A stretch of 63,747 nt of DNA, the filler included, from Folioceros fuciformis (Eukaryota), in NCBI GenBank assembly GCA_049999805.1. It is 6 parts of 6 records of this genome, joined end to end, with 100 filler letters (N's around TTAATTAATTAA, not from the genome) between each part and the next. Parts side by side here need not be neighbours in the genome. Positions count along the whole stretch, not along the records: positions 21,655 to 48,796 come from JBNGIO010005794.1; 5 more parts are not named here. One strand, given 5' to 3'. Position 1 is the stretch's first letter; the number at the start of each line of letters is the position of its first letter. The notes beneath the pieces were generated by a model. The model had not been told where the DNA came from. It searched no databases and saw nothing but the letters and a program-made list of their open reading frames with translations. Positions 1 to 63,747 of this stretch are shown piece after piece. The translations under genes and the position numbers were made by a program.

Positions 1-540
1 GGGGAAATTGGAAGGGGAAGGAGCTAGATCAGCCTGTGGCGGCCTGGCTGGATTGATGGCAGTGCGGGCTGGAAAAATGGGTAGGAGAGGGGGAAAGGGG
101 GGAGGAAATGGCAGCACCGGCAGCGAGACAGCAGCGGGAGCAAGGCAGATCTAGCAGCGGGGCTGTAGATTGGGGAGGAAATCGAGACAGGGTAGGAGGG
201 GAACGGGAAAAGAAATCAGGGAGAAGACGGAGGCAGGCCTGGCCTTGCATCAGCCAAATCCTCCAGCTCGCCTCATACTCCTTCTGTGCTTGCCCTCAGT
301 CCCATCACCCGATCTACCTGCAATGTGGATCCAAAAGAAGAAGCAAGACAAAGAGATGGAGAGGGAAGAGGAAGAAGAGGAAGCGGGACAAGAAGGGAAT
401 GGAGGAGGAAGGGAGAAAGGGGGAGGGGGACGGGGGCGGCCGCAACCCCTGCCTCTAGCCCTAGCTAGGGCACGGCCTCCATGACCATTCAGCCCAGCCA
501 GGCAATCAACCAGCCTGACGTCAGACCCTAACCCTTGACA
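1..540 (-). mobile_element. Probable LTR fragment (starts TGTCAAGGG on minus strand) nested in the neighbouring gypsy LTR
   Basis: CCCTTGACA at 532-540 gives the same TGTCAAGG terminus seen at 6024(-) and 58326(+); abrupt switch from AT-rich LTR to GA/GC-rich low-complexity sequence. Confidence 0.45.
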
Positions 541-934
541 TTGACATACCCCACATATTCCCGTTCCTATGTTCAGACCATTATGTTATTATGTTATTAT
601 TTTATATTATTCTATTATTATTTAATCATTTAATATTATATATCTTTAATTAATATTAAACTAATCACCAGTTCTAGACTCAAACTTTCCCAACCCTATG
701 GCTCGGTACCGGACCTAGACTTTCCCAGGTCTGGGACCAAACCTATACCCACTCTTATAACCAAACCAACTATTTCCTAGTCAATTAACCTAATTAGCTA
801 AAAAAAAAAGGAAAAATGACCAGAAAATAAAGGAAAATTAGGGAAAATAAGTAGAAAAAGAAAACCAAACCATACCACTATTAACCCTTTTTCTAACCAA
901 AAAAAACTACTACCCCAAAATTTGGAGGTTCACA
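541..934 (-). mobile_element. 3' LTR (5' part) of Ty3/gypsy element, starting TGTGAACCTCC
   Basis: Minus strand reads PPT GAGAAGAGGGGCA (948-935) then TGTGAACCTCCAAA, just downstream of the integrase stop at 981; related copy at 58430(+). Confidence 0.8.
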
Positions 935-980
935 TGCCCCTCTTCTCAACTGTTTGCGTCCTCGCAAACAACTAACCCTC

Positions 981-3256
981 TCATGGTTGATAATACTTCT
1001 TGACTTGCCAACCATTGACCCTAGTTGGCAACAAACCACCATCCAATACCCTCAACTGGACAGACCCATTCTCAAACACTTCCTCCACCTTGTAAGGACC
1101 CATCCACCTCAACCTCAACTTACCTGGGAAATCCATGTACCTACTGTCATACAGTAGCACCAGATCGCCCTGTAGGATGGTCTCCTTCTTCCTCAACCTA
1201 CCATCATGGCGGGTTTTCCTTTGCTCTTGTATCCTATGTGTCTCCTCCAAGGCTTCTTCTCGGTCCTCCTCGTAGGTGAGGAAAGCTTCCAACCTAGCTT
1301 CTTGGCTCTCCCTCACCGGTAGCCTAGCCTCCTCCATGATACGGTGAGTGGGAATCTCAAACTCAATGGGAAGAACGGGGACATACCATAGGTCAAGTAG
1401 TATGGAGTCCTCTTCATGGTGATCTTCTCTGCTGTCTTGTAAGCCCAAAGTGCTGAATGCAACTTGGTGTCCCAATCATGCATGTGAGTCATAGTCACCT
1501 TGGTCAAGATGGTCCCCAAAAGATCATTGGTCTTCTCCGTCAACCCATTCGCCTTCGGATTGTAAGGAGTGGTCTTCCTATGACGAATGTTGAAGTAGGT
1601 GGTCAAGGCGGTGATGACTTCATTGAGGAAATGTGTACCTTTGTCGCTGACCAACTCCAACGGACACCCATAGCGTGTGATGATGTTCTCAAATAGAAAT
1701 TTGGCCACTGTTGGGGCATCGTCCTATTGGGTAGCCTCTGCCTCCACCATCTTGGTGCAGTAGTCCGTCGCCACTAGGATGTATTGCTTCCTTCTCCAGC
1801 GAGTAGGTGGACAAATCGGCCCTACAAAGTCGATCCCCCACTTCTCGCACAGAGCCAACGGCAGAATGTAGGTCAACGGCCACCTGGTTGTCAATGTGGG
1901 TCTCCCTACCCTTTGACAAGCATCACACCTTCTTACAAACTCCCACACATCCCTCTGCATGGTAGCCCACCAAAACCCAATATCCAAGATCTTCTTGATG
2001 GTAATGGGGACTGAATAGTGGCCTCCTGCCTCTTCCGCATGCAAAGCTTTGGTCACCACAACACCTTCATTCACTTCCAAACAACGCCTCACCTTACCAT
2101 CTGGGCCTAGTTTGTACAAGACCCCTTGCTTCAAACAATATGGGCCTATCTTGTGCAAGAACACTGCCCTACCCTCGCGGCTCAATCCAGCTGGCATGAT
2201 TCCAAACTCCAGAAATCTCCTCACCTTGGCTGGTAGCAACTGCCTAGCACAAGGCCTTCCCAACCTATCGCTATTGTGGCTCCTCTTCCTCCGAGCCTGG
2301 CTGACCTTCTAGCTGCTCTCAACCCTTGTAGAGGTTGCTCCTCCCTCACTGGCAACCTTTTCATTGAACTCTCCCTCTTTTTGCCGCATGTACAGCAGCA
2401 ATCAACTCCTCATCAGGAAACCTGTCATTCGTTTCTCTAACCTTCCCTTTGGTTTTGAGTCTAGAAACAAAGTCAGCATTAACATGGCTCTTCCCTGCTC
2501 TTGTTTCCACCTCAAAATCAAACTCCTGCAGCAAGAGAATCCCCCTAGCAATCCTCCCCGATAGCTCAGGCTTGTTCACAAGATACTTCAGAGCAAAGTG
2601 ATCCACATGAAATACTACCTTGCAAGCTAGAAGGTAGTGACAGAACTTCTTACAAGCGTAGATGATGCCCAAAGCCTCTACCTCCGTTGTGGAGTAGTTC
2701 CTCTCCGCATCCGTGAGTTGCCTTCCGGCATAGAAGATAGGGTGGTCCCTCTTCTTGTCATCTTGTTGGCTGAGGATGGCCCCCATAGCATAGGCTGACA
2801 CATCCATATACATATGAAAGGTCTTCTCCCAATTTGGTGGGCTCAATGTGGGTGCTGCCACCAAACTCCTCTTCAAGTCCTGAAATGCCTCCTCCCTCTC
2901 CGGGGTCCACTCATACGGCACATCCTTCTTCATTAGCTGGGTCAAAGCTGCAGACTTCTTAGCGAAATCCTTGATGAACCTCTTGTAATAACCCACCAAC
3001 CCAATGAAGGCTCTAACCTGTCTCACGCTCTGAGGTGCATCCATCTCGGAGATGATCTTCACCTTTTCCATGTCGACTTGCAACCCCTTGGCTGAAACTC
3101 TATGGGCTAGCAAGATACCTTCCGTCCTGCAAAAGAAACACTTCCCTGGATGCAACTTGAGGTTAGTCTCCCTACACCTCTGCAAGCATTTCCTCAGCTG
3201 TTCCAAGTGTAGGTTCCTCCTTCCAAAGACACAAAAGTCATCCAAGAACACCTCCC
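981..3256 (-). pseudogene. Degenerate Ty3/gypsy pol (RT C-half, RNase H, integrase) of non-chromoviral Athila/Tat-like type
   Basis: VFLDDF RT motif; RNase H (ERNYSTTEVEALG, LLLQEFDFEV); integrase zinc finger (LHAEEAGGH...CDAC), core (WGIDFVGP, ELVSDKGTHF), C-terminus WMGPYKV...VNGWQVKKYY without chromodomain; stops and frameshifts. Confidence 0.93.
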
Positions 3257-4384
3257 TGGCCGGCGTAGATAAGGCTGATGGCTGGCAGCAGAGAGCCTGT
3301 CCGGATCGGCAGGCCGGGTTGCAGGTAAGCGTTGCCAAGAGCGAACCCAAGCAAGCTGAGGGCTGGATCCAACACGCCGGAGCGGATCAGGCGGGGCATG
3401 CGCCGCTGGAGACCGGCCAGGCGGGGTGCAGGCGGCCTAGCTAGGCGGATGGCTGGTCGACGGCAGGGTCTCAAGCGGGGTGCCTACAGAATCCAGGCAA
3501 GTAAACGGAGCTAGGATGCGTGGAATTGGGCTCAACGGGATTGAGGCTGGAGGTAGGCAGCCGGGGCCGGGTCGGGGAGCGGCAAGCAGCTCAGCGATTG
3601 CCGGATCTGAAAGGTGTTAGGGCTGCTCGGATCCAAGCGGGTTGGCGATCGTAGCCGTCAGGCGAGCAGGCGACTGGCTGCCGATGGCCAGATCCGGGGG
3701 AGGCATGCTGGTAGGCAGGCTGCCCGGCAGCACGGTCGGGCCGCAGGCAGGCAACCAGTAGCGCAGGCAGCCCGGTCCGGCTGCGGACAGACTAGCGGCT
3801 GATGACTGGGGGGGCCTGCTGGTTGGTGGTGGTTTGCTAAAGAGCCTGGCTGGCAGCCATCCCGGCCTGGCAGCAGGCAGGGTCCAGTCAGGATCCAGGC
3901 CGCGCATCCTAGCAGGCGGCAAGATCCAGACCAGCTGACCAGGCAGGCTGGAACGCAGCAGGCTAGCAAACATGTTGGATTGAGGTGGGTGGTAGGCTAG
4001 GCAAGGGGCTGGTAGTTGGATCCAGGCGGCCAAGCCGGCTGGCTGGACAGTGGCTAGATGGCGGCCTGGATGAATCATGGCCACAGTAGTCAGTCTGCTG
4101 GAGTCTGGACAAGCGGCTTGTCGCGGCTGGAGCCAGGCAAGTGGACGGGTTGATCAGTTGATCGGCTAGCGGGGGTGGTTGTAGGCGGATCCAGGCAAGC
4201 ACGGGCGCTCGTCAGATGGCCAGGTCCGAAGGCAGGTGATGGCGAAGGGCTCTAATAGCGCTGTAGAGGGGTGCTGAATCAGGGCAGTGCGAAGCGGGGG
4301 CTGGTGTCCAAGGAAGAATACGGGCCCCATGGTAGCGATGTGTGCAATTGGATGGGGGCCGTATGCAGTGGTGAGATGACCCTT

Positions 4385-4487
4385 CAACCATCAGCACATC
4401 TCAACCATCATCAACCATCAGCACATCTCANNNNNNNNNNCATCAGCACATCTCAACCATCATCAACCATCAGCACATCTCAACCAT
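4385..4487. repeat. Tandem repeat, ~27-bp unit CAACCATCAGCACATCTCAACCATCAT, spanning a 10-N gap
   Basis: Units visible on both sides of N 4431-4440. Confidence 0.8.
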
Positions 4488-4924
4488 TAGCGGTCGGGGC
4501 AGCTTGCAGTTCTCGGACACGCTACAGGAGCACCTTCTGGATCTAAAGAATGAGCAGCAGTGGAAGTGTCAGCTTGTGTGGTGTTTCGGGTGCCTCCTCT
4601 GAAGGGGGGAAGCCGTGGGTCCGAGTTCCAGATGCCCGTGGGTCCACGTTCTAGATCCTGCTGGGGCTAAGAGGAGATCCGGCTGGGTTGTTGAGAGGGA
4701 GTAGGCTGAGAGGGAGTAGGCTTGCTGTCCACGGGGAAGAAGGGGGTGTTCTACGTGACACTCCAAGGATGATAGTCTGGATTCCTAGTCTTGAGCTACT
4801 GCCAGCTCATCTTAGTGCATGCAAGGAGGTATGAGCGAGTTAAGGGGAACAATTTTGAGAGGTACTAATGACCGCTGATGATTGTTGGTAAGAGCAACTA
4901 GCCCTGTCCAAGGGGTAGCAAGCA

Positions 4925-5000
4925 GTTAGGGTTAGGTTAGGTTAGGTTAGAGTTAGGTTAGGTTAGGTCAGAGTTAGGTTAGGTTAGGTCAGAGTTAGGG
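4925..5000 (+). repeat. Degenerate (TTAGG)n repeat
   Basis: gttagggttaggttaggttaggttagagttagg... Confidence 0.85.
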
Positions 5001-5444
5001 GCGGCGTAGATCAGAGAGAGACTATTGGGCGGTGGGTTGAGGCTAACCCTAGTAGGCAGAGATGGAGGTTTGGGCCAAGGTAGTATAAGAGGCCAAACCT
5101 GCCATTGAGGAAGGGGTAGCCTTCTGGTGTGATTCCCCTTGACCTTGTGTGCAGGCTACCGGATTGGAGTGGCTGATCCGATTTGAGACTAACTAAGGGC
5201 TTGATCCCCTTTGTCATTAGGGGGACGTGGTGGATACCTAGACTACCGAGATCCGTGTGGCCGAATTCGCAATGGCTAACCTCCTTGCACGCTGGCTGAG
5301 GTGAGGTGCTAGGGCCGTGAGCCAAGGGGGCTATCCAGCCCTAGGTCTCACCTTTGCCTTGAAGGCTGCTGCAAGGGGGAAGGCTATTGTGTTCCAAATT
5401 CCAGGAGAGAAGGGTTGAGTTGCAGATTTTGGGAGTGGAAGTGT

Positions 5445-5562
5445 TGAAGTGAGGAGTGGAGCTGAAGTGAGGTGCTGGAGGCTGAAGTGAGGCGCTGGAG
5501 GCTGAAGTGAGGTGCTGGAGGCTGAAGTGAGGTGCTAGAGAGTGAAGTGAAGTGCTGGAGTG
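5445..5562. repeat. 20-bp minisatellite GCTGAAGTGAGGTGCTGGAG, ~5-6 copies
   Basis: Units in register at 5461, 5481, 5501, 5521. Confidence 0.9.
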
Positions 5563-7970
5563 AAGGATTGAAATGCTGGGGTGGAGTGCTGAAGTTGGGA
5601 TGAGGAGTTGGCTGAGGTTGTGGTTCTCGTTCAGCTGCTAAGGTAGCTAGCACTAGGTGCTGAGAGTTGCAGGCCAGCGAGTGCCGGATTCTCCTTTCAG
5701 CTGCCGAGGTGTCCAGAGTTTGGAGTTGAGAGTGGAGGCCGAGGTTGGAGCCAAAGCTCCCTCTCAACCAGCGAGAGAGCTGTCTTGGAGTTGAGAGTTG
5801 GAGGCCGAACTTGGGGCTGGAGTCTCCTTTCAGCACTGAGATGATTGATACTTGGAGCTGGAAACGGGGGCTGAAGACAATGCTTCAGTCCTCATTTAGT
5901 TGAGGCTGGGGTTGGTGTTGTGGCAGGAGCTGAAGACAGGACCAGGAATTCTGACCTATTGCTATAGCATTAGGTATCAGCTGATAGATAGGGTGAGATT
6001 AGGGAGATGTAGGTAACCTTGACACTAGTTCAATTCCTTAGGAGCAAATCGTAAGACTACAACGACAATAAGGGGAAATGTGGCCCCTTGGTGGTTCTTG
6101 GGGGGTAAGAATCACTCCACAATGCACCTGCTGCCTAAGTTTGTATAGATACGCTTCATCGCGTTTCTTTAAAGGCAAAGGTGTCGGCACAACACAGTAC
6201 ATGCACATAGCGGAGCTTTCAGCTCAGCTCACAGTCTCACATTCGACCCATGTTAGAGAAGGCGAAGAGGAGACGTCCAATTCGTCATAATCCAACAAGT
6301 GGGAGTAAAGGAGTATTGATGTTGGCATAATGAGATTAGGGTTATATTATATCCAGTTTCACATTGTGTGTATAGGTTTAATATGTCTTACCTCTTTGCT
6401 AGGGTTACGACTGTTAGTAATAGTCACACCCATTCATGAATAGTTAAGTTCAAGTTTTAATGTTTTACCTACTCTCTTTTCTTGAATATATACAATTTTA
6501 TTTTTATAATAAATCTACATCTACATGTAATTTCTTAGACGCACGCGTGTGCCGATGGGTAGGTCCCACCATAGTGGCGGAATCCACTACCAAGGTGGCT
6601 GAATCCACTACTGTGGTTGTGGAACTCCCTACAGTAGTGGACTTAGGTACGATAGTGGAGTATGTCTAGGTAGGCATTGACAGTAGAGAGTTTAGAAGTC
6701 ATATGTTTAGAACAACTTGACACAAAACATTCCTTTAGGATCAAATCCTAGGACTACAATGACTTAGAGGGTGAATGTGGACCTCATTGTGTCCCTAGAC
6801 ACAAAATTTCACTCCACATAAGCTAGCTCCCCATGATCAGCAGATTAGAGAGAAAAGAGAATCCTTGGGAGACAGCTCCTCATGCCGTTCGCTCACAGCC
6901 CTCCTTTTCACTACTTCAACCAGCCCCGTATGCAACTTGTGCCTCTTCTAGCACAACCAGCCTGACCCCCAAATTCCTAGTCCACAGCACCCAACGAGTT
7001 GTCCTTTTCCACTACAACTTGGGTGACCGGCGTGCGAAAGCGCAAGGGAGGGGAAAAAAGAACAAATCCACGACCCTCCTACTCCAGTTGCTTTGTCCTG
7101 CTTACACACCCCTGGGATCTCGTCTCTAGGTTGCTCACAAATGGTTGCTTTCCCTAAGCTACCAAGCACTTGAGGACTTAGAGTGGTTGCATGTCACATG
7201 GGAACTTAGAGTGCTTGCATGCAGCCTCGTTTAGTAGGTCCCCTGCCCGGACCTCCTACCAAACCTAGTGGTTCACTACCAGACCACTTCCATCCCCCTA
7301 ACAAATCCATCCCACTGCTATCCCTCGAACGGATCCTCGTCACTTCTGTCTCCCGAAGAGACCCATCAAACTTCTGTCCCTCGGACAAATGCTTCTCCTT
7401 ACCATGCATGAACACCCCACTCACATATATAGCCGTTGAAAAATAAAATCAGAAACTAGAAACAAAGCCAAATAGGAAGGAACAAACCTTCCCTATACTA
7501 GCCGCATCTGTACATATTGTACCAAAATTGGAATGTTGGCCCAAAATTCTATGTTCCACACTATGCATGCTTAGGTGTATGAGTCAAAGAAGATTAACAA
7601 GTCTTGCATTGTAGAAGGTTGTGAAGGTAGTGGACCGTGCAAGTGATGGAGGAGGCAGGGACCAAGCACATCAACTACATGTTCATCTATGCCAAAGTGA
7701 ACTTCACAAGCTATGACCCCAAAGCCTTGGCGCTTCCATATGAGGTGACATCGAACTATGGATTGCTTACCTCGTGTTACCTTGGATTTCATGTGCTAGA
7801 GCACGCTAAGGAGCTAGATGTGCACATCTACTGAGTTGTGCAAGAGGTCAGGTTACTACCTCTCGATTCCTACATTGTGCACATGCAAACATCCCAAGAG
7901 AGGATTTGATATGTTCTGACTGTTAAAGGGACAAAATTCACTGTGAACATCGCAACCATGGACCCAACCA

Positions 7971-8506
7971 TCACGCGCACATGCGACAATATATACTGGC
8001 AGGGGATAATATCAAGCAACTTGCATGATGGTGCGCGTGATTCCTTGGCGCGCTCTTCTTCGGACAATCCTTCCTCTGAGCTGTTGCTCCTTTCTTTCCC
8101 ATGGAATCCTCTGTAGTACCTTCTAAAGGGTTCTTCCCTTCTGTGCAGCTTCCTTCCAAGGAGGAGGAGGAATTCCTCCTTTTTTTTCCTTTTGTGGACT
8201 TCCTCCCCTCCCTTTTGGGTTTCTTCTCCTCCCTCCTTGTCTTCTTCATTTCTTGTGAGTTTGATTCTTCATAATTCAGCGCTGCCCTTATTGCTATGTC
8301 TATACTCTTCTTCACTTGCAGCCTCACATGCCTCCCCATTTTCGTACTCAGTCCCTTAGAGAACCAACGTATGGCTTGTAGTTCTAAATGAGGGCCACTA
8401 CAATTACACAAGTTGTGAAACCTCTCAACATATGCTTGTAGGGTTTCCTTCCTTTTCATATGCATCCGCTCCAGCTTGGACAAAACGTAGCCCTCCACAT
8501 CGATCC
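7971..8506 (-). pseudogene. Ty3/gypsy gag fragment
   Basis: KLERMHMKRKETLQAYVERF...AIRWFSKGL...AIRAALNYEE resembles the retrotransposon gag capsid region, followed by a basic tail. Confidence 0.7.
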
Positions 8507-10611
8507 CCCTAAAATCTTTCACAAACCACTAAGTGGAGAAGAAGACAGGAAAGAAGGTGAAGTACCTTCATTCTGACAATGATGGTGAGTACACTTGAAA
8601 TGAATTGAAGGAGTACAGCAAATTTGAAGGTATCACTAGACACTTGACTGTTCCTGGTACCCCGAAGCAGAATGGAGTGAGTGAATGATTGAATCGGACA
8701 CTTCTTGAGAGAGCAAGAAGTATGTTGTGCAGTGCAGGACTTCCAAAGGAGTTTTGGGCAGAATCTGTGAGCACAGCTTGTTATCTCATCAACCAATCAC
8801 TGGCAACAGCACTGAATCTGAAGACACCTGAAGAAATATGGACAGGCAGACCTATGGACTACTCCAACCTACGAGTCTTTAGATGTCCAGCTTACGTGCA
8901 CATACAGCAAAGGTCTAAACTTGACCCCAAGTCAAAGAAAGCTATATTTCTTGGATATGGCATTTGAGTCAAAGGATATCGGGTATGGGATCCGACTTCA
9001 GATAAGGTGGTGACTAGTTGTGATGTGATTTTTGACGAGAAGTCTTTGGAGAATTCAGGAGTCAAAGAACCTTTGAGGGAGCAAACAGAGGTGAAGGGTA
9101 GTCTCGAGGTGGAGACTGGACCTTAAGACGGTGATAATGTTTTGGATGGTTTAATATCCGAAAGGTCTTCTCGACATCAAGAAGATGAAGATGAGGAGGA
9201 TCAGACTAAAGTTGGAAGAACTACCTTCATACCTTAAAGATCTTCGAGAATAAAGAAGCCTGTACCGAGGTATGGATATGACGAAGTGATTGCATTCGCT
9301 TGTGTAACTGAGCAGGGAGATCCTTCATCATACCAAGAGGCTAGGGAAAGCCCATATAACAAACAATGGCAGGCAGCCATAGAGGAGGAGGTAAAGTCAC
9401 TTGCGAAGAACCAAACGTGGGATCTTGTGGCGTTGCCTGTCGATAAGCACGTGATTGGCAGCAAGTGGGTTTTCAAATGAAAACCAATGAATGGAGCTTC
9501 AGGTGCCTTAAAATACAAGTATAAGGCAAGGTTAGTAGCAAAGGGGTATGCACAGAAGGAAGGTGTTGATTTCACAGAATTTTTTCGCTAGTAGTGAAAC
9601 ATACTTCCATTCGAGTTGTGCTTGCTATGGTGGCGGAGGAGGACTTAGAGTTGGAGCAACTTGATGATGTGATTGCATTCCTACATGGAGATCTAGATGA
9701 GGAGATCTACATGGAACAACCTGAAGGTTTTCGAAAGGGAGACAAGGTGTGTAAACTTCAAAAATCTTTGTATGGTTTGGAGCAGTCACCAAGGCAGTGG
9801 AATAAACCTTTTGACACATTTATTCGAAATCAAGGGTTTACGAAATCGAAGTATGATCCTTGTGTTTATTTCCAAAGGTGTATGAGAAGTCAGACATATG
9901 TGTTACTTCTCATCTCTGTTGATGACATGCTAATAGCTGCTCAGAGCATGGAGGAGATAGTGCGACTAAAGTCGTTACTAGCAGAGGAGTTCGAGATGAA
10001 GGATCTCGGAGCTGCGAAGGCTATCATCGGGATGGAGATTCAATAAGATCGGGAGAGAAGGAAGACCTGGTTATCTCAAAGGAGATACATAGAGAAGATC
10101 CTCCGAAGGTTTAACATGGAGAGTGCAACTCCGGTAAGCACACCTCTTGCATCACATTTTTTACTATCTTCTAAAACTTGTCCAAGTTCAGAAGAGGAGA
10201 AGAAGGACATGAGCAAGGTACCTTACAAAAGTGCTGTAGGGAGTCTCATGTATGCTATGGTGAGTACTCGACCATATACTTCATATTCAGTGAGTGTCAT
10301 GGCAAATCCAAGTCGAGAGCATTGGCTGGCTGTGAAGCGGATACTTCGCTATCTGAAAGGTACTTCAAAGGTAGCCATTGTTTTTGGCGGTGAGTCAAAG
10401 AATGTGATGGGTTATGTGGATTCAGATTATGCAGGAGATCAAGATACTCAAAGATCAACCACAAGGTTTGTGTTCATAATGGCTGGTGGACCAATCAGCT
10501 GGAAATCTACTTTGCAGGCAAGCATAGCTTTATCAACTACAGAGGCAGAGTATATGGCAGTAGCAAAAGCAGCAAAGGAGGGACTTTGGCTTCAAAGGCT
10601 GATAGCTGAGA
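8507..10611 (+). pseudogene. Degenerate Ty1/copia pol (integrase, RT, RNase H), Tnt1/Tork-like
   Basis: LHSDNDGEY, NRTLLERARSML, SKWVFK, LYGLEQSPRQW, SVDDML, GYVDSDYAGD, IALSTTEAEY; multiple stops and frameshifts. Confidence 0.93.
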
Positions 10612-10760
10612 AGTGTGTACCTTGGTCACTGACTAACTCCATCGAGCACCCATACCTAGTAATAACTTGTTCGAATAGGAACCTTGCCACCACATTCGCA
10701 GTATCCATAGGTAAGGCCTATGTCTCCACCATTCATGTACAATAATTGGTGGCCACCAAC
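10612..10760 (-). pseudogene. Short gypsy integrase-core fragment
   Basis: Minus frame reads VATNYCT*MVET*ALPMDTANVVARFLFEQVITRYGCSMELVSDQGTH, matching the integrase at ~1620-1780. Confidence 0.8.
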
Positions 10761-10873
10761 CGTTGTGCCACCCCATAGTGCGGGGTGCCTCCCCCAATGC
10801 CAAGGGTGTGGCATGCCAGGCCGCGCTGTGCGCGGATCGCGGCCGCGGGCACGAGGCGGAGGGATCAGGCCTC

Positions 10874-10953
10874 GGGCACGAGGCAGCCCGGATGCCGGCC
10901 GCGAGATCAAGCCCCGAGCACGAGGCAGCTCGGATGCCGGCCGCGAGATCAGG
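10874..10953. repeat. 42-bp GC-rich tandem duplication (GCACGAGGCAGCYCGGATGCCGGCCGCGAGATCA)
   Basis: Two near-identical units plus a partial upstream unit. Confidence 0.75.
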
Positions 10954-11357
10954 CCTGGGCCGCCCTAGCCCAGCTCTTAGCCGCCTGGTGGTGCAGCCAG
11001 ATCCGGAGCCCCGCAAGCATCCACGGGATGGTCTAATCCGGGTCGCTTGGTGGTGTGGCTGGATCCAGAGATGCGGGCGGCCAGATCTCGATCGCAGGGC
11101 AGGATACTCCAATCGTTAGCGATCGAATTTTGGCCGCAGACGGTCGGATTAGTCTCCCAACGCCAGGCGGGCCAGAATCGGGCTTGGGCCCATCATGTTG
11201 GCTTGAATTGTGGACAGGCTCGTGCGATGGTTCGAGGTCTACAAGTTGTGTCAGCCGATGCGGAATAAGGCGTGATTACCATAAGGGTAACTTTCAAAAT
11301 CTACATTATATTCAGACCGTTTCTAACTAGCTTTTGTTTGATTTGCATCGATTTTGA

Positions 11358-12535
11358 ATGATGATGTCCTCAGAAAACATTATGTTCAATATTGAGAAGT
11401 TAGATGGTACTAACTTCCCATTTTGGAAACAACAAGCGTATAATGTTCTAGTGCAAAAAAAGTAGATCAAGCTCACAAAGTCGCTAGGAGTGAAACCTGT
11501 TAGCATGACTCAGGATGAGTGGCAGGATCTAGATGAGTGTGCTAGATCTACCATCATGCTAACATTGTTGAAGTCGGTCTACTTCAATGTGAAAGACAAG
11601 ACCACAAGTTACGAGCTATGGCAGAAGTTGTGTGACCTGTATGAGAAGCAAAGTGTGGCTTCTCAAGTGTACTGGTTGAAACAGCTGTGGACTTGAAGAT
11701 GAAAGAAGGGACGAGGATGTCCGATCGTCTGAACGAGTTCATTACCATTTTCAGCCAGCTCTCATCTCAAGGTATCTCATTCCCATATTCCATGAGAGCT
11801 ATGTTTCTGTTGGTCACATTACTAGAGAGTGGAGACACCTTTTGTACAACTCTGAGTAATTCCGCTCCTGCCAGTGGTCTCACCATTGTAAATGTAGAAG
11901 GTAGCTTATTAATAGAAGAGGTGAACAGGAAGAATATGGAACCTTTGCAAGGCTCCAATGCCCTTATGGTGAGAGGAAGGTCCACTTCAAAGGGGAAGCA
12001 AAAGGAGCGAAGCCTTTCTCGTAGCAAATCTCGTAGTCGTAACAATGTTGAGTGTTATCATTGTCACAAAAAGAGTCACATCAGAAGGGACTGCGAGAAG
12101 TTCAAGAAGGACAAAGGAAAGGAGAAGAAGCAAAACGACAACAAGACAAGTGCAAGTATCAAGTCTGATGAGGTGAATTCTGTTGATGATGGAGATGTTC
12201 TTATCTCTTCTTCCTTAGATTCTGCACAATTGATAGCCGTGGATAGTGACTTATTCTCTAATTGGATGATTGACTCTGGAGCATCTTTCCATGTTACTCC
12301 GCATAGGGAGTGGTTTAGCACCTATGATGCTACTAGGAAAGGATGTGTTCGGCTTAGAAATAACTACACATGCGAGATTGCAGGCGTTGGTGATGTGCAC
12401 CTGAAGTTTGACAACGGATCTTTATTCATACTAAAGGATGTTAGGCATGTTCCGAAGTTGACAAAGAGCATGATTAGCACAAGGCAGTTGGATGACGCTT
12501 ACTACCACTGTTGGTTTGGGGATCATTCTTGGAAG
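11358..12535 (+). pseudogene. Ty1/copia gag-protease, truncated by a younger copia insertion
   Basis: IEKLDGTNFPFWK, zinc knuckle CYHCHKKSHIRRDC, protease WMIDSGASFH; stop and frameshift; ends at LTR start 12536. Confidence 0.9.
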
Positions 12536-12828
12536 TGTTGAGTTATCAAGCTCTATATGAGCTAAACTCATGTGGTGTTAGTTATCCCAGTTGGGTTCAT
12601 ACTAGACTAGTTCTAGTTATTAGTGAACTTAGGATAGTGTAGATTATCCCATATTGAACTTGGAAGTTGTGTAGCCCTAAATGTACTACTTAAATGGAGA
12701 CCTCGGACCTCCATAGTAAGACAGTGGTGATGTGTATTGTTTTCATGGTTGTGATCACCAATACCACCCTCTCTTCTCTCCTCTCCTCTCCTACACTTGC
12801 ACGTAGACTGGAGTCGATCCTATTGACA
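12536..12828 (+). mobile_element. 5' LTR of nested Ty1/copia element (TG...CA, 293 bp)
   Basis: Starts TGTTG where the host pol frame breaks; ends TTGACA immediately before the PBS. Confidence 0.85.
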
Positions 12829-12840
12829 TGGTATCAGAGC
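12829..12840 (+). other. Primer-binding site (tRNA-iMet)
   Basis: TGGTATCAGAGC directly after LTR CA. Confidence 0.92.
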
Positions 12841-13391
12841 CCGGTGCAGGCGGTGCAAGATCGGCGTAGGAGGTGCTGCAAGAGGCAGCAAGAGTGCACA
12901 CCAGAAGCTAGAGCAGCTACGAGAAGTTGGAGCAGCTTGGAGGGAGATCGGCAGCAAGCGTCCCGACAGCTAACTCTCATATCGGTGTGTGCAGGAAGTG
13001 AGGAGAAGGGCGACAAGGCCTTGTCAACTTATTGGACTAGCTGTTGATCCCCAGAGCTCTGTGGAAGGGCTGACAAGTGGAGGCAACAGCTGCAATAGCC
13101 TCAGCAGCTGCAAGAAAGTGTGCTAACCCTAGCTTGGCAGCAGGGAAGGAATTGACAGGAAATCTCACGGGAGCTTTGTGGGTAGACAGTCAAGAGTCTG
13201 TAAGGACATGGAGCATGAGACAATCTGGTTCACGCAAGGCAGCGTGATTCCGCACCAGATTGCTCTTAGGAAGAAGAGACTTAAGGTCTTGTGAGTAAAA
13301 CTCTAGTCAGAAGCAGTCTGGTTCTTTCAGACATTTATCAGGTGTGAGTACTCAAGAAAGGATTGAGTGTCAACCTTGAGTGGTGGCAAGA

Positions 13392-16266
13392 ATGGCCAGT
13401 GACAGTATTAACCAGATCGTACAGGAGAAGCTGGACAAAAACAACTTCCATGCCTGGAAGTTTCGTTTTACAAACTTTCTTATGGGAAAGGGTTATTGGG
13501 ACTACATTGAGGGGGAGCATGAAAAACCCCCTGTAGTACTTGAACGGAATGCAACAGCGGAGCAGATTAAGGCGCTGAAGGATTGGAGTCAAGGATCTCG
13601 GAAGGTCATGTATTGGCTGTCAATCAGCATTCATGACACCATGATTGGGCACATACAGGATGCAGAGTCGCCCAAAGAAGCATGGGATAAGTTGGTAAAA
13701 CTCTATGAGACTAACACGAAGGTGAGAAAACTGCAGTTGAAAAATGACTTCAACACAGTTATGAAGAAGAACTTATCAATCAATGAGTACGCGTTAAAGA
13801 TCAAAGGGATAGTGGAATCCCTTGCGTCCATTGGTGTCAGTGTGGAAGATGATGACAAGGTCGAAGTTTGCTTGCGCGGGTAAACACCTGCCTACAAGCA
13901 GTTCAAGACTTCCATACAGACTCGGGAAAACATTCCCAATTTCTCAGACCTGATTTCTATGTTGATCATAGAGGAGAAAAACCTAGGCGAGGAATCATCC
14001 TCTAAGCCTAAGGAAAACTCTGAGCAGGCCTTCTACTCTGGCAGAGGCAGAGGTAGAGCCCCAGGTGGCAGAGGGCAAAGAGGTGGTAGAGGTCGGAATC
14101 CCTACCAAAATCAACAACAGAATCAGGAGTCCCAGTGCAAGAGTACACGTGGAAGAGGAGAAAATTCTCGAGGCTGGGGGAGTCAAAGAGGACGTGGACA
14201 TCAACAACAAAATGATGCAAATGCAGACAATAGTGGTTGCTGGACTTGTGGTAGGTTAGACCACTTCGAAAGAGACTGTCCAAGGAGAAATCAAGGCAAC
14301 AGGAGACAGCAGAACAATTATGCCTCTAGCAGCAGTCAGAATGACTCAGAAAACTTGTTTGTCATGCAGCATATGCTTAACTCTGTGTCTGCTAATGGAT
14401 CCAACAATGGTGAGATTGTGTGGTATGTGGACTCAGGAGCTTCGAACCACATGACATGCCATGGGGAGTGGTTCAAAGAAATGCAAGTGCTTGACAAACC
14501 TGGATATGTAGAAACTGGAGATGACACAACACATGCAATTGTGCATACAGGAACTGTACCTCTGAAGATGCAGGATGGCAAAGTGAAGTGCCTGGTAGAT
14601 GTTCTTCACGTACCCAACATCACAAAGAACTTGGTGTCAATTGGGCAGATGGTTGAGCAAGGACTGCAGGTTAGATTTACACCTGCAGGACTCTTTGTTG
14701 AAGAGTGCAAGAAAGGCGGTCGCCTGATTGCTCAAGGACAGAAGGTTGGACGGATGTTCACCTTGAACGTGGAGGTTCCTAAGCTGAAGTCAACCATGTT
14801 TGCGAAGGGTACAAGGGTAGTGACAGACCTAGAGATGTGGCTCAAACGCATTGGACATGTAAATGTGCAGAAATTGAAGTCCATGCAGCATCAGAAGGTT
14901 GTCACAGGCATACCCAAGCTTACAGAAAATGGACTGCAAGGTATATGTGAAGCATGTCAACTTGGGAAACAGCCTAGGAATGCGTTCCCCCATGACAAAC
15001 ATGTCAGCAGATATGTGTTGGATGTTGTGCATTCAGATGTATGGGGTCCTACACAGACTGCATCAATCGGAGGCTGCAAGTACTATGTGACCTTCATTGA
15101 CGACCACACAAGGAAGGTGTGGGTCTATTTCATGAAAGAAAAAAGTGAAGTGATCACTCATTTTCATACTTTCAAGGCGATGGTTGAGAAGCAGACAGGT
15201 AGGCACATCAAATGCCTAAGATCTCATGGAGGGGGAGAGTACTTCTCCAGAGAGTTCAGCAAATTCTTATCAGAACAGGGCATTCAACGGCAGTACTCAT
15301 GTTGTTATACGCCACAACAAAATGGAGTTGCAGAGCGCAAGAACAGGCACATAGCAGAAGTGGCGAGAGCATTGATGACAGAGAAGAAGATGCCTCACTA
15401 CTATTGGGCTGAAGCTGTAAGCACAGCAGTGTACATCATGAACAGAACTCCCACAGCAGCGGTGCACAGTGTAACACCGGAGGAGAAGTTCACAGGGAAG
15501 AAACCGGACTTGTCACACTTAAAGGTATTTGGTTGCATTGCTTATGTCCATATTCCGGATGAGTTGCGGACTAAGCTTGATCCAAAAGCAGAAAAGTGTG
15601 TCTTCATTGGGTATTCTGTTACACAGAAAGGATACAGGTGCTACAATCCCAGTACACGGACTATGAGAGTAAGCAGAGACGTAGTCTTTGATGAAATGGG
15701 TAGCTGATACTTTGAAGTACAAGGAAGTAGTGTAGCTGATGTGCTTGAAACTGAGGTAACAAGCAATGCAGGTCAACAATCACAAGTGTTGAGTGGACCG
15801 CAAGCGTCATCAAACTCGACAAATGTTCAGAATCCATGGAGTGGCAGGTTGCGAGGTAGTGTGAGTCCTACGAGCTCCACAGCTGTGTCTCGCAAAGGGA
15901 AGGAAAAAGTCCAGGATTCAAAGATACCAGACCTAAGTGCAGGTGCGGATGATTCAAGCGACTCTGAGCAGAGCTTGGATGAGGAATTCGGTGTACCGAA
16001 AATCGAAACACCTGGTGCAAAAGAGGTTCAATCAGCCCCTGGAAGTGGTTCAATCCCACGGAGATCTGGAAGGCAAAAGGTTCCAATACAGCGGTTGACC
16101 TATGATAGCTATGTAGCTAGGCACCATGCCTATATGGCAAAGGTTGTACAGGATGTGGAACCAAGAAGCTTTGAAGAAGCTATTGGAGACACAAAGTGGG
16201 AACATGCTATGGATGAAGAAATGAATGCGTTAAATCAGAATGCAACATGGGACCTAGTACAACTAC
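13392..16266 (+). pseudogene. Near-intact Ty1/copia gag-pol (gag, zinc knuckle, protease, integrase, start of RT), runs into gap
   Basis: ORFs 13380-13883, 13959-15707 and 15741- share one frame, broken by two nonsense codons; CWTCGRLDHFERDC, WYVDSGASNH, VHSDVWGP, QQNGVAERKNR. Confidence 0.95.
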
Positions 16267-16366
16267 NNNNNNNNNNNNNNNNNNNNNNNNNNNNNNNNNN
16301 NNNNNNNNNNTTAATTAATTAANNNNNNNNNNNNNNNNNNNNNNNNNNNNNNNNNNNNNNNNNNNN
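16267..16366. other. Artificial contig spacer (N44-TTAATTAATTAA-N44)
   Basis: Six-frame stop linker; identical spacers at 21555, 48797, 58981, 62140. Confidence 0.95.
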
Positions 16367-16825
16367 CAGGCTCGTCGTGAGATTGTTGGAGGTTGTGCCT
16401 CATACATATGGTTTTAATACATGTATGTTTTGTGTATTATGTGCATCCATGGCACAAGCATGCACAGCCTCGTTAGGTCTTCACCGGTACAGGACTCCCT
16501 CCGTGCAAAAGAACCAGTTGTCAACCTAACCCTGCAGTGATGCAATTCAGCGCATTCCGCCAAACATATACTTTCCATGCAGAACAATGTTTTCCAAGAA
16601 TGGGTCGACTCTAAACTTTGGCCAAGCCAACCACTTTGTTTACCGTATGAGAGAGACAGATGTCGAAGCACGCCATACATTGCCACTCAAACTATCTTGC
16701 TCCGGCCCAGGAAGTTGTTAAGCCTCAACAAATGGCTTGCTCGGAAGCAGAACGCACCAGCCATGATTTAGCGTAAGGCATGCTGTAGGGGTAGTCCTGA
16801 GAACGTAGATTCCCCACGTAGCGAT

Positions 16826-17010
16826 TGTAGGCGCAGCATAAGATTGTAGTCTTGTGTCAAGTTACACACGTTGTCATACGCGTAGGCGCATCATAAGATT
16901 GTAGTCTTGTGTCAAGCCTACGCATCATAAGATNNNNNNNNNNGTCTTGTGTCAAGCCTACGCATCATAAGATTGTAGTCTTGTGTCAAGTTAGACACGT
17001 TGTCATACAC
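16826..17010. repeat. Tandem repeats of GCATCATAAGATTGTAGTCTTGTGTCAAG in a probable copia 3' LTR
   Basis: About four copies around a 10-N gap; candidate LTR start TGATA at 17095(-) after purine tract AAATGGGAG. Confidence 0.7.
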
Positions 17011-17329
17011 GTCGGACAGACGATTACCAACCGTAAACTCCTAACCTAAGACCTGTATACCTAACCTACATTAGGGTTAGACATACGTATTATCACTCCC
17101 ATTTAGGTCTAGAGTTAGTGAGTGTATAATGGTTATAGTTGTATAGTTGTTTGTTTATTTATTCACTGAAGAAACGTAAACCTAACTAGTGAAACGTAAG
17201 ATCTAACTAAAGAAACTTCGATGCCAGGAAAGAAACTCGTGAGTCCCTAAACTAGTGTCGCCAATCCTTCAGTCTTCATCGCTTCGGCTTGTTCTTCGAT
17301 CCGTTAGTGTTGCGCTCCACCTGAGAGGT

Positions 17330-17920
17330 CCACCAATTGCTCGCAGTCCCATGTTGTTGGCGTGTTGATAGTGCTTGATGCGCCCAATTGCCTTCGCCAA
17401 TATGTCTGCGATCATCATCTCTGTGGCGCAATATGAGAGTCTTACCAAACCTTAAGCAACGGTCTGCCGGATGTAGTGATGTTCGATCTCGATGTGTTTC
17501 GTCCTGGTATGGAAGCGTGGATTCATTGTTAGCGCTATTGCGCTCTGGTTGTCACACTGTAGATTGATTGGAAGCTCCTGCTAGATGCCAAGCTTCCTTA
17601 ATGCTCCCACTGACCAGGTAAGCTCCTTGTAGGCCTCCGTTAAGCTTTTGTACTATGCTTCAGTTGATGATAGGGCGATTGTAGCTTGCTTCCTGCTACT
17701 CCATGAGATGGCACCTCCTACCAGAATTGTGACGTAGCTAGAAATGCTCTTACGACTGTCTGAGTCGCCTGCCCAGTCAACGTCACTATAAGCTTGCAGG
17801 TGTAGTGCCTTCTTTGCCTTTGTGCTGTATAGGATTCCCCAAGTTGCAGTTCTAGAAATATATCGGAGGACCCTTGTCATTAGGTCTTCGTGAGATTTGT
17901 TGGGGTGAGAGACAAACTCC
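17330..17920 (-). pseudogene. Degenerate Ty1/copia RT end and RNase H
   Basis: AYSDVDWAGD, IALSSTEA, CDNQSAI, RTKHIEIEHHYIR, MIADILAK; in-frame stops. Confidence 0.9.
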
Positions 17921-18705
17921 GGTCTCATCGTGACCAGTCACTCACACACATCACATCTCGTGCACCCCACACACATTACACACNNNNNNNNNNNNNNNNN
18001 NNNNNNNNNNNNNNNNNNNNNNNNNNNNNNNNNNNNNNNNNNNNNNNNNNNNNNNNNNNNNNNNNNNNNNNNNNNNNNNNNNNCAAGTGCACGCCGCGCT
18101 CTCCTTTCTCTGGTTCTTCAGTCTTCTTTCTCCGCGATGCCCCCTCCTGGGCTCCAATTAACGTTGAGGAATGGTGAGGCACCGGAGCTAAGGGAAGGGG
18201 AGTCCCTTCCGCTCCACACTCGCGGATTCGGCTCCGACACCCACACCACCCCACGTGACCACCTCGAGGATAGCTGGGGAGCTTCTCTCCCACTCGGCGA
18301 GGCTCCTCCCCCTGATTCGTCCCCGGACCTGATCACGGAGTGCCCACCACCGACACCCGCACCCCTGGTTACTACGTGCGCTTGCTTGCCTGGACCTCCT
18401 GTCCAGCAACGGCCATCGCTAGGTCCCAGGGGCAAGGTTGACTGTTCAGCTGGTGCTTGCTGATTCCTTAGGCCTCCAAACCGGGCTCTTATACACGGTG
18501 ATGGCAGTTTTTCCGCCATAAAGTCTGTCAGGCAGGGGAGCTGCACTCTTAAATCCTGAGCAACTTAGGTTCAAATAAAGCACGCTAAAAAAAATCCTAT
18601 TCTAGCCTGCATTTACTGTCGCTGTTTCCCACGCCGCTGGCGGCTTCCTCCTGGCCTTCGCGTGTCGCCCCTTGCTGTTCCTCCTCTCGCTCTTCTGCCC
18701 CTCCG

Positions 18706-21302
18706 TTAGTTCGGCAGATCCTCCCAGAAGATCTCCACATCACTGCTGCTGCTGCTGGACCTGGCTGGCAGCGCATGTGGGTCCCGCTGCTGTGGTCCAC
18801 CACCCCTCCTCCTTCTTTGGTTGCTAAGGACAGCCACAGGCCCCTGTTCTACCCAGCGCTGGGCCTCCTCTTCCGTCTGTTCCTCCAGAACTGCCTCCGC
18901 ATAACAGTGGGGCAGTCCTGTCACCCACCATCTATAGTGGTAGAGTCCCAGGCGCGTCCTCAACTGTAGGACGTTGCCCCGCGTCCCTCCTATGCCCATA
19001 CGTACATATAGAAACAGCTTCAGAACTTTGGCCCCTTCTACATACAGGCCTGGCACATAGGAGGCCTCCTCCTCATACTGCAGCACAATCCGACCTTCTA
19101 TCATAACAGAGGTGCTTACCCCGTCCTCCCTTGGGCTACCTCGGGTTGCCTGCTCCCCCTCTTGCTGGGGTACCTGAAGGTTCTCTGCCTACCCAGTTGT
19201 TGCCTCCTCCAGCTCTATCCTCCTGGTACGGGTCACCCTCCTGGAGCACCTAGGGGCAGGCGCCCCTACTACTTCCTCCCTCGTTTCCAGGGTTGGTTCT
19301 TCCGCTATCCTGGGCCTTGCTGGGCCACCGGTAGCCCCGTCGGCTACCCGACTACTGGTAGTCTCGTGGACTACCGGACTACCGGTAGTCCCCTCAACTA
19401 TCGTTCCCCTGGTTCGGCTACCGGTAGCCCCTTCTGCTACCGGGGGCACCAACTGACTCGGTCGCCCAGCCTTGCTCTTCCCCTTCACTCTCTCTCTGGC
19501 CTCATCCCGCTCCCTCTTGTATCTGTCAGCCAACTTCTAAGCCTGCTCCACAGCGGCTATCTCCATCTCCTGTGCCCTAGCCATTTCCTATTGCATTTCC
19601 AGGTTAGTCTCGTGAGCCTCCCTCACCTGAGCTAGCAAGGTCCCCTGTTGCTCTTTCAGCGCCTGCACTTCAGCCCTCGCCTCGCGCGCCTCTTCCTCAG
19701 CTTGAGCCTTCTCCCTGTCCAGGACCCGCTGCTTCTCCTCCAGCAGTTGCCGCGCCGTCTCTGACTCGGCCAGTTGCTTCCTTGTTTCCGCCTCTCGCTC
19801 ACGAGCCTTCTCCTCCTTTCCCCAAGCCTGGGCCTCTCGCTCCGCTTGTACACTTAACCAGGTCAGGGCCCTAGCAGCCTGATCCAGGAGGTCTGCTTGG
19901 GCCTGTACCATCGAAGCAGTCAGCCCGGGTAGGTCCACCTCCTGCACCCCTCCTGTGCCCATTCCTCTCGCCGTGATTTGTCTGCCCAGGAATTCTCGCA
20001 ACTTGTCTAGGTCCCCAACTTGTCTCTTTGAGGCCTGCACCTGAAAATGTCCTTCCACCTTAAGGAACCCTCCTGTGCTGAAGCGTGCCCTAACTTATCC
20101 TCCTGTCTTGAGGAAACTGTGTCGGTTGCCATCACCTGATCCGGTGGCTCCTCGGGTCTTGTCCCACCCTGATCTTGTTCCTCCAACCTTCGGTTCTTGA
20201 TTCCCTGGACAGTTGGTTCTCGTTCTGCCTCCTGCTGACCTGTCTACTCCAGGGCTGTTCCCCCTTCCTCCTGATCAGCCCCCATGCTCACACTTTGTCC
20301 TCTAATCCTTTTCCTCCTGGCAGGAACCTTCTTTTGTGGGGCCACCCTCTTCCTGGGCTTGACTGGGGTTTCCTCCTGCGAGCTATTCCCACTATCAGCT
20401 TCCCAACAGCTGGAGGCAGCCCTTGCTGACTCAGCGGGCTTCCACTTCACATCACGAACTGCCTTCCACAGGTGCAGCGAGGCCAGCCTTTCTAGCTCAG
20501 TGACCAGGTTAGCGTGACTGTACACGTGGATTAGAAACGGGGAAATCATAGAAGGTTTAGGGGTGGGTTGGATCAGGTTCTGCCTCTCCCCATCCATCCG
20601 GGTGTATAAAATCCTTCCCCAGTCGATCCTTGTGCTCTTCACTACTTCATGCACAAATAGGAGCATCTGATTGGACAAATAATCCTGTTTGCGTACCCGG
20701 AAGAAGCTCAGGAACCACCTGGCCAATCCCAATAGCTGGGGACTTGCCATGTCGCGCACCAGCCACCTGTTCGCTTCCTTTCTCGTGCCTGCTTTGAGCA
20801 GTGTTTCCGCAGCTCCCGTTCCGCCACGCCTTTTCAGGGACTCCAGCACCAGTCCCCCTTCCTCCTGTTGGTCGCGCCCGTAGACCCTCCGGATCAACTC
20901 CAGGTTCCATTCCTGGGGTCTGCCTCTGATCCCCTCCTCGCGTATAGGCTCTATCAGCCTCAGGGCGCACTCCCTGACCAGTTGGGGTGCTGCATGGTTC
21001 CACTTCTGGGTCATAAAAGTCAGACCCAACTCTGCCACCAATTTTCCTGCCTTGACCCTCCAGTGCTCCATATTGGGCCACAGAAGCAGATCGATTTGGG
21101 GGACAGGAGGTCCCCCCTTCTGTTCAAAGGCTGCTGCTCCAGTAATCAGTTCAGGCCACGACCTCATCCTGCCTGTCCCCCTCCCCTCACGCTCGGGCTC
21201 GGAACTCTTCTGTCCTGGTCGCGCTCTGGCTCTTCCTTTGTTCGTCCAACTCTCTCCACCGCTCGCGCCTTGGAGGTCTTCCACTCCCCTGTGCCTACTC
21301 AA
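18706..21302 (-). pseudogene. Disrupted long accessory ORF, probably of a gypsy element: globular N-terminal domain, coiled coil, conserved C-terminal domain
   Basis: ORFs 19588-20058, 19189-19533 and 18706-19104 share a frame; 20244-21302 precedes them; C-terminal part homologous to 57797-58180. Confidence 0.6.
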
Positions 21303-21554
21303 CCCTTATGCCCTGCGCCGTCTGTCCCGTCGTCCTGGCGCTTTTTCCTTCCTCAGCCGCTTCACGCTTCAAGTTACTCCCACTCCCCGCGCTTCCGGAT
21401 GCTGGACAAAGCTCCCCCTTCTCTAGGGTTTTTATGCCCTGCCTACTTTCTCTCTTACCGCCCATCGGGCTACCACCAGTCGTCCCTCTGGCGACGGTTG
21501 CCCTGCCGGCTACCGTCGTCCTGGCCCTTATTTTTGCCTAAGTCCACCACTGGC

Positions 21555-21654
21555 NNNNNNNNNNNNNNNNNNNNNNNNNNNNNNNNNNNNNNNNNNNNTT
21601 AATTAATTAANNNNNNNNNNNNNNNNNNNNNNNNNNNNNNNNNNNNNNNNNNNN
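21555..21654. other. Artificial contig spacer
   Basis: N44-TTAATTAATTAA-N44. Confidence 0.95.
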
Positions 21655-22270
21655 TTGTAACAAAAGCATGCATGGTTTGTTATTGATTTGGTGGATTCTG
21701 TTAATCACGCAATTAGCATTAGGTTTCATGTTTGAGATGAAATGGAGTAACCTTAGAGCGGGAAAGAAGCCAGCTTTGAAGTTGCCCAGGTGTGAAGAGG
21801 GAAACCTCTGACCGGTTCAGTGGTCATTCAGGAGAACGGATCAGCTCGAATGCCGTCAACAAGAAGAAGAAGAAGAAAACGACTTCGGATCCCGACGATG
21901 GAGTTACGTGTCGAGGGGTAAAAAGGGCGGCATCGACGACCGGACGGCGCGAGGCCGAGGCCGAGGGCGAGGGGGGCGGCGACCGGGGTGGTGGAGAAGG
22001 ACAGGCCCCCGTGGTCAGAAAGGTGCGCCAGCGGCGTTGCCGGAGCAGAACAGTCTGGAAAAATCGGCACTGGTCTTGCGAGCCCCACACGCCTGCTGTG
22101 CTCTTGGCTGACTGCCAAGCCCGGCATGGCAGCACGGTCATCCTGCAAGGCTCATCATTCTGCTGCTCCCACCGTTGCCGCACTTGCGTGGCGTTCAGCC
22201 CAGCTACTTTGAGCAGCAGCAGCTTGGTCGTGTCGTGGGTGGCCGGGAATGCAATGCCACTTCCTCCGTC

Positions 22271-25200
22271 ATGCAGCTCACCATGAGACGTCTTTTGGCG
22301 CCAGACCGACAGCGGGACGTCTACAAGCGAGACGGATGTAACCGCGCACAGCCCGCCTGCGTCGACCTGCTCTACACTCCCCCTACTGCTGGTAGTACCG
22401 CGAAGCAGGTCGTTGATGTGGAGGAGCAATTCGAGACGCAATTACCTCCTCCGTCTAGGTGAGTTGTTTCCACCACTTTGCTTGTACACGTGCTATTGAT
22501 TGATTCATCCGACCGTAAATGCTTAGTGCCGTTCGGCCGCAGTCTTGTTGTCCTGGAAGTCGGATCCAGATCCGTGTGGTGGACTGGTGGTGTAGCCTGT
22601 CCTCCCCTCCGTCGTTTGAGCTGATTGGCTGACTGAGTGTCCGACTGCCCACTCCCCAGTCGTTTGCTGATGCTACGAATGCTGGCCCGCCGCAGCTGCA
22701 GCACTGCAGCTGCTCAATTCTGGTGCAGATCGTGCTCGAGCCGCTTCTAGCTTGCTCTGAGCCTCTTTCGCCTTGCCGTGTGGTCATGACGGTATGTGGC
22801 TGCAGCTCGTCGGTGTCCAAAGTGAAGGAGCCGTGTTTGGAACCCTACTTCAAGCCGGTGGATTACGTGGAAACGCTTGCGAAGATCCACGAGGAGCTGG
22901 AGACCGCGTCGGAGCAGAAGAAGGCGTCGCTGTACCTAGAGCAGTCCTTTGTGTTCAGGGGCTTGGGGGAGACCAAGCTCCTCAGGCGGAGCTTGCGATT
23001 CGCCTGCCAGCATGCAGTTACGGATCACGAGCGGGTCGTCTACGAGGCTTGGCTCAAGTATGAGAAGCGAGGGGAGGAGCTGGACGATGGCAGACCATCG
23101 TCCTGTTGCGGTAGCCCCAATTCCGACTTGGAGAGCCCCGCTCCTTCTCCTTCTCCTTCTCCCGAGGACTCGGAGCCTGACCTCTGGCTTAACGTGTCGT
23201 TTGACTATCTTTCTTTTGAAGATGTAGAGCATGAGCAGGAGGTGGATGTTTGGGATGATGCTTACTGGCCATGCCGGAGCTACTCGGAAGATGAGGGACA
23301 GCACCAGCCGCCTGAAAAGTGCTCCACCTCTTCCCCGTCGAGTTGCTCTGTGGATAACGACCTAGTCTTTTACCTCCATGGGGAACAGGTGGAGTGCAAT
23401 CGCCAAAAGATCGCCTCTCTGTCACTCCCCTTCCATGCCATGCTCAACGGCTGCTTTACCGAAGCGCGGAAGAAAGTCATCGACTTTTCTGACAATGGAA
23501 TCTCGGTAGCAGGGATGGAAGCGGTGGATGAGTTTAGCAAGACCGGCTTATTGCCATGCCTCCCTCCTCCTCTTTTGCTTGAACTGTTGCAGTTTGCCAG
23601 CAGGTTCTGTTGTGAATCACTCAAGGATGCATGCGATGAGAGGATAGCAGTCTTGATCCAAGATGTGTATTATGCTCATATATTTTTTCACTACGGTCTG
23701 GAGGAAGGTGCCCAAGCTTTGGTAGCTGCATGCTTGCAGGTATTCTTGCAGGATCTCCCTGGTTCCTTAGCTGATTCACAGTTTGTCGATCTGCTTGCCA
23801 GCGAGTATGTCAGGAAAAGGTTGACGAATGTGGGACAGTCCTCATTCGCTTTCTATGCACTTCTGAGTCATGCTGCCATAGAAGAGGATTTGGTGTCAGA
23901 TCTATCATTACTTTTTCTGCGGTGCTCGCTGGAATTTGCTGTCACTGAGCGGCAGAAGGCGTTCGCTTTTCACCAGCTTGGGTGTGCCCTGCTCGCTAGG
24001 AAGCAGTATACTGAAGCCGTGCACATGTTCCAAGGAGCAGTCCAGGAAGGACACACATATTCCCAAGCAGGTCTGGCCAGATTGAAGTGCCAATGGGGTC
24101 AGGGAGCTGAGGCTTACAAGGAGATTACGAGTGTCATTTCCACTCACAAGCCAGAGGGCTGGATGTATCAGGAGCGGTCTCTGTATTGTTATGGCAAGGA
24201 AAAGTTGATGGACTTGAAGGAAGCCACAGAGCTTGACCCAACCTTGACATTTCCGTACAGGTATAGAGCTGCTGCTTTCATGGATGAGCAGAACTTGACT
24301 GCTGCTATTGCCGAGGTCAACCAAATCTTGAGTTTTAAGGTCACCCCTGACTGCTTGGAAATGAGGGTATATTGTTGCCTGGCTCTCCAAGATTACCAAG
24401 GAGCGGTTAGGGATGTTCGTGCGTTGCTGACGCTGGACCCATCATACATGATGTATTCCGGGCGAGTGGGTGCCGTCCAATTACTTACCTTGCTGGATCA
24501 ACATGTGGAGAGATGGACCAAAGCTGATTGCTGGTTCCAGCTCTATGACCGATGGTCGTCTGTGGACGACATTGGTTCTCTGGCTGTAGTCCACCAAATG
24601 CTGGAGTCTGATCCGAGGAAGGGTCTTCTTTTCTTTCGCCAGTCCCTGCTTCTCCTCCGGTGAGCGATTCTACAGAACAGATGCGCATGCTGTCAGTTTA
24701 GTGTGTCTGCTGAATCATCTTATGTAGTGTCACTTTTACCTTCTGTGCTCACTTGTGGGAGCCTAAATCACGGTCGAAGTACTGATGCGAGGAGAACGTT
24801 GGCCATTGGGAATTTATATGCTGAGCATCAGATTACTCGTGTGTGTCTGTGCATCTACAGGTTAAACTGTCCGAAAGCAGCGATGCGAAGTCTTCGACTA
24901 GCTCGAGAGTATGCCAGCAGTAAGAGTGAAAGGCTTGTCTATGAAGGATGGATCCTTTATGATACTGGTCATCGGGAAGAAGCTCTGAAAAAGGCAGAGG
25001 AGTCTATCTCTATACAGCGGTCTTTTGAGGCCTTCTTTCTAAAGGCGTATGCACTAGCAGATACCAGCCTCGACCCCGAGTCGTCTGCAAAAGTAGTGGA
25101 GCTCCTAGAGGATGCACTCAAATGTCCCTCTGATGGCTTACGCAAGGGACAGGTACGTTGAGTTGCAATGAGCTTGGATTGGGAGATGGATAGTAGCACT

Positions 25201-25886
25201 TGTCTTATTTTGTCTTTTCCTTGTTGCAGGCACTGAACAACTTGGGCAGTGTATATGTGGATTGCCTGGAATATAGACTGGCAGCCGATTGCTACATGAG
25301 TGCTTTGGAAATTCGCCACACACGTGCTCATCAGGGACTAGCTCGTGTGCATTTCTTGGAAGGCAACAAGGAGTCCGCCCATGAAGAAATGACAAAGCTC
25401 ATCGAGAAGGCACAAAATAATGCATCAGCGTATGAGAAACGATCGGAGTACTGTGATCGGGATATGACCATGGCTGATCTCAAAATTGTGACGGAATTGG
25501 ATCCTTTGCGAACCTATCCTTACAGGTTTCGCGCAGCAGGTTGGTATCAGAACTTGTTTTGTTCAGTCGTTGCTTCTGGCATTTGTTTCTTGTGTGCAAT
25601 TTGTGAACTCTGTTATTTGCAGATCCAGGAACCTGTTCTTATGGGTTTGCTTTTCTTGATTGCAGTTTTGATGGATGGCCAGAGGGAAAAGGATGCCATC
25701 GCAGAGCTATCCAGGGCCATCGCTTTCAAAGCCGACTTGCAACTACTTCATCTTCGAGCTGCCTTTCATGAGTGCATCGGTGACATCAAAGGTGCAATAC
25801 GAGATTGTCGAGCAGCACTGTCGGTTGATCCAAATCATTTTGATACGCTGCAGCTGCATAGCCGAGTGCATAGCCGGGAGCCATAG
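22271..25886 (+). CDS. EOL1: ETHYLENE-OVERPRODUCER1-like BTB/TPR protein; exons ~22271-22458, 22806-24659, 24861-25152, 25230-25539, 25666-25886
   Basis: EPYFKPVDYVETLAKIHEELE, BTB region (LSLPFHAMLNGCFTE), LYDRWSSVDDIGSLAVVHQML, LNCPKAAMRSLRLAR, GLRKGQALNNLG; GT-AG introns join in frame; exon 1 is least certain. Confidence 0.92.
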
Positions 25887-26310
25887 GTATTAATTTTATG
25901 GGCGGGACCAAATTGTGGTCCCTTTGCACAACACTGGGAAATGGGTGTGCAGGACCAAGTTTGGTCCAGCCCATGACGGGAAGAGCTGGTATGCCTTTCC
26001 TTATTCGTTAGGATAGAATTGACGCGCTGTTTGATTTGTCCACTTGTGTTCTATACTTGATCCTTGGCGTCGGTTGTACCAAACTGGAGTGTTGCAAGCT
26101 GGATACTCTGTTCCTTCCTTGGGTGCGTGGTAACATGAACTCAATATTGCGTCCCCGAGTTGACAGCGAGATTACCGTTGGACGTCGGTGTGAACGTCTA
26201 GAGCGGAGCTGATGCCTGGTAGACGCTGCCAAAAACTGTTTAATCGTACTGACCTTTGGTCGTTGTGGTACTTGGGGGCTGGGTCTGGCATGAGTGTGCA
26301 GTCGTTTGAT

Positions 26311-26420
26311 GAATCCGTTTGTTCCGTTGGAACCGTGAACGTTTTCCTGGCTTATGAGGGGCTTTGAATTCGTTTGTTCCGTTGGAACTGTGAACGTTTT
26401 CCTGGCGTGTGAGGGGCTTT
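26311..26420. repeat. ~56-bp tandem duplication
   Basis: GAATYCGTTTGTTCCGTTGGAACYGTGAACGTTTTCCTGGC...GAGGGGCTTT twice. Confidence 0.85.
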
Positions 26421-27397
26421 CATGGGAGCCCGGGTCCCGTGGCGCTCTTCAAGGTCAGCAATATACTTATTATCAAATCAAATTTACTGCCTCAGCGACC
26501 TTTCTCAACTATCCTTCTTCTAGTGTTATCCGTTTCATAGCACCCGTAGTTAAGTGGTGAGGCCCAAGCGACATGGCCAACCTTTGATCAGTGGCTTGAA
26601 ATAATTATGTTCAGTAGTTAGTTTGTCCTCTCCGCTTGGGCCAGTATGTTTCCTGCAGGCGGCCACGCCTACGTCCACACAGCACAGCGTTGATGAAGTC
26701 GTTAGAGGACAACGCATCTCTCGATGAGCTCTTCATTCTTGGCTGGAACGACATTGGCAAACTTGACCACGTTGAACTCCCACTCGCTTCGCTCAACAGG
26801 ACACAACAGTGTGCAAAATCATGAAATGCGTGACACCATGGGAATGGCACGGAGGTTTGGGAGCAACCTCCCACCGAGACCTAGCACGCAACCCTACTAC
26901 ACGGGCTTCTTATTGACCTCCACTCCCGTCGGGGCAGGAGCTTCGTAACATGCCCAAGGCTGGGCGCCCCTTCGTCTTTCACGCTAGTGCTGCTTTCATA
27001 ACAGGGGGAAGACCTTTCTCGGCATCGCGAGCATTACTACACCGTAAAGTTTTGAAGGGGAGGTGCCGGGATTGGAGAGGGTGGTACAAAGGACGACTTG
27101 CATTCCCCCCTAGGCCCTAATGGTTTGGTATGGACATCGATGCGGTCTACTGGTCCCGATCATAAACATCCTAGAGACGAGACCGATGACCAGGGCTGGC
27201 ACCTGAGTCCTCTATCAGTCGGGTACACGTCACACGGATGGGATTCTTGGCATCGGATGTCCGTGCACGCACGACCAAAATACTCTTCTACATTCGCAGG
27301 CATGTCATCACGTCCAGCTCCTCGCCGTCCAGATGTAAAACCAATTGGTGCGGCTCTCAAATCTCCGGGTACTCATGCGGGTTTAGGGTTCGCCCAG

Positions 27398-30189
27398 TCA
27401 TGCGGCCTGACTTTGGACACATGTGGTCAATCTTAGCTGCATGGTCACAGCCGAAAGGCCTTGGATACTTTGCAACAAAGCCTGTTGAGCATCATGCGCA
27501 TACGCCATAGCCTCCCTGAGTCAGGCAACATCAAGACAACGGATGAACAACAGCGTATGTACATTTTGACAAACACACAGCCGAAAAACTCCAAAAACCA
27601 GGATTACTTTATGCACAGTTGTGGGTCCATTGAGAGATCCACTTCGATGACCACCCGGCCCAGCAGAAAGTGGCACCTCACGTGCTCCACTCTGAAGGTC
27701 TGCTTGTCACAGACAACGCGTTGTTGTGAATTTTGATCTCATAATCCAAGCCCAATGTGACTGAAAAGAAAAACGTCCTCAAAATTGAAACAGGCACCCC
27801 CAGAAAAAAATCCACCTCTTGAAATCTCGCACCAAGAACATCCCGGACATTCTTCTCCACTTCTGGCTGCCGCTGCACATTGTTATCATCGGTGCATGAA
27901 ACTTGCGCAAGGTCAGCGCACTTGTTTGTGATTGGACCTGTCCCGCCGTCGCCCAGTGCCCAATGATTGGTCTTGTCACCGTGCAGACCCAACTTGCCCG
28001 CAGCAGCTGCCATTGCCATTGGAGCAGGTTCTGCAAGCGAAAAAGGGATTTCCATGATTTCAAGATCATGTCTCTAACTAAAACGGTGTGGCAGAAAGCA
28101 CAAAGGCAAGGTCTCACCTATGTGAATGTAACATTCTGCTATATTATGGACTGTTGTTTGAAGCTGACGACGGACTGCTTCCCCAATGCCATGCGCCGCA
28201 CTTACACTGAGCCAGGGGTTGACCTGTCACGACGCAAGTCTGAGGCATGTTCCATAACGAAAATTCTGACATGGAGACTGGCTCTAAATGTCGAGGTATC
28301 ATAGACATACCTCAATATGGACATCCAGATGCAGCGAAGATCCCATTCTTCGACCTCTTAGGTCATGGCAACCCTGCCAGAACAGGCACTTTGTTAATCG
28401 TCTTGCCACATAGTTTCACCTACTACAGCTGAAAATAATCGCTGACAACTGGCCAACTGCAAACAGATACAAGTGTCCTGGACAGCTAGCAGTTTGAGGG
28501 AAGAAAAATTCGTCACACCGTACATATCAAAGCCAGTGTCTTTACTATGGGCTATTGTCAAGAAAATAGCTACCATGACACCCTCAACGCTGAGTACAAT
28601 ATCTCGAATGGGAGCGAGAACACTTTCGGGCACCCCCTTGTCCACCAACTCCTGCAAACTACAAGGACAAGGGCAGACAAGGCATGTCAAGGCTCTGGAG
28701 AAAGAACAAATTAGTTCGATTTAGAACGTCAAGGAAGTAGGCCACAATCAAAAGCAGGAGTGAGTGAGCTGTAGAGTGTAACCAGGCCTGTTAACTGCAG
28801 CCGATTCACTACTACAGATCAAGTTAGCACGAACCTTTGGTAGCCGCACTGAAGACCAGCCTTGACAATCATTCCTGAGACAAGAAGGCCAGCGAGAGGA
28901 TCCAGAAACGGCACCCCAAGAATTGAGCCGCCTGAAGCAATCAGCAGAATCAACCGATATTCATGCCAACCAAGACCATCACCAAGCGCGAAGGAAGTTA
29001 AAAAGAAGCGGCGCTCACCAACACCCACAAGCGCAACCAGCGAGGAAACTGCATCGCTGCGATGATGCCACGCATTTGCCTTCAACAGTTGACTTCCAGT
29101 TTTCTCACCAGCATTTTTCGTGAGCCAATATAATCTGCATTGGGCCAGAAAATGCAACCCACCGAAAACTTGATAAGCCTCGCGTGATGAAAACCCCATC
29201 CCCATTCGGCACTGGGGAAAACCAAATGTCGCCCAACATACGAACCCTTCTTTGACACCGATGGAAACGATTGCAGCACTGAGCGCTACAGCTTGATGCT
29301 CCATGTCCACACCATGATGATGTCCTCCATGAAGATGGTGCAAGTGCTGGGTCGCTGCCTCCAACACAGCATTCGGCTCCAGGGAATCCACGGATGGTAA
29401 CAAGACCTGTGCAGAGACACCTGAGCCCAACCAAGCATGCAACGCGGGACCACTAAGCAAGCACCAGAAAGCAGAGCCTTACGTTCTAACTCCCAGTCTG
29501 CTTTCCAGCTGATTCTGCTAACAAACTTGGGCAAGGGCAACAGGGCTCCAGCGAAAGGGAGACGGCAGGTCACTTGCCTGCAACACCTCAAGAGCATGCC
29601 ACGCGATTCCCCCACCAGTAACCAACAGCATTCCGGAGATGCCCAGGGCTCCAATGGTCTCAAACTTCCCGTGCCCTGCAAGCAATCCATCATTCAGATA
29701 GGCTGCACATTCCTCACAGGCAAGCTCAATGCGCAACGCAGGTGTCACCCGCCATATGGATGCTCAGGATCTTTTGGTGCTCTTGCTGCCTTGAGAGACC
29801 ACAGCGCAATACCGCTCAGCACCTGCACGAGCAGAAGCCGCCAATCACGTCTCTGGACACTTTCACGATTGTAAGAATCCTCTTTCCAATTGCGTACTCA
29901 CCACATCAGACAAGGAGTGAGCAGCATCGGCAAGAATAGCAGTGCTCCCGGAGATAGCACCAGCTCCGCCCTTGCCAATTGTGAGCGCGATGTCGGACCA
30001 GAGACCCCAGCGCGTCACACGATCGGCAGCGGCGGAAGAGGAAGAGTCTGCGGAGCCTGGCTCGTGGTGATCCGCATGGGAGTGGCCCATGTGAGTGCGC
30101 ACCGAGATCAATCCAGGTCCGGAGCCGAAGGCGAACGGAATCCGAAACCGCCGCAGCTCCCGAGGCCGCAGCCGCAACCAGGCGGCCAT
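27398..30189 (-). CDS. MTP6: Metal tolerance protein, cation diffusion facilitator of MTP6/MTPc1 type (probably mitochondrial), ~12 exons
   Basis: Arg-rich transit-like N-terminus; ADAAHSLSD, HPYGHGKFE, His-rich loop, ANAWHHRSDAVSS, LDPLAGLLVS, LRGRRMGS, SVSAAHGIGE; last exon EAMAYAHDAQQALLQ...QAA* with TGA at 27398-27400. Confidence 0.9.
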
Positions 30190-30380
30190 GATCTCAGAGC
30201 AACCATGAAAGAGGGGCCCCTACTCCTAGCTCTGGTTATCCGAGGCTTCCCGATTCCCAGCAATTACTGTGCATTTCTCAGCTAGAATGCACATCCCGCT
30301 CTGCCGACTATCGCAGGGAAGAAAATCAGGTCCGGGTCCACCAACTCTCAACCTTCGGTGTTCGCTCGAGGCAACATCCG

Positions 30381-32687
30381 CTAGAGGCAAGAGTCTCGAG
30401 CAAACACCAGCACGTAGGCCTGCAGCTCTCTATCGACAGGAACGTGCGAGTGGAACAGTTTCTGAACCTGCTTGTAGCAATACTTCTCCAGAAAGGTCGT
30501 CACTCGCGGAAGCAATGGATCAAACATCACCACATGACTTGGCAGGAGGGACAGAGGCTTCTCGTCTCCCTCGAACTGGGCTGACAGGAAGGCCAACGGT
30601 TCAGACATGAACCGATCTACCTCGTCTACATATCCAGCCACATCGCTGCAAACCAAAGCAGGCAAGGACGTCAGAAGCCGCGACGGGACCCATGACGGGG
30701 CCATATGCACCGGGTTAAATAAGTGCACTTGCCTGGGAGAGCAATCCAAAAATCGCATGGGAACGTTCTTGTGCAAGGAAGAATAGAAGGGTGTCGAGTG
30801 GCAGGGCATCAGAAAGAGGATGCTGTCGACATTAGGGTTTCTTCCAGCTTCCTGTGCGAGGTACTCCATGACAGCCTCGGAACCTCTCTGCATCCACCAC
30901 AGGTTTGTTACACGGCCCAGTGCATACGGCAGAAGCTCGTATCGGACAACATGTGCCCAGATGCTCACCTGATGGACCAGAGACGTATACAGGGCAACCG
31001 GGACATTCGTCAGCAATAAGCCCAAGGCAATCCATCTAGCTGGAGACCAATGCAGGATCTTGGAATGACTCTTGTCTGGGGCATTCTCCACTGGATGATT
31101 GGCAGATCTGCCAAATGGTTCCAGCACAGAGAGACCATAGCCAGCAAACAGCATGGCTAAGGGCAGTACGGGCAAAACAAACCTGAAACGGAATGGAATG
31201 GATGATGAAACTTGTCAAAACGACCTGATGTGTACAAACTTGTAGCCCTACACTGCCTATGCCTGCAGAATCACGAGACAGAAGGAAAGCGTGTGTCAAA
31301 AGCATCGCACCTGAACTCCTTGTGCCCAAGAATGCTGTAGAGGCAGAGTGTCCATGCTATGAGGCCGGACAACACCCATTCTCTTGACCACCAAATTCCT
31401 GCTACAGATACTGGTAGGAAGGAGAACGCCATAGCGGGAAAGCCTTGAGAGAAGTACCAATGCCAGGGATGTGTTCCATAAAAGTCTCCACCAGATGACA
31501 AAATATTGAACTTGAGGAAGTTCCATGGCACGAAGGTCAGCCTCCCATACATCCAGCTGTCTAGCCCACTTGTTACTCCAAGAGCGAGCAGCCTGCGAAT
31601 TGTGGTGAAGACGCTGAGAAGGTAGACACTGATAGGACAAGTGTAGCGGCCGCATCATGCTTGACCTGTACATACCCTGTCGGCAGCACCTCCAGCAAGA
31701 GGAAATGTAGCTTGTCTTGAGTTTCGACGAGATGAATGGCACCCAAGTAGAGCCAGATGATAGCACTTGTCGGGCGGATGACACAGGCCACAGCTGCTAC
31801 TGCTAATGCCAGCCGACGATGCACGGACGACATCCTGGCACCAGACCCCACATAGGGCTCACAGCATGGAAGAGGCCAATAGTACAGAGCCACAACAGTA
31901 ATCACAGTCTCCAGACTGTTGACGAGGGTCCGAACCATGCAGAAAAAGGTGAACCAATTTGTCAATTGGCAGAAAAGCTGTATCAAGTCAAGGATTCCAC
32001 AAGTCTAGAGCACGCATCCAAAGCTGAAAGGCCAAGCTGATCCAGGATACTGCCCACTGGGCTGCACGCTCGTTGAAGATGCGGCACCCTAGCTTAAACA
32101 CATACAAATCCCCAAACGCAGCTGCCACAGCCTGAAGCAGACGAGGGCCCTTCGTCTGCAGCACACGCAACCAGCTGCCCCTGATCATTGCTCCAACAGT
32201 GCAGCTGGAAAGCAGTACTTGACAAGCTCCATCCTTCCCTCCCACCCTCACGGAATGAAGAAGAAGTACCATAACCCAGACGCTATCCAGCTTCGCTATC
32301 TGCAACAACTTGTACAATGCTGCAAAGAGCAGTGGATGAAGATAGGAGCGTAGCCCTTGGTTCCACTCCCACGTCAGATGCCCATACCTTAAACCCAAGT
32401 ACGATGGAGCATGTAAGCATGGGCAAATGGTGGTGAGGCACGACAGGGGAGTGACTACCCAGGTGAGAGTTTCACCCAAACACGATCCGATGTGCCACCT
32501 CCAGGGCCTGCCACTGCTCGTCCGGATTGAAGTAAGTCCGCACCAGCAGTGCGTTCATCAGGCGCAAAGCCAAACATCCCAGCCATACAGTCTTGCTGTT
32601 CCACCCTCTTCGTCCCTGTACCTCATACCGTTCCTTTGGCTGCCAGTCTGCATCCAGTGTTGGAGCATCACTCCGTCTCCGCCGCAT
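30381..32687 (-). CDS. PIGB: GPI mannosyltransferase III (PIG-B/GPI10, APTG1-like), ~9 exons
   Basis: RTYFNPDEQWQALEVAH, GHLTWEW, LRSYLHP, RTLVNSLET, FYGTHPWHWYFSQG, GHKEFRF, LMPCHSTPFYS; introns join in frame. Confidence 0.92.
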
Positions 32688-33144
32688 GGTCGACACACTC
32701 TCCTCGCCTCTTCAAAGCCTTTGCCTGACACTTGTGCCAAGTGCAAGGAACAAGCTCATTTCAGAGGTGCTAGGCTGGGTATCGAAGATCCCGGGAACCA
32801 ACAGCAACATCACGTATTAAGAAGAAGAGAAGATTAACAAAAATAAGGAACGTGCGAGTTAAATCCTGAGACCTGGGTCTCACAACAGTTCACGGATCCA
32901 GAGATTATGGATGGACTTCTTGGAAGCAGCAGCACCCCGTCAACGGAGGTCGAGGATGAGAGGGACAAATTCCATCTCTGCTCGCAAAAAAGCCCAGCCG
33001 TTGGTCAAGGAAATGTGAATGTGGATTGTTACAATGGAAGAGACCTCAAACGGTCACAGCACTCGCTGGGTGAAGGAACTAACTAACTGTGAAGCTACCA
33101 AGCTAGGTAGGTAGCTACAGGATCCTAACTGGGGGATCATCTCG

Positions 33145-34320
33145 CTAGCCATGCCAAGCATGTTTCCAGCCAGGCATTTCCTCTCTTGTTATGACGTTTT
33201 GTGCTGAATAGAGGCCTTGAATCTTCTGGATGCTGTTGCTCTGCTCCACCAACTCAGCCCATGCCATGAAGAATGACCACCGAGGCTCTGCCACAAGTCT
33301 GCTTATGTCTGGCAGCACAGCACATTCCCCTACGGCAATCAGCTTCTTTCCTGCAAAGGCCGTCATGTTATCGTATTTCCATGTTGCGTATCCTTCGTAG
33401 ACGTCCAACGCCGCAATATCGTAGTACTTGCTCCCAGGATCGTACTTGATTAGATCTGTGGGCAGAGTCCCGAAATCCTGGATATCCCATATCCAGACCA
33501 GGTTGGTGAGCCTCTTGACGTGGGTCATGTAGTCATGGGTGATTTGGTAGAGTTTCTTAGAGCCATGAGCTCCTGGTCGACCAGCCCACCAGAACAGCCC
33601 CTGATTTTGTTCGTGGAGCGGTCGAAACAGGACCTCCACTCCTCCATCTTTCAACTGTGACAGATACTGTGCCACATCGTCCAGCATGGACTTCCACCTC
33701 AGGTTTAACTCAGCGCCATCGGTTGTCAGCTGAGCCCACTGCTCGTCCGTCAGGGTGGTGAGCACACCTCCTTCCCACTCACAGGGTGGACCATTGACGG
33801 GATTGCAGGCATGCCACATGATGTGCACCAGACTTCCTGCTTCCCATTGCTTCTGTGCCTCTTGGACCATGGTTGGGCGGGCAGCTATGTCAGATGCTTC
33901 AAATAACATGTCTCCACTCCATAACCCAGGATACTTGCCTGTGGTATCCTTGATCCATTGTGTCCACTTGTCAGGCTCGGAGTTTGGTTCTCTGTTATGT
34001 TGCCCGGAAACTGTTTGCTTCCCCCCAATGCTGTAGAGGTAATCCAGGGTCTTGAAGGAGTCACTCCCACCCACCATCAGGCTCTGTATGCAGCAGAGAC
34101 ATCAGATTGCACACCTCACGAAATCACTTCCACACACCTAGTCTGGGCAGAGATTCTGAACCGCATCCATTCAGTAAGGTTCGATTGCAGGAACGGATAG
34201 GATCAATACATGATTGTGTAGACTTACAAGTAAGGTACAACATAACAACATCCTGTGCCATGCCACTGACTTCCACGAGCCGCTCGCAGTTCCAACGGAG
34301 GATCCCACGTGTACAGTCAT
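33145..34320 (-). CDS. Secreted glycoside hydrolase family 26 (beta-1,4-mannanase-like); exon 1 34320-34228, exon 2 34083-33145
   Basis: Open 310-aa frame with SGQHN, TGKYPGLWSGD, MWHACNP, LFRPLHE (acid/base Glu 33610-33612), FWW, LTNLVWIW, DIAALDVY, AVGEC (nucleophile Glu 33325-33327), FMAW; phase-0 GTAAGT...CATACAG intron adds hydrophobic leader. Confidence 0.9.
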
Positions 34321-35193
34321 GCAGAGCAGTGGTAAGTGATCCACGTTCCCTGGACGAGTCCACAACCGTCCAGTGGAAGATGAGTGTTTGTGTGCCCAGC
34401 TCTCACTTTCACACACACACACTTGTGGGGAGAAACGTTTGAATAGGCCATCTGAACATATCATTCCGTTCTCACTCTGCTCCTTCCTAGAGCTTCGATT
34501 CTGACTTCTGGTCAAAAAGGAGAGAATAATAAAAGATCCAATAGTGGGTTCTTCACGTGTGCTGTCCGAAAGGCGGGTGGGCTACAGTAGAATACCTAGT
34601 TCCAACCAGTGGATCTGTTGTCGGTGGGAATTCACACTATCGGATGCTAGAGAGGGACGAGGCACATGGAGGATCTCGGTATCCCATTTAGACTGAAGAG
34701 TACTCTGGAGAGAAGCTCAACATTTGTCATGAAGAACCTGCCCGCTCTCGTGCTCCCACGATTGAGATATCGCGCATAGAAGCCCGCAGATTTGTGTAAC
34801 AAGGCTGGGAAACCGTTCGTGCAACATCTTCTGGAAGTACCACAAGCTGGCTGGGTGCCCAAAATGGCGAGCACATGGTAAGATGGTTCCTGCAATTGTG
34901 GTCTAGGAAGGTCAAGAGAAAGTCGTCCTTGCTGTGGTTTAACATTGCAGCACTGATGCTTGCGTGCATGTCTTGGTTTGGATTGGGGTCCAGATCAGAG
35001 ACTGAGTCTGGAGAATCAATTATGGTTGTGGTCTGGGGCTTAGGATGTGGCATTGACCATTGCTGGGTGTTGGTTGTCCTGGCAGTGAAAAATTGTCAGT
35101 GGATAAGACAGAGCTGACAGATGGCCCCCCATGTGGTGTGTTTGCAGGGACACAGGTGATCCATCCAGATGGGTCCGTGGATGGATGCCCAAA

Positions 35194-35250
35194 TCCTGAC
35201 AAGTCCACAAAGTCCTGACAAGTCCACAAAGTCCTGACAAGTCCACAAAG
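35194..35250. repeat. 19-bp tandem repeat TCCTGACAAGTCCACAAAG x3
   Basis: Three consecutive copies. Confidence 0.9.
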
Positions 35251-35615
35251 TTGTGTTTTGTGGGTGGTTGGCAGCTTTGAAATGGATAACCGTCAGTTTT
35301 GAAATTGTAGGTACTTAAAATTCAAGTTCTGGGAACCATGGACAATTTTGATATAGGCTAGGTACAGTGTGAGCTTGGTGCTCTTTGTTAGGTCGATGTC
35401 GTCTGGTTTGGTTTGAGGGTCACATAAAAAAATGTAATTAAAAAATCCTCCTTATAACTTTGTGGGTGGCAAGAAAAAAACATACTTTACAATAAGTTTC
35501 ACTTAGAGCTAATCTAGAGGGGGAATAGGTTTTTGTTGTTGCTCATCTTTTTGTCACAAGTGGCAACAAGTTTGTGATATTGATGTGATTGTCATGAATT
35601 CCACTTGGGATTCAA

Positions 35616-35937
35616 GTTGAAAGCATAATTTTATGTGGTTGTCACATATTCCACTAGATATTCAATTTGAAAGCACATTGTCATCAACTTCATGCATAAG
35701 TGATAGAGGGCTATGCAAGTGCCAAAGTTCATAAGGTTGAAAACATAATTTTATGTGGTTGTCACATATTCCACTAGAGGTTCAATTTGAAAACACATTG
35801 TCATCAACTTTATGAATGGGTGACAAAGGGTTGTGCAAGTGCCAAAGTCCATAATTATTCTCCCTTGTATGACAAACATGTTGGTTGTGCAAGTGCCAAA
35901 GTTCATAATTATTCTCCCTTGTATGACAAACATGTTG
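35616..35937. repeat. Compound tandem duplication (120-bp period x2, then ~54-bp period x2)
   Basis: CATAATTTTATGTGGTTGTCACATATTCCACTAG at 35624 and 35744; GGTTGTGCAAGTGCCAAAG...GACAAACATGTT twice. Confidence 0.85.
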
Positions 35938-35959
35938 TCATCCCTTTAATCCTAAGACC

Positions 35960-36212
35960 TATAGGGCGAAGGGTAAGGATTTTTCAAGGTTCATAACCAA
36001 GTCCGCGGAGGTATATTATAGTAAGAGGAATAAGGTTCTTCCTCTTTCTTCATTGGTGGTCTTCTGTTAACAATACTATCTATTGCTTTACAAAAAGCAT
36101 TAGCCAATACTATCTAGTGCTTTACAAAAAAATATTAGTGCTTTACAAAAAGTATTAGCCAATGCAATCTTTAGAAGAACAACAAGTGCAAGTCCTTGCC
36201 CTTCGTCCTATA
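35960..36212. mobile_element. Putative MITE (~250 bp) with imperfect terminal inverted repeats and TA flanks
   Basis: TATAGGGCGAAGGGTAAGGATTT (35960) versus reverse complement of AAGTCCTTGCCCTTCGTCCTATA (ends 36212): 20/23 match; AT-rich non-coding interior. Confidence 0.55.
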
Positions 36213-38256
36213 TTATTTTCTCTATAATACCTAGTTAATTATAAAAAAATCTCCCTCCTGATCGAAGCATTAACAAATGTGCTGCCTTGCTTGTCCTGGC
36301 CCCGAGCAATGGTGATAGTGGAGGGAATATTTGAGGTGCAAATGGTGGAATGTGTGCAAGTTTCTTTTATGGTTTCTTTCCTAAATAACAGATCACAGAC
36401 AGGACCACGACCAAAGCTCGTCTCCACTTGTCATGCCTTACGCTTCGGCAGCGAGACGAAACAAATTTGCAAGCAAGTTAGTATGATGATTAGTTGGACT
36501 TCACATCTTCCCAGTAGGAGTCACACTCGTCAGGAACTGCATGTTTAGGGATATCGGCATACAATCAGTTCTGAATGTCGGAGGGACGTGATTGGTTGTT
36601 TATCTTGTCAGGCATAAGATTGAACAGGCCATGGCCGTCCAGGACACCGCACAGGTACATTAGTTTTAGCTTGTGTCGCATGAACTGGAACGCACGGTGA
36701 GGGAGAGCGTCTGGTTTTGAGTCGACTCGTCATGCTGACGGGATTAGAGTGGAAGNNNNNNNNNNNNNNNNNNNNNNNNNNNNNNNNNNNNNNNNNNNNN
36801 NNNNNNNNNNNNNNNNNNNNNNNNNNNNNNNNNNNNNNNNNNNNNNNNNNNNNNNGCATGATGCTGGACCGCAGGAGACAAAGAAAACCGAAAGCTGTCG
36901 AAAGGAGTCGACCGTGACCTCGCCTTGCGCCTTCCTCTGTGGTGGTCCTAATACGCAAGAACATTCAGCTCCCCAGGAAGGATCCCTGCAGGAACACGCA
37001 TTCCGAAAAGGGAGAGCTCCAGACCTTTTTGGAGTATAACACCTCACCCGACCTAGTGACGCCACTACCTCTTTTTTAGGACTTTGTTGTCCCCTACCTC
37101 GCCGTCCATCTGTTGTCCTGACTCAGGAGATTATGAGCACTCAGCCACTTTTATCCAGAGACGAGTGGTCATCCCCCAAACTGTGCTACACATCACAGAT
37201 GTGAACAGCGATCCGGGATCAGGAAGCTCCGACTCAGACGTCACAGACGTCAACCGTGATGTGCGACCTGGCTGTCCTGTAGAAGCAGGCCACGCTTGTT
37301 CCCTCCAGTGAGACCGAGACCGTAAAACTGTCTGTTACACATCTCACGCTCACGCACATACAAACGAATGGTGAGCCGGGATCTGGAAGTCCATATTTCT
37401 TACAAATCGCAGATCTGAACTATTGGGATCTGCATCTGCGAGTCCCAATTAGACAAGAAGTGTGATCTGCATCTAGAGGTCGTGTACACACAATTACGAC
37501 ACCCTGGTTTCCTCCAGCGAGACCGAGAGTGCCTGTGCTCGAAACCGTCTGTCAATCATCCATTCCGAAATCGTCAGCAAACACAGACACGGAGCAGCCG
37601 AGCAGGGCCCTTGTGATCCAATAACTCTTCTCAAAGGCCCCGGTTCGTGGGTTTAGGATGTCTGGCCGTACTGAAAGTCCGGCCCGATGCGTCGTGCTTC
37701 CCTTTCCCGAAAGGCTGCCATGGATGAGGCTGCCTTTCGTGTAAGGCTGCCATGGTTTCTGTTCCGGCGTGCCTCCCGCTTTCAGCGAAATTTCATATAG
37801 GGTTTCCGGTGCAGAGCAAACCAGAGCACAGCAGGGCCATGTGAAATTCCTGATGACCTAATTGAAAGAATCAAATCAATCAATCCATCGATTTCCCATG
37901 CCCATATACATATGTATGCCTGTATATATGGATGCATGTTGTCCATGTATGGAGGTGGGTTACAGCATGGTGTGAGCTCCGGAGAAGAGGTCCATGGTGC
38001 GGGTCACCAAACAGGACGCATGAGAAGCACGCTGTTAAGGCTTCTCTTCGGTCGAGGAATCTGCGGGGAAAGGAGACAGTAATCCGGGACAGGCTTGCAT
38101 CGTCCTTCTGGGATTCACTCAACAGCGCGGGAAATGACGTCTCGTGCCACAATAGCATAATCCGCGGGTGGGCTATGGCAGAACTCCCTTTTCCTTTACC
38201 CTTCCCGCTCCCGTGAGCCTCCCTAAGCACACCCGGATCATCAGCTACCTGCAGCC

Positions 38257-41200
38257 ATGGCGGATGACGCCCACAAAATCGTTATCCTCTATGCAACACA
38301 GACCGGAAACGCCCAGGATGTAGCAGAGCGCATAGCTCGTGAAGGAGCCCGGCGTCACTTCCGCCTCTCCGTCGCCTCCGTTGCCAACTGGAATCCGGTA
38401 CCAGGCACCAGCCTTCCTTTGCTGCATCGCGATCTGCTTGGATGGAAGCTGGGCGGATCGGAATTTGATGGGTTGCTTTACAGGCTCAACTGCCGTATGA
38501 AGACACGGTGATTCTGGTCACCTCCACCACAGGGCAAGGAGACGCCCCGGACTCTATGATAGTAAGCTGCGGGCAGCCGTCCTGTCCTGTCCCGTCCCGT
38601 TTCCCCTTTTCTTGTTCACGGGAGAAGCGGAGGTTTGGGTGTCGTGTAGAGAAGGGAGCTGACATGAGGAATTTTTGCTTTGCAGGGGTTTTGGAAGTTT
38701 CTGCTGAGGAAGAGTCTTGGACACCGATGGCTGGAAGGACTTCAGTATGCCGTGTTCGGGCTAGGGGACTCAGGGTATCAGGATTATAACGTGAGCACAG
38801 CGTTTTGTCGCTGCTGTTGTTTTTGAGCAGCAGCAGATGTGGTGCAGATAAGGCAGTCGTCCGCCAGCTGAATTGGGATTGTTTGTTTGCAGGTGACTGC
38901 CAAGAAGCTGGACAAGAGATTGCTTGACCTTGGTGCTAAAGCAATCATCCCGAGAGGGCTTGGGGATGATCAGCATCCTTCGGGGTAATCCTTGGGCCGT
39001 GACCATGCTGACAGACCGTGCCTGCATCGTGGATTTCCTGCTGTTGTATTCAGGGTTCTGGTGCATGTGTTTTAGGTATGAGGCTGCACTCGACCCGTGG
39101 TTGGCTGCTCTGTGGGCAGCGATGAGAGAGCGGTTTCCCCTCCCTCTCGGTTTGACTGACCCAGGGCCAGAAGATGTAGGCTCGTTGGACCCTCCAAAGT
39201 TTTCCGTGAAGTATCATAAAGCACGAGCTGGCTCTCAACTGCCTGATATGCCTGCAGATACTAATGCAGGTAGCATGGAGCCAGTCTGGTTGGTTGCAGA
39301 GTCTGTACATGCTTCCTTGAGAAGAGCACAGCAGACTTGCTTGAAGTTGAGTTGATTTGTTAGGTTGAATATGCATGCGTTAAGTCCCTGACACTTGCCT
39401 CAACAGGCATACTTGACAGGTGGACAGAATACGAGAAAGCGTGTAAAATGATGTGCTATGCTGGTGGAGGTGCGCCTGTGGGGGAGCATACAGCCACTCA
39501 GCCTGTCTTTGCAGAATTGGTGAGTCCCTCAGAGGTTGTGTTATTGCTGTTCATGGGAGATGAGAAGAGAAGGGCCCGTAGAGTGAAGTAACTCATGAGC
39601 ATGACGAGCAGGCCAGTCTGTGGATTTGTAGTGGTTGTGACAGGCTGTTGAATGTTGCCCCCTCCACTCTTCCCAGGTTGTGAACAAGCGCCTGACGGCA
39701 GAAGACCACTTCCAAGATGTTCGACACTTAGAGTTTGACCTTGGAGACACTGTAAGACTGCCTTCTTGACTTACCGGAAACTGTCTCAATGATTGGCTGA
39801 TGAGTGCCTGCGAGCTGAACTCGGCTTCATGGATATCCAGGGCCTTCAGTATGAACCTGGCGACATTTTGAACGTCGTCCCCAGTCAAGATGGAAAAGCA
39901 ATTGATGCTTTCCTGAGGCGTTGCAACCTACAGGGGGACGCTCTCATTTCTGTGAGTCAAGTTGCTCTTTGGGGTGGAGGGTGACTGCTTGTAGGTGTGG
40001 TGGTGTGCAAGCGCCATACGGACGGGAATATGATATTAATCGGACGATCTTTCTTCTTTGAATGTGGAAAAATGTCAGGTTGAGGCAGCAGATGGGGAGA
40101 ACGATCTTCACAGTGGGTCTGACAGACTCACACCCAAGAAAGGTGCAGTGGTCAGGTTACGGTCTCTGGTTGAGGCGGTCATGGATGTTTCTTCAGCATC
40201 ACCACGCCGCTACACTTTTGAGGTGGGGCATTGGGCTGGGAGGACTCCCTCTTCAGCCCCTGACACACTACACTGCACTACACTCCACACGGTGGAGCCA
40301 AAACTGGTGGTAACCAGAAAGTTTCTTGTTCCTACAGGTTATGAGCCACTTTGCAACAGCCGAGCATGAGAAGGAAAGGCTGAAGTATTTCGCTACCGCT
40401 GAAGGACGTGACGATCTTTATCAGTACAACCAAAGGGAGCGTCGAAGCTTCCTTGAGGTACCTTGTTTGTCTCCTGGAGCAGCGCCTGCTGCTGCTGGAA
40501 TGTAGCGCAGGATTCGAATGTGTGAAATGTGGGGTTGTAAATGTTGTGGCAGGTGCTGGAGGACTTCCCTTCTGTACAACTCCCACTCGAGTGGTTGCTA
40601 CAACTGGTCCCTCACCTGAAGTCGAGGGCGTTCTCCATTTCTTCCTCCCTGCGACTCCATCCCAACCGTGTTCACCTAACGGTTGCTGTGGTGGAGTGGG
40701 TGACCCCTTTCAAGCGAAGACGACATGGGCTGTGCTCCAAGTGGCTGTCGCAGCTGGATCCTACCAAGGGTGAGAGTCCCACGTCCCGCCATCTCTCTCC
40801 CTTGGGTCCCCACCTCTTTTACTGTGCTCTAACCTGTGAGCCATTTGCCGATTACCAGGCACAGTATTCGTCCCGTGCTGGATCTCCCGAGGCGCTCTGA
40901 AGCTGCCCCCGCCATCCGTGCCTCTAATACTGGTAGGCCCAGGCACCGGGTGCGCACCGTTCAAAGCGTTCGTGGAAGACAGATGTGCGTTGGCGGCGTC
41001 GTCCCAGCCGGTTGCCCCAATCCTCCTGTTCTTCGGCTGTCGCAACCACGACAAGGACTTCCTGTACCGACATGTGTGGCAGTCGTGCAGCAAGGCGGGT
41101 GGTGTTCTGTCGAAGGAAAGCGGCGGTGGGCTGGCTGTGGCCTTTTCCCGAGACCAGGAAAGGAAGGTGTACGTGCAGGACAAGATCGAGGAGCTGGGCA

Positions 41201-41394
41201 GGCAGGTGTGGGATGTTCTCCAGGCTGGAGGCTCCATCTTCGTAGCAGGCTCTGCCACTAAAATGCCCACAGATGTGGGCAAGGCAGTAGAGAAGGTGGT
41301 CGCCCAGGCCACAGGCTGGCCCCTGGCCTCGGCTTCTCGCTGGCTCAAGGAGCTACACAGGTGTGGCAGATATCACGTGGAGGCGTGGTCGTAG
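38257..41394 (+). CDS. NDOR1: NADPH-dependent diflavin oxidoreductase 1 (NDOR1/TAH18/ATR3), about a dozen exons
   Basis: FMN motif ILYATQTGNAQDVAE, STTGQGDAP, FGLGDSGY, QDVRHLEFDL, FAD motif RAFSISSS, GLCSKWL, GPGTGCAPF, FFGCRN, AFSRDQERKVYVQ, C-terminal EAWS*; first exons 38257-38397, 38484-38561, 38686-38790. Confidence 0.93.
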
Positions 41395-41631
41395 CTGCAC
41401 TGGACTTCACGCTCTGGCAGTACCGGACTGCGCCTCCGTCTATGGAGTCCGCACTCCAGCCTGTGTTGCGTCTTGCTTGTCTAAGCCTTCGGGGGGTCTG
41501 TTCTTCATGTTTCTGCTGTGAGCTATCACCTTGCTTTGCAATGCAGACGAACGATTTTTCCTTCCGAGCGCACAGGAATTGTGAGGCTTGCCTTGGGCCC
41601 TGGTGTGGGTGCATGCCAGGCTTGTGTTGCT

Positions 41632-41691
41632 TTTCCTCTCGTCTCCTCCCCTCTCCTCTCGTCTCCTCTCGTCTCCTCTCCTGTCCTCTCC
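41632..41691. repeat. Pyrimidine-rich microsatellite-like repeat (CTCTCGTCTC)n
   Basis: Repeated ~10-bp CT-rich units after the NDOR1 stop. Confidence 0.7.
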
Positions 41692-42818
41692 TTGGGTCCA
41701 TGCGTCACGCAGACAACAGCATGGCTGGCACAAGGATGCCATGGGCGGCCCAGATGGCATGGCCATGCGTCCTGCCTGGGCTCCTTCCTCCGTATCTGTC
41801 ATCGTCCCTCCTCGTGATGTGTGGCATGCGATATGTAAGAAACACATGGGGACACATGTGTGGAGAGCCGGGATAACGGCAGGCTTAGCGGGTGCTCGAG
41901 AAAGCCCGATTCGGGCGGTGGAAATAAGCGAGTTCGGATAAGTGTGGCGCCCGGTTGGGTGGGTGTAAGCGCGCGGCACAGATCACGGGCAGGCCGACCC
42001 GGCCTCAGTCCTAGCCTGCTTGGGCCGGCTTTGCCCAGCCCGGCGTGGCCTGGCCTGGCCCAGCCCTGCCCGACCCGCTCTTTTCCATTCCCCTCGATCT
42101 CTGTTATGTCGGCGCCGCTCCACGTCCTGCTGCGTTGGAGCCTTTCTCTCATGGCCGCGGTAGAGAACTTACGACTGCAGCTGCCGCTGCCGCCCGCTTT
42201 GGCCTCCTCTCGCGTCTCCTGACCCCACGCTGGCCTCCGCATTTGCTGCAGCTTGCCTCGCCACTTCTCCTTCCGGCCGTGTAGGGCTTGCCTTTCTTCA
42301 ACAAGTACATTTCATACATACGTGCCTCGTCCTTCTTCCTCCCCCTCCTCCTCCTCGCGCTCCCGCACGGTGTGCCTTGGTTGTCCTGCCTCCTCCATGC
42401 TATGCTGGGCTGGCTTGGCCACTGTGCCCCTCACCAGCAGCAGCAGCAGAGGCAGGAGCACCAGCAGCAGCTTCCTGCCTGGAACCTTCGTCCGCTTTTT
42501 CTCCTCCCTCTTCCTCTTCCTCTTCCTGTTGTTCATCTTACCCTAGCTCCACCTCGCAGCTCCGGCAATCGGTGGAGGAGGCACCAACGGCGGCACCGTA
42601 ATCGGACAACAGCAACATCGGGGGCAGGCAGTGGCAACGCGAGCGCAAGCAGTGGCCGCCGCAGGACGAGCCTGGCATGGAGGAAGGTAGGGGGATGAGG
42701 GCCACACGTGCGGGGACAGGTGAGTAAGCAGTGTGCAAGCGGCGCGCGTGGCGGAGGGAGGCGGCCCCCAGCGCATTCATTGTTGGAAGCTCCTGGGGGA
42801 AAGGAGCAGGGAGCGAAG

Positions 42819-45800
42819 ATGATGTCCACCACGAAGGTGACGTACTCGTCGGCCAGCTCGGCCAAGAGTAAGCACAGTGTGCGGGTGGCGCAGACGACGG
42901 CGGACGCCAGGCTGCATGCGGTTTTTGAGGAATCCGGGGAGTCGCGGGACTCGTTCGACTACTCCAAGTCCATCGACGCCAGCAAGAGCACAGGGGACAG
43001 CGTGCCCGCGCAGGCGGTGACGGCGTACCTGCAGCGCATGCAGCGCGGGGGGCTCACGCAGTCCTTCGGATGCATGATTGCCGTCGAGGAGGGCAGCTTC
43101 AAGGTGATAGCGTTCAGCGAGAACGCGCCGGAGATGCTGGACCTGATGCCGCAGGCGGTGCCCAGCGTGGGCCAGCAGGCGGTGCTCGGGATCGGGACGG
43201 ATGCTCGGTCTCTCTTCACGCCGGCCAGTGGGACGGCCCTGGAGAAGGCGGCGGGCGCCATGGATGTATCCTTGCTCAACCCCATCTCCGTGCACTGCAA
43301 GAGTTCCGGGAAGCCCTTCTACGCAGTGGTGCACCGGATCGACGTGGGCCTTGTGCTGGACTTCGAGCCGGTACGGCCCACGGACCTGTCTGTTTCTGCT
43401 GCCGGGGCTCTCCAGTCGCACAAGCTGGCGGCCAAGGCCATCTCCCGCCTCCAGTCCTTGCCCGGTGGAGATATCGGGCTGCTGTGCGACACAGTGGTGG
43501 AGGAGGTACGGGAGCTCACTGGATACGACAGGGTTATGGCTTATAGATTCCACGAAGACGAGCATGGAGAGGTGGTGGCGGAGATCCGGCGCTCAGACCT
43601 GGAGCCGTATCTCGGGTTGCACTACCCGGCCACCGACATCCCGCAGGCTTCTCGCTTCCTCTTCATGAAGAACAGGGTGCGCATGATCTGCGATTGCTTC
43701 TCCCCGCCGGTGCGGGTGGTGCAGAGCAAGCAGCTGCCGCAGCCGCTGAGCCTGGCCGGCTCCACCCTCAGGGCGCCCCATGGCTGCCATGCCCAGTATA
43801 TGGGCAACATGAGCTCCATTGCATCTTTGGTCATGGCTGTCATCATCAATGACAACGATGAGGACTTCAACGGCAGGGGGTACCAGCAGAAAGGTAGGAA
43901 GTTGTGGGGTCTGGTAGTGTGTCACCACACAACGCCCCGCTCAGTCCCTTTCCCCCTTCGCTCGGCCTGTGAGTTTCTGATGCAAGTCTTCGGTCTGCAG
44001 CTTAACATGGAAGTTGAGCTGGCTGCACAGCTGAGGGAAAAGCACATTCTCCGCACCCAGACCTTGCTCTGTGACATGCTCCTCCGAGATGCCCCCATTG
44101 GGATTGTGTCCCAGTCCCCCAACATTATGGACCTTGTCAAGTGTGATGGAGCTGCACTCTATTATGGCAAGCGATTCTGGCTGCTGGGCACCACTCCCAC
44201 CGAGGCACAGATCAAGGATATTGCCGACTGGCTGCTGGAGCACCACAAGGATTCTACGGGGCTCTCCACCGACAGTCTAGCCGACGCCGGCTATCCTGCA
44301 GCCGCCGCTCTCGGCGACTCCGTCTGCGGCATGGCTGCCGCCAAGATCACCCCCAAGGACTTTCTCTTCTGGTTCAGGTCCCACACCGCCAAGGAGGTGA
44401 AGTGGGGCGGGGCCAAGCACGATCCGGATGACAAGGACGATGGCAGGCGGATGCACCCCCGCTCCTCGTTCAAGGCCTTCCTGGAGGTGGTGAAGCGCAG
44501 GAGCTTGCCTTGGGAGGATGTGGAGATGGATGCCATCCATTCGCTACAGCTCATTTTGCGGGGCTCCTTTCAGGATATTGATGACAGCGACACCAAGACC
44601 ATGATTCATGCACGTCTGAATGACCTTAAGCTGCAGGGCATGGATGAGCTCAGCACTGTGGCCAACGAGATGGTTAGGCTCATCGAGACTGCCACTGCCC
44701 CGATTTTGGCTGTGGACGCCAGCGGTTACATCAACGGCTGGAATGCGAAGGTGGCTGAGCTTACGGGACTCCCCGTCGCAGATGCAATGGGCAGGTCTCT
44801 GGTTAAGGATTTAGTGCTGGACGAATCTGTGGAGACCGTGGAGCGCCTCCTATATTTGGCTTTGCAAGGTAGTAATGCACACGACTCTTCCCGTGCCTGC
44901 TGCTCGCAATGCATTTCCTTTTTGAGGTGTGAACGTACCTTCTTGCAACACGAAAAGAGTAACCGGACGTCTATGCAGGGGACGAGGAGCAGAACGTGGA
45001 GATAAAGCTGAAGACTTATGGCGTGCAGAAGGACAAGGGTGCTGTTATTCTTATCGTCAATGCATGCTCTAGCAGGGATGTGACGGAGTGCGTTGTCGGG
45101 GTGTGTTTTGTGGGCCAAGACGTGACAGGGCAGAAGGTTGTCATGGATAAGTTCACGCGCATACAGGGGGACTACAAGGCTATCGTTCAGAATCCCAACC
45201 CGCTGATTCCGCCCATTTTCGGCTCCGACGAGTTTGGTTATTGCTCCGAGTGGAATCCAGCCATGGAGAAGCTCTCGGGCTGGCGAAGGGATGAGGTTAT
45301 GGGAAAAATGCTCGTGGGGGAAATCTTCGGCACGCAGATGATGTGTTGCAGGCTCAAGGGTCAGGATGCCATGACTAAATTTATGATAGTGCTGAATGGG
45401 GCAATGGATGGTCAGGACGCAGAGAAATTTCCCTTTGCCTTCTTCGACCGGCTGGGGAAGTATGTAGAGGCGTTGCTCACTGCCAGCAAAAGGACGGATG
45501 CGGAGGGAGCTATCACAGGTGTCTTTTGCTTCCTCCATACGGCCAGCGTGGAGCTGCAACAGGCTCTGACTGTTCAGAAAGCCACTGAGAAGGTTGCATT
45601 CGCCAAGTTGAAGGAGCTGGCGTATATCCGGCAGGAAATCAAGAACCCTCTGTATGGGATAATGTTCACCCGGAATCTCATGGAGGATACGGATTTGTCA
45701 GAGGATCAGAAGCAGTTTGTGGAGACGAGTGCTGTTTGTGAGAGGCAGCTAAGGAAGATTCTAGATGACATGGACCTCGAGAGTATCGAAGATGGGTAAT

Positions 45801-46631
45801 GCCCTATCTGTTATCGTTGTTGTCCTCTTCGTTGTCCTGATCAGATGAAATAGACGTGCGGCCTTTACACCGGCCAGTGGTGTTTGGCAGCTTGCATTTC
45901 TGACTCACGCGGTTTCTGTGGTCTGAATTCCAGGTATCTCGAACTGGACACGGCAGAGTTTGTGATGGGAACCGTGATGGATGCTGTCATAAGTCAAGGG
46001 ATGATAACAGCTCGGGAGAAGGGCCTGCAGCTGATTCGGGAGACTCCGAGAGAGATCAAGAACATGTGCCTCTTCGGGGATCAAGTCCGATTGCAGCAGG
46101 TGTTGTCAGACTTCCTGTTGAATGCTGTCAGGTTTACCCCATCTTCAGAAGGATGGGTTGGTATTAAGGTGGTGCCCTCACGGAAGCGACTAGGTGGCGG
46201 CGTGCATGTGATGCACCTGGAATTCAGGTAGGAGGGTCCATGTTTTCTTAGATAGACCCTGGAAACCTGGTGCTGCTATCCTTGACGTGAGTTCTCCATT
46301 TGTGGTTGCGCGCGTGGTTACGCGTCCGTTGACATCCGTCTTGTGTGATCCCTTATGCAACACTCTCATACGGCGGAGCTGACGGTGGAGTCGTTTTGGG
46401 TTTTCCAGAGTGACACATCCAGGAGCTGGGCTTCCAGAAGAGCTGGTGCATGAAATGTTTGACAGGGGGCGTGGAATGACCCAAGAAGGCCTGGGCCTTA
46501 GCATGTGTCGAAAACTTGTAAAGCTTATGAACGGAGACGTGCAATACATTCGTGATTCGGGGAAGAGTTATTTTCTGGTTAATGTTGAGCTACCCTTGGC
46601 TCAAAGGGATGATGCTGGCAGTGTGAAATAG
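42819..46631 (+). CDS. PHY: Canonical plant phytochrome; exons 42819-44868, 44979-45795, 45934-46227, 46409-46631
   Basis: [23 protein letters not shown]-terminus of non-seed plant type; [14 protein letters not shown], chromophore site [21 protein letters not shown] repeats, [10 protein letters not shown]; typical 3-intron layout (exon 2 817 nt, exon 3 294 nt). Confidence 0.98.
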
Positions 46632-47589
46632 AATTACGCCCTTCAACTTTTTTATTGCCAGTGCTATTGAGGTTGTGTGTACTGGTTACGACCTCCTCCT
46701 CTGCAGGAGCAGAGGGAGCAATCGAAAATGTGTAGGTTTGTTGTGGCTGCAAAGTTTTGTAGCGCAGGGGGGGATTTACAGCCCCAGTTGGAAAGAAATG
46801 TAAGCGCCTTGTATAGAGAAATGGGTTGTACAGTTGGTGCGCTTCTGTCTGTTTGACAGGTGATGGTGATCGTCTACCAACCCGGTGCGTTCCCGTGACG
46901 TTTTTCACCCATAAAAGCTTGACAGGGGCACTTCCCAGATCGTGCCATTACAGGTGAGGACTCCCTAGCTGTGACTGGAAGGGCTTCATTTTCGGAGATT
47001 GACCATCCCCGGAACCGGACGTGACGCAGAACTTCCTGTCGCTAACTGATTGGGACCTTACAAGTACCCAATCCTGCCCCCGGGACACAATGGGGTGAGT
47101 GATTGTCATGTAAAAATCATTTTCTAATAGTACTTTCGAAATTTCACCAATATAGGGGCTAAAAGTTACTTCCCTCTTAAGCTCGTGAAAAGTAAGTACG
47201 TTTTGGTAGATATTTAATTTTTTAATTCTAATTTGTTTTTCCCTTCACAAGGCTTCGGAGCATGAGCACCTTTGGCCTTTTGTTCGGGAGTCTCATTTTG
47301 TGAGGTAGCTAAAGAGAGTCTCGTTTTGTGAGGCGGCCAAAGAGAGTACAATGAAGTAGGTATAGCTCCTTTTCTTTGTTTTGGATCTTTTGACCTATCT
47401 TTCATTCTCAAGGTCTTTCTTGACCTATCTTTCACTCTCAATCTCAAGCCTTCGGCAATAGTACAACTAACTTTGGATATTTTAATAGAGTACAACTAAC
47501 TTTGGATATCTCATCCTCTCCAATCCTAAGATGATGGTGCTTCTCATCCATCACAATTATAAAATTCACACTTTCTAGTCTCAACTTTT

Positions 47590-48280
47590 TTAGACTCTAT
47601 GTAATTCACCCAAAAAAATACGGTCCCCCATCACAACTGTAAAACTTTCACTTCCTTCCCAGCCTCACAGCCTCAACTTACAACTAGACTCTATGTAATT
47701 CACCTAAAAACTATAGTCCCCCATCACAACTGTAAAACTTACACTTCCTTCCCAGCCTCACAGCCTCAACTTACAACTAGACTCTATGTAATTCACCCAA
47801 AAACTACAGTCCCCCATCACAACTGTAAAACTTACACTTCCTTCCCAGCCTTACAGCCTCAACTTACAACTAAACTCTATGTAATTCACCCAAAAACGAC
47901 AAAGCCCACACCCAAAAAGTTGCTTGATTCGATATGGAAGTTTTGGTCCCTTCATGGCTAACCTCTCTTGCCTTACAAGAAGTTATGAAACTATGGGTGG
48001 CTATATAATCTAACAATATTGCTACATTTAAGCCATTCATCTTCCCATGTATTTACATATAGTCTCCACCTTCTCTCGAAAACTTATAGCTAAACTCCAT
48101 GTAATTCACCCAAAACCTATGAAGTCCATTTAGCTTGCTTGATTCTATATGGAAGTTTTGATTCATTCAAGGCCGAGCTCTCTTGCCTTACGAGGAGTTA
48201 TAAAATAATTGGTGGCATCCTACACCTAAGCTATTCATTTTCCCACGTATGTACATTAAGTCTCCATCTTCCCTCCAAAT
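47590..48280. repeat. ~94-bp tandem repeat (~3.5 copies) followed by a ~215-bp diverged duplication
   Basis: Unit CTATGTAATTCACC...CCCCATCACAACTGTAAAAC...CACTTCCTTCCCAGCC...CTTACAACTAGACT; anchor recurs at ~48098. Confidence 0.85.
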
Positions 48281-48408
48281 AATGTCATCCTTGACACTAG
48301 ATGACCCACGACATGTCTTCACAACATGTGGCCCCTAACAGCATCTGGACTCTTTTTAAATCTTGGCTCTTGGAAAGGTGGATTGGTACCTTGGCAGGTA
48401 CCAAGTTC

Positions 48409-48714
48409 TGTAGGGTTATTAAAGCCCAGTGTGCCTAGACTAATGTGTTTAGTCTAAGATTAGTGTCTAGTTAAGTACCATTAGTCTAGATTAGCTTAAG
48501 CTAATCTGTAGGAGGCTTCTTGCGCAGCTTCCTATGCGCTTCTTGTGAAGCTTTCTAGGGAGCTCTTCTAGAGGGTATAAATACCCCCTTGAGCTCCCTT
48601 TCTAGTGTGACTCTATTGTGAGAGTGTGTCCTCTCTTTCTTCTCCTCCTTGCCTCCTCCTCTCCTCTCCTTCACCGTGTAGCTCCTAGAGCGTTCCTTCA
48701 AGTGGTATCAGAGC
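48409..48714 (+). mobile_element. 5' LTR (~48409-48700) plus tRNA-iMet PBS (48703-48714) of an LTR retrotransposon cut by the contig end
   Basis: TGTAGG...CCTTCA termini, TATAAATA at ~48577, CT-rich R region, TGGTATCAGAGC; LTR start inferred. Confidence 0.75.
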
Positions 48715-48796
48715 TAGGGTGTGGAGCAAGGGTGATGGTGCGCTGAGGCTTTGGAGTGATGGCAGCATCAGAGTGAACTGGACCTTGTGCGACATT

Positions 48797-48896
48797 NNNN
48801 NNNNNNNNNNNNNNNNNNNNNNNNNNNNNNNNNNNNNNNNTTAATTAATTAANNNNNNNNNNNNNNNNNNNNNNNNNNNNNNNNNNNNNNNNNNNN
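48797..48896. other. Artificial contig spacer
   Basis: N44-TTAATTAATTAA-N44. Confidence 0.95.
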
Positions 48897-49181
48897 GGTT
48901 TGTCCAAAGCAGTCTCCACAAAACAAAACAAAACCAATAGTCCACCAGCGGTCAATGATTCTCCATGCATGGTGCGTCCCCCACTCTATGATAAAAAACA
49001 CATGTGCCAACGGCGTGGTTGCAGCAGCTCTGAATTTGAAGAAAAACTCATTAACAAACAACTTGAAGATAAATAACTCACGACTGATTATCAAAGTGTA
49101 GCTTCATCCACTGAGTTATCTGTTCTCCCATGTATTATGTGCCATTCACATATGCTGAGTAATCACCTAGCCCTAAACCAT

Positions 49182-52100
49182 TCATATGCTTATAGTGTTT
49201 TTTGGCTTTGAAAGTGCTTTGGTTAGAATGTCGGCCACATTATCATCTGTTCCAACAAAACTAACCTTTGTCACCCCTCTATCCACAGCATCCCTGATGT
49301 AGTGATGGGATATCTCTATATGCTTGTTGCGTGCGTGGAAACGAGGGTTAGCAACCAAAGCAAGTGCTGACATGTTGTCACAAAGTATGGGGGTAGGATC
49401 CTGTTGTGTCTACCCCAAGTCTTGTAAAAGCCTCCTCTCCCATTCAACCTCCTTGGTGGCTTCAGTGATAGATTTATACTCTGCCTCCGTCGAAGACAAA
49501 GATATGGAGGGTTGTTTCTTGCAACTCCAATTGATGGCAACTCCTGTAAGAAGAAAGCAATATGTGGAGAGGCTGCGACGAGAGTCAGCATCAGACGCCC
49601 AATCGGCATCTGTAAAACCTTGTAGAATGAGTTTAGCCTTGCCACTACACTTATATATGAGCCCATGTGTCAAAGTGCCTTTTAAGTATCTGAAAATATG
49701 CTTGACAACAACCCAATGAGCCCTGCCCGGATGTTCTAGAAACTACGACACTGTGCTTATAAGCATGCTGAATATCTGGTCGGGTCCAATTCACCACAAA
49801 AATGAGACTTTCGACAGCGTGTCTATGTGGAACATCCTGCATATCCAACTGCTCCTCTAGGGTTTGCGCACATTGAAGACTAGTGAGCTTCACACCCATA
49901 GCAGTTGGAGTAGTGGCTGGTCGTGCCTCATCCATATGAAACTTAGTTAAAATTTCCTTGATGTACTTGTTTTAATGTATGGCCATCATCCCATCAGCCC
50001 TCACCAACTAGATCCCTAAAAAAACTTCAAGTCACCAATATTCTTTATTTCAAATTTGTTAGATAAAAGCTGATTGACATGTTCTAAAAGGGTCTTGTCA
50101 TTTGTGGCTAATATTACGTCATCAACATGTAAAGCCAAAATGACGTATGAGGAGACTTGGGTAAGCATATATATATTGGAATCAACAGTACTTTGTACAA
50201 AGTTAATTTCCAATAAGTAAACATGCATGGTAAAGTACCATACTCTACCAGATTGCTTGACACCATAAATACACTTGAGAAGTTTTAAACTTTGTTGGGG
50301 TGTTTAGAATCAACATACCCCTCAGGTTGTTGCATATAAAGTTCCTCCTCAAGCTTGCCATACAAATACGCTGTGCAAACATTCATTTGATGCAGATACA
50401 AATCATGTTCCGTTGCCATAGCAAGTAACATCCTAATGGATTGAGATCTAACCACATGACTAAATGTCTCTTGATAATCTAGGCCTTCAACCTGCGTGAA
50501 TCCCCTAGCAACAAGTCGAGATTTATAACGTGCTATCTCTCCTTTTGAGTTGAGCTTGTGCTTGAAAACCCACTTGCACGAGATGGGTTTTCTGCCAGGT
50601 GGCAAATCCACTAACTTCCAAGTATTGTTCTTGATCAAGGATTGATACTCATCCTCTACTGATATGCTCCACTTGTCACCATCAGAGCCAAATAGGGCTT
50701 GCTTCAAACTGATTGGCTCATCAGGAATGACAGCAGCAAGTGATGTGGAAGTATTGCAAAAATCTATAGACTCATAGGGGGGCTCAATTCACTCGGCTCT
50801 AGGTGGTCTTTGGCGGGTGGATCTGCACAACTCGGGTTCTGGTGGAACTTCTACAACCTGTGGCGATATGACGTCTGGCTCTAAGGCAAGTTCATGGTCA
50901 TCCTAAATAAGGTTAGGAACTACATCTTCCATGAGAGGTTCAGGGTCATGTGTAGGGTCAGGCTGGATATCCTGTGCATCTAAAATAGGCAGAGGGTTAG
51001 CTGGCAACTCATCATCTTGTGGATACACAGCAGGTACCTCATTAGTGTCCTGCTCATCATCATGATCAACTAATGGATGTGCTCCCTCTACTGTAGGATG
51101 TGCTCCCTCAGGTCATAGAGCTTGTATGCCTTGGCAGTCTCGCTGTATCTGACAAAAACAAGGCCCTTTGCTCTCATGTCAAGCTTCCTCCTCTTTTCGG
51201 AAGGGATATAAGTGAATGCCTTAGCTCCAAATACTTGAAGATGCAGTAGGCTAGGTTTACGGTTCCATAATACCTCATATGGTGTCCTTCCATGTACAAC
51301 ACTAGTGAGCACCCGATTAAGAATGTACGTTGCAGCAACTACGGCCTCTGCCCAATATCCTTGAGGGAGACCTGCCCAAAGCAGCATACTCCTTGTCATT
51401 CCTAACAAAGTTTGGTTCTTGCGCTCGACAACTCCATTCTGTCGTTGAGTATAGGGTACAATCAGCTGACGTTGAATGCCATGTTGTGCAAGGTACTGGT
51501 CGAAAGCAGCGTTGACAAATTCTGTCCCATTGTCCGTGCACAGCAGTCTAAGAAGATGACCAGACTGTCGTTGGGCAACTAGCAACCATTCATGGAAACA
51601 AGTGAATGTATCACTCTTCAACTGCATAGGAAAGGTCCATGTATACCTACTATAGTCATCGGTCAAGCATAAGTAGTAACAAGATCCTCCAAGTGAAGCC
51701 TCATGTATCTTCCAAGATATGCCTGCATGGACCAGCTCCAATACTTGTGATGCCCTATGTGCAGGTGCGTTAGGGAAAGGAGCCTCCTTCTTCTTGGCAA
51801 GGATACATGCTTCGCAGACTGTAAGGTCCTTGAAACACTTGGGTAGGGGTTCTCGAAAACATTCCTAGTTGGACATGTCCACCAGCTTTGCTCGGTTGAC
51901 GTGTCCGAGGCGAGCATGCCACAATGCAGCCAACTTCTTCTGGTCCATGTGAGTACTCCCTGTGGAACATACTGTATGAGTAGGCTTGCAGTTGATGTTC
52001 AACTTGTACAAGTCGTTAACTACCACCCCCTCGAAGGCACAGATGCAAGGTGAATCTGCCTTGCTAAAGGAACAAGGCACCTGGTCAGCTTGCATAAGAA

Positions 52101-53395
52101 GAGCATGCGACTTCAATAGTCTGCTAAGTGACATCAAATTCTTCGCCATCCCCGGGATGTACAATACCCTGTCAAGGGTAAGCTCTGTGTTGTCCGACAG
52201 GATAAAGGTACACATCCCATGCCCTCTGATCTGCAATCCAGTCTCAGCCCTCTCATCTCCCAACAACACTTTCTCAGATACCCTGAGCAGATGCAGATGT
52301 GAAAACTGGTCCTTGTCCATACAAATATGTGTAGTTGTTCCAGAGTCTAGATACCAACTGGTACTATCCCTCGTGGAGCTAGACTGCCTAGGCAAACAGT
52401 ATAAATCTTCATAGTAGATTTATCATGGTCACCTCCAGACTTGCCTTTCATTGCCATGCTGGAAGTAGGTTTGGGTTGGCGCTGCGGCTCGCCTGCCTTC
52501 TTCTTGCAGCAGTCATGGGCCCAGTGCCCAGCTATCCCACACCAATTACAATTCCCTGTCCTTTTAGTGGAAGAAGATCCAAAGTCGTTATCACGCTGAC
52601 CGGACCCTTGAGTCTTCCCTTTAATTTTGTTCAGCTTGAACTTCACAGCCAAAACCCTTTCACTCTTGTGTTTATGTCCACCTGACATAAGCTGCCAACT
52701 TTGCTCCTCCTGGTACAATGTGCCAATAGCATCCTCCAATGTTCGGGTGTTGGATGTTGTCGCAGCACCAGGTCCTCGCGTAAATGTCTGAACTTGCTTG
52801 TAAAAACTGCAACGTTATCAAACTCCTTCATCTTAAGTGTGAACAGCTCCTGTCTAGCAGCACAAAGGGCCATCTGATTACGCACTCGGTATGTTTTCTC
52901 AAGCTACGCCCAGATCTCATGAGCCTTGAGCAAATATTCTACATTTGGAATTAAAACAACATCCAAACCACTTATGATTAGCGCTACAGCAAGTTCGTTG
53001 GCTGAAGTCCATTCGTATAGGAGGGTTTGTTGAGCAGCTGAAAGTGTAGTTCCTAGGGCTACTGCGGCTGGCTCCTTGCAAGTCCCATTGACCACAGTCC
53101 ACACTTTCCTAGTGACAAGAACAACCCTCATCGGAACACGCCAAATGTGATATTGGTTACCATTAAATCTATCCTTTTCTTTTAATTCAGATATTGAAGA
53201 GGAGGTAGATGAGATAGACATGTTTACGTGAGTGTTGGAATTTGTGCTATGTGATGATGGTTGTGCTTGCTGTTGTGCTTTTCTTTTATTTGTCTTAGGT
53301 GTGCTCATGTGTACTCCCAGAAGAGGATCGTCATCTGACGAGCCTGAATCCTCTTCGTGCTCAAAATCAAAATCCCTACCTCCAAAAAATGACAT
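49182..53395 (-). pseudogene. Degenerate full-length Ty1/copia gag-pol
   Basis: Gag (RFNGNQYHIWR), CNWCGIAGHWAHDC, WYLDSGTTTH, WHARLGH, QNGVVERKN, SCKWVFK, HVDDVI, GFTDADWASD, NVADILTK; many frameshifts and stops. Confidence 0.93.
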
Positions 53396-54849
53396 ACAAT
53401 GGCTCTCCCACTAGACTGTCTAGGTGAAGAAGCAGCAAAAAAAAAATATGTACCTTTTTTTTTAACAGGATAAATTCAAAAAATATTTTTTTTCTTTTTT
53501 TTGGGAGAAAAATAGGTTACTGATTTATTGATTTGCTGTGCAGGAGGCTATGGTGGAGTCATCAGTTTGGAGGAGGGTAGATTGCTATCTGCCCGACCTC
53601 ATACTAATAGCTACTACATTGCTTCTTGGCATACATAAAATTAGGGAGCAACGGAAAACTGTGACAAGAGAGAAAAAAAAAAAAAAAAAAAAGCAAGCAA
53701 GCAAGTTGTGCATCACGTGAAACAACAAGAGGAAACACCTCCTCATGAAACACAGTGCTCACTCATGCAGCGAAAAAGGCTGACAGCACAAGAAGAAAAC
53801 TTGCCTGGTATCAATCCTTTCCAACAGCTTGCATGAATTGAGAAAAGTAGAAACACAATGAAAACTTAGCGCCGCTCCAAGAGATCATATAGCATCGGAG
53901 CGGCCAAGGTTTGTGCCGGGGAGGACCCAAGCAATGCTTGTCACAAGGGATCAATCAGCAGCGTGCCTTCCTTGCAAGAGTCTGCCTGAAAAAAAACACC
54001 TGTATGGCAAAAAACGAGCACACTACCACCTATGATCCACACACACTGCACCCGCACCAGATCCATAAACCTAACTGTCACATGCCGAGTCCGAAAAATG
54101 CACGCACCGCACCAGATCCCAGTAGCGTGCCCCTCCTTCTAACTGTCACGGGAGCATCCCGCCAGAGGCTGATGCCAAGGCCAGATCAAACACGCCAGTT
54201 CAAATCTCAGCCTCCCCCTGCAGCGGAAGCAAAAAAGCTACGGGGATGAGGCACCACCATCTCTAGTGGTGCCCAGCATCAAATCTCCAAGTAAAAAACG
54301 CAGTGCCTGGCTGATCCGAGCTCCTGCCTATGTTGCACCCGACTCGGCAGCCACCTGGTCCTTCACCTTTTGGCCGGGGCTCAATCCCACCGAGCACGGC
54401 AATCTGCAAGAAAAGCATGCTCTTGCGCCGCTCACCTGATCACTTCCTGCACCTCCATCACCCGGAGCCACCGTTCAAAGAAGGGGCTGTGTGGATGGCA
54501 GGCTGTACAAGCAGCACGGGCCGGGGTAGGGTAGAGATCCTCTCAGGAGCCGCATCTCTGTGACAAAAATAAGTATCTCTAGGGATAAATGCTTTCCAAG
54601 TAGCCTAGTGTGGTCTAGTGGTCTCAGAGTCGCGTGTTCCATAGGAGGTTGCGGGATCGAATCTTGCTGTGTGCTTGCCTCCACTCTGCATGTATCTTAT
54701 GCGGCCAACAAGATCTTCAACCTCGTAATCAGGATCGCATTCTCAAATCAGATCTAGCTTCTTATCGAAAAAGATCGGATCCAGCTTTTTATCGAAAACG
54801 TTGTTATGGGATCCGGGAGAAAAACGCCCACGGGAGCGATTTCCCCTTC

Positions 54850-55057
54850 CATCCCGTCTTCAGATGTAATCCCGCCTAGGCATTTGCTAAAATCTTATGT
54901 GGCTGGTGCATGGCTCTGATACCATGTGAACGGTGTGCAAGATGTGGAGGTTGCATCCCGTCTTCAGATGTAATCGTGCCTAGTCATTTGCTAAAATCTT
55001 GTGTGGCCAGTGCATGGCTCTGATACCATGTGAACAGTGTGCAAGATGTGGAGGTTG
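54850..55057 (-). repeat. 104-bp tandem duplication containing two PBS/LTR junctions
   Basis: GCTCTGATACCA (reverse complement of PBS) at 54913-54924 and 55017-55028, each followed by TGTGAAC. Confidence 0.9.
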
Positions 55058-55210
55058 TGCAAGCGGTTGTTGCCAAAACTAAATGAACAATACAATAATA
55101 CAAAATGTTTACAAAAATGTGTTTATATACTCATGACCTAGAGTCATGTTATTTCACTTCGACTAAACATATTTAATCTAAATTAAATATATATAACCCT
55201 AAGTGTGACA
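55029..55210 (-). mobile_element. 5' LTR (~182 bp) of the copia element at 49182-53395
   Basis: Minus strand TGTCAC...TTCACA abutting the PBS; AT-rich TATA-like interior. Confidence 0.7.
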
Positions 55211-55217
55211 GAGCTTG

Positions 55218-57060
55218 TTATCTTAACATTCTATTTTGAACTACACTTTGAAGAAGAGATCCTGAGCCTATGAATGCATCAACCACCCAGTTGCCCTTTG
55301 AAGAAAACATGTTAACTAGCATACTCATCAACCCCAATAGGTTATGATGCGAAGAGACAACGTGAGCATCTACAAAGTGAAATAAGTGCTTCTTCACCAC
55401 TACTCAATGTCTAATAACCCATGGTAGAAGACATCCTTGATTCGCGAATAGAGGAGCCTTGGACTCATGTGCCTCGGTCTGCACAGCATTGCCCACAGAT
55501 AAATATTCAACTGTCTCAACTACCCTTGTGTTTGGGGGTATATTTGTCTTCTCCCATACCAACGTCTAGATACTTCCCTTCTTGCACCATGGATTTAGTG
55601 CCTCACTTGCTTGTGTAATAAGATCTACTTTATGCATGAGAACATTGCAAACATTGCTTGAGGTGCATCCATTAAATCCATAAATCATTTCATCCATCTT
55701 TGCGCTAGTCATTTGCTCGTCATACTCATGTTGCCGTAGGCCATGGAGCAAGTCCGTAAATGGTATATGGTTGTCTAACCAGAAATGCCTTCATTTCCAT
55801 AACATTCCGATGAATAATTAGATATTTTATCTTCGTGTTACTTCCTGAGACTATGAGGTCAGATAAGCATGCATCCATATCTGCATTGGCAAGTTTTGTG
55901 CTTTTCTTCCTCCATTCTCTTCCAATTCTTCGCCGAATATACAAAATCTTAGAAGGGTTTTGGCAAGGACTCCAAGTCTGTAATATTTGTTGGTTTTTGC
56001 ACTCATAAATGATTCTTTCATACTATCTCTAAGCAAACACGACAATTTATTAGCAATCACACAATATGGCCGGCCAGCGCTAGAGTGCCTCAATAGACCA
56101 GCGCACTCTGGCCGGCCAGCTCTTGAGTGAGCCAGTAGATCGGCACACTTGGGCTGGCCAGCACTTGAGCGAGGCAGTCAATTGGCGCACTCCAATAAAC
56201 CAATACACAAGATAAAGCTTACCACTCTGGTGAATGTTCGTTGAAACTTGAGCAGATGTCCATCCTCAATATATTTGGGAAACATTTCTTCAGCCTCTTC
56301 AGGTGTCAAGCACTTCATTGCGATACTGAATGCATGCTAGATTAAATTGATCTTTGTTTTTCTTGCCTACCTCAGTGTCCATATCCTTCAAATGGAGTTT
56401 CCCCTATATTCCTATCTACAATTAACATCTCCTCCCCCTTCACACCACATGAAACTCCTTGAAAGGATCTCCAAGGCCTTCCTTGCATTGCTACAGCCTT
56501 CTTATTGCTATCTTCTGATACCTGCATGCTGTAACTTGGATTTGCAATGTAACTTATCTTTCTCTTTGCCTTGGCTCTTTTTTTGGTGCCTGCGCTAGCC
56601 ATGTTGACCTCTTCCGGCAATTTGCACTTCTCTCACATCTTGAAAATCCTATTTGCATTGTCCCACAGCACTCCATTGCACCTCGCCACTATGTAAGGTA
56701 GTGAATGCCTGTTAATCATTTTCTGTTTCCATTCTATGTCATGTGGATCTTCGCCTTCGTCAGTCATTCCTAGCAACCCGTAAAGGTTGAACTTCCACTT
56801 CATAGGTGGCTTCTCATCAAGAGAATGGGTTCAGGAAAAGATCTTGAACTCATCATGAATATACTTGACCTGCTCAATGAAACCCATTCTTTTTCTCTTG
56901 TCCGCATACACATTGTGGTCCACTGCCAGAACCCTCATTTTCTCATTTGTAAGGCTAGCATTAACATGGCCCTCAATCCATTCGTATTTGTCTTTGATTG
57001 GAAACATCTGGTGTAGTTTTGCATGGTTGCAAAACAATGGTTCCCTCCCAACACACCCTT
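55218..57060 (-). pseudogene. Disrupted ParB-like domain plus beta-class DNA amino-methyltransferase (N6_N4_Mtase-like) gene
   Basis: Across frames: VLGGNH (GGNH at 57048-57037), LTNEKMRVLAVDHN; then LIIHRN, FTDLLHG (motif IV-like, 55760-55740), TLVWEKTN, ETVEYLSVG, LMSMLVNMFSSKGNWVVDAFIGSGS (motif I, 55280-55260). Confidence 0.75.
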
Positions 57061-57192
57061 GTGATATTGTTGGGTTGTAATACTATCTTAGGAGACGTCC
57101 TCCTTCTTAGCTGCCTACTTAGGTGTGGAGTGAAATCTTGTGTCCAGAGACACCGTGAGGTTCACATTCACCCTCTATGTCGTTGTAGTCGT

Positions 57193-57657
57193 GCCAATCC
57201 TTCAGTTCCTCTTCTGTTGTCAGCAAAACTTGCTCAATCATTCCCCTCATCACCAGCCGCCGAGCAAAGCTCTCGACCACTCCTAGGAGCTTCTTGCACA
57301 CACTACCCACCCAAACCAGACATCTCCAATCCAGCCACAAGGAGTGCAGGGATCTCAACCGGGAAGATGTCAGACACTCCAAATTTCGGAACACATCTGG
57401 CAGTTCAGGGAATGAGGGAGGGAGGAGCTTTTGGATGTCACAGCAGACGTTATGAGCAAGCTCCAGACCCACCCTACGCCAATCCTTCAGCTCCTCTTCC
57501 GTTGTCAGCAAAACTTGCTCAATCATTCCCCTCACCACCAGCCGTGGAGCAAAGCTCTCGACCACCCCTAGGAGCTTCTTGCACACACTACCCACTCAGA
57601 CCATACGTCTCCAATCCAGCCACAGGTAGTGCCGGGATCTCAGCCGGGAAGTTGTCT
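57193..57657. repeat. Diverged ~180-bp direct repeat (period ~285 bp), probably retroelement-derived
   Basis: GCCAATCCTTCAG...GTCAGCAAAACTTGCTCAATCATTCCCCTCA...TCTCCAATCCAGCCACA at 57193 and 57478. Confidence 0.85.
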
Positions 57658-57796
57658 AATTAGAGAGGCACCAACAAGCTTCTTCATACGAAGTTTGCAG
57701 AGCGGGTGTCACAGCCCACCATAAAGTCCAGATCTTAAAACAATCAACTTGAAAGGTGCCCTTAACTATGGGCGGCATCAAGTCTCAAGACAGCAT

Positions 57797-58180
57797 CTAG
57801 TCAAATCTTATTTGAATTCTATTTTTAAGATGCAATAACTCCTGGCCTACCTTAGCGCCGTGCCATCCTCCTATCCGTCCTTCTAGCCCTGCTTCCTCTG
57901 CCATCAAATCCCCAAGCTGCTGATCAGGCAAATCTTCTAGTAAATTTTTTTCATCACTCCCTCTGCTTGCTGACCTCTCCTGGCTGGGCAAGGGTGGGGC
58001 CCGCCTTGGGGTCCCCTCCTCCTCTACTAACCACCTATTCCTAAGGACCAGCACAAGTTCTTCCTTCACCCAAGCATGTGCCTCCTCTTCCGTAAGCTCC
58101 TTCAGGACTGCCCCCGTATAACAAGGGGTTAGTCCCCATACCCGCACACAATGGATGAAGCATCCATTCCTGGTCCTCAC
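57797..58180 (-). pseudogene. Fragment of the accessory ORF C-terminal domain
   Basis: RTRNG...VWGLTPCYTGAVLKELTEEEAHAWV...LRN...EDLPD aligns with RTRLG...VTGLPHCYAEAVLEEQTEEEAQRWV...LSN...EDLPN at 18706-19104. Confidence 0.7.
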
Positions 58181-58325
58181 TTGCAGACGATAGGCCCTGG
58201 TCTCTCCCCCTCCTCTCGTGGGTTACTGTGGAGTGATTTCTTGCACACCCAAGAACCACCAAGGGGCCACACTTCCCCTTATTATCGCTGCAGTCTTATG
58301 ATTCGCTCCCAAGGGACTGAACTAA

Positions 58326-58429
58326 TGTCAAGGTTACCTACATCTCCCTAATCTCACCCTATCTATTAGCATATACCTAGTGCTACCGCAATAAGTCAGA
58401 ATTCTCGGTCTTGTCTTCGGCTCCTACCA
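58326..58429 (+). mobile_element. Start of TGTCAAGG-type LTR, interrupted at 58430
   Basis: Inverted homolog of ~5920-6024. Confidence 0.7.
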
Positions 58430-58980
58430 TGTGAACCTCCAAAGTTTGGGGTAGTAGTTTGTTTTGGTTGAAAAAGGGTTAACCCAGGCCATAGGGTTGG
58501 GTGATTAGTTTAATATTAATTAAAGATATATAATATTAAACGATTAAATAATAATATAATAATATTAAATAATAAAAATAATATAATAATGAGTATTTTA
58601 TATGGTTTAGATACGTATTTAATACATACTAATACATATACCGCATACGTATCCCCGTATTTCTTTTTTTATTTTCCTAATTTCCCCTTTTCTATTTTCA
58701 TCCCTATTTTTCTGGATTTAATTCCAGAAATTCCAATTCAACTCACCTGCTTTCTTCTCCTCCTAGTTCGGGGCCTCCCCCAGCACCCCAAGGTCAGTCT
58801 TCTATGGCTGAGGAACCATTTCGGCTGGAAGCTGATTCCGCTGAATAAGCTACCGTTTTCAGGCCAGGTTCCGGCTGCTGATCCCACTCCTTCCCACCTC
58901 CTCTCTATCTTTCCCACTTCTCATACTCCTCCCCTGGAGGCTGGCTCAGCCACCAAGGGTGAACAGTTGCAGGGGAAGAC
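58430..58980 (+). mobile_element. TGTGAACC-type gypsy LTR, same family as 541-934
   Basis: TGTGAACCTCCAAA...GGGGTAGTAG...CCATAGGGTTGG...GTGATTAGTTTAATATTAATTAAAGATATATAATATT matches the reverse complement of ~600-934 with deletions. Confidence 0.8.
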
Positions 58981-59080
58981 NNNNNNNNNNNNNNNNNNNN
59001 NNNNNNNNNNNNNNNNNNNNNNNNTTAATTAATTAANNNNNNNNNNNNNNNNNNNNNNNNNNNNNNNNNNNNNNNNNNNN
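58981..59080. other. Artificial contig spacer
   Basis: N44-TTAATTAATTAA-N44. Confidence 0.95.
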
Positions 59081-61700
59081 ACTACCTGGAATTCGTGTGC
59101 CAGCTGTCGGACTCTGCGTCGCTGCCTACCAAGCTCTCAGCAGCCAGTCAGGAGGCAGGATGGCCAGGCCAGTGGCCAGCTTGCTGACTAGCCAGGCCGC
59201 CGCAAGCCAGCCTACTCTGCCCGCCTGGCAGCTGCGATTGCCAGCTTGCCCTGTAGCCGCTATCTGATCAGCCTTCCTACTAGCTTACCCCGATCGAGTT
59301 GGCCTGCTGTCTGGGTTCGATTCGCTTGCACCAGCCTGGATGCGCGACCTCCTGCTTGCCTGGATCTAGCCGTCCCCCGCCTTGATCCACCACCCCCCTG
59401 ATCTAGCCGTCTATCCACCGTCGCCTCCCTAGATCCAGTACACCTGCGGCCTGGAGTCTGGCTGCCTGGCCATGCTTCAGCTAGCGCTCCAGCAGCCTGT
59501 TTACTTGCCTGCGTCCCTGACTCCTTGCAGAATTCCAGCAAGTTGGCCTGCCTCCGACCAGCGCCCGCCTTAGCCAACCGCCGAATCCACCTCCCGCTGC
59601 CAGCTTAGGTTCGGTCCACCTCCAGCCCGCCCAGTCCGCTCCAGCCCATCCACAACTAGCCGATGGCTGCGCCTACCTGCGGCCTGGATCATGCCGAGGC
59701 CTGCCTGGCCTAGATTTCCCTCCTAACCAAGTTCCCCCCGGCCAATCAGCCACCTGCCATGCCGCCTGCGAGGCTTGGCTGCTCCTCAGCAGCTGGCCGC
59801 TGCCGGCTCGACCACCTGCCATGCCTGTCTCGTCCAAGCACTCAACTTGCTGGCCCGCCTACCTAGCTCCAGAATCGGCCAGCTAGCCAGCCCCACCGCC
59901 TAGCTCAAATCTGCCTCTGCCGATCAGTCCAGTTGCTGGCAGACCTGGATCGCCTGACTTCAGCTGCCTGCCATCCCGTCAGACCAACCCAAATCTAACT
60001 TTGCCGTTTTACCACCCCGTCTGAATCCTGCCTCACCGCCGTTCGACTTCCTCCGATCACAACCAGCCTAGCCTGAAGCATTGGCTAGCCTGCCCCGCTT
60101 TAGCCAGGTTGCCGATGGGCCAGGGTCTAGCCAGTCGGCCTGGCTACCCGATTCTACCTCACCAGCCACAAGCAGCTGGGCTGCTACTGGCCTACGGTTC
60201 TGGCAGCTAGCCCATTGAATTCTCCAGCCACCGGCCCCGCCAGCCACTGCCGGCTGTCTACCTGCAGGGTCACTTGTCATCAGCTGGCACGTTGGCTGCC
60301 TGATGCCTGGTTGCAGCCCGGTTGACCCCCTGTGTCACTTCGATCATGGGGCAGCCAGGCCGCTAGCTAGCCACAGCCCAGCCAGCCGACCAAACTGCTA
60401 GACCCCCCGTGGCTCGCTTGATCTAGTGCCGGGTTACCTGCCTGGACTCCAGCCAGCTTGCTAGCCCCGCCGACCTGCTGCTGATCAGTCTAGGTGCCTG
60501 CAAGCCGGCTTGCCTTGCATCCTGATTCTGGACTGCCACAGCCCCGGAGCTGATCCTGACGCACCGGTCCTGCAACCAACCTCATCCACGCCGGCCACGC
60601 CTCGGTGCTGCCTCTAGCCTGGCCTGCTTCTAGCTCCGACCTCGTTGCTCTGCTCCCAACTGTGACCAGCCAAGCCGCCCGATCAGCCCGTCCTAGCTTG
60701 GCGTTGGCGGCCGCATCCATTTGTCACCTGGCCCGCCAGCCAACCAACCAGCCTTCCGGATCGACCAGCCGATCCACCTCCAGGGTGCCTAGCTGCTGGC
60801 GGCCCAGTCTGCTGGCCCTCCACCTGTGGTCATACCCGCCAGGACATCCTTAGTCACCAAGCCCTGCCCGATCGACAGGCCCGAGGCCCTAACCTCTCGA
60901 TCCAGCTAGGCAGCTCACTACCCGGCTTCTGGATCCTACCACGCCACCAGCAGGCCAGCGACTACCTGGTTATGACAGCCAGGTGGCCGTTGCCTAGATT
61001 CTACCCAGCCCGCATGCATCCGTCCCAGGCTCACGGTTGTCGAGACTCCTCAGCGGCCCGTCACCTTTCTTCTGCCTTTTGCCTGGACTTAGCTTGGCTG
61101 CTCTGCCTCTGTGGACTCCCAAGTCATCCAACTTCGGCCAGCCCGGCCGGTCTTGGTCGTCGGGCTGCTGGTCCAAACCCGGCCAGCCAGCCAGGCCCCC
61201 AGCCTCCCTGGCCTGTTCTAAGCTCTAGCTTGGTCTATTGTCAAGCCTGGCTGGATCCACCAACCGGCCTAAAGCCTGGACCTGCAGGATTGCCTCCCAT
61301 CAGCCCGGGTTGGACTGCTGGTTGGGTTCCAGCAACCCCGCCTAGCTGCCTACCTTGCCCCCTCCAGCGCTCCAGCGGCCTACTCGGCTGATTGCCTCGC
61401 AGCTCCGGCCTGGACCCCGGCCTGGGTCTGGCCATGCAGCCTGCCAGCAGCCAGGTCGCCTACATGGCTGCTGCCTACTCCTCCCTCGGCCAACCGGCTG
61501 CCTGGCCGCCCAACTGGATCTACCAACTAGCCTGGCCAGATCAACCAGTCGGTCTCCTATACCTTCTGCCTCAACCGCCACTTCCCGGTCTCGCCCAGGT
61601 CAAGTCAGCCGTCCAGTGTGGCTAGCCGAACAGCCGGCCCATTCCTCATCCAGCTACCCTCAGCCTACTTACCCTTGGCCTAGGAACCAGAGCCCACGTC
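59081..61700. repeat. GC-rich low-complexity tract (GCCAGC/GCCTG/GATCC-rich), likely retroelement non-coding DNA
   Basis: Composition mirrors the reverse complement of 3257-4300; no recognisable protein. Confidence 0.55.
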
Positions 61701-62139
61701 CTATCCACCACACAACCTACCTACCCTATCGACTCACCCTCACTCTAAGCTACTATTCTAACCTAACCTTCCAACCTTTCCTCTACAACACTCACTCACA
61801 AATCCCAAAAAAATGAAAACCTATCATTTCCCAGGCGTCTGTTCAGCATGTGGAGTCCACAACCTTGTGTGTAGGCTGCTGGGTTAGAGGTTTAACCTAG
61901 TGTGCAGATGTGCCTCGGCCTTGATTCCCCATGCCACTAGGGGAACGTGGCGGCTCCCAAAATCGTCGAGATCTAGGTGGCCAGATCCGTAGGGGCTGAC
62001 CTTTCTTGCATGCTGGTTGGGTGGTTGGGGTACCTTGATGTCCCTAAGGGGTTTCTGTGGAGGCAAAACCCCGGGCACTGATTGCCGACGGGTTCCACCT
62101 TTAGTGGCCACACTTATCCCACTGTCGTTGAGACATTGG

Positions 62140-62239
62140 NNNNNNNNNNNNNNNNNNNNNNNNNNNNNNNNNNNNNNNNNNNNTTAATTAATTAANNNNN
62201 NNNNNNNNNNNNNNNNNNNNNNNNNNNNNNNNNNNNNNN
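62140..62239. other. Artificial contig spacer
   Basis: N44-TTAATTAATTAA-N44. Confidence 0.95.
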
Positions 62240-63747
62240 GCTGATAATCGGAGGGTGTATCAAATAATCCTCCAGGTGAAACCACTCCCTCCATGTCAAA
62301 ATCCCCAAACACTATTGATTCAGACTCAGAATTGTCTGGAGGTCGGACAAGAGGCTTTGATGGAGGTGTGATGGGAATCTGATTGAGTGCTGGAGCAGAT
62401 GGTACAACCGGATTAATTTGTGGTGCCGGTGCTGCAGCTGCTGAGGCTGCAGGAGGGAGAAATGTCTCCTCTGAGTCATCGTCTGACTCATCTAGTGAGT
62501 CAAGAATAAATGCTCCCACTGAGTCCTGAGACTCCACACCTTCTACGAATATGACATCCCTGGAATGAGTTACTCTGCGGGTATGTCTGTCAATCACCTT
62601 GTATCCTTTGATGCCCTCGGTGAAGCCAATAAATATGCAGGGTGTAGACTTGGGTTCAAACTTCTTCCGAAGGTCCTTGTGTATATGAACATATACTGGT
62701 GAGCTAAAAACCCGCATGTTGGAGATATCTGGCTTTACTCCAGTCCACACCTCATAAGGTGTCTTGTCCTTGACAGTAGCATGCTCAATACGATTTTGTA
62801 TGTACATAGCATAGGCTACGGCTTCTGCCCAGTAGCATTTAGGAAGTTTTGCATAGCTTAGCATGCTGGAGGCTGACGTTTCGAGTGCCTTGTTTTTATT
62901 CTCGGCCCCTCCATTTTGCTGAGGCGTCCGTGCAGTGGTAACCTACCTAGCAATGCCATGGGCTTGGCAAAAAGCTTGAAACTCTCCAGATACGTATTCT
63001 CCCCCATTATCTGAGCGCAGTGCCTTCAACTTCTGCTCAGTTTGATTTTCTGACCATAATTTGTACTCCATGAAGCAGGGCAGGGTATCTGACTTGTGCT
63101 TGAGTAGATAAACCACAGTGAATCTGGAATAATCATCAACGAAGGACAAGAAATAGAGCTTGCCGCCAAGAGATGTGGGAAGAGGCCCACAGACATCACT
63201 GTGAACAAGTCCAAGTACCCTCGTAGCTCGTTCAGCCTGCTCAGTTGGAAATGCAAACCTTTGATGCTTGCCTATGACACAAGAATTGCAGACTCCAAAA
63301 TCAGATAAGGTATCCAACTTCAATCCTTTGACCAACTGTTTTTGATGCATTCTTACTAACTTCTGGAAATTCAAGTGTCCAAGTCTTAAATGCCACAAAT
63401 AGGTCAGGGAAGGCTGCGACATGTGAGCTGAGTGCGTAGCTGCATTGGCATGAACTTTCTTAACATCAAGGTGGTACAACTCGTCTGCTCTCAGTCCTCC
63501 TGTGGCCATCAGCTTTCCATCAGGTGTCTTCACTACACACTTGCTGTCACCAAAACAGATGTAGCAGCCAGATTCATCAATTTTCCGTACCGAAACCAGG
63601 TTCTTGGCTAGGCCTGGGACGTACAAGACATTTGGAATTTCCAGATGCTGATCAGGTTCAAGGTCGAGCTGAATTGTACCTTGTCCTTCAATTTTGTGTG
63701 TGGAATCATCACCCAAGCATACAAACCTTTCTCCTTGCACAGGTTGC
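62240..63747 (-). pseudogene. Ty1/copia pol fragment (protease end, GAG-pre-integrase, integrase)
   Basis: LWHLRLGH, CNSC, VHSDVCGP, LRSDNGGEY, WAEAVAYA; single in-frame stop at 62943-62945. Confidence 0.93.

Follow-up and report, generated by a model that had tools for sequence, protein, structure and literature searches.

A hornwort (Anthoceros or a close relative) very probably carries a nuclear gene whose ancestor was a secreted GH26 glycosidase of soil Bacteroidota. The gene lies on the minus strand of the window, the whole stretch of 63,747 nucleotides of DNA that was analysed; it has kept the catalytic core of the bacterial enzyme, has a new 5' exon and is transcribed. Its product would be secreted, and a substrate can be predicted for it from its relatives. 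The transfer has already been published for Anthoceros angustus (Zhang et al., 2020; PMC7027989). The additions made here are the 5' exon with its hydrophobic N-terminus, the intron, orthologues in three organisms and a closer donor lineage. Since the transfer is already in print, the value of the present analysis lies in its confirmation and in a corrected gene model, which matters for protein expression and for the prediction of localisation.

Catalytic domain and gene model

In the ORF listing of the window, positions 33145-34101 (minus strand) form a stop-to-stop frame of 318 codons that encodes a genuine, full GH26 catalytic domain. The ORF matches Glyco_hydro_26 (Pfam PF02156) with an E-value of 2.4e-39 and 136 bits, against a cut-off of 20.2 bits, over profile positions 11-311 of 311, and no GH5 match was seen for it in the Pfam scan. 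A PDB sequence search with the translation matched 29 distinct GH26 sequences, the best of which was 6q75_A (2e-55). Enzymes of GH26 use a pair of catalytic glutamates, with the acid/base after strand 4 and the nucleophile after strand 7, and the motifs RPLHE and VGEC can both be read in the ORF. The putative acid/base codon lies at 33610-33612 (minus strand; HEQN motif, residue 158 of the exon-2 translation) and the putative nucleophile codon at 33325-33327 (minus strand; GEC motif, residue 253); E158 and E253 presumably play these two roles.

An alignment of the ORF protein with 22 relatives from bacteria has 83 invariant columns, none of which is altered in the ORF protein; H157/E158 and G252/E253/C254 are invariant in 23 of the 23 aligned sequences. 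In an alignment with solved enzymes, E158 falls on the HE motif of 6q75, 7eet, 3wdq and 3zm8, and E253 falls on the glutamate of 6q75, 3wdq and 3zm8. The AlphaFold2 model, for which the 23-sequence alignment was the input, has a pLDDT of 90.9 and a pTM of 0.91; its strands and helices alternate, in agreement with the (beta/alpha)8 barrel of solved GH26 enzymes, and it places E158 after the strand at 151-155 and E253 after the strand at 248-252. The first-pass annotation of this DNA had described an intact GH26 domain with both glutamates, and the nearly full-length PF02156 match and the invariance of the two residues bear this description out.

Contigs of four sequencing runs were placed on 32300-35300: X3, an RNA-like run of organism A from a different study; X5, an RNA-like run of organism B; X1, a DNA run that may be the source of the window itself; and X6, a DNA run of organism C. 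The 1488-nt X3 contig has 0 mismatches to the window and covers 32794-34083 and 34228-34425, so that the joint between 34083 and 34228 skips 144 nt with GT..AG ends on the minus strand (CT..AC on the plus strand). Two other introns are skipped in X3: the PIG-B intron at 32386-32473, which is also removed in X5, and a plus-strand intron at 34877-35146. The X1 DNA retains all three. X3 is read as RNA because three introns are precisely skipped in its contigs, and the canonical intron-skipping joints, three in number, indicate that both X3 and X5 represent spliced RNA. X5 has the identical GH26 joint within one contig of ~91% identity to the window. In X6, the GH26 coding exon is ~92.6% identical (62 differences and 0 gaps over 841 nt) and the intron is present; the part of it at 34110-34175 has the same length as in the window and has diverged.

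The gene has two exons with a phase-0 junction. Exon 1, which holds the 5' UTR and the first coding codons, lies at 34228-34425 (minus strand; X3 contig, 0 mismatches) and is followed by a spliceosomal intron of 144 nt at 34084-34227 (minus strand; GT..AG, phase 0, GC 0.46), defined by the X3 and X5 joints. Exon 2 extends from 34083 to 32794 in the transcript. Its coding part (33145-34083, minus strand) comprises 312 codons and the stop at 33147-33145 and contains the whole catalytic domain as delimited by PF02156, BLASTP and AlphaFold2, and the remainder is the 3' UTR (32794-33144, minus strand), the X3 contig reaching 32794. The earlier description of the catalytic domain as intronless thus stands, but the gene as a whole does have an intron, at 34084-34227, which splits off a short 5' exon. 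Splicing of the gene is established, and the check on expression that had been proposed is answered, as to presence and not level, by an RNA-like contig of X3 with the intron removed.

The first ATG of the X3 transcript is at 34320, which was also the upper coordinate given in the first-pass annotation, and opens a reading of 343 aa; a second in-frame ATG at 34251 opens a reading of 320 aa. Organisms B and C are without 2 bases at 34318, so that their first ATG is either missing or displaced, and comparison of the three sequences therefore favours 34251 over 34320 as the conserved start codon. With either start, a hydrophobic stretch of 14 residues, whose Kyte-Doolittle mean reaches 2.6 (residues 25-35 of the spliced reading), lies across the exon junction. 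It resembles the core of a signal peptide, and this N-terminus is a putative ER signal peptide, a reading based on hydropathy and on an ambiguous start codon.

Genomic neighbourhood and divergence

GH26 lies among plant genes, as had been noted for PIG-B, the MTP transporter and the ETO1-like gene. A TPR/ETO1-like gene at 22633-25886 (plus strand) and Cation_efflux/MTP exons at 28819-30219 (minus strand) were recognized in the ORF-level Pfam scan. The downstream neighbour is PIG-B, a multi-exon gene for a GT22 mannosyltransferase with exons at 30381-32711 and a transcript to 32770 (minus strand), for which five pieces of ORF correspond, one after another, to parts of PF03901. Upstream are an ATR3-like diflavin reductase gene at 38227-40900 (plus strand), with Flavodoxin_1 and FAD_binding_1 exons, and a phytochrome gene at 42699-46231 (plus strand) with Pfam PAS_2/GAF/PHY/PAS/HisKA/HATPase_c domains. 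Used as a marker of the host lineage, the N-terminal exon of this phytochrome shows 98% identity to the Anthoceros cluster, against 93% for Nothoceros and at most 89% for other land plants, and the host is therefore a hornwort in Anthoceros or close to it. Copia and gypsy retroelements are found at both ends of the window.

According to the window assembly, GH26 sits between PIG-B and the ATR3/phytochrome pair, with its spliceosomal intron and a host-like GC3. In X3, a distance of 24 nt lies between the end of the GH26 transcript (32794) and the 5' end of the contig for the PIG-B transcript (32770). The 29 nt that join GH26 to PIG-B (32765-32793) are without contig cover in the placed runs; this stretch and 34426-34636 in X3 were not counted as evidence. 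One X1 contig carries at 32856 a loose end of 28 letters, for which the window has no match even when up to 3 mismatches are allowed; it may be an artefact of the contig end.

The composition of the gene is that of its neighbours: GC3 is 0.60 in GH26 and 0.56-0.60 in the PIG-B and ETO1-like exons, compared with 0.41 in L065, the nearest bacterial relative. Organisms B and C have ~92%-identical GH26 orthologues that share the intron site with the window, and the related organisms that keep GH26 thus number at least three (A, B and C). Between X5 and the window, 24 substitutions and the five listed deletions (7 bases) occur in the 133 nt of 3' UTR covered, versus ~73 substitutions in 939 coding nt, approximate counts that rest on 40 of the 188 difference rows. 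This contrast between UTR and coding sequence is compatible with purifying selection on the coding part. The adjacent PIG-B exons have diverged to a similar degree (4/86 and 21/214 in X5; 16/131 in X6), and GH26 has accordingly been passed down alongside its neighbours ever since A, B and C diverged.

A comparable arrangement occurs in A. angustus, in which 19 genes of 14 families are reported as acquisitions from bacterial or fungal donors, with Bacteroidetes as the source of two families (PMC7027989). Among the acquired genes the paper names 'glycosyl hydrolases (AANG004297)', and its Supplementary Table 31 gives this gene under 'Hornwort-specific HGTs' with Bacteria-Bacteroidetes as donor, PF02156 as domain, scaffold13:171076-172008 as position, a length of 933 bp and 'NO' for introns (PMC7027989). 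In the annotation table, the order is phytochrome (AANG004295), ATR3 (AANG004296) and GH26 (AANG004297), followed by radical-SAM, ankyrin and CWC22 genes and then by ETO1-like (AANG004301), MTP (AANG004302) and PIG-B (AANG004303) genes (PMC7027989). AANG004297 is likened to the window gene by family, length and neighbourhood: both belong to GH26, the neighbour genes lie on one scaffold within six gene numbers, and the 933 bp agree exactly with the distance in the window between the internal ATG (34077) and the stop (33145). The published model, however, is a single exon from that internal ATG, whereas the window gene has a 5' exon and the 144-nt intron.

Synteny with PIG-B, which had been suggested as a check, extends to phytochrome, ATR3, ETO1-like and MTP genes near GH26 in A. 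angustus, although the order of the blocks partly differs. The phytochrome-ATR3-GH26 side is collinear in the two; in the window, the PIG-B/MTP/ETO1 block stands directly against GH26 and is reversed relative to the A. angustus numbering. A simple inversion would be one account of this difference. CWC22, ankyrin and radical-SAM genes were sought at 16.4-22.6 kb of the window in ORF-level Pfam scans and were not found, and a simple inversion is therefore not shown.

Bacterial ancestry and rival explanations

A word-seeded search of a protein collection returned 808 matches to the GH26 protein, the best 120 of which are 54-60% identical. The 12 that carry an organism name among these 120 are all from Bacteroidota: Pedobacter, Hymenobacter, Pontibacter (two), Mucilaginibacter, Spirosoma, Rufibacter, Rubrolithibacter, Ohtaekwangia, a Sphingobacteriaceae MAG and two Bacteroidota MAGs. 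A HMMER search of 1.84 billion cluster representatives gave 3477 matches, none above 59% identity, and the cluster members of the 10 best representatives include one organism name, Cohnella (a multi-domain protein of 2548 aa), and no eukaryote. In the ESM Atlas, the nearest clusters are 100% Bacteria and contain GH26 only, with no plant lead. A scan of prokaryote genomes confirmed 272 loci; the 80 that were kept belong to Bacteroidota (73), Pseudomonadota (5) and Chlorobiota (1), with 1 unplaced.

The nearest relative from these genomes is L065, encoded in a Cytophagales MAG, which is identical to the hornwort protein at 209 of 298 positions (70%) with 0 gaps over query residues 9-306 (BLASTP). 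The bacterial homology starts at codon 9 of exon 2, which corresponds to the start of the bacterial mature protein. L065 is an ORF of 695 aa with a signal peptide, the GH26 domain, CBM6, an F5/8 type C domain and a Por_Secre_tail (T9SS); it lies on a 72-kb contig with tightly packed RND efflux, HlyD, GH5, SDR and histidine-kinase genes as neighbours, and by domain architecture and contig neighbours it is genuinely bacterial. It shares with the hornwort GH26 the HEQNQ motif and a 'YEG' loop (four residues shorter, before 'ATWKY') that most relatives lack. The hornwort protein differs from L065 in being without the bacterial signal peptide, the two carbohydrate-binding modules and the T9SS tail, and the bacterial gene has no intron.

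In phylogenetic analyses, the hornwort protein is sister to L065 in a FastTree tree of 332 rows (local support 100) and in an IQ-TREE tree of 70 rows (UFBoot 100 / SH-aLRT 99); a phylogeny of the domain had been proposed as a check. The 70 rows consist of a 13-row clade, random samples of wider clades, the sequence P0128 and 8 outgroup rows picked after 18 long-branch rows had been dropped; the model was LG+C20+F+G4 PMSF, and convergence of the bootstrap was incomplete (correlation 0.977). Support for the 63-row ingroup is 100/99, and 28 of the 31 phylum-labelled rows of the tree are Bacteroidota. Nodes between the hornwort-L065 pair and the ingroup node are weak (18-87), and because of this the donor below phylum level depends on a single MAG. 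The horizontal acquisition from microbes proposed in the first-pass annotation is upheld by this position, nested in a Bacteroidota-dominated clade, and a Cytophagales-like donor is supported by the sequences. Bacterial ancestry itself is established.

Since the best relatives are all bacterial and the catalytic exon is intronless, the locus could be suspected of being a Bacteroidota fragment misjoined to hornwort sequence, by contamination or chimeric assembly, and the 29 nt without contig cover at 32765-32793 and the unmatched X1 end at 32856 would be in keeping with such a join. This origin is extremely unlikely. Contigs from different studies, representing two organisms, show removal of the GT-AG intron by splicing, the X3 contig passes 32856 with 0 mismatches, and the nearest bacterium is only 70% identical; moreover, GC3 is host-like rather than like that of L065, neither the bacterial signal peptide nor the C-terminal modules remain, and the independent A. 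angustus assembly also puts GH26 beside ATR3 and phytochrome. The first-pass annotation had likewise argued against contamination, and a spliced contig from an independent study, orthologues with the same intron position and the GC3 now agree with it. Genomic integration of the gene is established.

Horizontal transfer into a hornwort has also to be weighed against an old streptophyte or land-plant gene that descended vertically with many losses, and against a transfer from plant to bacterium. Here the hornwort sequence is a single tip within a radiation of hundreds of bacterial sequences, the nearest ESM Atlas clusters are wholly bacterial, and no plant protein occurs among the best 120 of the 808 matches, although the same collection readily returns many plant phytochromes. 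A vertically inherited clade throughout streptophytes, named at the outset as the pattern that would speak against transfer, is therefore without support. On the other side, the searches covered protein collections and prokaryote genomes, and the window's own GH26 protein was not found in the protein collection, which indicates that hornwort proteomes are absent from it. Zhang et al. place the gene under hornwort-specific transfers, and the methods of that paper describe a separate screen for families that also occur in P. patens or M. polymorpha (PMC7027989). Vertical descent or a plant-to-bacterium transfer is accordingly given a very small probability, if a slightly larger one than contamination, and acquisition from Bacteroidota is the preferred reading.

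Predicted function and known systems

By family membership, the acquired enzyme should be a retaining beta-glycanase, and it is on balance probable that it is secreted and active on beta-mannan. In a Foldseek search with the AlphaFold2 model, most of the characterised relatives are endo-beta-1,4-mannanases. Rank 1 is Muricauda GH26A (6q75; TM 0.90), and below it the ranks down to 30 consist of beta-mannanases of GH26 plus one engineered protein (TM 0.70-0.80); lichenases and xylanases of the family appear only at ranks 32-41 (TM 0.50-0.59).

These lower ranks are a reminder that GH26 is not a family of mannanases only, and the acquired enzyme might instead be exo-acting, narrow or directed at another glycan, such as mixed-linkage glucan, beta-1,3-xylan or a microbial or algal polymer. 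The closest solved structure points the same way: Muricauda GH26A is described as inactive on commercial mannans and manno-oligosaccharides, with a loop over the +2 subsite that blocks it (PMC9860051), and the alignment of the hornwort protein to 6q75 is nearly gapless, so that the loops are probably common to both. The label 'endo-beta-mannanase' may for this reason be wrong in detail. Conversely, the fold of the hornwort enzyme is nearer to mannanases (TM 0.70-0.90) than to lichenases and xylanases, and GH26A is reported to remove the LM21 beta-1,4-mannan epitope, from natural algal material only (PMC9860051). L065 carries CBM6 and adjoins a GH5 gene, which fits plant-glycan degradation and does not settle the substrate. 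An acquired GH26 that is not a beta-mannanase is thus a minority reading, as is a narrower or different specificity within the family, which we regard as possible but doubtful; activity on beta-mannan is preferred.

The origin of the gene may be pictured as follows. The donor would have been a secreted multi-domain GH26 glycosidase of soil Bacteroidota, Cytophagales-like. After transfer, the catalytic domain alone would have been retained, while the bacterial signal peptide, CBM6, F5/8C domain and T9SS tail were lost; in their place, a short 5' exon and the 144-nt spliceosomal intron would have been gained, and the new N-terminal hydrophobic stretch may serve as an ER signal peptide. The gene, now transcribed, correctly spliced, of host-like composition and conserved, would yield a secreted retaining beta-glycanase predicted to act on beta-1,4-mannan-type glycans by a double-displacement mechanism that employs the glutamates of the HE and GEC motifs. 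As a speculation, it could help to remodel the wall or the mucilage, or to cope with microbes. More tentatively still, and against the odds as we judge them, recruitment of the 5' exon may have fitted GH26 to the plant secretory pathway, a step that the published single-exon model misses, and the enzyme, as a member of a poorly understood GH26A-like subclade, may have as its substrate a non-standard beta-mannan, such as one of hornwort mucilage or of the microbes in it, rather than take part in ordinary wall turnover.

In seed plants, the endo-beta-mannanases are GH5_7 enzymes, which are secreted and have wall beta-1,4-mannans as their presumed substrate. The hornwort GH26 would resemble them in presumed substrate class and in secretion; they belong, however, to another CAZy family of the same clan and have a different evolutionary origin. 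Muricauda sp. MAR_2010_75 GH26A (6q75) is the best solved relative by both sequence and fold and agrees with the hornwort enzyme in its catalytic residues, but the identity in the structural alignment is ~33%, and GH26A is itself a periplasmic enzyme of a marine PUL whose specificity is described as unsettled (PMC9860051). Caution is therefore due: the characterised enzyme nearest to the hornwort protein does not behave as a standard endo-mannanase.

Beyond PMC7027989, no further report of a hornwort GH26 or a hornwort mannanase was found in the full-text literature. The terms HGT, mannan and glycosyl-hydrolase are absent from the Anthoceros genomes paper (PMC8075897), and the accessible text of two further papers deals with GH26 in lichen photobionts and green algae, not in hornworts (PMC9434271; PMC11811186). 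Transfers of CAZyme genes from bacteria to plants are cited as contributors to early land plant adaptation, and the present locus is a clean example, with a donor lineage that is 70% identical, a gained intron, an architecture cut to the catalytic core and conservation in related hornworts. Going by their descriptions, two other cases are comparable, each an independent event: the GH26 of Sphaeropleales green algae, where a microbial glycan-degrading gene was also taken up by a eukaryote (PMC11811186), and HhMAN1 of the coffee berry borer, a bacterial mannanase in a eukaryote (PMC12448838).

Transcription and contig ends around the GH26 gene

On the strand opposite the GH26 gene, an assembled contig of X3 (an RNA-like sequencing run from another study) carries a spliced transcript with exons at 34637–34876 and 35147–35223 (plus strand), from which a GT..AG intron (34877–35146) has been removed. 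The two genes lie head-to-head, and the gap from the plus-strand transcript to the 5′ end of GH26 is approximately 210 nt. Open reading frames in the two plus-strand exons gave no match in a Pfam scan. The transcript at 34637–35223 may be non-coding, may come from a small gene that lacks annotation, or may be a 5′ exon of the ATR3-like gene lying far from the rest of that gene.

At position 32856, a contig of X1 (a DNA run, possibly the source of the window) stops and bears 28 extra letters, which found no match when compared with the window allowing up to three mismatches. The X3 contig is continuous through this position. Either a structural variant or an artefact of the contig's end may account for the X1 tail.

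Retroelements in the window

A copia-type region spans 11645–16322 on the plus strand, where gag/Pol_BBD domains occur twice in tandem order: a first set at 11645–12541 and a second, accompanied by an integrase core, at 13380–15707 (Pfam scan). Because these domains repeat in succession, the sequence suggests two copies, adjacent or nested, one of them truncated. On the minus strand, the same type of scan located a gypsy-type RT–RNaseH with an integrase zinc domain (1724–3386), as well as copia integrase and gag fragments (51088–53410 and 62184–62942).

Bacterial relatives of the GH26 gene

The closest bacterial relative, from a Cytophagales MAG (8208–10295 of stretch L082, minus strand), adjoins a TAT signal-bearing gene of the GH5 “Cellulase” family (6551–7702, minus strand); no SusC/SusD pair occurs in the 19.5 kb examined. 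A few near relatives (L001, L016, L042, and L064) have titles from outside Bacteroidota, namely Moraxellaceae, Janthinobacterium, Prosthecochloris, and Citrobacter MAGs. In the GH26 trees, these rows nest within Bacteroidota clades, and the Janthinobacterium row groups with Hymenobacter rows. For all four, the probable explanation is mis-binning of contigs, not transfer.

Gene order in two hornworts

The ETO1-like, MTP, PIG-B, GH26, ATR3, and phytochrome genes are clustered both in the window (22633–46231) and in A. angustus. An ORF-level Pfam scan of the window (16.4–22.6 kb) did not find radical SAM, ankyrin, or CWC22 genes. In A. angustus, these three genes separate GH26 from the PIG-B/MTP/ETO1 block, according to the published annotation table (PMC7027989), whereas in the window this block directly adjoins GH26, a difference that points to local rearrangement between hornwort genomes.

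Follow-up and report, generated by a model that had tools for sequence, protein, structure and literature searches.

The closest described systems are the type II beta-class N6-adenine and N4-cytosine methyltransferases of bacteria and phages, for which CcrM, M.RsrI, M.MboIIA, M1.HpyAVI/DpnA, TTHA0409 and M.PvuII serve as PF01555 reference enzymes. The motif IV of amino-methyltransferases has the consensus (D/N/S)-P-P-(Y/F/W). A survey (PMC4738411), in the part available to us, describes land plants as poor in amino-methyltransferases, mentions that METTL14-type partners whose motifs have degenerated are inactive, and credits several bacterial amino-methyltransferases acquired by eukaryotes with a probable shift to RNA. 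In the accessible portions of the respective reports, the Marchantia enzyme MpDN4MT1 has a TSPPY motif (10.1101/2021.02.12.428880), and the rotifer N4CMT carries a chromodomain at its C-terminus and has introns (PMC8885841). Within the literature available, the Marchantia sperm 4mC enzyme is the one functional bacterial-type plant case that we found in print. Transposon-borne Dam-type methyltransferases are described for DIRS elements and for DAM-LTR retrotransposons; Streptophyta are reported to lack them, as far as the accessible part of that study goes (10.64898/2026.05.21.726589).

Here we analyse a window of 63,747 nucleotides from Folioceros fuciformis (GCA_049999805.1). The window is a chain of contigs with linkers of the form N44-TTAATTAATTAA-N44, in which only positions 48897-58980 are certainly contiguous with the locus discussed below. 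We conclude that 56011-55236 is very probably a dead, intronless pseudogene from a rare, divergent beta-class DNA amino-methyltransferase-like lineage of bacterial or phage ancestry, that it belongs to a repeat family, and that the frame upstream of it is separate and not ParB.

On the whole, the homology to four intact relatives covers positions 9-282 of the 341-position profile, divided among three colinear pieces. The relic, which is intronless, is spread over three frames and has two frameshifts as well as four in-frame stops. The N-terminal segment (55883..56011, minus strand; family profile positions 9-51) contains two in-frame stops. It is detected with E 0.009, a weak match when taken singly, in an hmmsearch run of the four-relative profile against the six-frame window, has 14 of 43 residues identical by count from the printed alignment, and is colinear with the two downstream pieces. 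This segment occupies a third frame, which the initial annotation did not use. The segment KIKYLIIHRNVMEMKAFLVRQPYTIY before motif IV (55756..55833, minus strand; profile 70-95) is found by tblastn and hmmsearch, with residues 63-85 of the relative P0007 and 75-94 of P0008 matching 55827-55759 in tblastn. Alone it is weak (E 1.8 with the four-relative profile), yet it is colinear with its neighbours, and one frameshift separates it from each of them. The domain core (55236..55763, minus strand; profile about 96-282) runs in one frame with the internal stops TAG 55566-55568 and TGA 55404-55406, and ends just past motif I, with the C-terminus short of about 60 profile positions. The single frame with only two internal stops, as noticed earlier, is found at 55790-55218 with the same TAG and TGA, and the peptides quoted at that time are all present at their places in the minus-strand ORF list. 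The peptide KYLIIHRNVMEMKAFL sits in a different frame, overlapping 55790-55218.

Three conserved blocks are recognisable within the core, all on the minus strand. The motif IV remnant D-L-L-H-G (gac ttg ctc cat ggc; 55740..55754) is identified from the sequence and from alignments with the relatives and bacterial enzymes. TLVWEKTN (55542..55565), directly preceded by the in-frame TAG 55566-55568, aligns to CVW(H/E)K(T/I)N in the relatives and to LIWVK in bacterial enzymes. Motif I for S-adenosylmethionine binding, DAFIGSGS (55257..55280), falls at positions 170-196 of the Pfam PF01555 profile and aligns to DPFxGSGS of the bacterial matches, the D/E-x-F-x-G-S-G loop being present. Both hhalign and MAFFT align DLLHG and DAFIGSGS to bacterial DPPY and FxGSGS respectively. 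The motif order is permuted, with DLLHG (55754-55740) lying N-terminal to DAFIGSGS (55280-55257).

Compared directly with Pfam PF01555 (N6_N4_Mtase), the relic obtains 22.3 bits (E 1.4e-4) in the motif I region only, against a gathering cut-off of 26.7, and in the six-frame Pfam scan PF01555 reaches 17.2 bits, also under the 26.7 cut-off. Since the relic is below the Pfam threshold, its family membership rests on three or four intermediate relatives. The profile of the four relatives matches the six-frame window at 55730-55245 with 48.4 bits and E 2e-16, and the relatives themselves map by tblastn to 55236-55827 with E 6e-12 to 2e-4 and 23-32% identity. A phmmer search of the relic against PDB sequences gives one irrelevant match only (E 1.1). 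The proposal that a methyltransferase-like gene of the beta-class N6A/N4C type has decayed here, its motif IV preceding motif I, is borne out by the profile match (E 2e-16) and the alignments. The methyltransferase resemblance at the locus is far beyond chance. The locus itself is dead, and this copy is presumably inactive now.

The intact relatives are few. Searching 1.84 billion cluster representatives with the relic by phmmer returns five matches at E<=0.001, three of them true relatives, which score 30.0, 56.4 and 50.1 bits against PF01555, all above the cut-off of 26.7. The other two, P0003 and P0004, are repeat proteins of great length that lack PF01555, and we discarded them as artefacts of the exhaustive phmmer search. 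A profile search adds P0008, giving four close relatives among 20 matches at E<=0.001. These four (P0005-P0008), each a singleton cluster from assembled public runs, are the only close relatives among the 1.84 billion representatives, and three of the four are above the Pfam threshold. P0005, P0007 and P0008 begin with a Met that closely precedes the motif mapping to 56011, and have no ParB domain. The relatives have kept motif I, the PYQKP block and CVWxKTN. Outside this set, the IMG/VR scan gives distant phage methylases only, at 15 loci, where the best match reaches 52% identity across about 52 residues and the longest 28% over residues 101-312; JGI metagenomes give only two distant methylase loci (26%), and prokaryote genomes one (30%). 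A description of this family is absent from the literature searched, which does not extend to supplementary lists of horizontally acquired plant genes.

The family is unusual in its motif IV. All three relatives that cover it have D-L-P-R-G, where the relic has D-L-L-H-G and bacterial enzymes DPPY or DIPYG, and in a MAFFT alignment of 19 sequences DLPRG, DLLHG, DPPY and DIPYG share one column block. The consensus (D/N/S)-P-P-(Y/F/W) is thus found neither in the relic (D-L-L-H) nor in the three covering relatives (D-L-P-R). Two transitions, ccc to ctc and cgt to cat, lead from DLPRG to DLLHG; such C-to-T and G-to-A changes would be as expected in methylated repeat DNA. The residues before the motif have also decayed in the relic, from QGD to HRN. 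It had been suggested that DLLH could derive from DLPY by two transitions; DLPR, carried by three of the three relatives that cover the motif, is the more probable source.

The likeness to bacterial and phage enzymes is apparent in profile and fold comparisons. With hhalign, ParB-methylase fusions match the family plus relic with a probability of 97.8% (E 1.2e-12) over 225 columns, with DPPY opposite DLPRG. Against PDB sequences, the family profile finds nothing but beta-class DNA methyltransferases at E<0.01 (11 of the 17 listed, the best with E 6.4e-8), and DNA methyltransferase families of PHROG match with up to 70.8 bits. The nearest relatives outside the family are therefore bacterial and phage enzymes in profile, PDB and PHROG searches alike, in accordance with the affinity assumed at the outset. 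The fold was tested on the relative P0007 and not on the relic. An AlphaFold model of P0007 (pLDDT 61.9, pTM 0.64) has as its top Foldseek matches exclusively beta-class DNA methyltransferases with E 7e-13 to 8e-9, including CcrM, M.BceJIV, M.MboIIA, M1.HpyAVI, rotifer N4CMT, M.RsrI and M.PvuII; this match is not independent, since bacterial methyltransferases were included in the alignment of the model. An earlier model, built on three sequences, was of no use (pLDDT 37.2).

Upstream of the pseudogene lies an orphan frame (P0025; 56372..57082, minus strand) of 237 codons with two internal stops, present in the ORF list, which includes the part that the initial annotation took as ParB/Srx-like (56830-57060). 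Our searches speak against that assignment throughout, giving the lack of a match that the annotation itself had named as its refutation. No ParB family of Pfam is found in either frame at E<=10, nor is ParB found in the six-frame Pfam scan of the window at E<=0.01. Two ParB-methylase fusions compared with the upstream frame by hhalign reach a probability of 0.2%, three profiles built from six ParB-type N-termini have no match at 56830-57087 at E<=100, and a frameshift-aware ParB join at 56830-57087 is equalled by 74 to 196 of 300 shuffles. The arginine of the ParB G-x-x-R box (GHGR or GGNMR) is missing, the window having EGHVNA and LGGNHCF where the compared proteins have GHGR (P0016 and P0017) and GGNMRYR (P0018). 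An NPSY in the upstream frame was also compared with DPPY by hhalign and, at a probability of 0.2%, is taken as chance. P0025 belongs to no family in Pfam, PHROG or NCBIfam, has no match at E<=1 by tblastn in 50,697 phage records, and has no scored homologue among candidates near its length (41) or longer (151). Its openness is weak evidence of former coding, because frames poor in stops are no exception here: among 126068 windows of 237 codons, 8112 contain at most two. Since the proteins of the relatives start just before the homology at 56011, the upstream frame 57082-56372 does not belong to that protein. It is a reading frame of its own, likewise decayed, and is not ParB.

The locus is not alone in its genome. 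In run X1 from the same organism, 133 contigs match and cover both halves, 130 of them being less than 99% alike (one at 95-99%, 29 at 90-95% and 101 under 90%). One contig, present in each of X1 and X2, covers both 55842 and 56558. The two runs come from the same sample, possibly the window's own source, and their summed contig depth is not a copy number. A further run, presumed to be RNA, gave no contig on the locus, a result that is neutral on expression. From these look-alikes of both parts on contigs of the same organism, and the one contig with both, we take the locus to be a member of a repeat family; the earlier expectation of further copies is met by several diverged look-alikes. On that contig a direct joint from 55842 to 56558 would keep the frame. 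As the letters between the two points are not known in the contig, no fusion is claimed.

As for the surroundings, a 42-base tandem array (56060..56169; 2.6 copies, 76% matches) lies just upstream of the first homologous residue of the pseudogene. Further upstream, the repeat at 57124..58482 bounds the upstream frame and looks like an LTR, with inverted copies at 5921-6818 and 881-936 (blastn, 87-95% identity) and an inverted pair of 182 nt at 88%. Its other copies adjoin a Ty3/gypsy-type polyprotein relic (RT_RNaseH and Integrase_H2C2; 1724-3386, minus strand). On the 3' side of the pseudogene is a Ty1/copia polyprotein relic (50285..53410, minus strand; RVT_2, rve, SH3_retrovirus, Pol_BBD, gag_pre-integrs and Retrotran_gag_2). 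The locus lies between the LTR-like repeat (from 57124) and the copia relic (50285-53410). Domain and repeat scans of the window find no transposase, reverse transcriptase or terminal repeats belonging to the unit itself, and from 53411 to 61884 they show neither a reverse transcriptase nor a recombinase domain other than those of the separate copia relic. A giant-virus insertion was considered and set aside, the flanks having no supporting domain. Candidate carriers of the repeat family would be a transposon, a viral insertion or a duplicated gene cluster.

Several other explanations must be weighed against a dead gene of this lineage with a separate frame beside it. The initial annotation saw in 57060-55218 one decayed fusion of a ParB/Srx-like part and an amino-methyltransferase of phage or prophage type. 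The PF02195 and PF01555 fusions P0016 and P0017 are indeed among the distant matches of the family profile, their methyltransferase domain aligns with the family, and by eye EGH...LTNEKMRVLAVDHN is like GH..LTDEQQKAYRLIHN of P0016. But the ParB profiles, hhalign, custom profiles and shuffle-tested join are all negative, EGHVNA lacks the GxxR arginine, and P0005, P0007 and P0008 are without ParB and have a Met start just before the equivalent of 56011, so that we consider the fusion very improbable. Even less can be said for a live intron-bearing gene whose stops and frameshifts are artefacts of introns, for which GT-AG-like dinucleotides can be seen by eye near 56372, 56325, 56213 and 55845. 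TAG 55566-55568 falls within the conserved GSI-stop-TLVWEKTN, which is gapless against GSVSTCVWEKTN of the relatives, and the remaining three stops likewise fall within aligned blocks; moreover, the three pieces are colinear with the spacing of an uninterrupted gene, and the catalytic and pre-motif residues are decayed (DLPRG to DLLHG, QGD to HRN). Such a live gene is hardly conceivable.

Two further alternatives concern the origin and the substrate, and they deserve more weight. The orphan frame and the methyltransferase-like gene may have multiplied in this genome as passengers of a mobile element or of a large DNA virus that became endogenous, instead of being a decayed host gene family, which we hold to be a real possibility, if the less probable one. 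Both parts have many diverged look-alikes and occur together on one contig, the gene is intronless, methylases of phages and bacteria are its closest relatives outside the family, and other eukaryotes are known to have adenine methyltransferases borne by transposons or viruses, according to the accessible parts of two reports (10.64898/2026.05.21.726589; PMC4738411). On the other hand, no transposase, reverse transcriptase, integrase, capsid domain, terminal repeats or target-site duplication is found for the unit, the retroelement pieces on either side seem to have inserted later, and the 15 IMG/VR loci are distant phage methylases only. It is also conceivable, while somewhat unlikely, that RNA or protein is the substrate of the intact members, or that they catalyse nothing, in which case the relic does not come from a DNA-modification module. 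This would agree with the arginine in motif IV where amino-methyltransferases need an aromatic residue, DLPRG being present in all three covering relatives, and with the shift of eukaryotic acquisitions to RNA and the inactive METTL14-type partners, as given in the available part of PMC4738411. Nevertheless, all sequence and fold matches below E 0.01 are DNA methyltransferases, and the relatives share motif I, the PYQKP block and CVWxKTN in conserved form. For the pseudogene as we prefer to read it, the ancestor would have bound S-adenosylmethionine and nucleic acid; with arginine replacing the base-stacking aromatic residue, it would either have methylated with an altered catalytic loop or have been a non-catalytic binder.

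Returning to the dead pseudogene of a divergent lineage as the preferred reading, its broadest extension, which we offer as speculative and rather doubtful, is that an undescribed streptophyte DLPRG lineage and an orphan upstream gene sit together in a multiplied plant repeat unit, as a mobile-element-borne or virus-derived module for nucleic-acid modification, or for mimicking modification. If true, such a module would be present in a group where amino-methyltransferases are thought scarce and transposon-borne Dam-type enzymes are reported absent, in the parts of those reports available. A second, different beta-class lineage in several diverged plant copies would extend a short list. The change from Tyr to Arg, conserved across distant relatives, raises the question whether intact members write 6mA or 4mC, use another substrate, or only bind. 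Any interest lies in the undescribed family, the locus itself being without present function.

Compared with known systems, the family has in common with the bacterial and phage type II beta-class enzymes the PF01555 domain family, a motif IV that precedes motif I, the blocks (I/V)W.K, HPT.KP-like (PYQKP) and D..GSGS, and, for one relative, the fold. It differs from them in having DLPRG (DLLHG in the relic) instead of (D/S/N)PP(Y/F/W), DGCSGSGS or DAFIGSGS as motif I, a short N-terminal region of its own and a eukaryotic repeat setting, and outside motif I the similarity is visible to profile methods only. With the phage and prophage ParB-methyltransferase fusions P0016 and P0017 it shares a homologous methyltransferase domain (225 aligned columns), while no ParB domain is found in the relic, the upstream frame or the intact relatives. 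MpDN4MT1a/b and the bdelloid rotifer N4CMT are likewise bacterial-type permuted amino-methyltransferases in eukaryotic genomes, and N4CMT structures are among our matches (8s9m, E 5.2e-5 by sequence profile; E 1.4e-10 by fold). The Marchantia enzyme had been mentioned at the outset; the locus is unlike it, with DLLHG or DLPRG against the TSPPY given in the accessible part of that report (10.1101/2021.02.12.428880). Against MpDN4MT1, compared by description only, and N4CMT, the present gene has DLPRG or DLLHG and no chromodomain, and is intronless, multi-copy and dead. The domains of DIRS and DAM-LTR elements are Dam-type with an Asn-Pro-Pro motif and lie inside retrotransposon polyproteins, as far as that study is accessible, whereas the relic is beta-class with PF01555 as its sole Pfam match and has no linked reverse transcriptase or tyrosine recombinase. 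What both have in common is a prokaryote-derived amino-methyltransferase amplified with repeats, theirs being often orphan degenerate remnants according to the available part of the same study (10.64898/2026.05.21.726589).

The methyltransferase half of the initial annotation, which had proposed a relic of a ParB-like domain fused to a DNA amino-methyltransferase, is real as judged by sequence comparison. The 191-residue read-through of the relic (P0001) matches Pfam N6_N4_Mtase at 22.3 bits (E 1.4e-4), in motif I only and below the cut-off of 26.7. Searched exhaustively with phmmer, 1.84 billion cluster representatives yield five matches at E<=0.001, of which P0003 and P0004 are long repeat proteins without an N6_N4_Mtase domain and were dropped. 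The other three, P0005 (446 aa), P0006 (185 aa) and P0007 (323 aa), match most of the query at 26-35% identity (E 2.6e-5 to 7.7e-5) and pass Pfam PF01555 with 30.0, 56.4 and 50.1 bits respectively. PHROG and NCBIfam assign DNA methyltransferase families to all three, and give no family for the relic or for a fourth relative, P0008. This protein is the sole further close relative (E 1.6e-72) among the 20 proteins that a profile of the three retrieves at E<=0.001 (8000 candidates scored), the other 16 being bacterial-type methylases with 14-24% of the query matched, around motif I. Each of the four relatives belongs to a singleton or near-singleton cluster, known only from public-run assemblies, and their tblastn matches in the window are significant at 55236-55827 only (E 6e-12 to 2e-4). 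By language-model likeness, P0005 lies next to phage PF01555 clusters (0.94), a lead only; tblastn of P0007 matches 470 phage records, with none of the 470 covering 80% of the protein.

All peptides quoted in the initial annotation are found on the minus strand of the window, and its single frame with two internal stops is confirmed at 55790-55218 (-), the stops being TAG at 55566-55568 and TGA at 55404-55406; KYLIIHRNVMEMKAFLVRQPYT is encoded in a second, overlapping frame of the same strand. Compared with the six-frame translation of the window, a profile of the four relatives matches the relic as three colinear minus-strand pieces, each in a different frame: an N-terminal piece at 56011-55883 (profile positions 9-51, E 0.009, two in-frame stops), a middle piece at 55833-55756 (positions 70-95, weak alone) and a core piece at 55730-55245 (positions 110-280 of 341, 48.4 bits, E 2e-16, two in-frame stops). 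In all, the relic carries two frameshifts and four in-frame stops. This copy is intronless, because the spacing of the pieces fits an uninterrupted gene, and the breaks are not introns, because one stop falls within the conserved block GSI-stop-TLVWEKTN. The relic is truncated shortly past motif I and lacks about 60 positions of the profile, which in the relatives make up the VAA..RNV.AVD.DP block; the same profile finds no such block elsewhere in the six frames of the window. Directly upstream of the pseudogene lies a 42-nt tandem unit repeated 2.6 times (56060-56169).

When two bacterial ParB-methylase fusions are aligned by hhalign with the family and the relic, the probability is 97.8% (E 1.2e-12, 225 columns), and LLLTDPPYNVN of the fusions is paired with LLLLDLPRGLN of the family. 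In a 19-sequence alignment, motif IV reads DLPRG in all three relatives covering the site, DLLHG in the relic, and DPPY, or SDIPYG in four, in the bacterial matches. One transition would turn ccc (Pro) into the relic's ctc, and one would turn cgt (Arg) into its cat; cat is likewise a single transition from tat (Tyr), so the DLPY from which the initial annotation suggested that DLLH could derive by two transitions may be the ancestral form, although the motif carried by the relatives makes this less probable. The beta-class order is kept in the relic, with VWEKTN, a degraded PYQKP block (SHHNL) and motif I (DAFIGSGS). Four bacterial-type matches (P0012, P0013, P0014 and P0023) form a PF01555 subgroup with S-D-I-P-Y-G followed by IG(M/A)(D/E)DWDV. 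Such SDIPYG-type methylases may be the donor group of the family, because they are nearer to its D-L-P-R-G-L-x-(M/L)-D than the DPPY enzymes are.

Against PDB sequences, the family profile gives 17 chains at E<=1, and all 11 below E 0.01 are beta-class DNA methyltransferases matched in the motif I region only; the matches are TTHA0409 (6.4e-8), DpnA/M1.HpyAVI, rotifer N4CMT, M.RsrI, M.MboIIA, M.BceJIV and CcrM. The P0007 model built from three sequences was unusable (pLDDT 37.2), and that from the 19-row alignment reached pLDDT 61.9 and pTM 0.64, with 80-89 in the core. Foldseek places CcrM, M.BceJIV, M.MboIIA, M1.HpyAVI, N4CMT, TTHA0409, M.RsrI and M.PvuII at its top ranks (E 7e-13 to 8e-9). 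This fold match is supportive and not independent, because the modelling alignment included bacterial methylases.

The ParB part finds no support. Pfam gives no ParB family at E<=10 in either frame of 56831-57087, and a six-frame Pfam scan of 53411-57102 gives a weak N6_N4 match only and no ParB. The upstream frame (57082-56372, minus strand) has 237 codons in one frame with two internal stops; hhalign of the ParB-methylase fusions against it gives a probability of 0.2%, and N-terminal profiles of ParB-type fusions, made from 2, 4 and 6 proteins, find nothing near the region at E<=100 with filters off. With the two frames joined by X at the break, the scores are -1.6 to -0.9 bits, and 74 to 196 of 300 shuffles are as good. 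Seen by eye, the region resembles GH..LTDEQQKAYRLIHN from one of the fusion proteins, but the likeness is short and lacks the GxxR-box arginine. Among proteins of near or greater length, the word-indexed collection contains no homologue of the upstream frame; phage records contain none either, and Pfam, PHROG and NCBIfam give it no family. Its openness is weak coding evidence, because two stops or fewer occur in 8112 of the 126068 stretches of 237 codons in the window; at one end the frame abuts an LTR-like repeat. I-A-N-P-S-Y-S in this frame (56534-56545, minus strand), which hhalign pairs with the DPPY motif of bacterial methylases at a probability of 0.2%, is treated as chance. Intact relatives start with Met a few residues ahead of the motif mapping to 56011 and have no ParB domain; therefore the upstream frame is not part of a family-type protein, which argues against one ParB-methyltransferase fusion gene. 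On the whole, the observation is partly confirmed and its interpretation partly supported: the amino-methyltransferase relic stands on the core profile match and on relatives passing PF01555, while the ParB part fails in the profile, hhalign and shuffle tests.

Contigs from sequencing runs labelled Folioceros fuciformis (X1, X2 and X3) were aligned to the locus at 80% likeness, and count as one observation because they come from one sample, possibly the window's own source. X1 gives 133 contigs (2 at least 99% alike, 1 at 95-99%, 29 at 90-95% and 101 below 90%) and X2 gives 122 (4, 0, 27 and 91 respectively); these cover the methyltransferase-like gene and the upstream frame in part. The contigs are most numerous over the bins of motif I, of the VWEKTN block and of 56736-56927, summed contig depth not being copy number. 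One contig, present in both runs, falls on both 55842 and 56558, its intervening letters not read. By likeness of sequence, both parts thus have diverged look-alikes, which are linked in at least one further place; this bears on the two parts and not on their carrier. Over 55539-57060, nearly all differences of the X3 contigs from the window are G>A (69/99, 62/88 and 36/45 of the G positions of three pieces), as in a bisulfite-type library when its minus strand is read; on that reading, the unconverted 20-30%, which exceeds the CpG count, would mean methylation beyond CG.

The five joints of 44 N, TTAATTAATTAA and 44 N (16267-16366, 21555-21654, 48797-48896, 58981-59080 and 62140-62239) are artificial six-frame-stop linkers. 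The window therefore strings together contigs that were assembled separately and need not be neighbours across the joints, and the piece certainly containing the relic is 48897-58980. Other N runs are of 100 N (17984-18083, 36756-36855) and 10 N (4431-4440, 16934-16943). The same piece holds a Ty1/copia polyprotein relic (50285-53410, minus strand) and the LTR-like repeat (57124-58482), whose inverted copies at 5921-6818 and 881-936 adjoin a Ty3/gypsy-type relic in another piece; no protein domain is found in any frame of 57083-61884. The Ty3/gypsy-type relic lies at 981-4153 on the minus strand, its RNase H and integrase zinc-binding domains falling at 1724-3386; a further retroelement relic lies at 9570-16322 (plus strand), where a Ty1/copia polyprotein at 9570-15707 retains pieces of gag, Pol_BBD, rve, SH3 and RVT_2, and a neighbouring piece carries a canonical plant-type phytochrome gene in a long open frame (42699-45005, plus strand; PAS_2, GAF, PHY, PAS). 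A 179-nt unit occurs twice at 92% with 285-nt spacing (57193-57371 and 57478-57656), and a 104-nt unit twice at 93% (54847-55057).

The locus is therefore a dead family member embedded in repeats, valuable as a pointer to the DLPRG-type family and not as a functional element. That family is a rare and apparently undescribed form of an already known enzyme family, no description of it being found in the article texts searched. A 2015 survey states that N6A methyltransferases are few in land plants (PMC4738411). In a 2026 preprint, transposon-borne eukaryotic adenine methyltransferases are Dam-type with an Asn-Pro-Pro motif and are carried by DIRS or LTR elements; they are reportedly missing from Streptophyta (10.64898/2026.05.21.726589). 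The rotifer N4CMT has a chromodomain and introns (PMC8885841). Marchantia MpDN4MT1a/b are reported to be beta-class enzymes with TSPPY as motif IV (10.1101/2021.02.12.428880), in contrast to DLPRG in the relatives and DLLHG in the relic.
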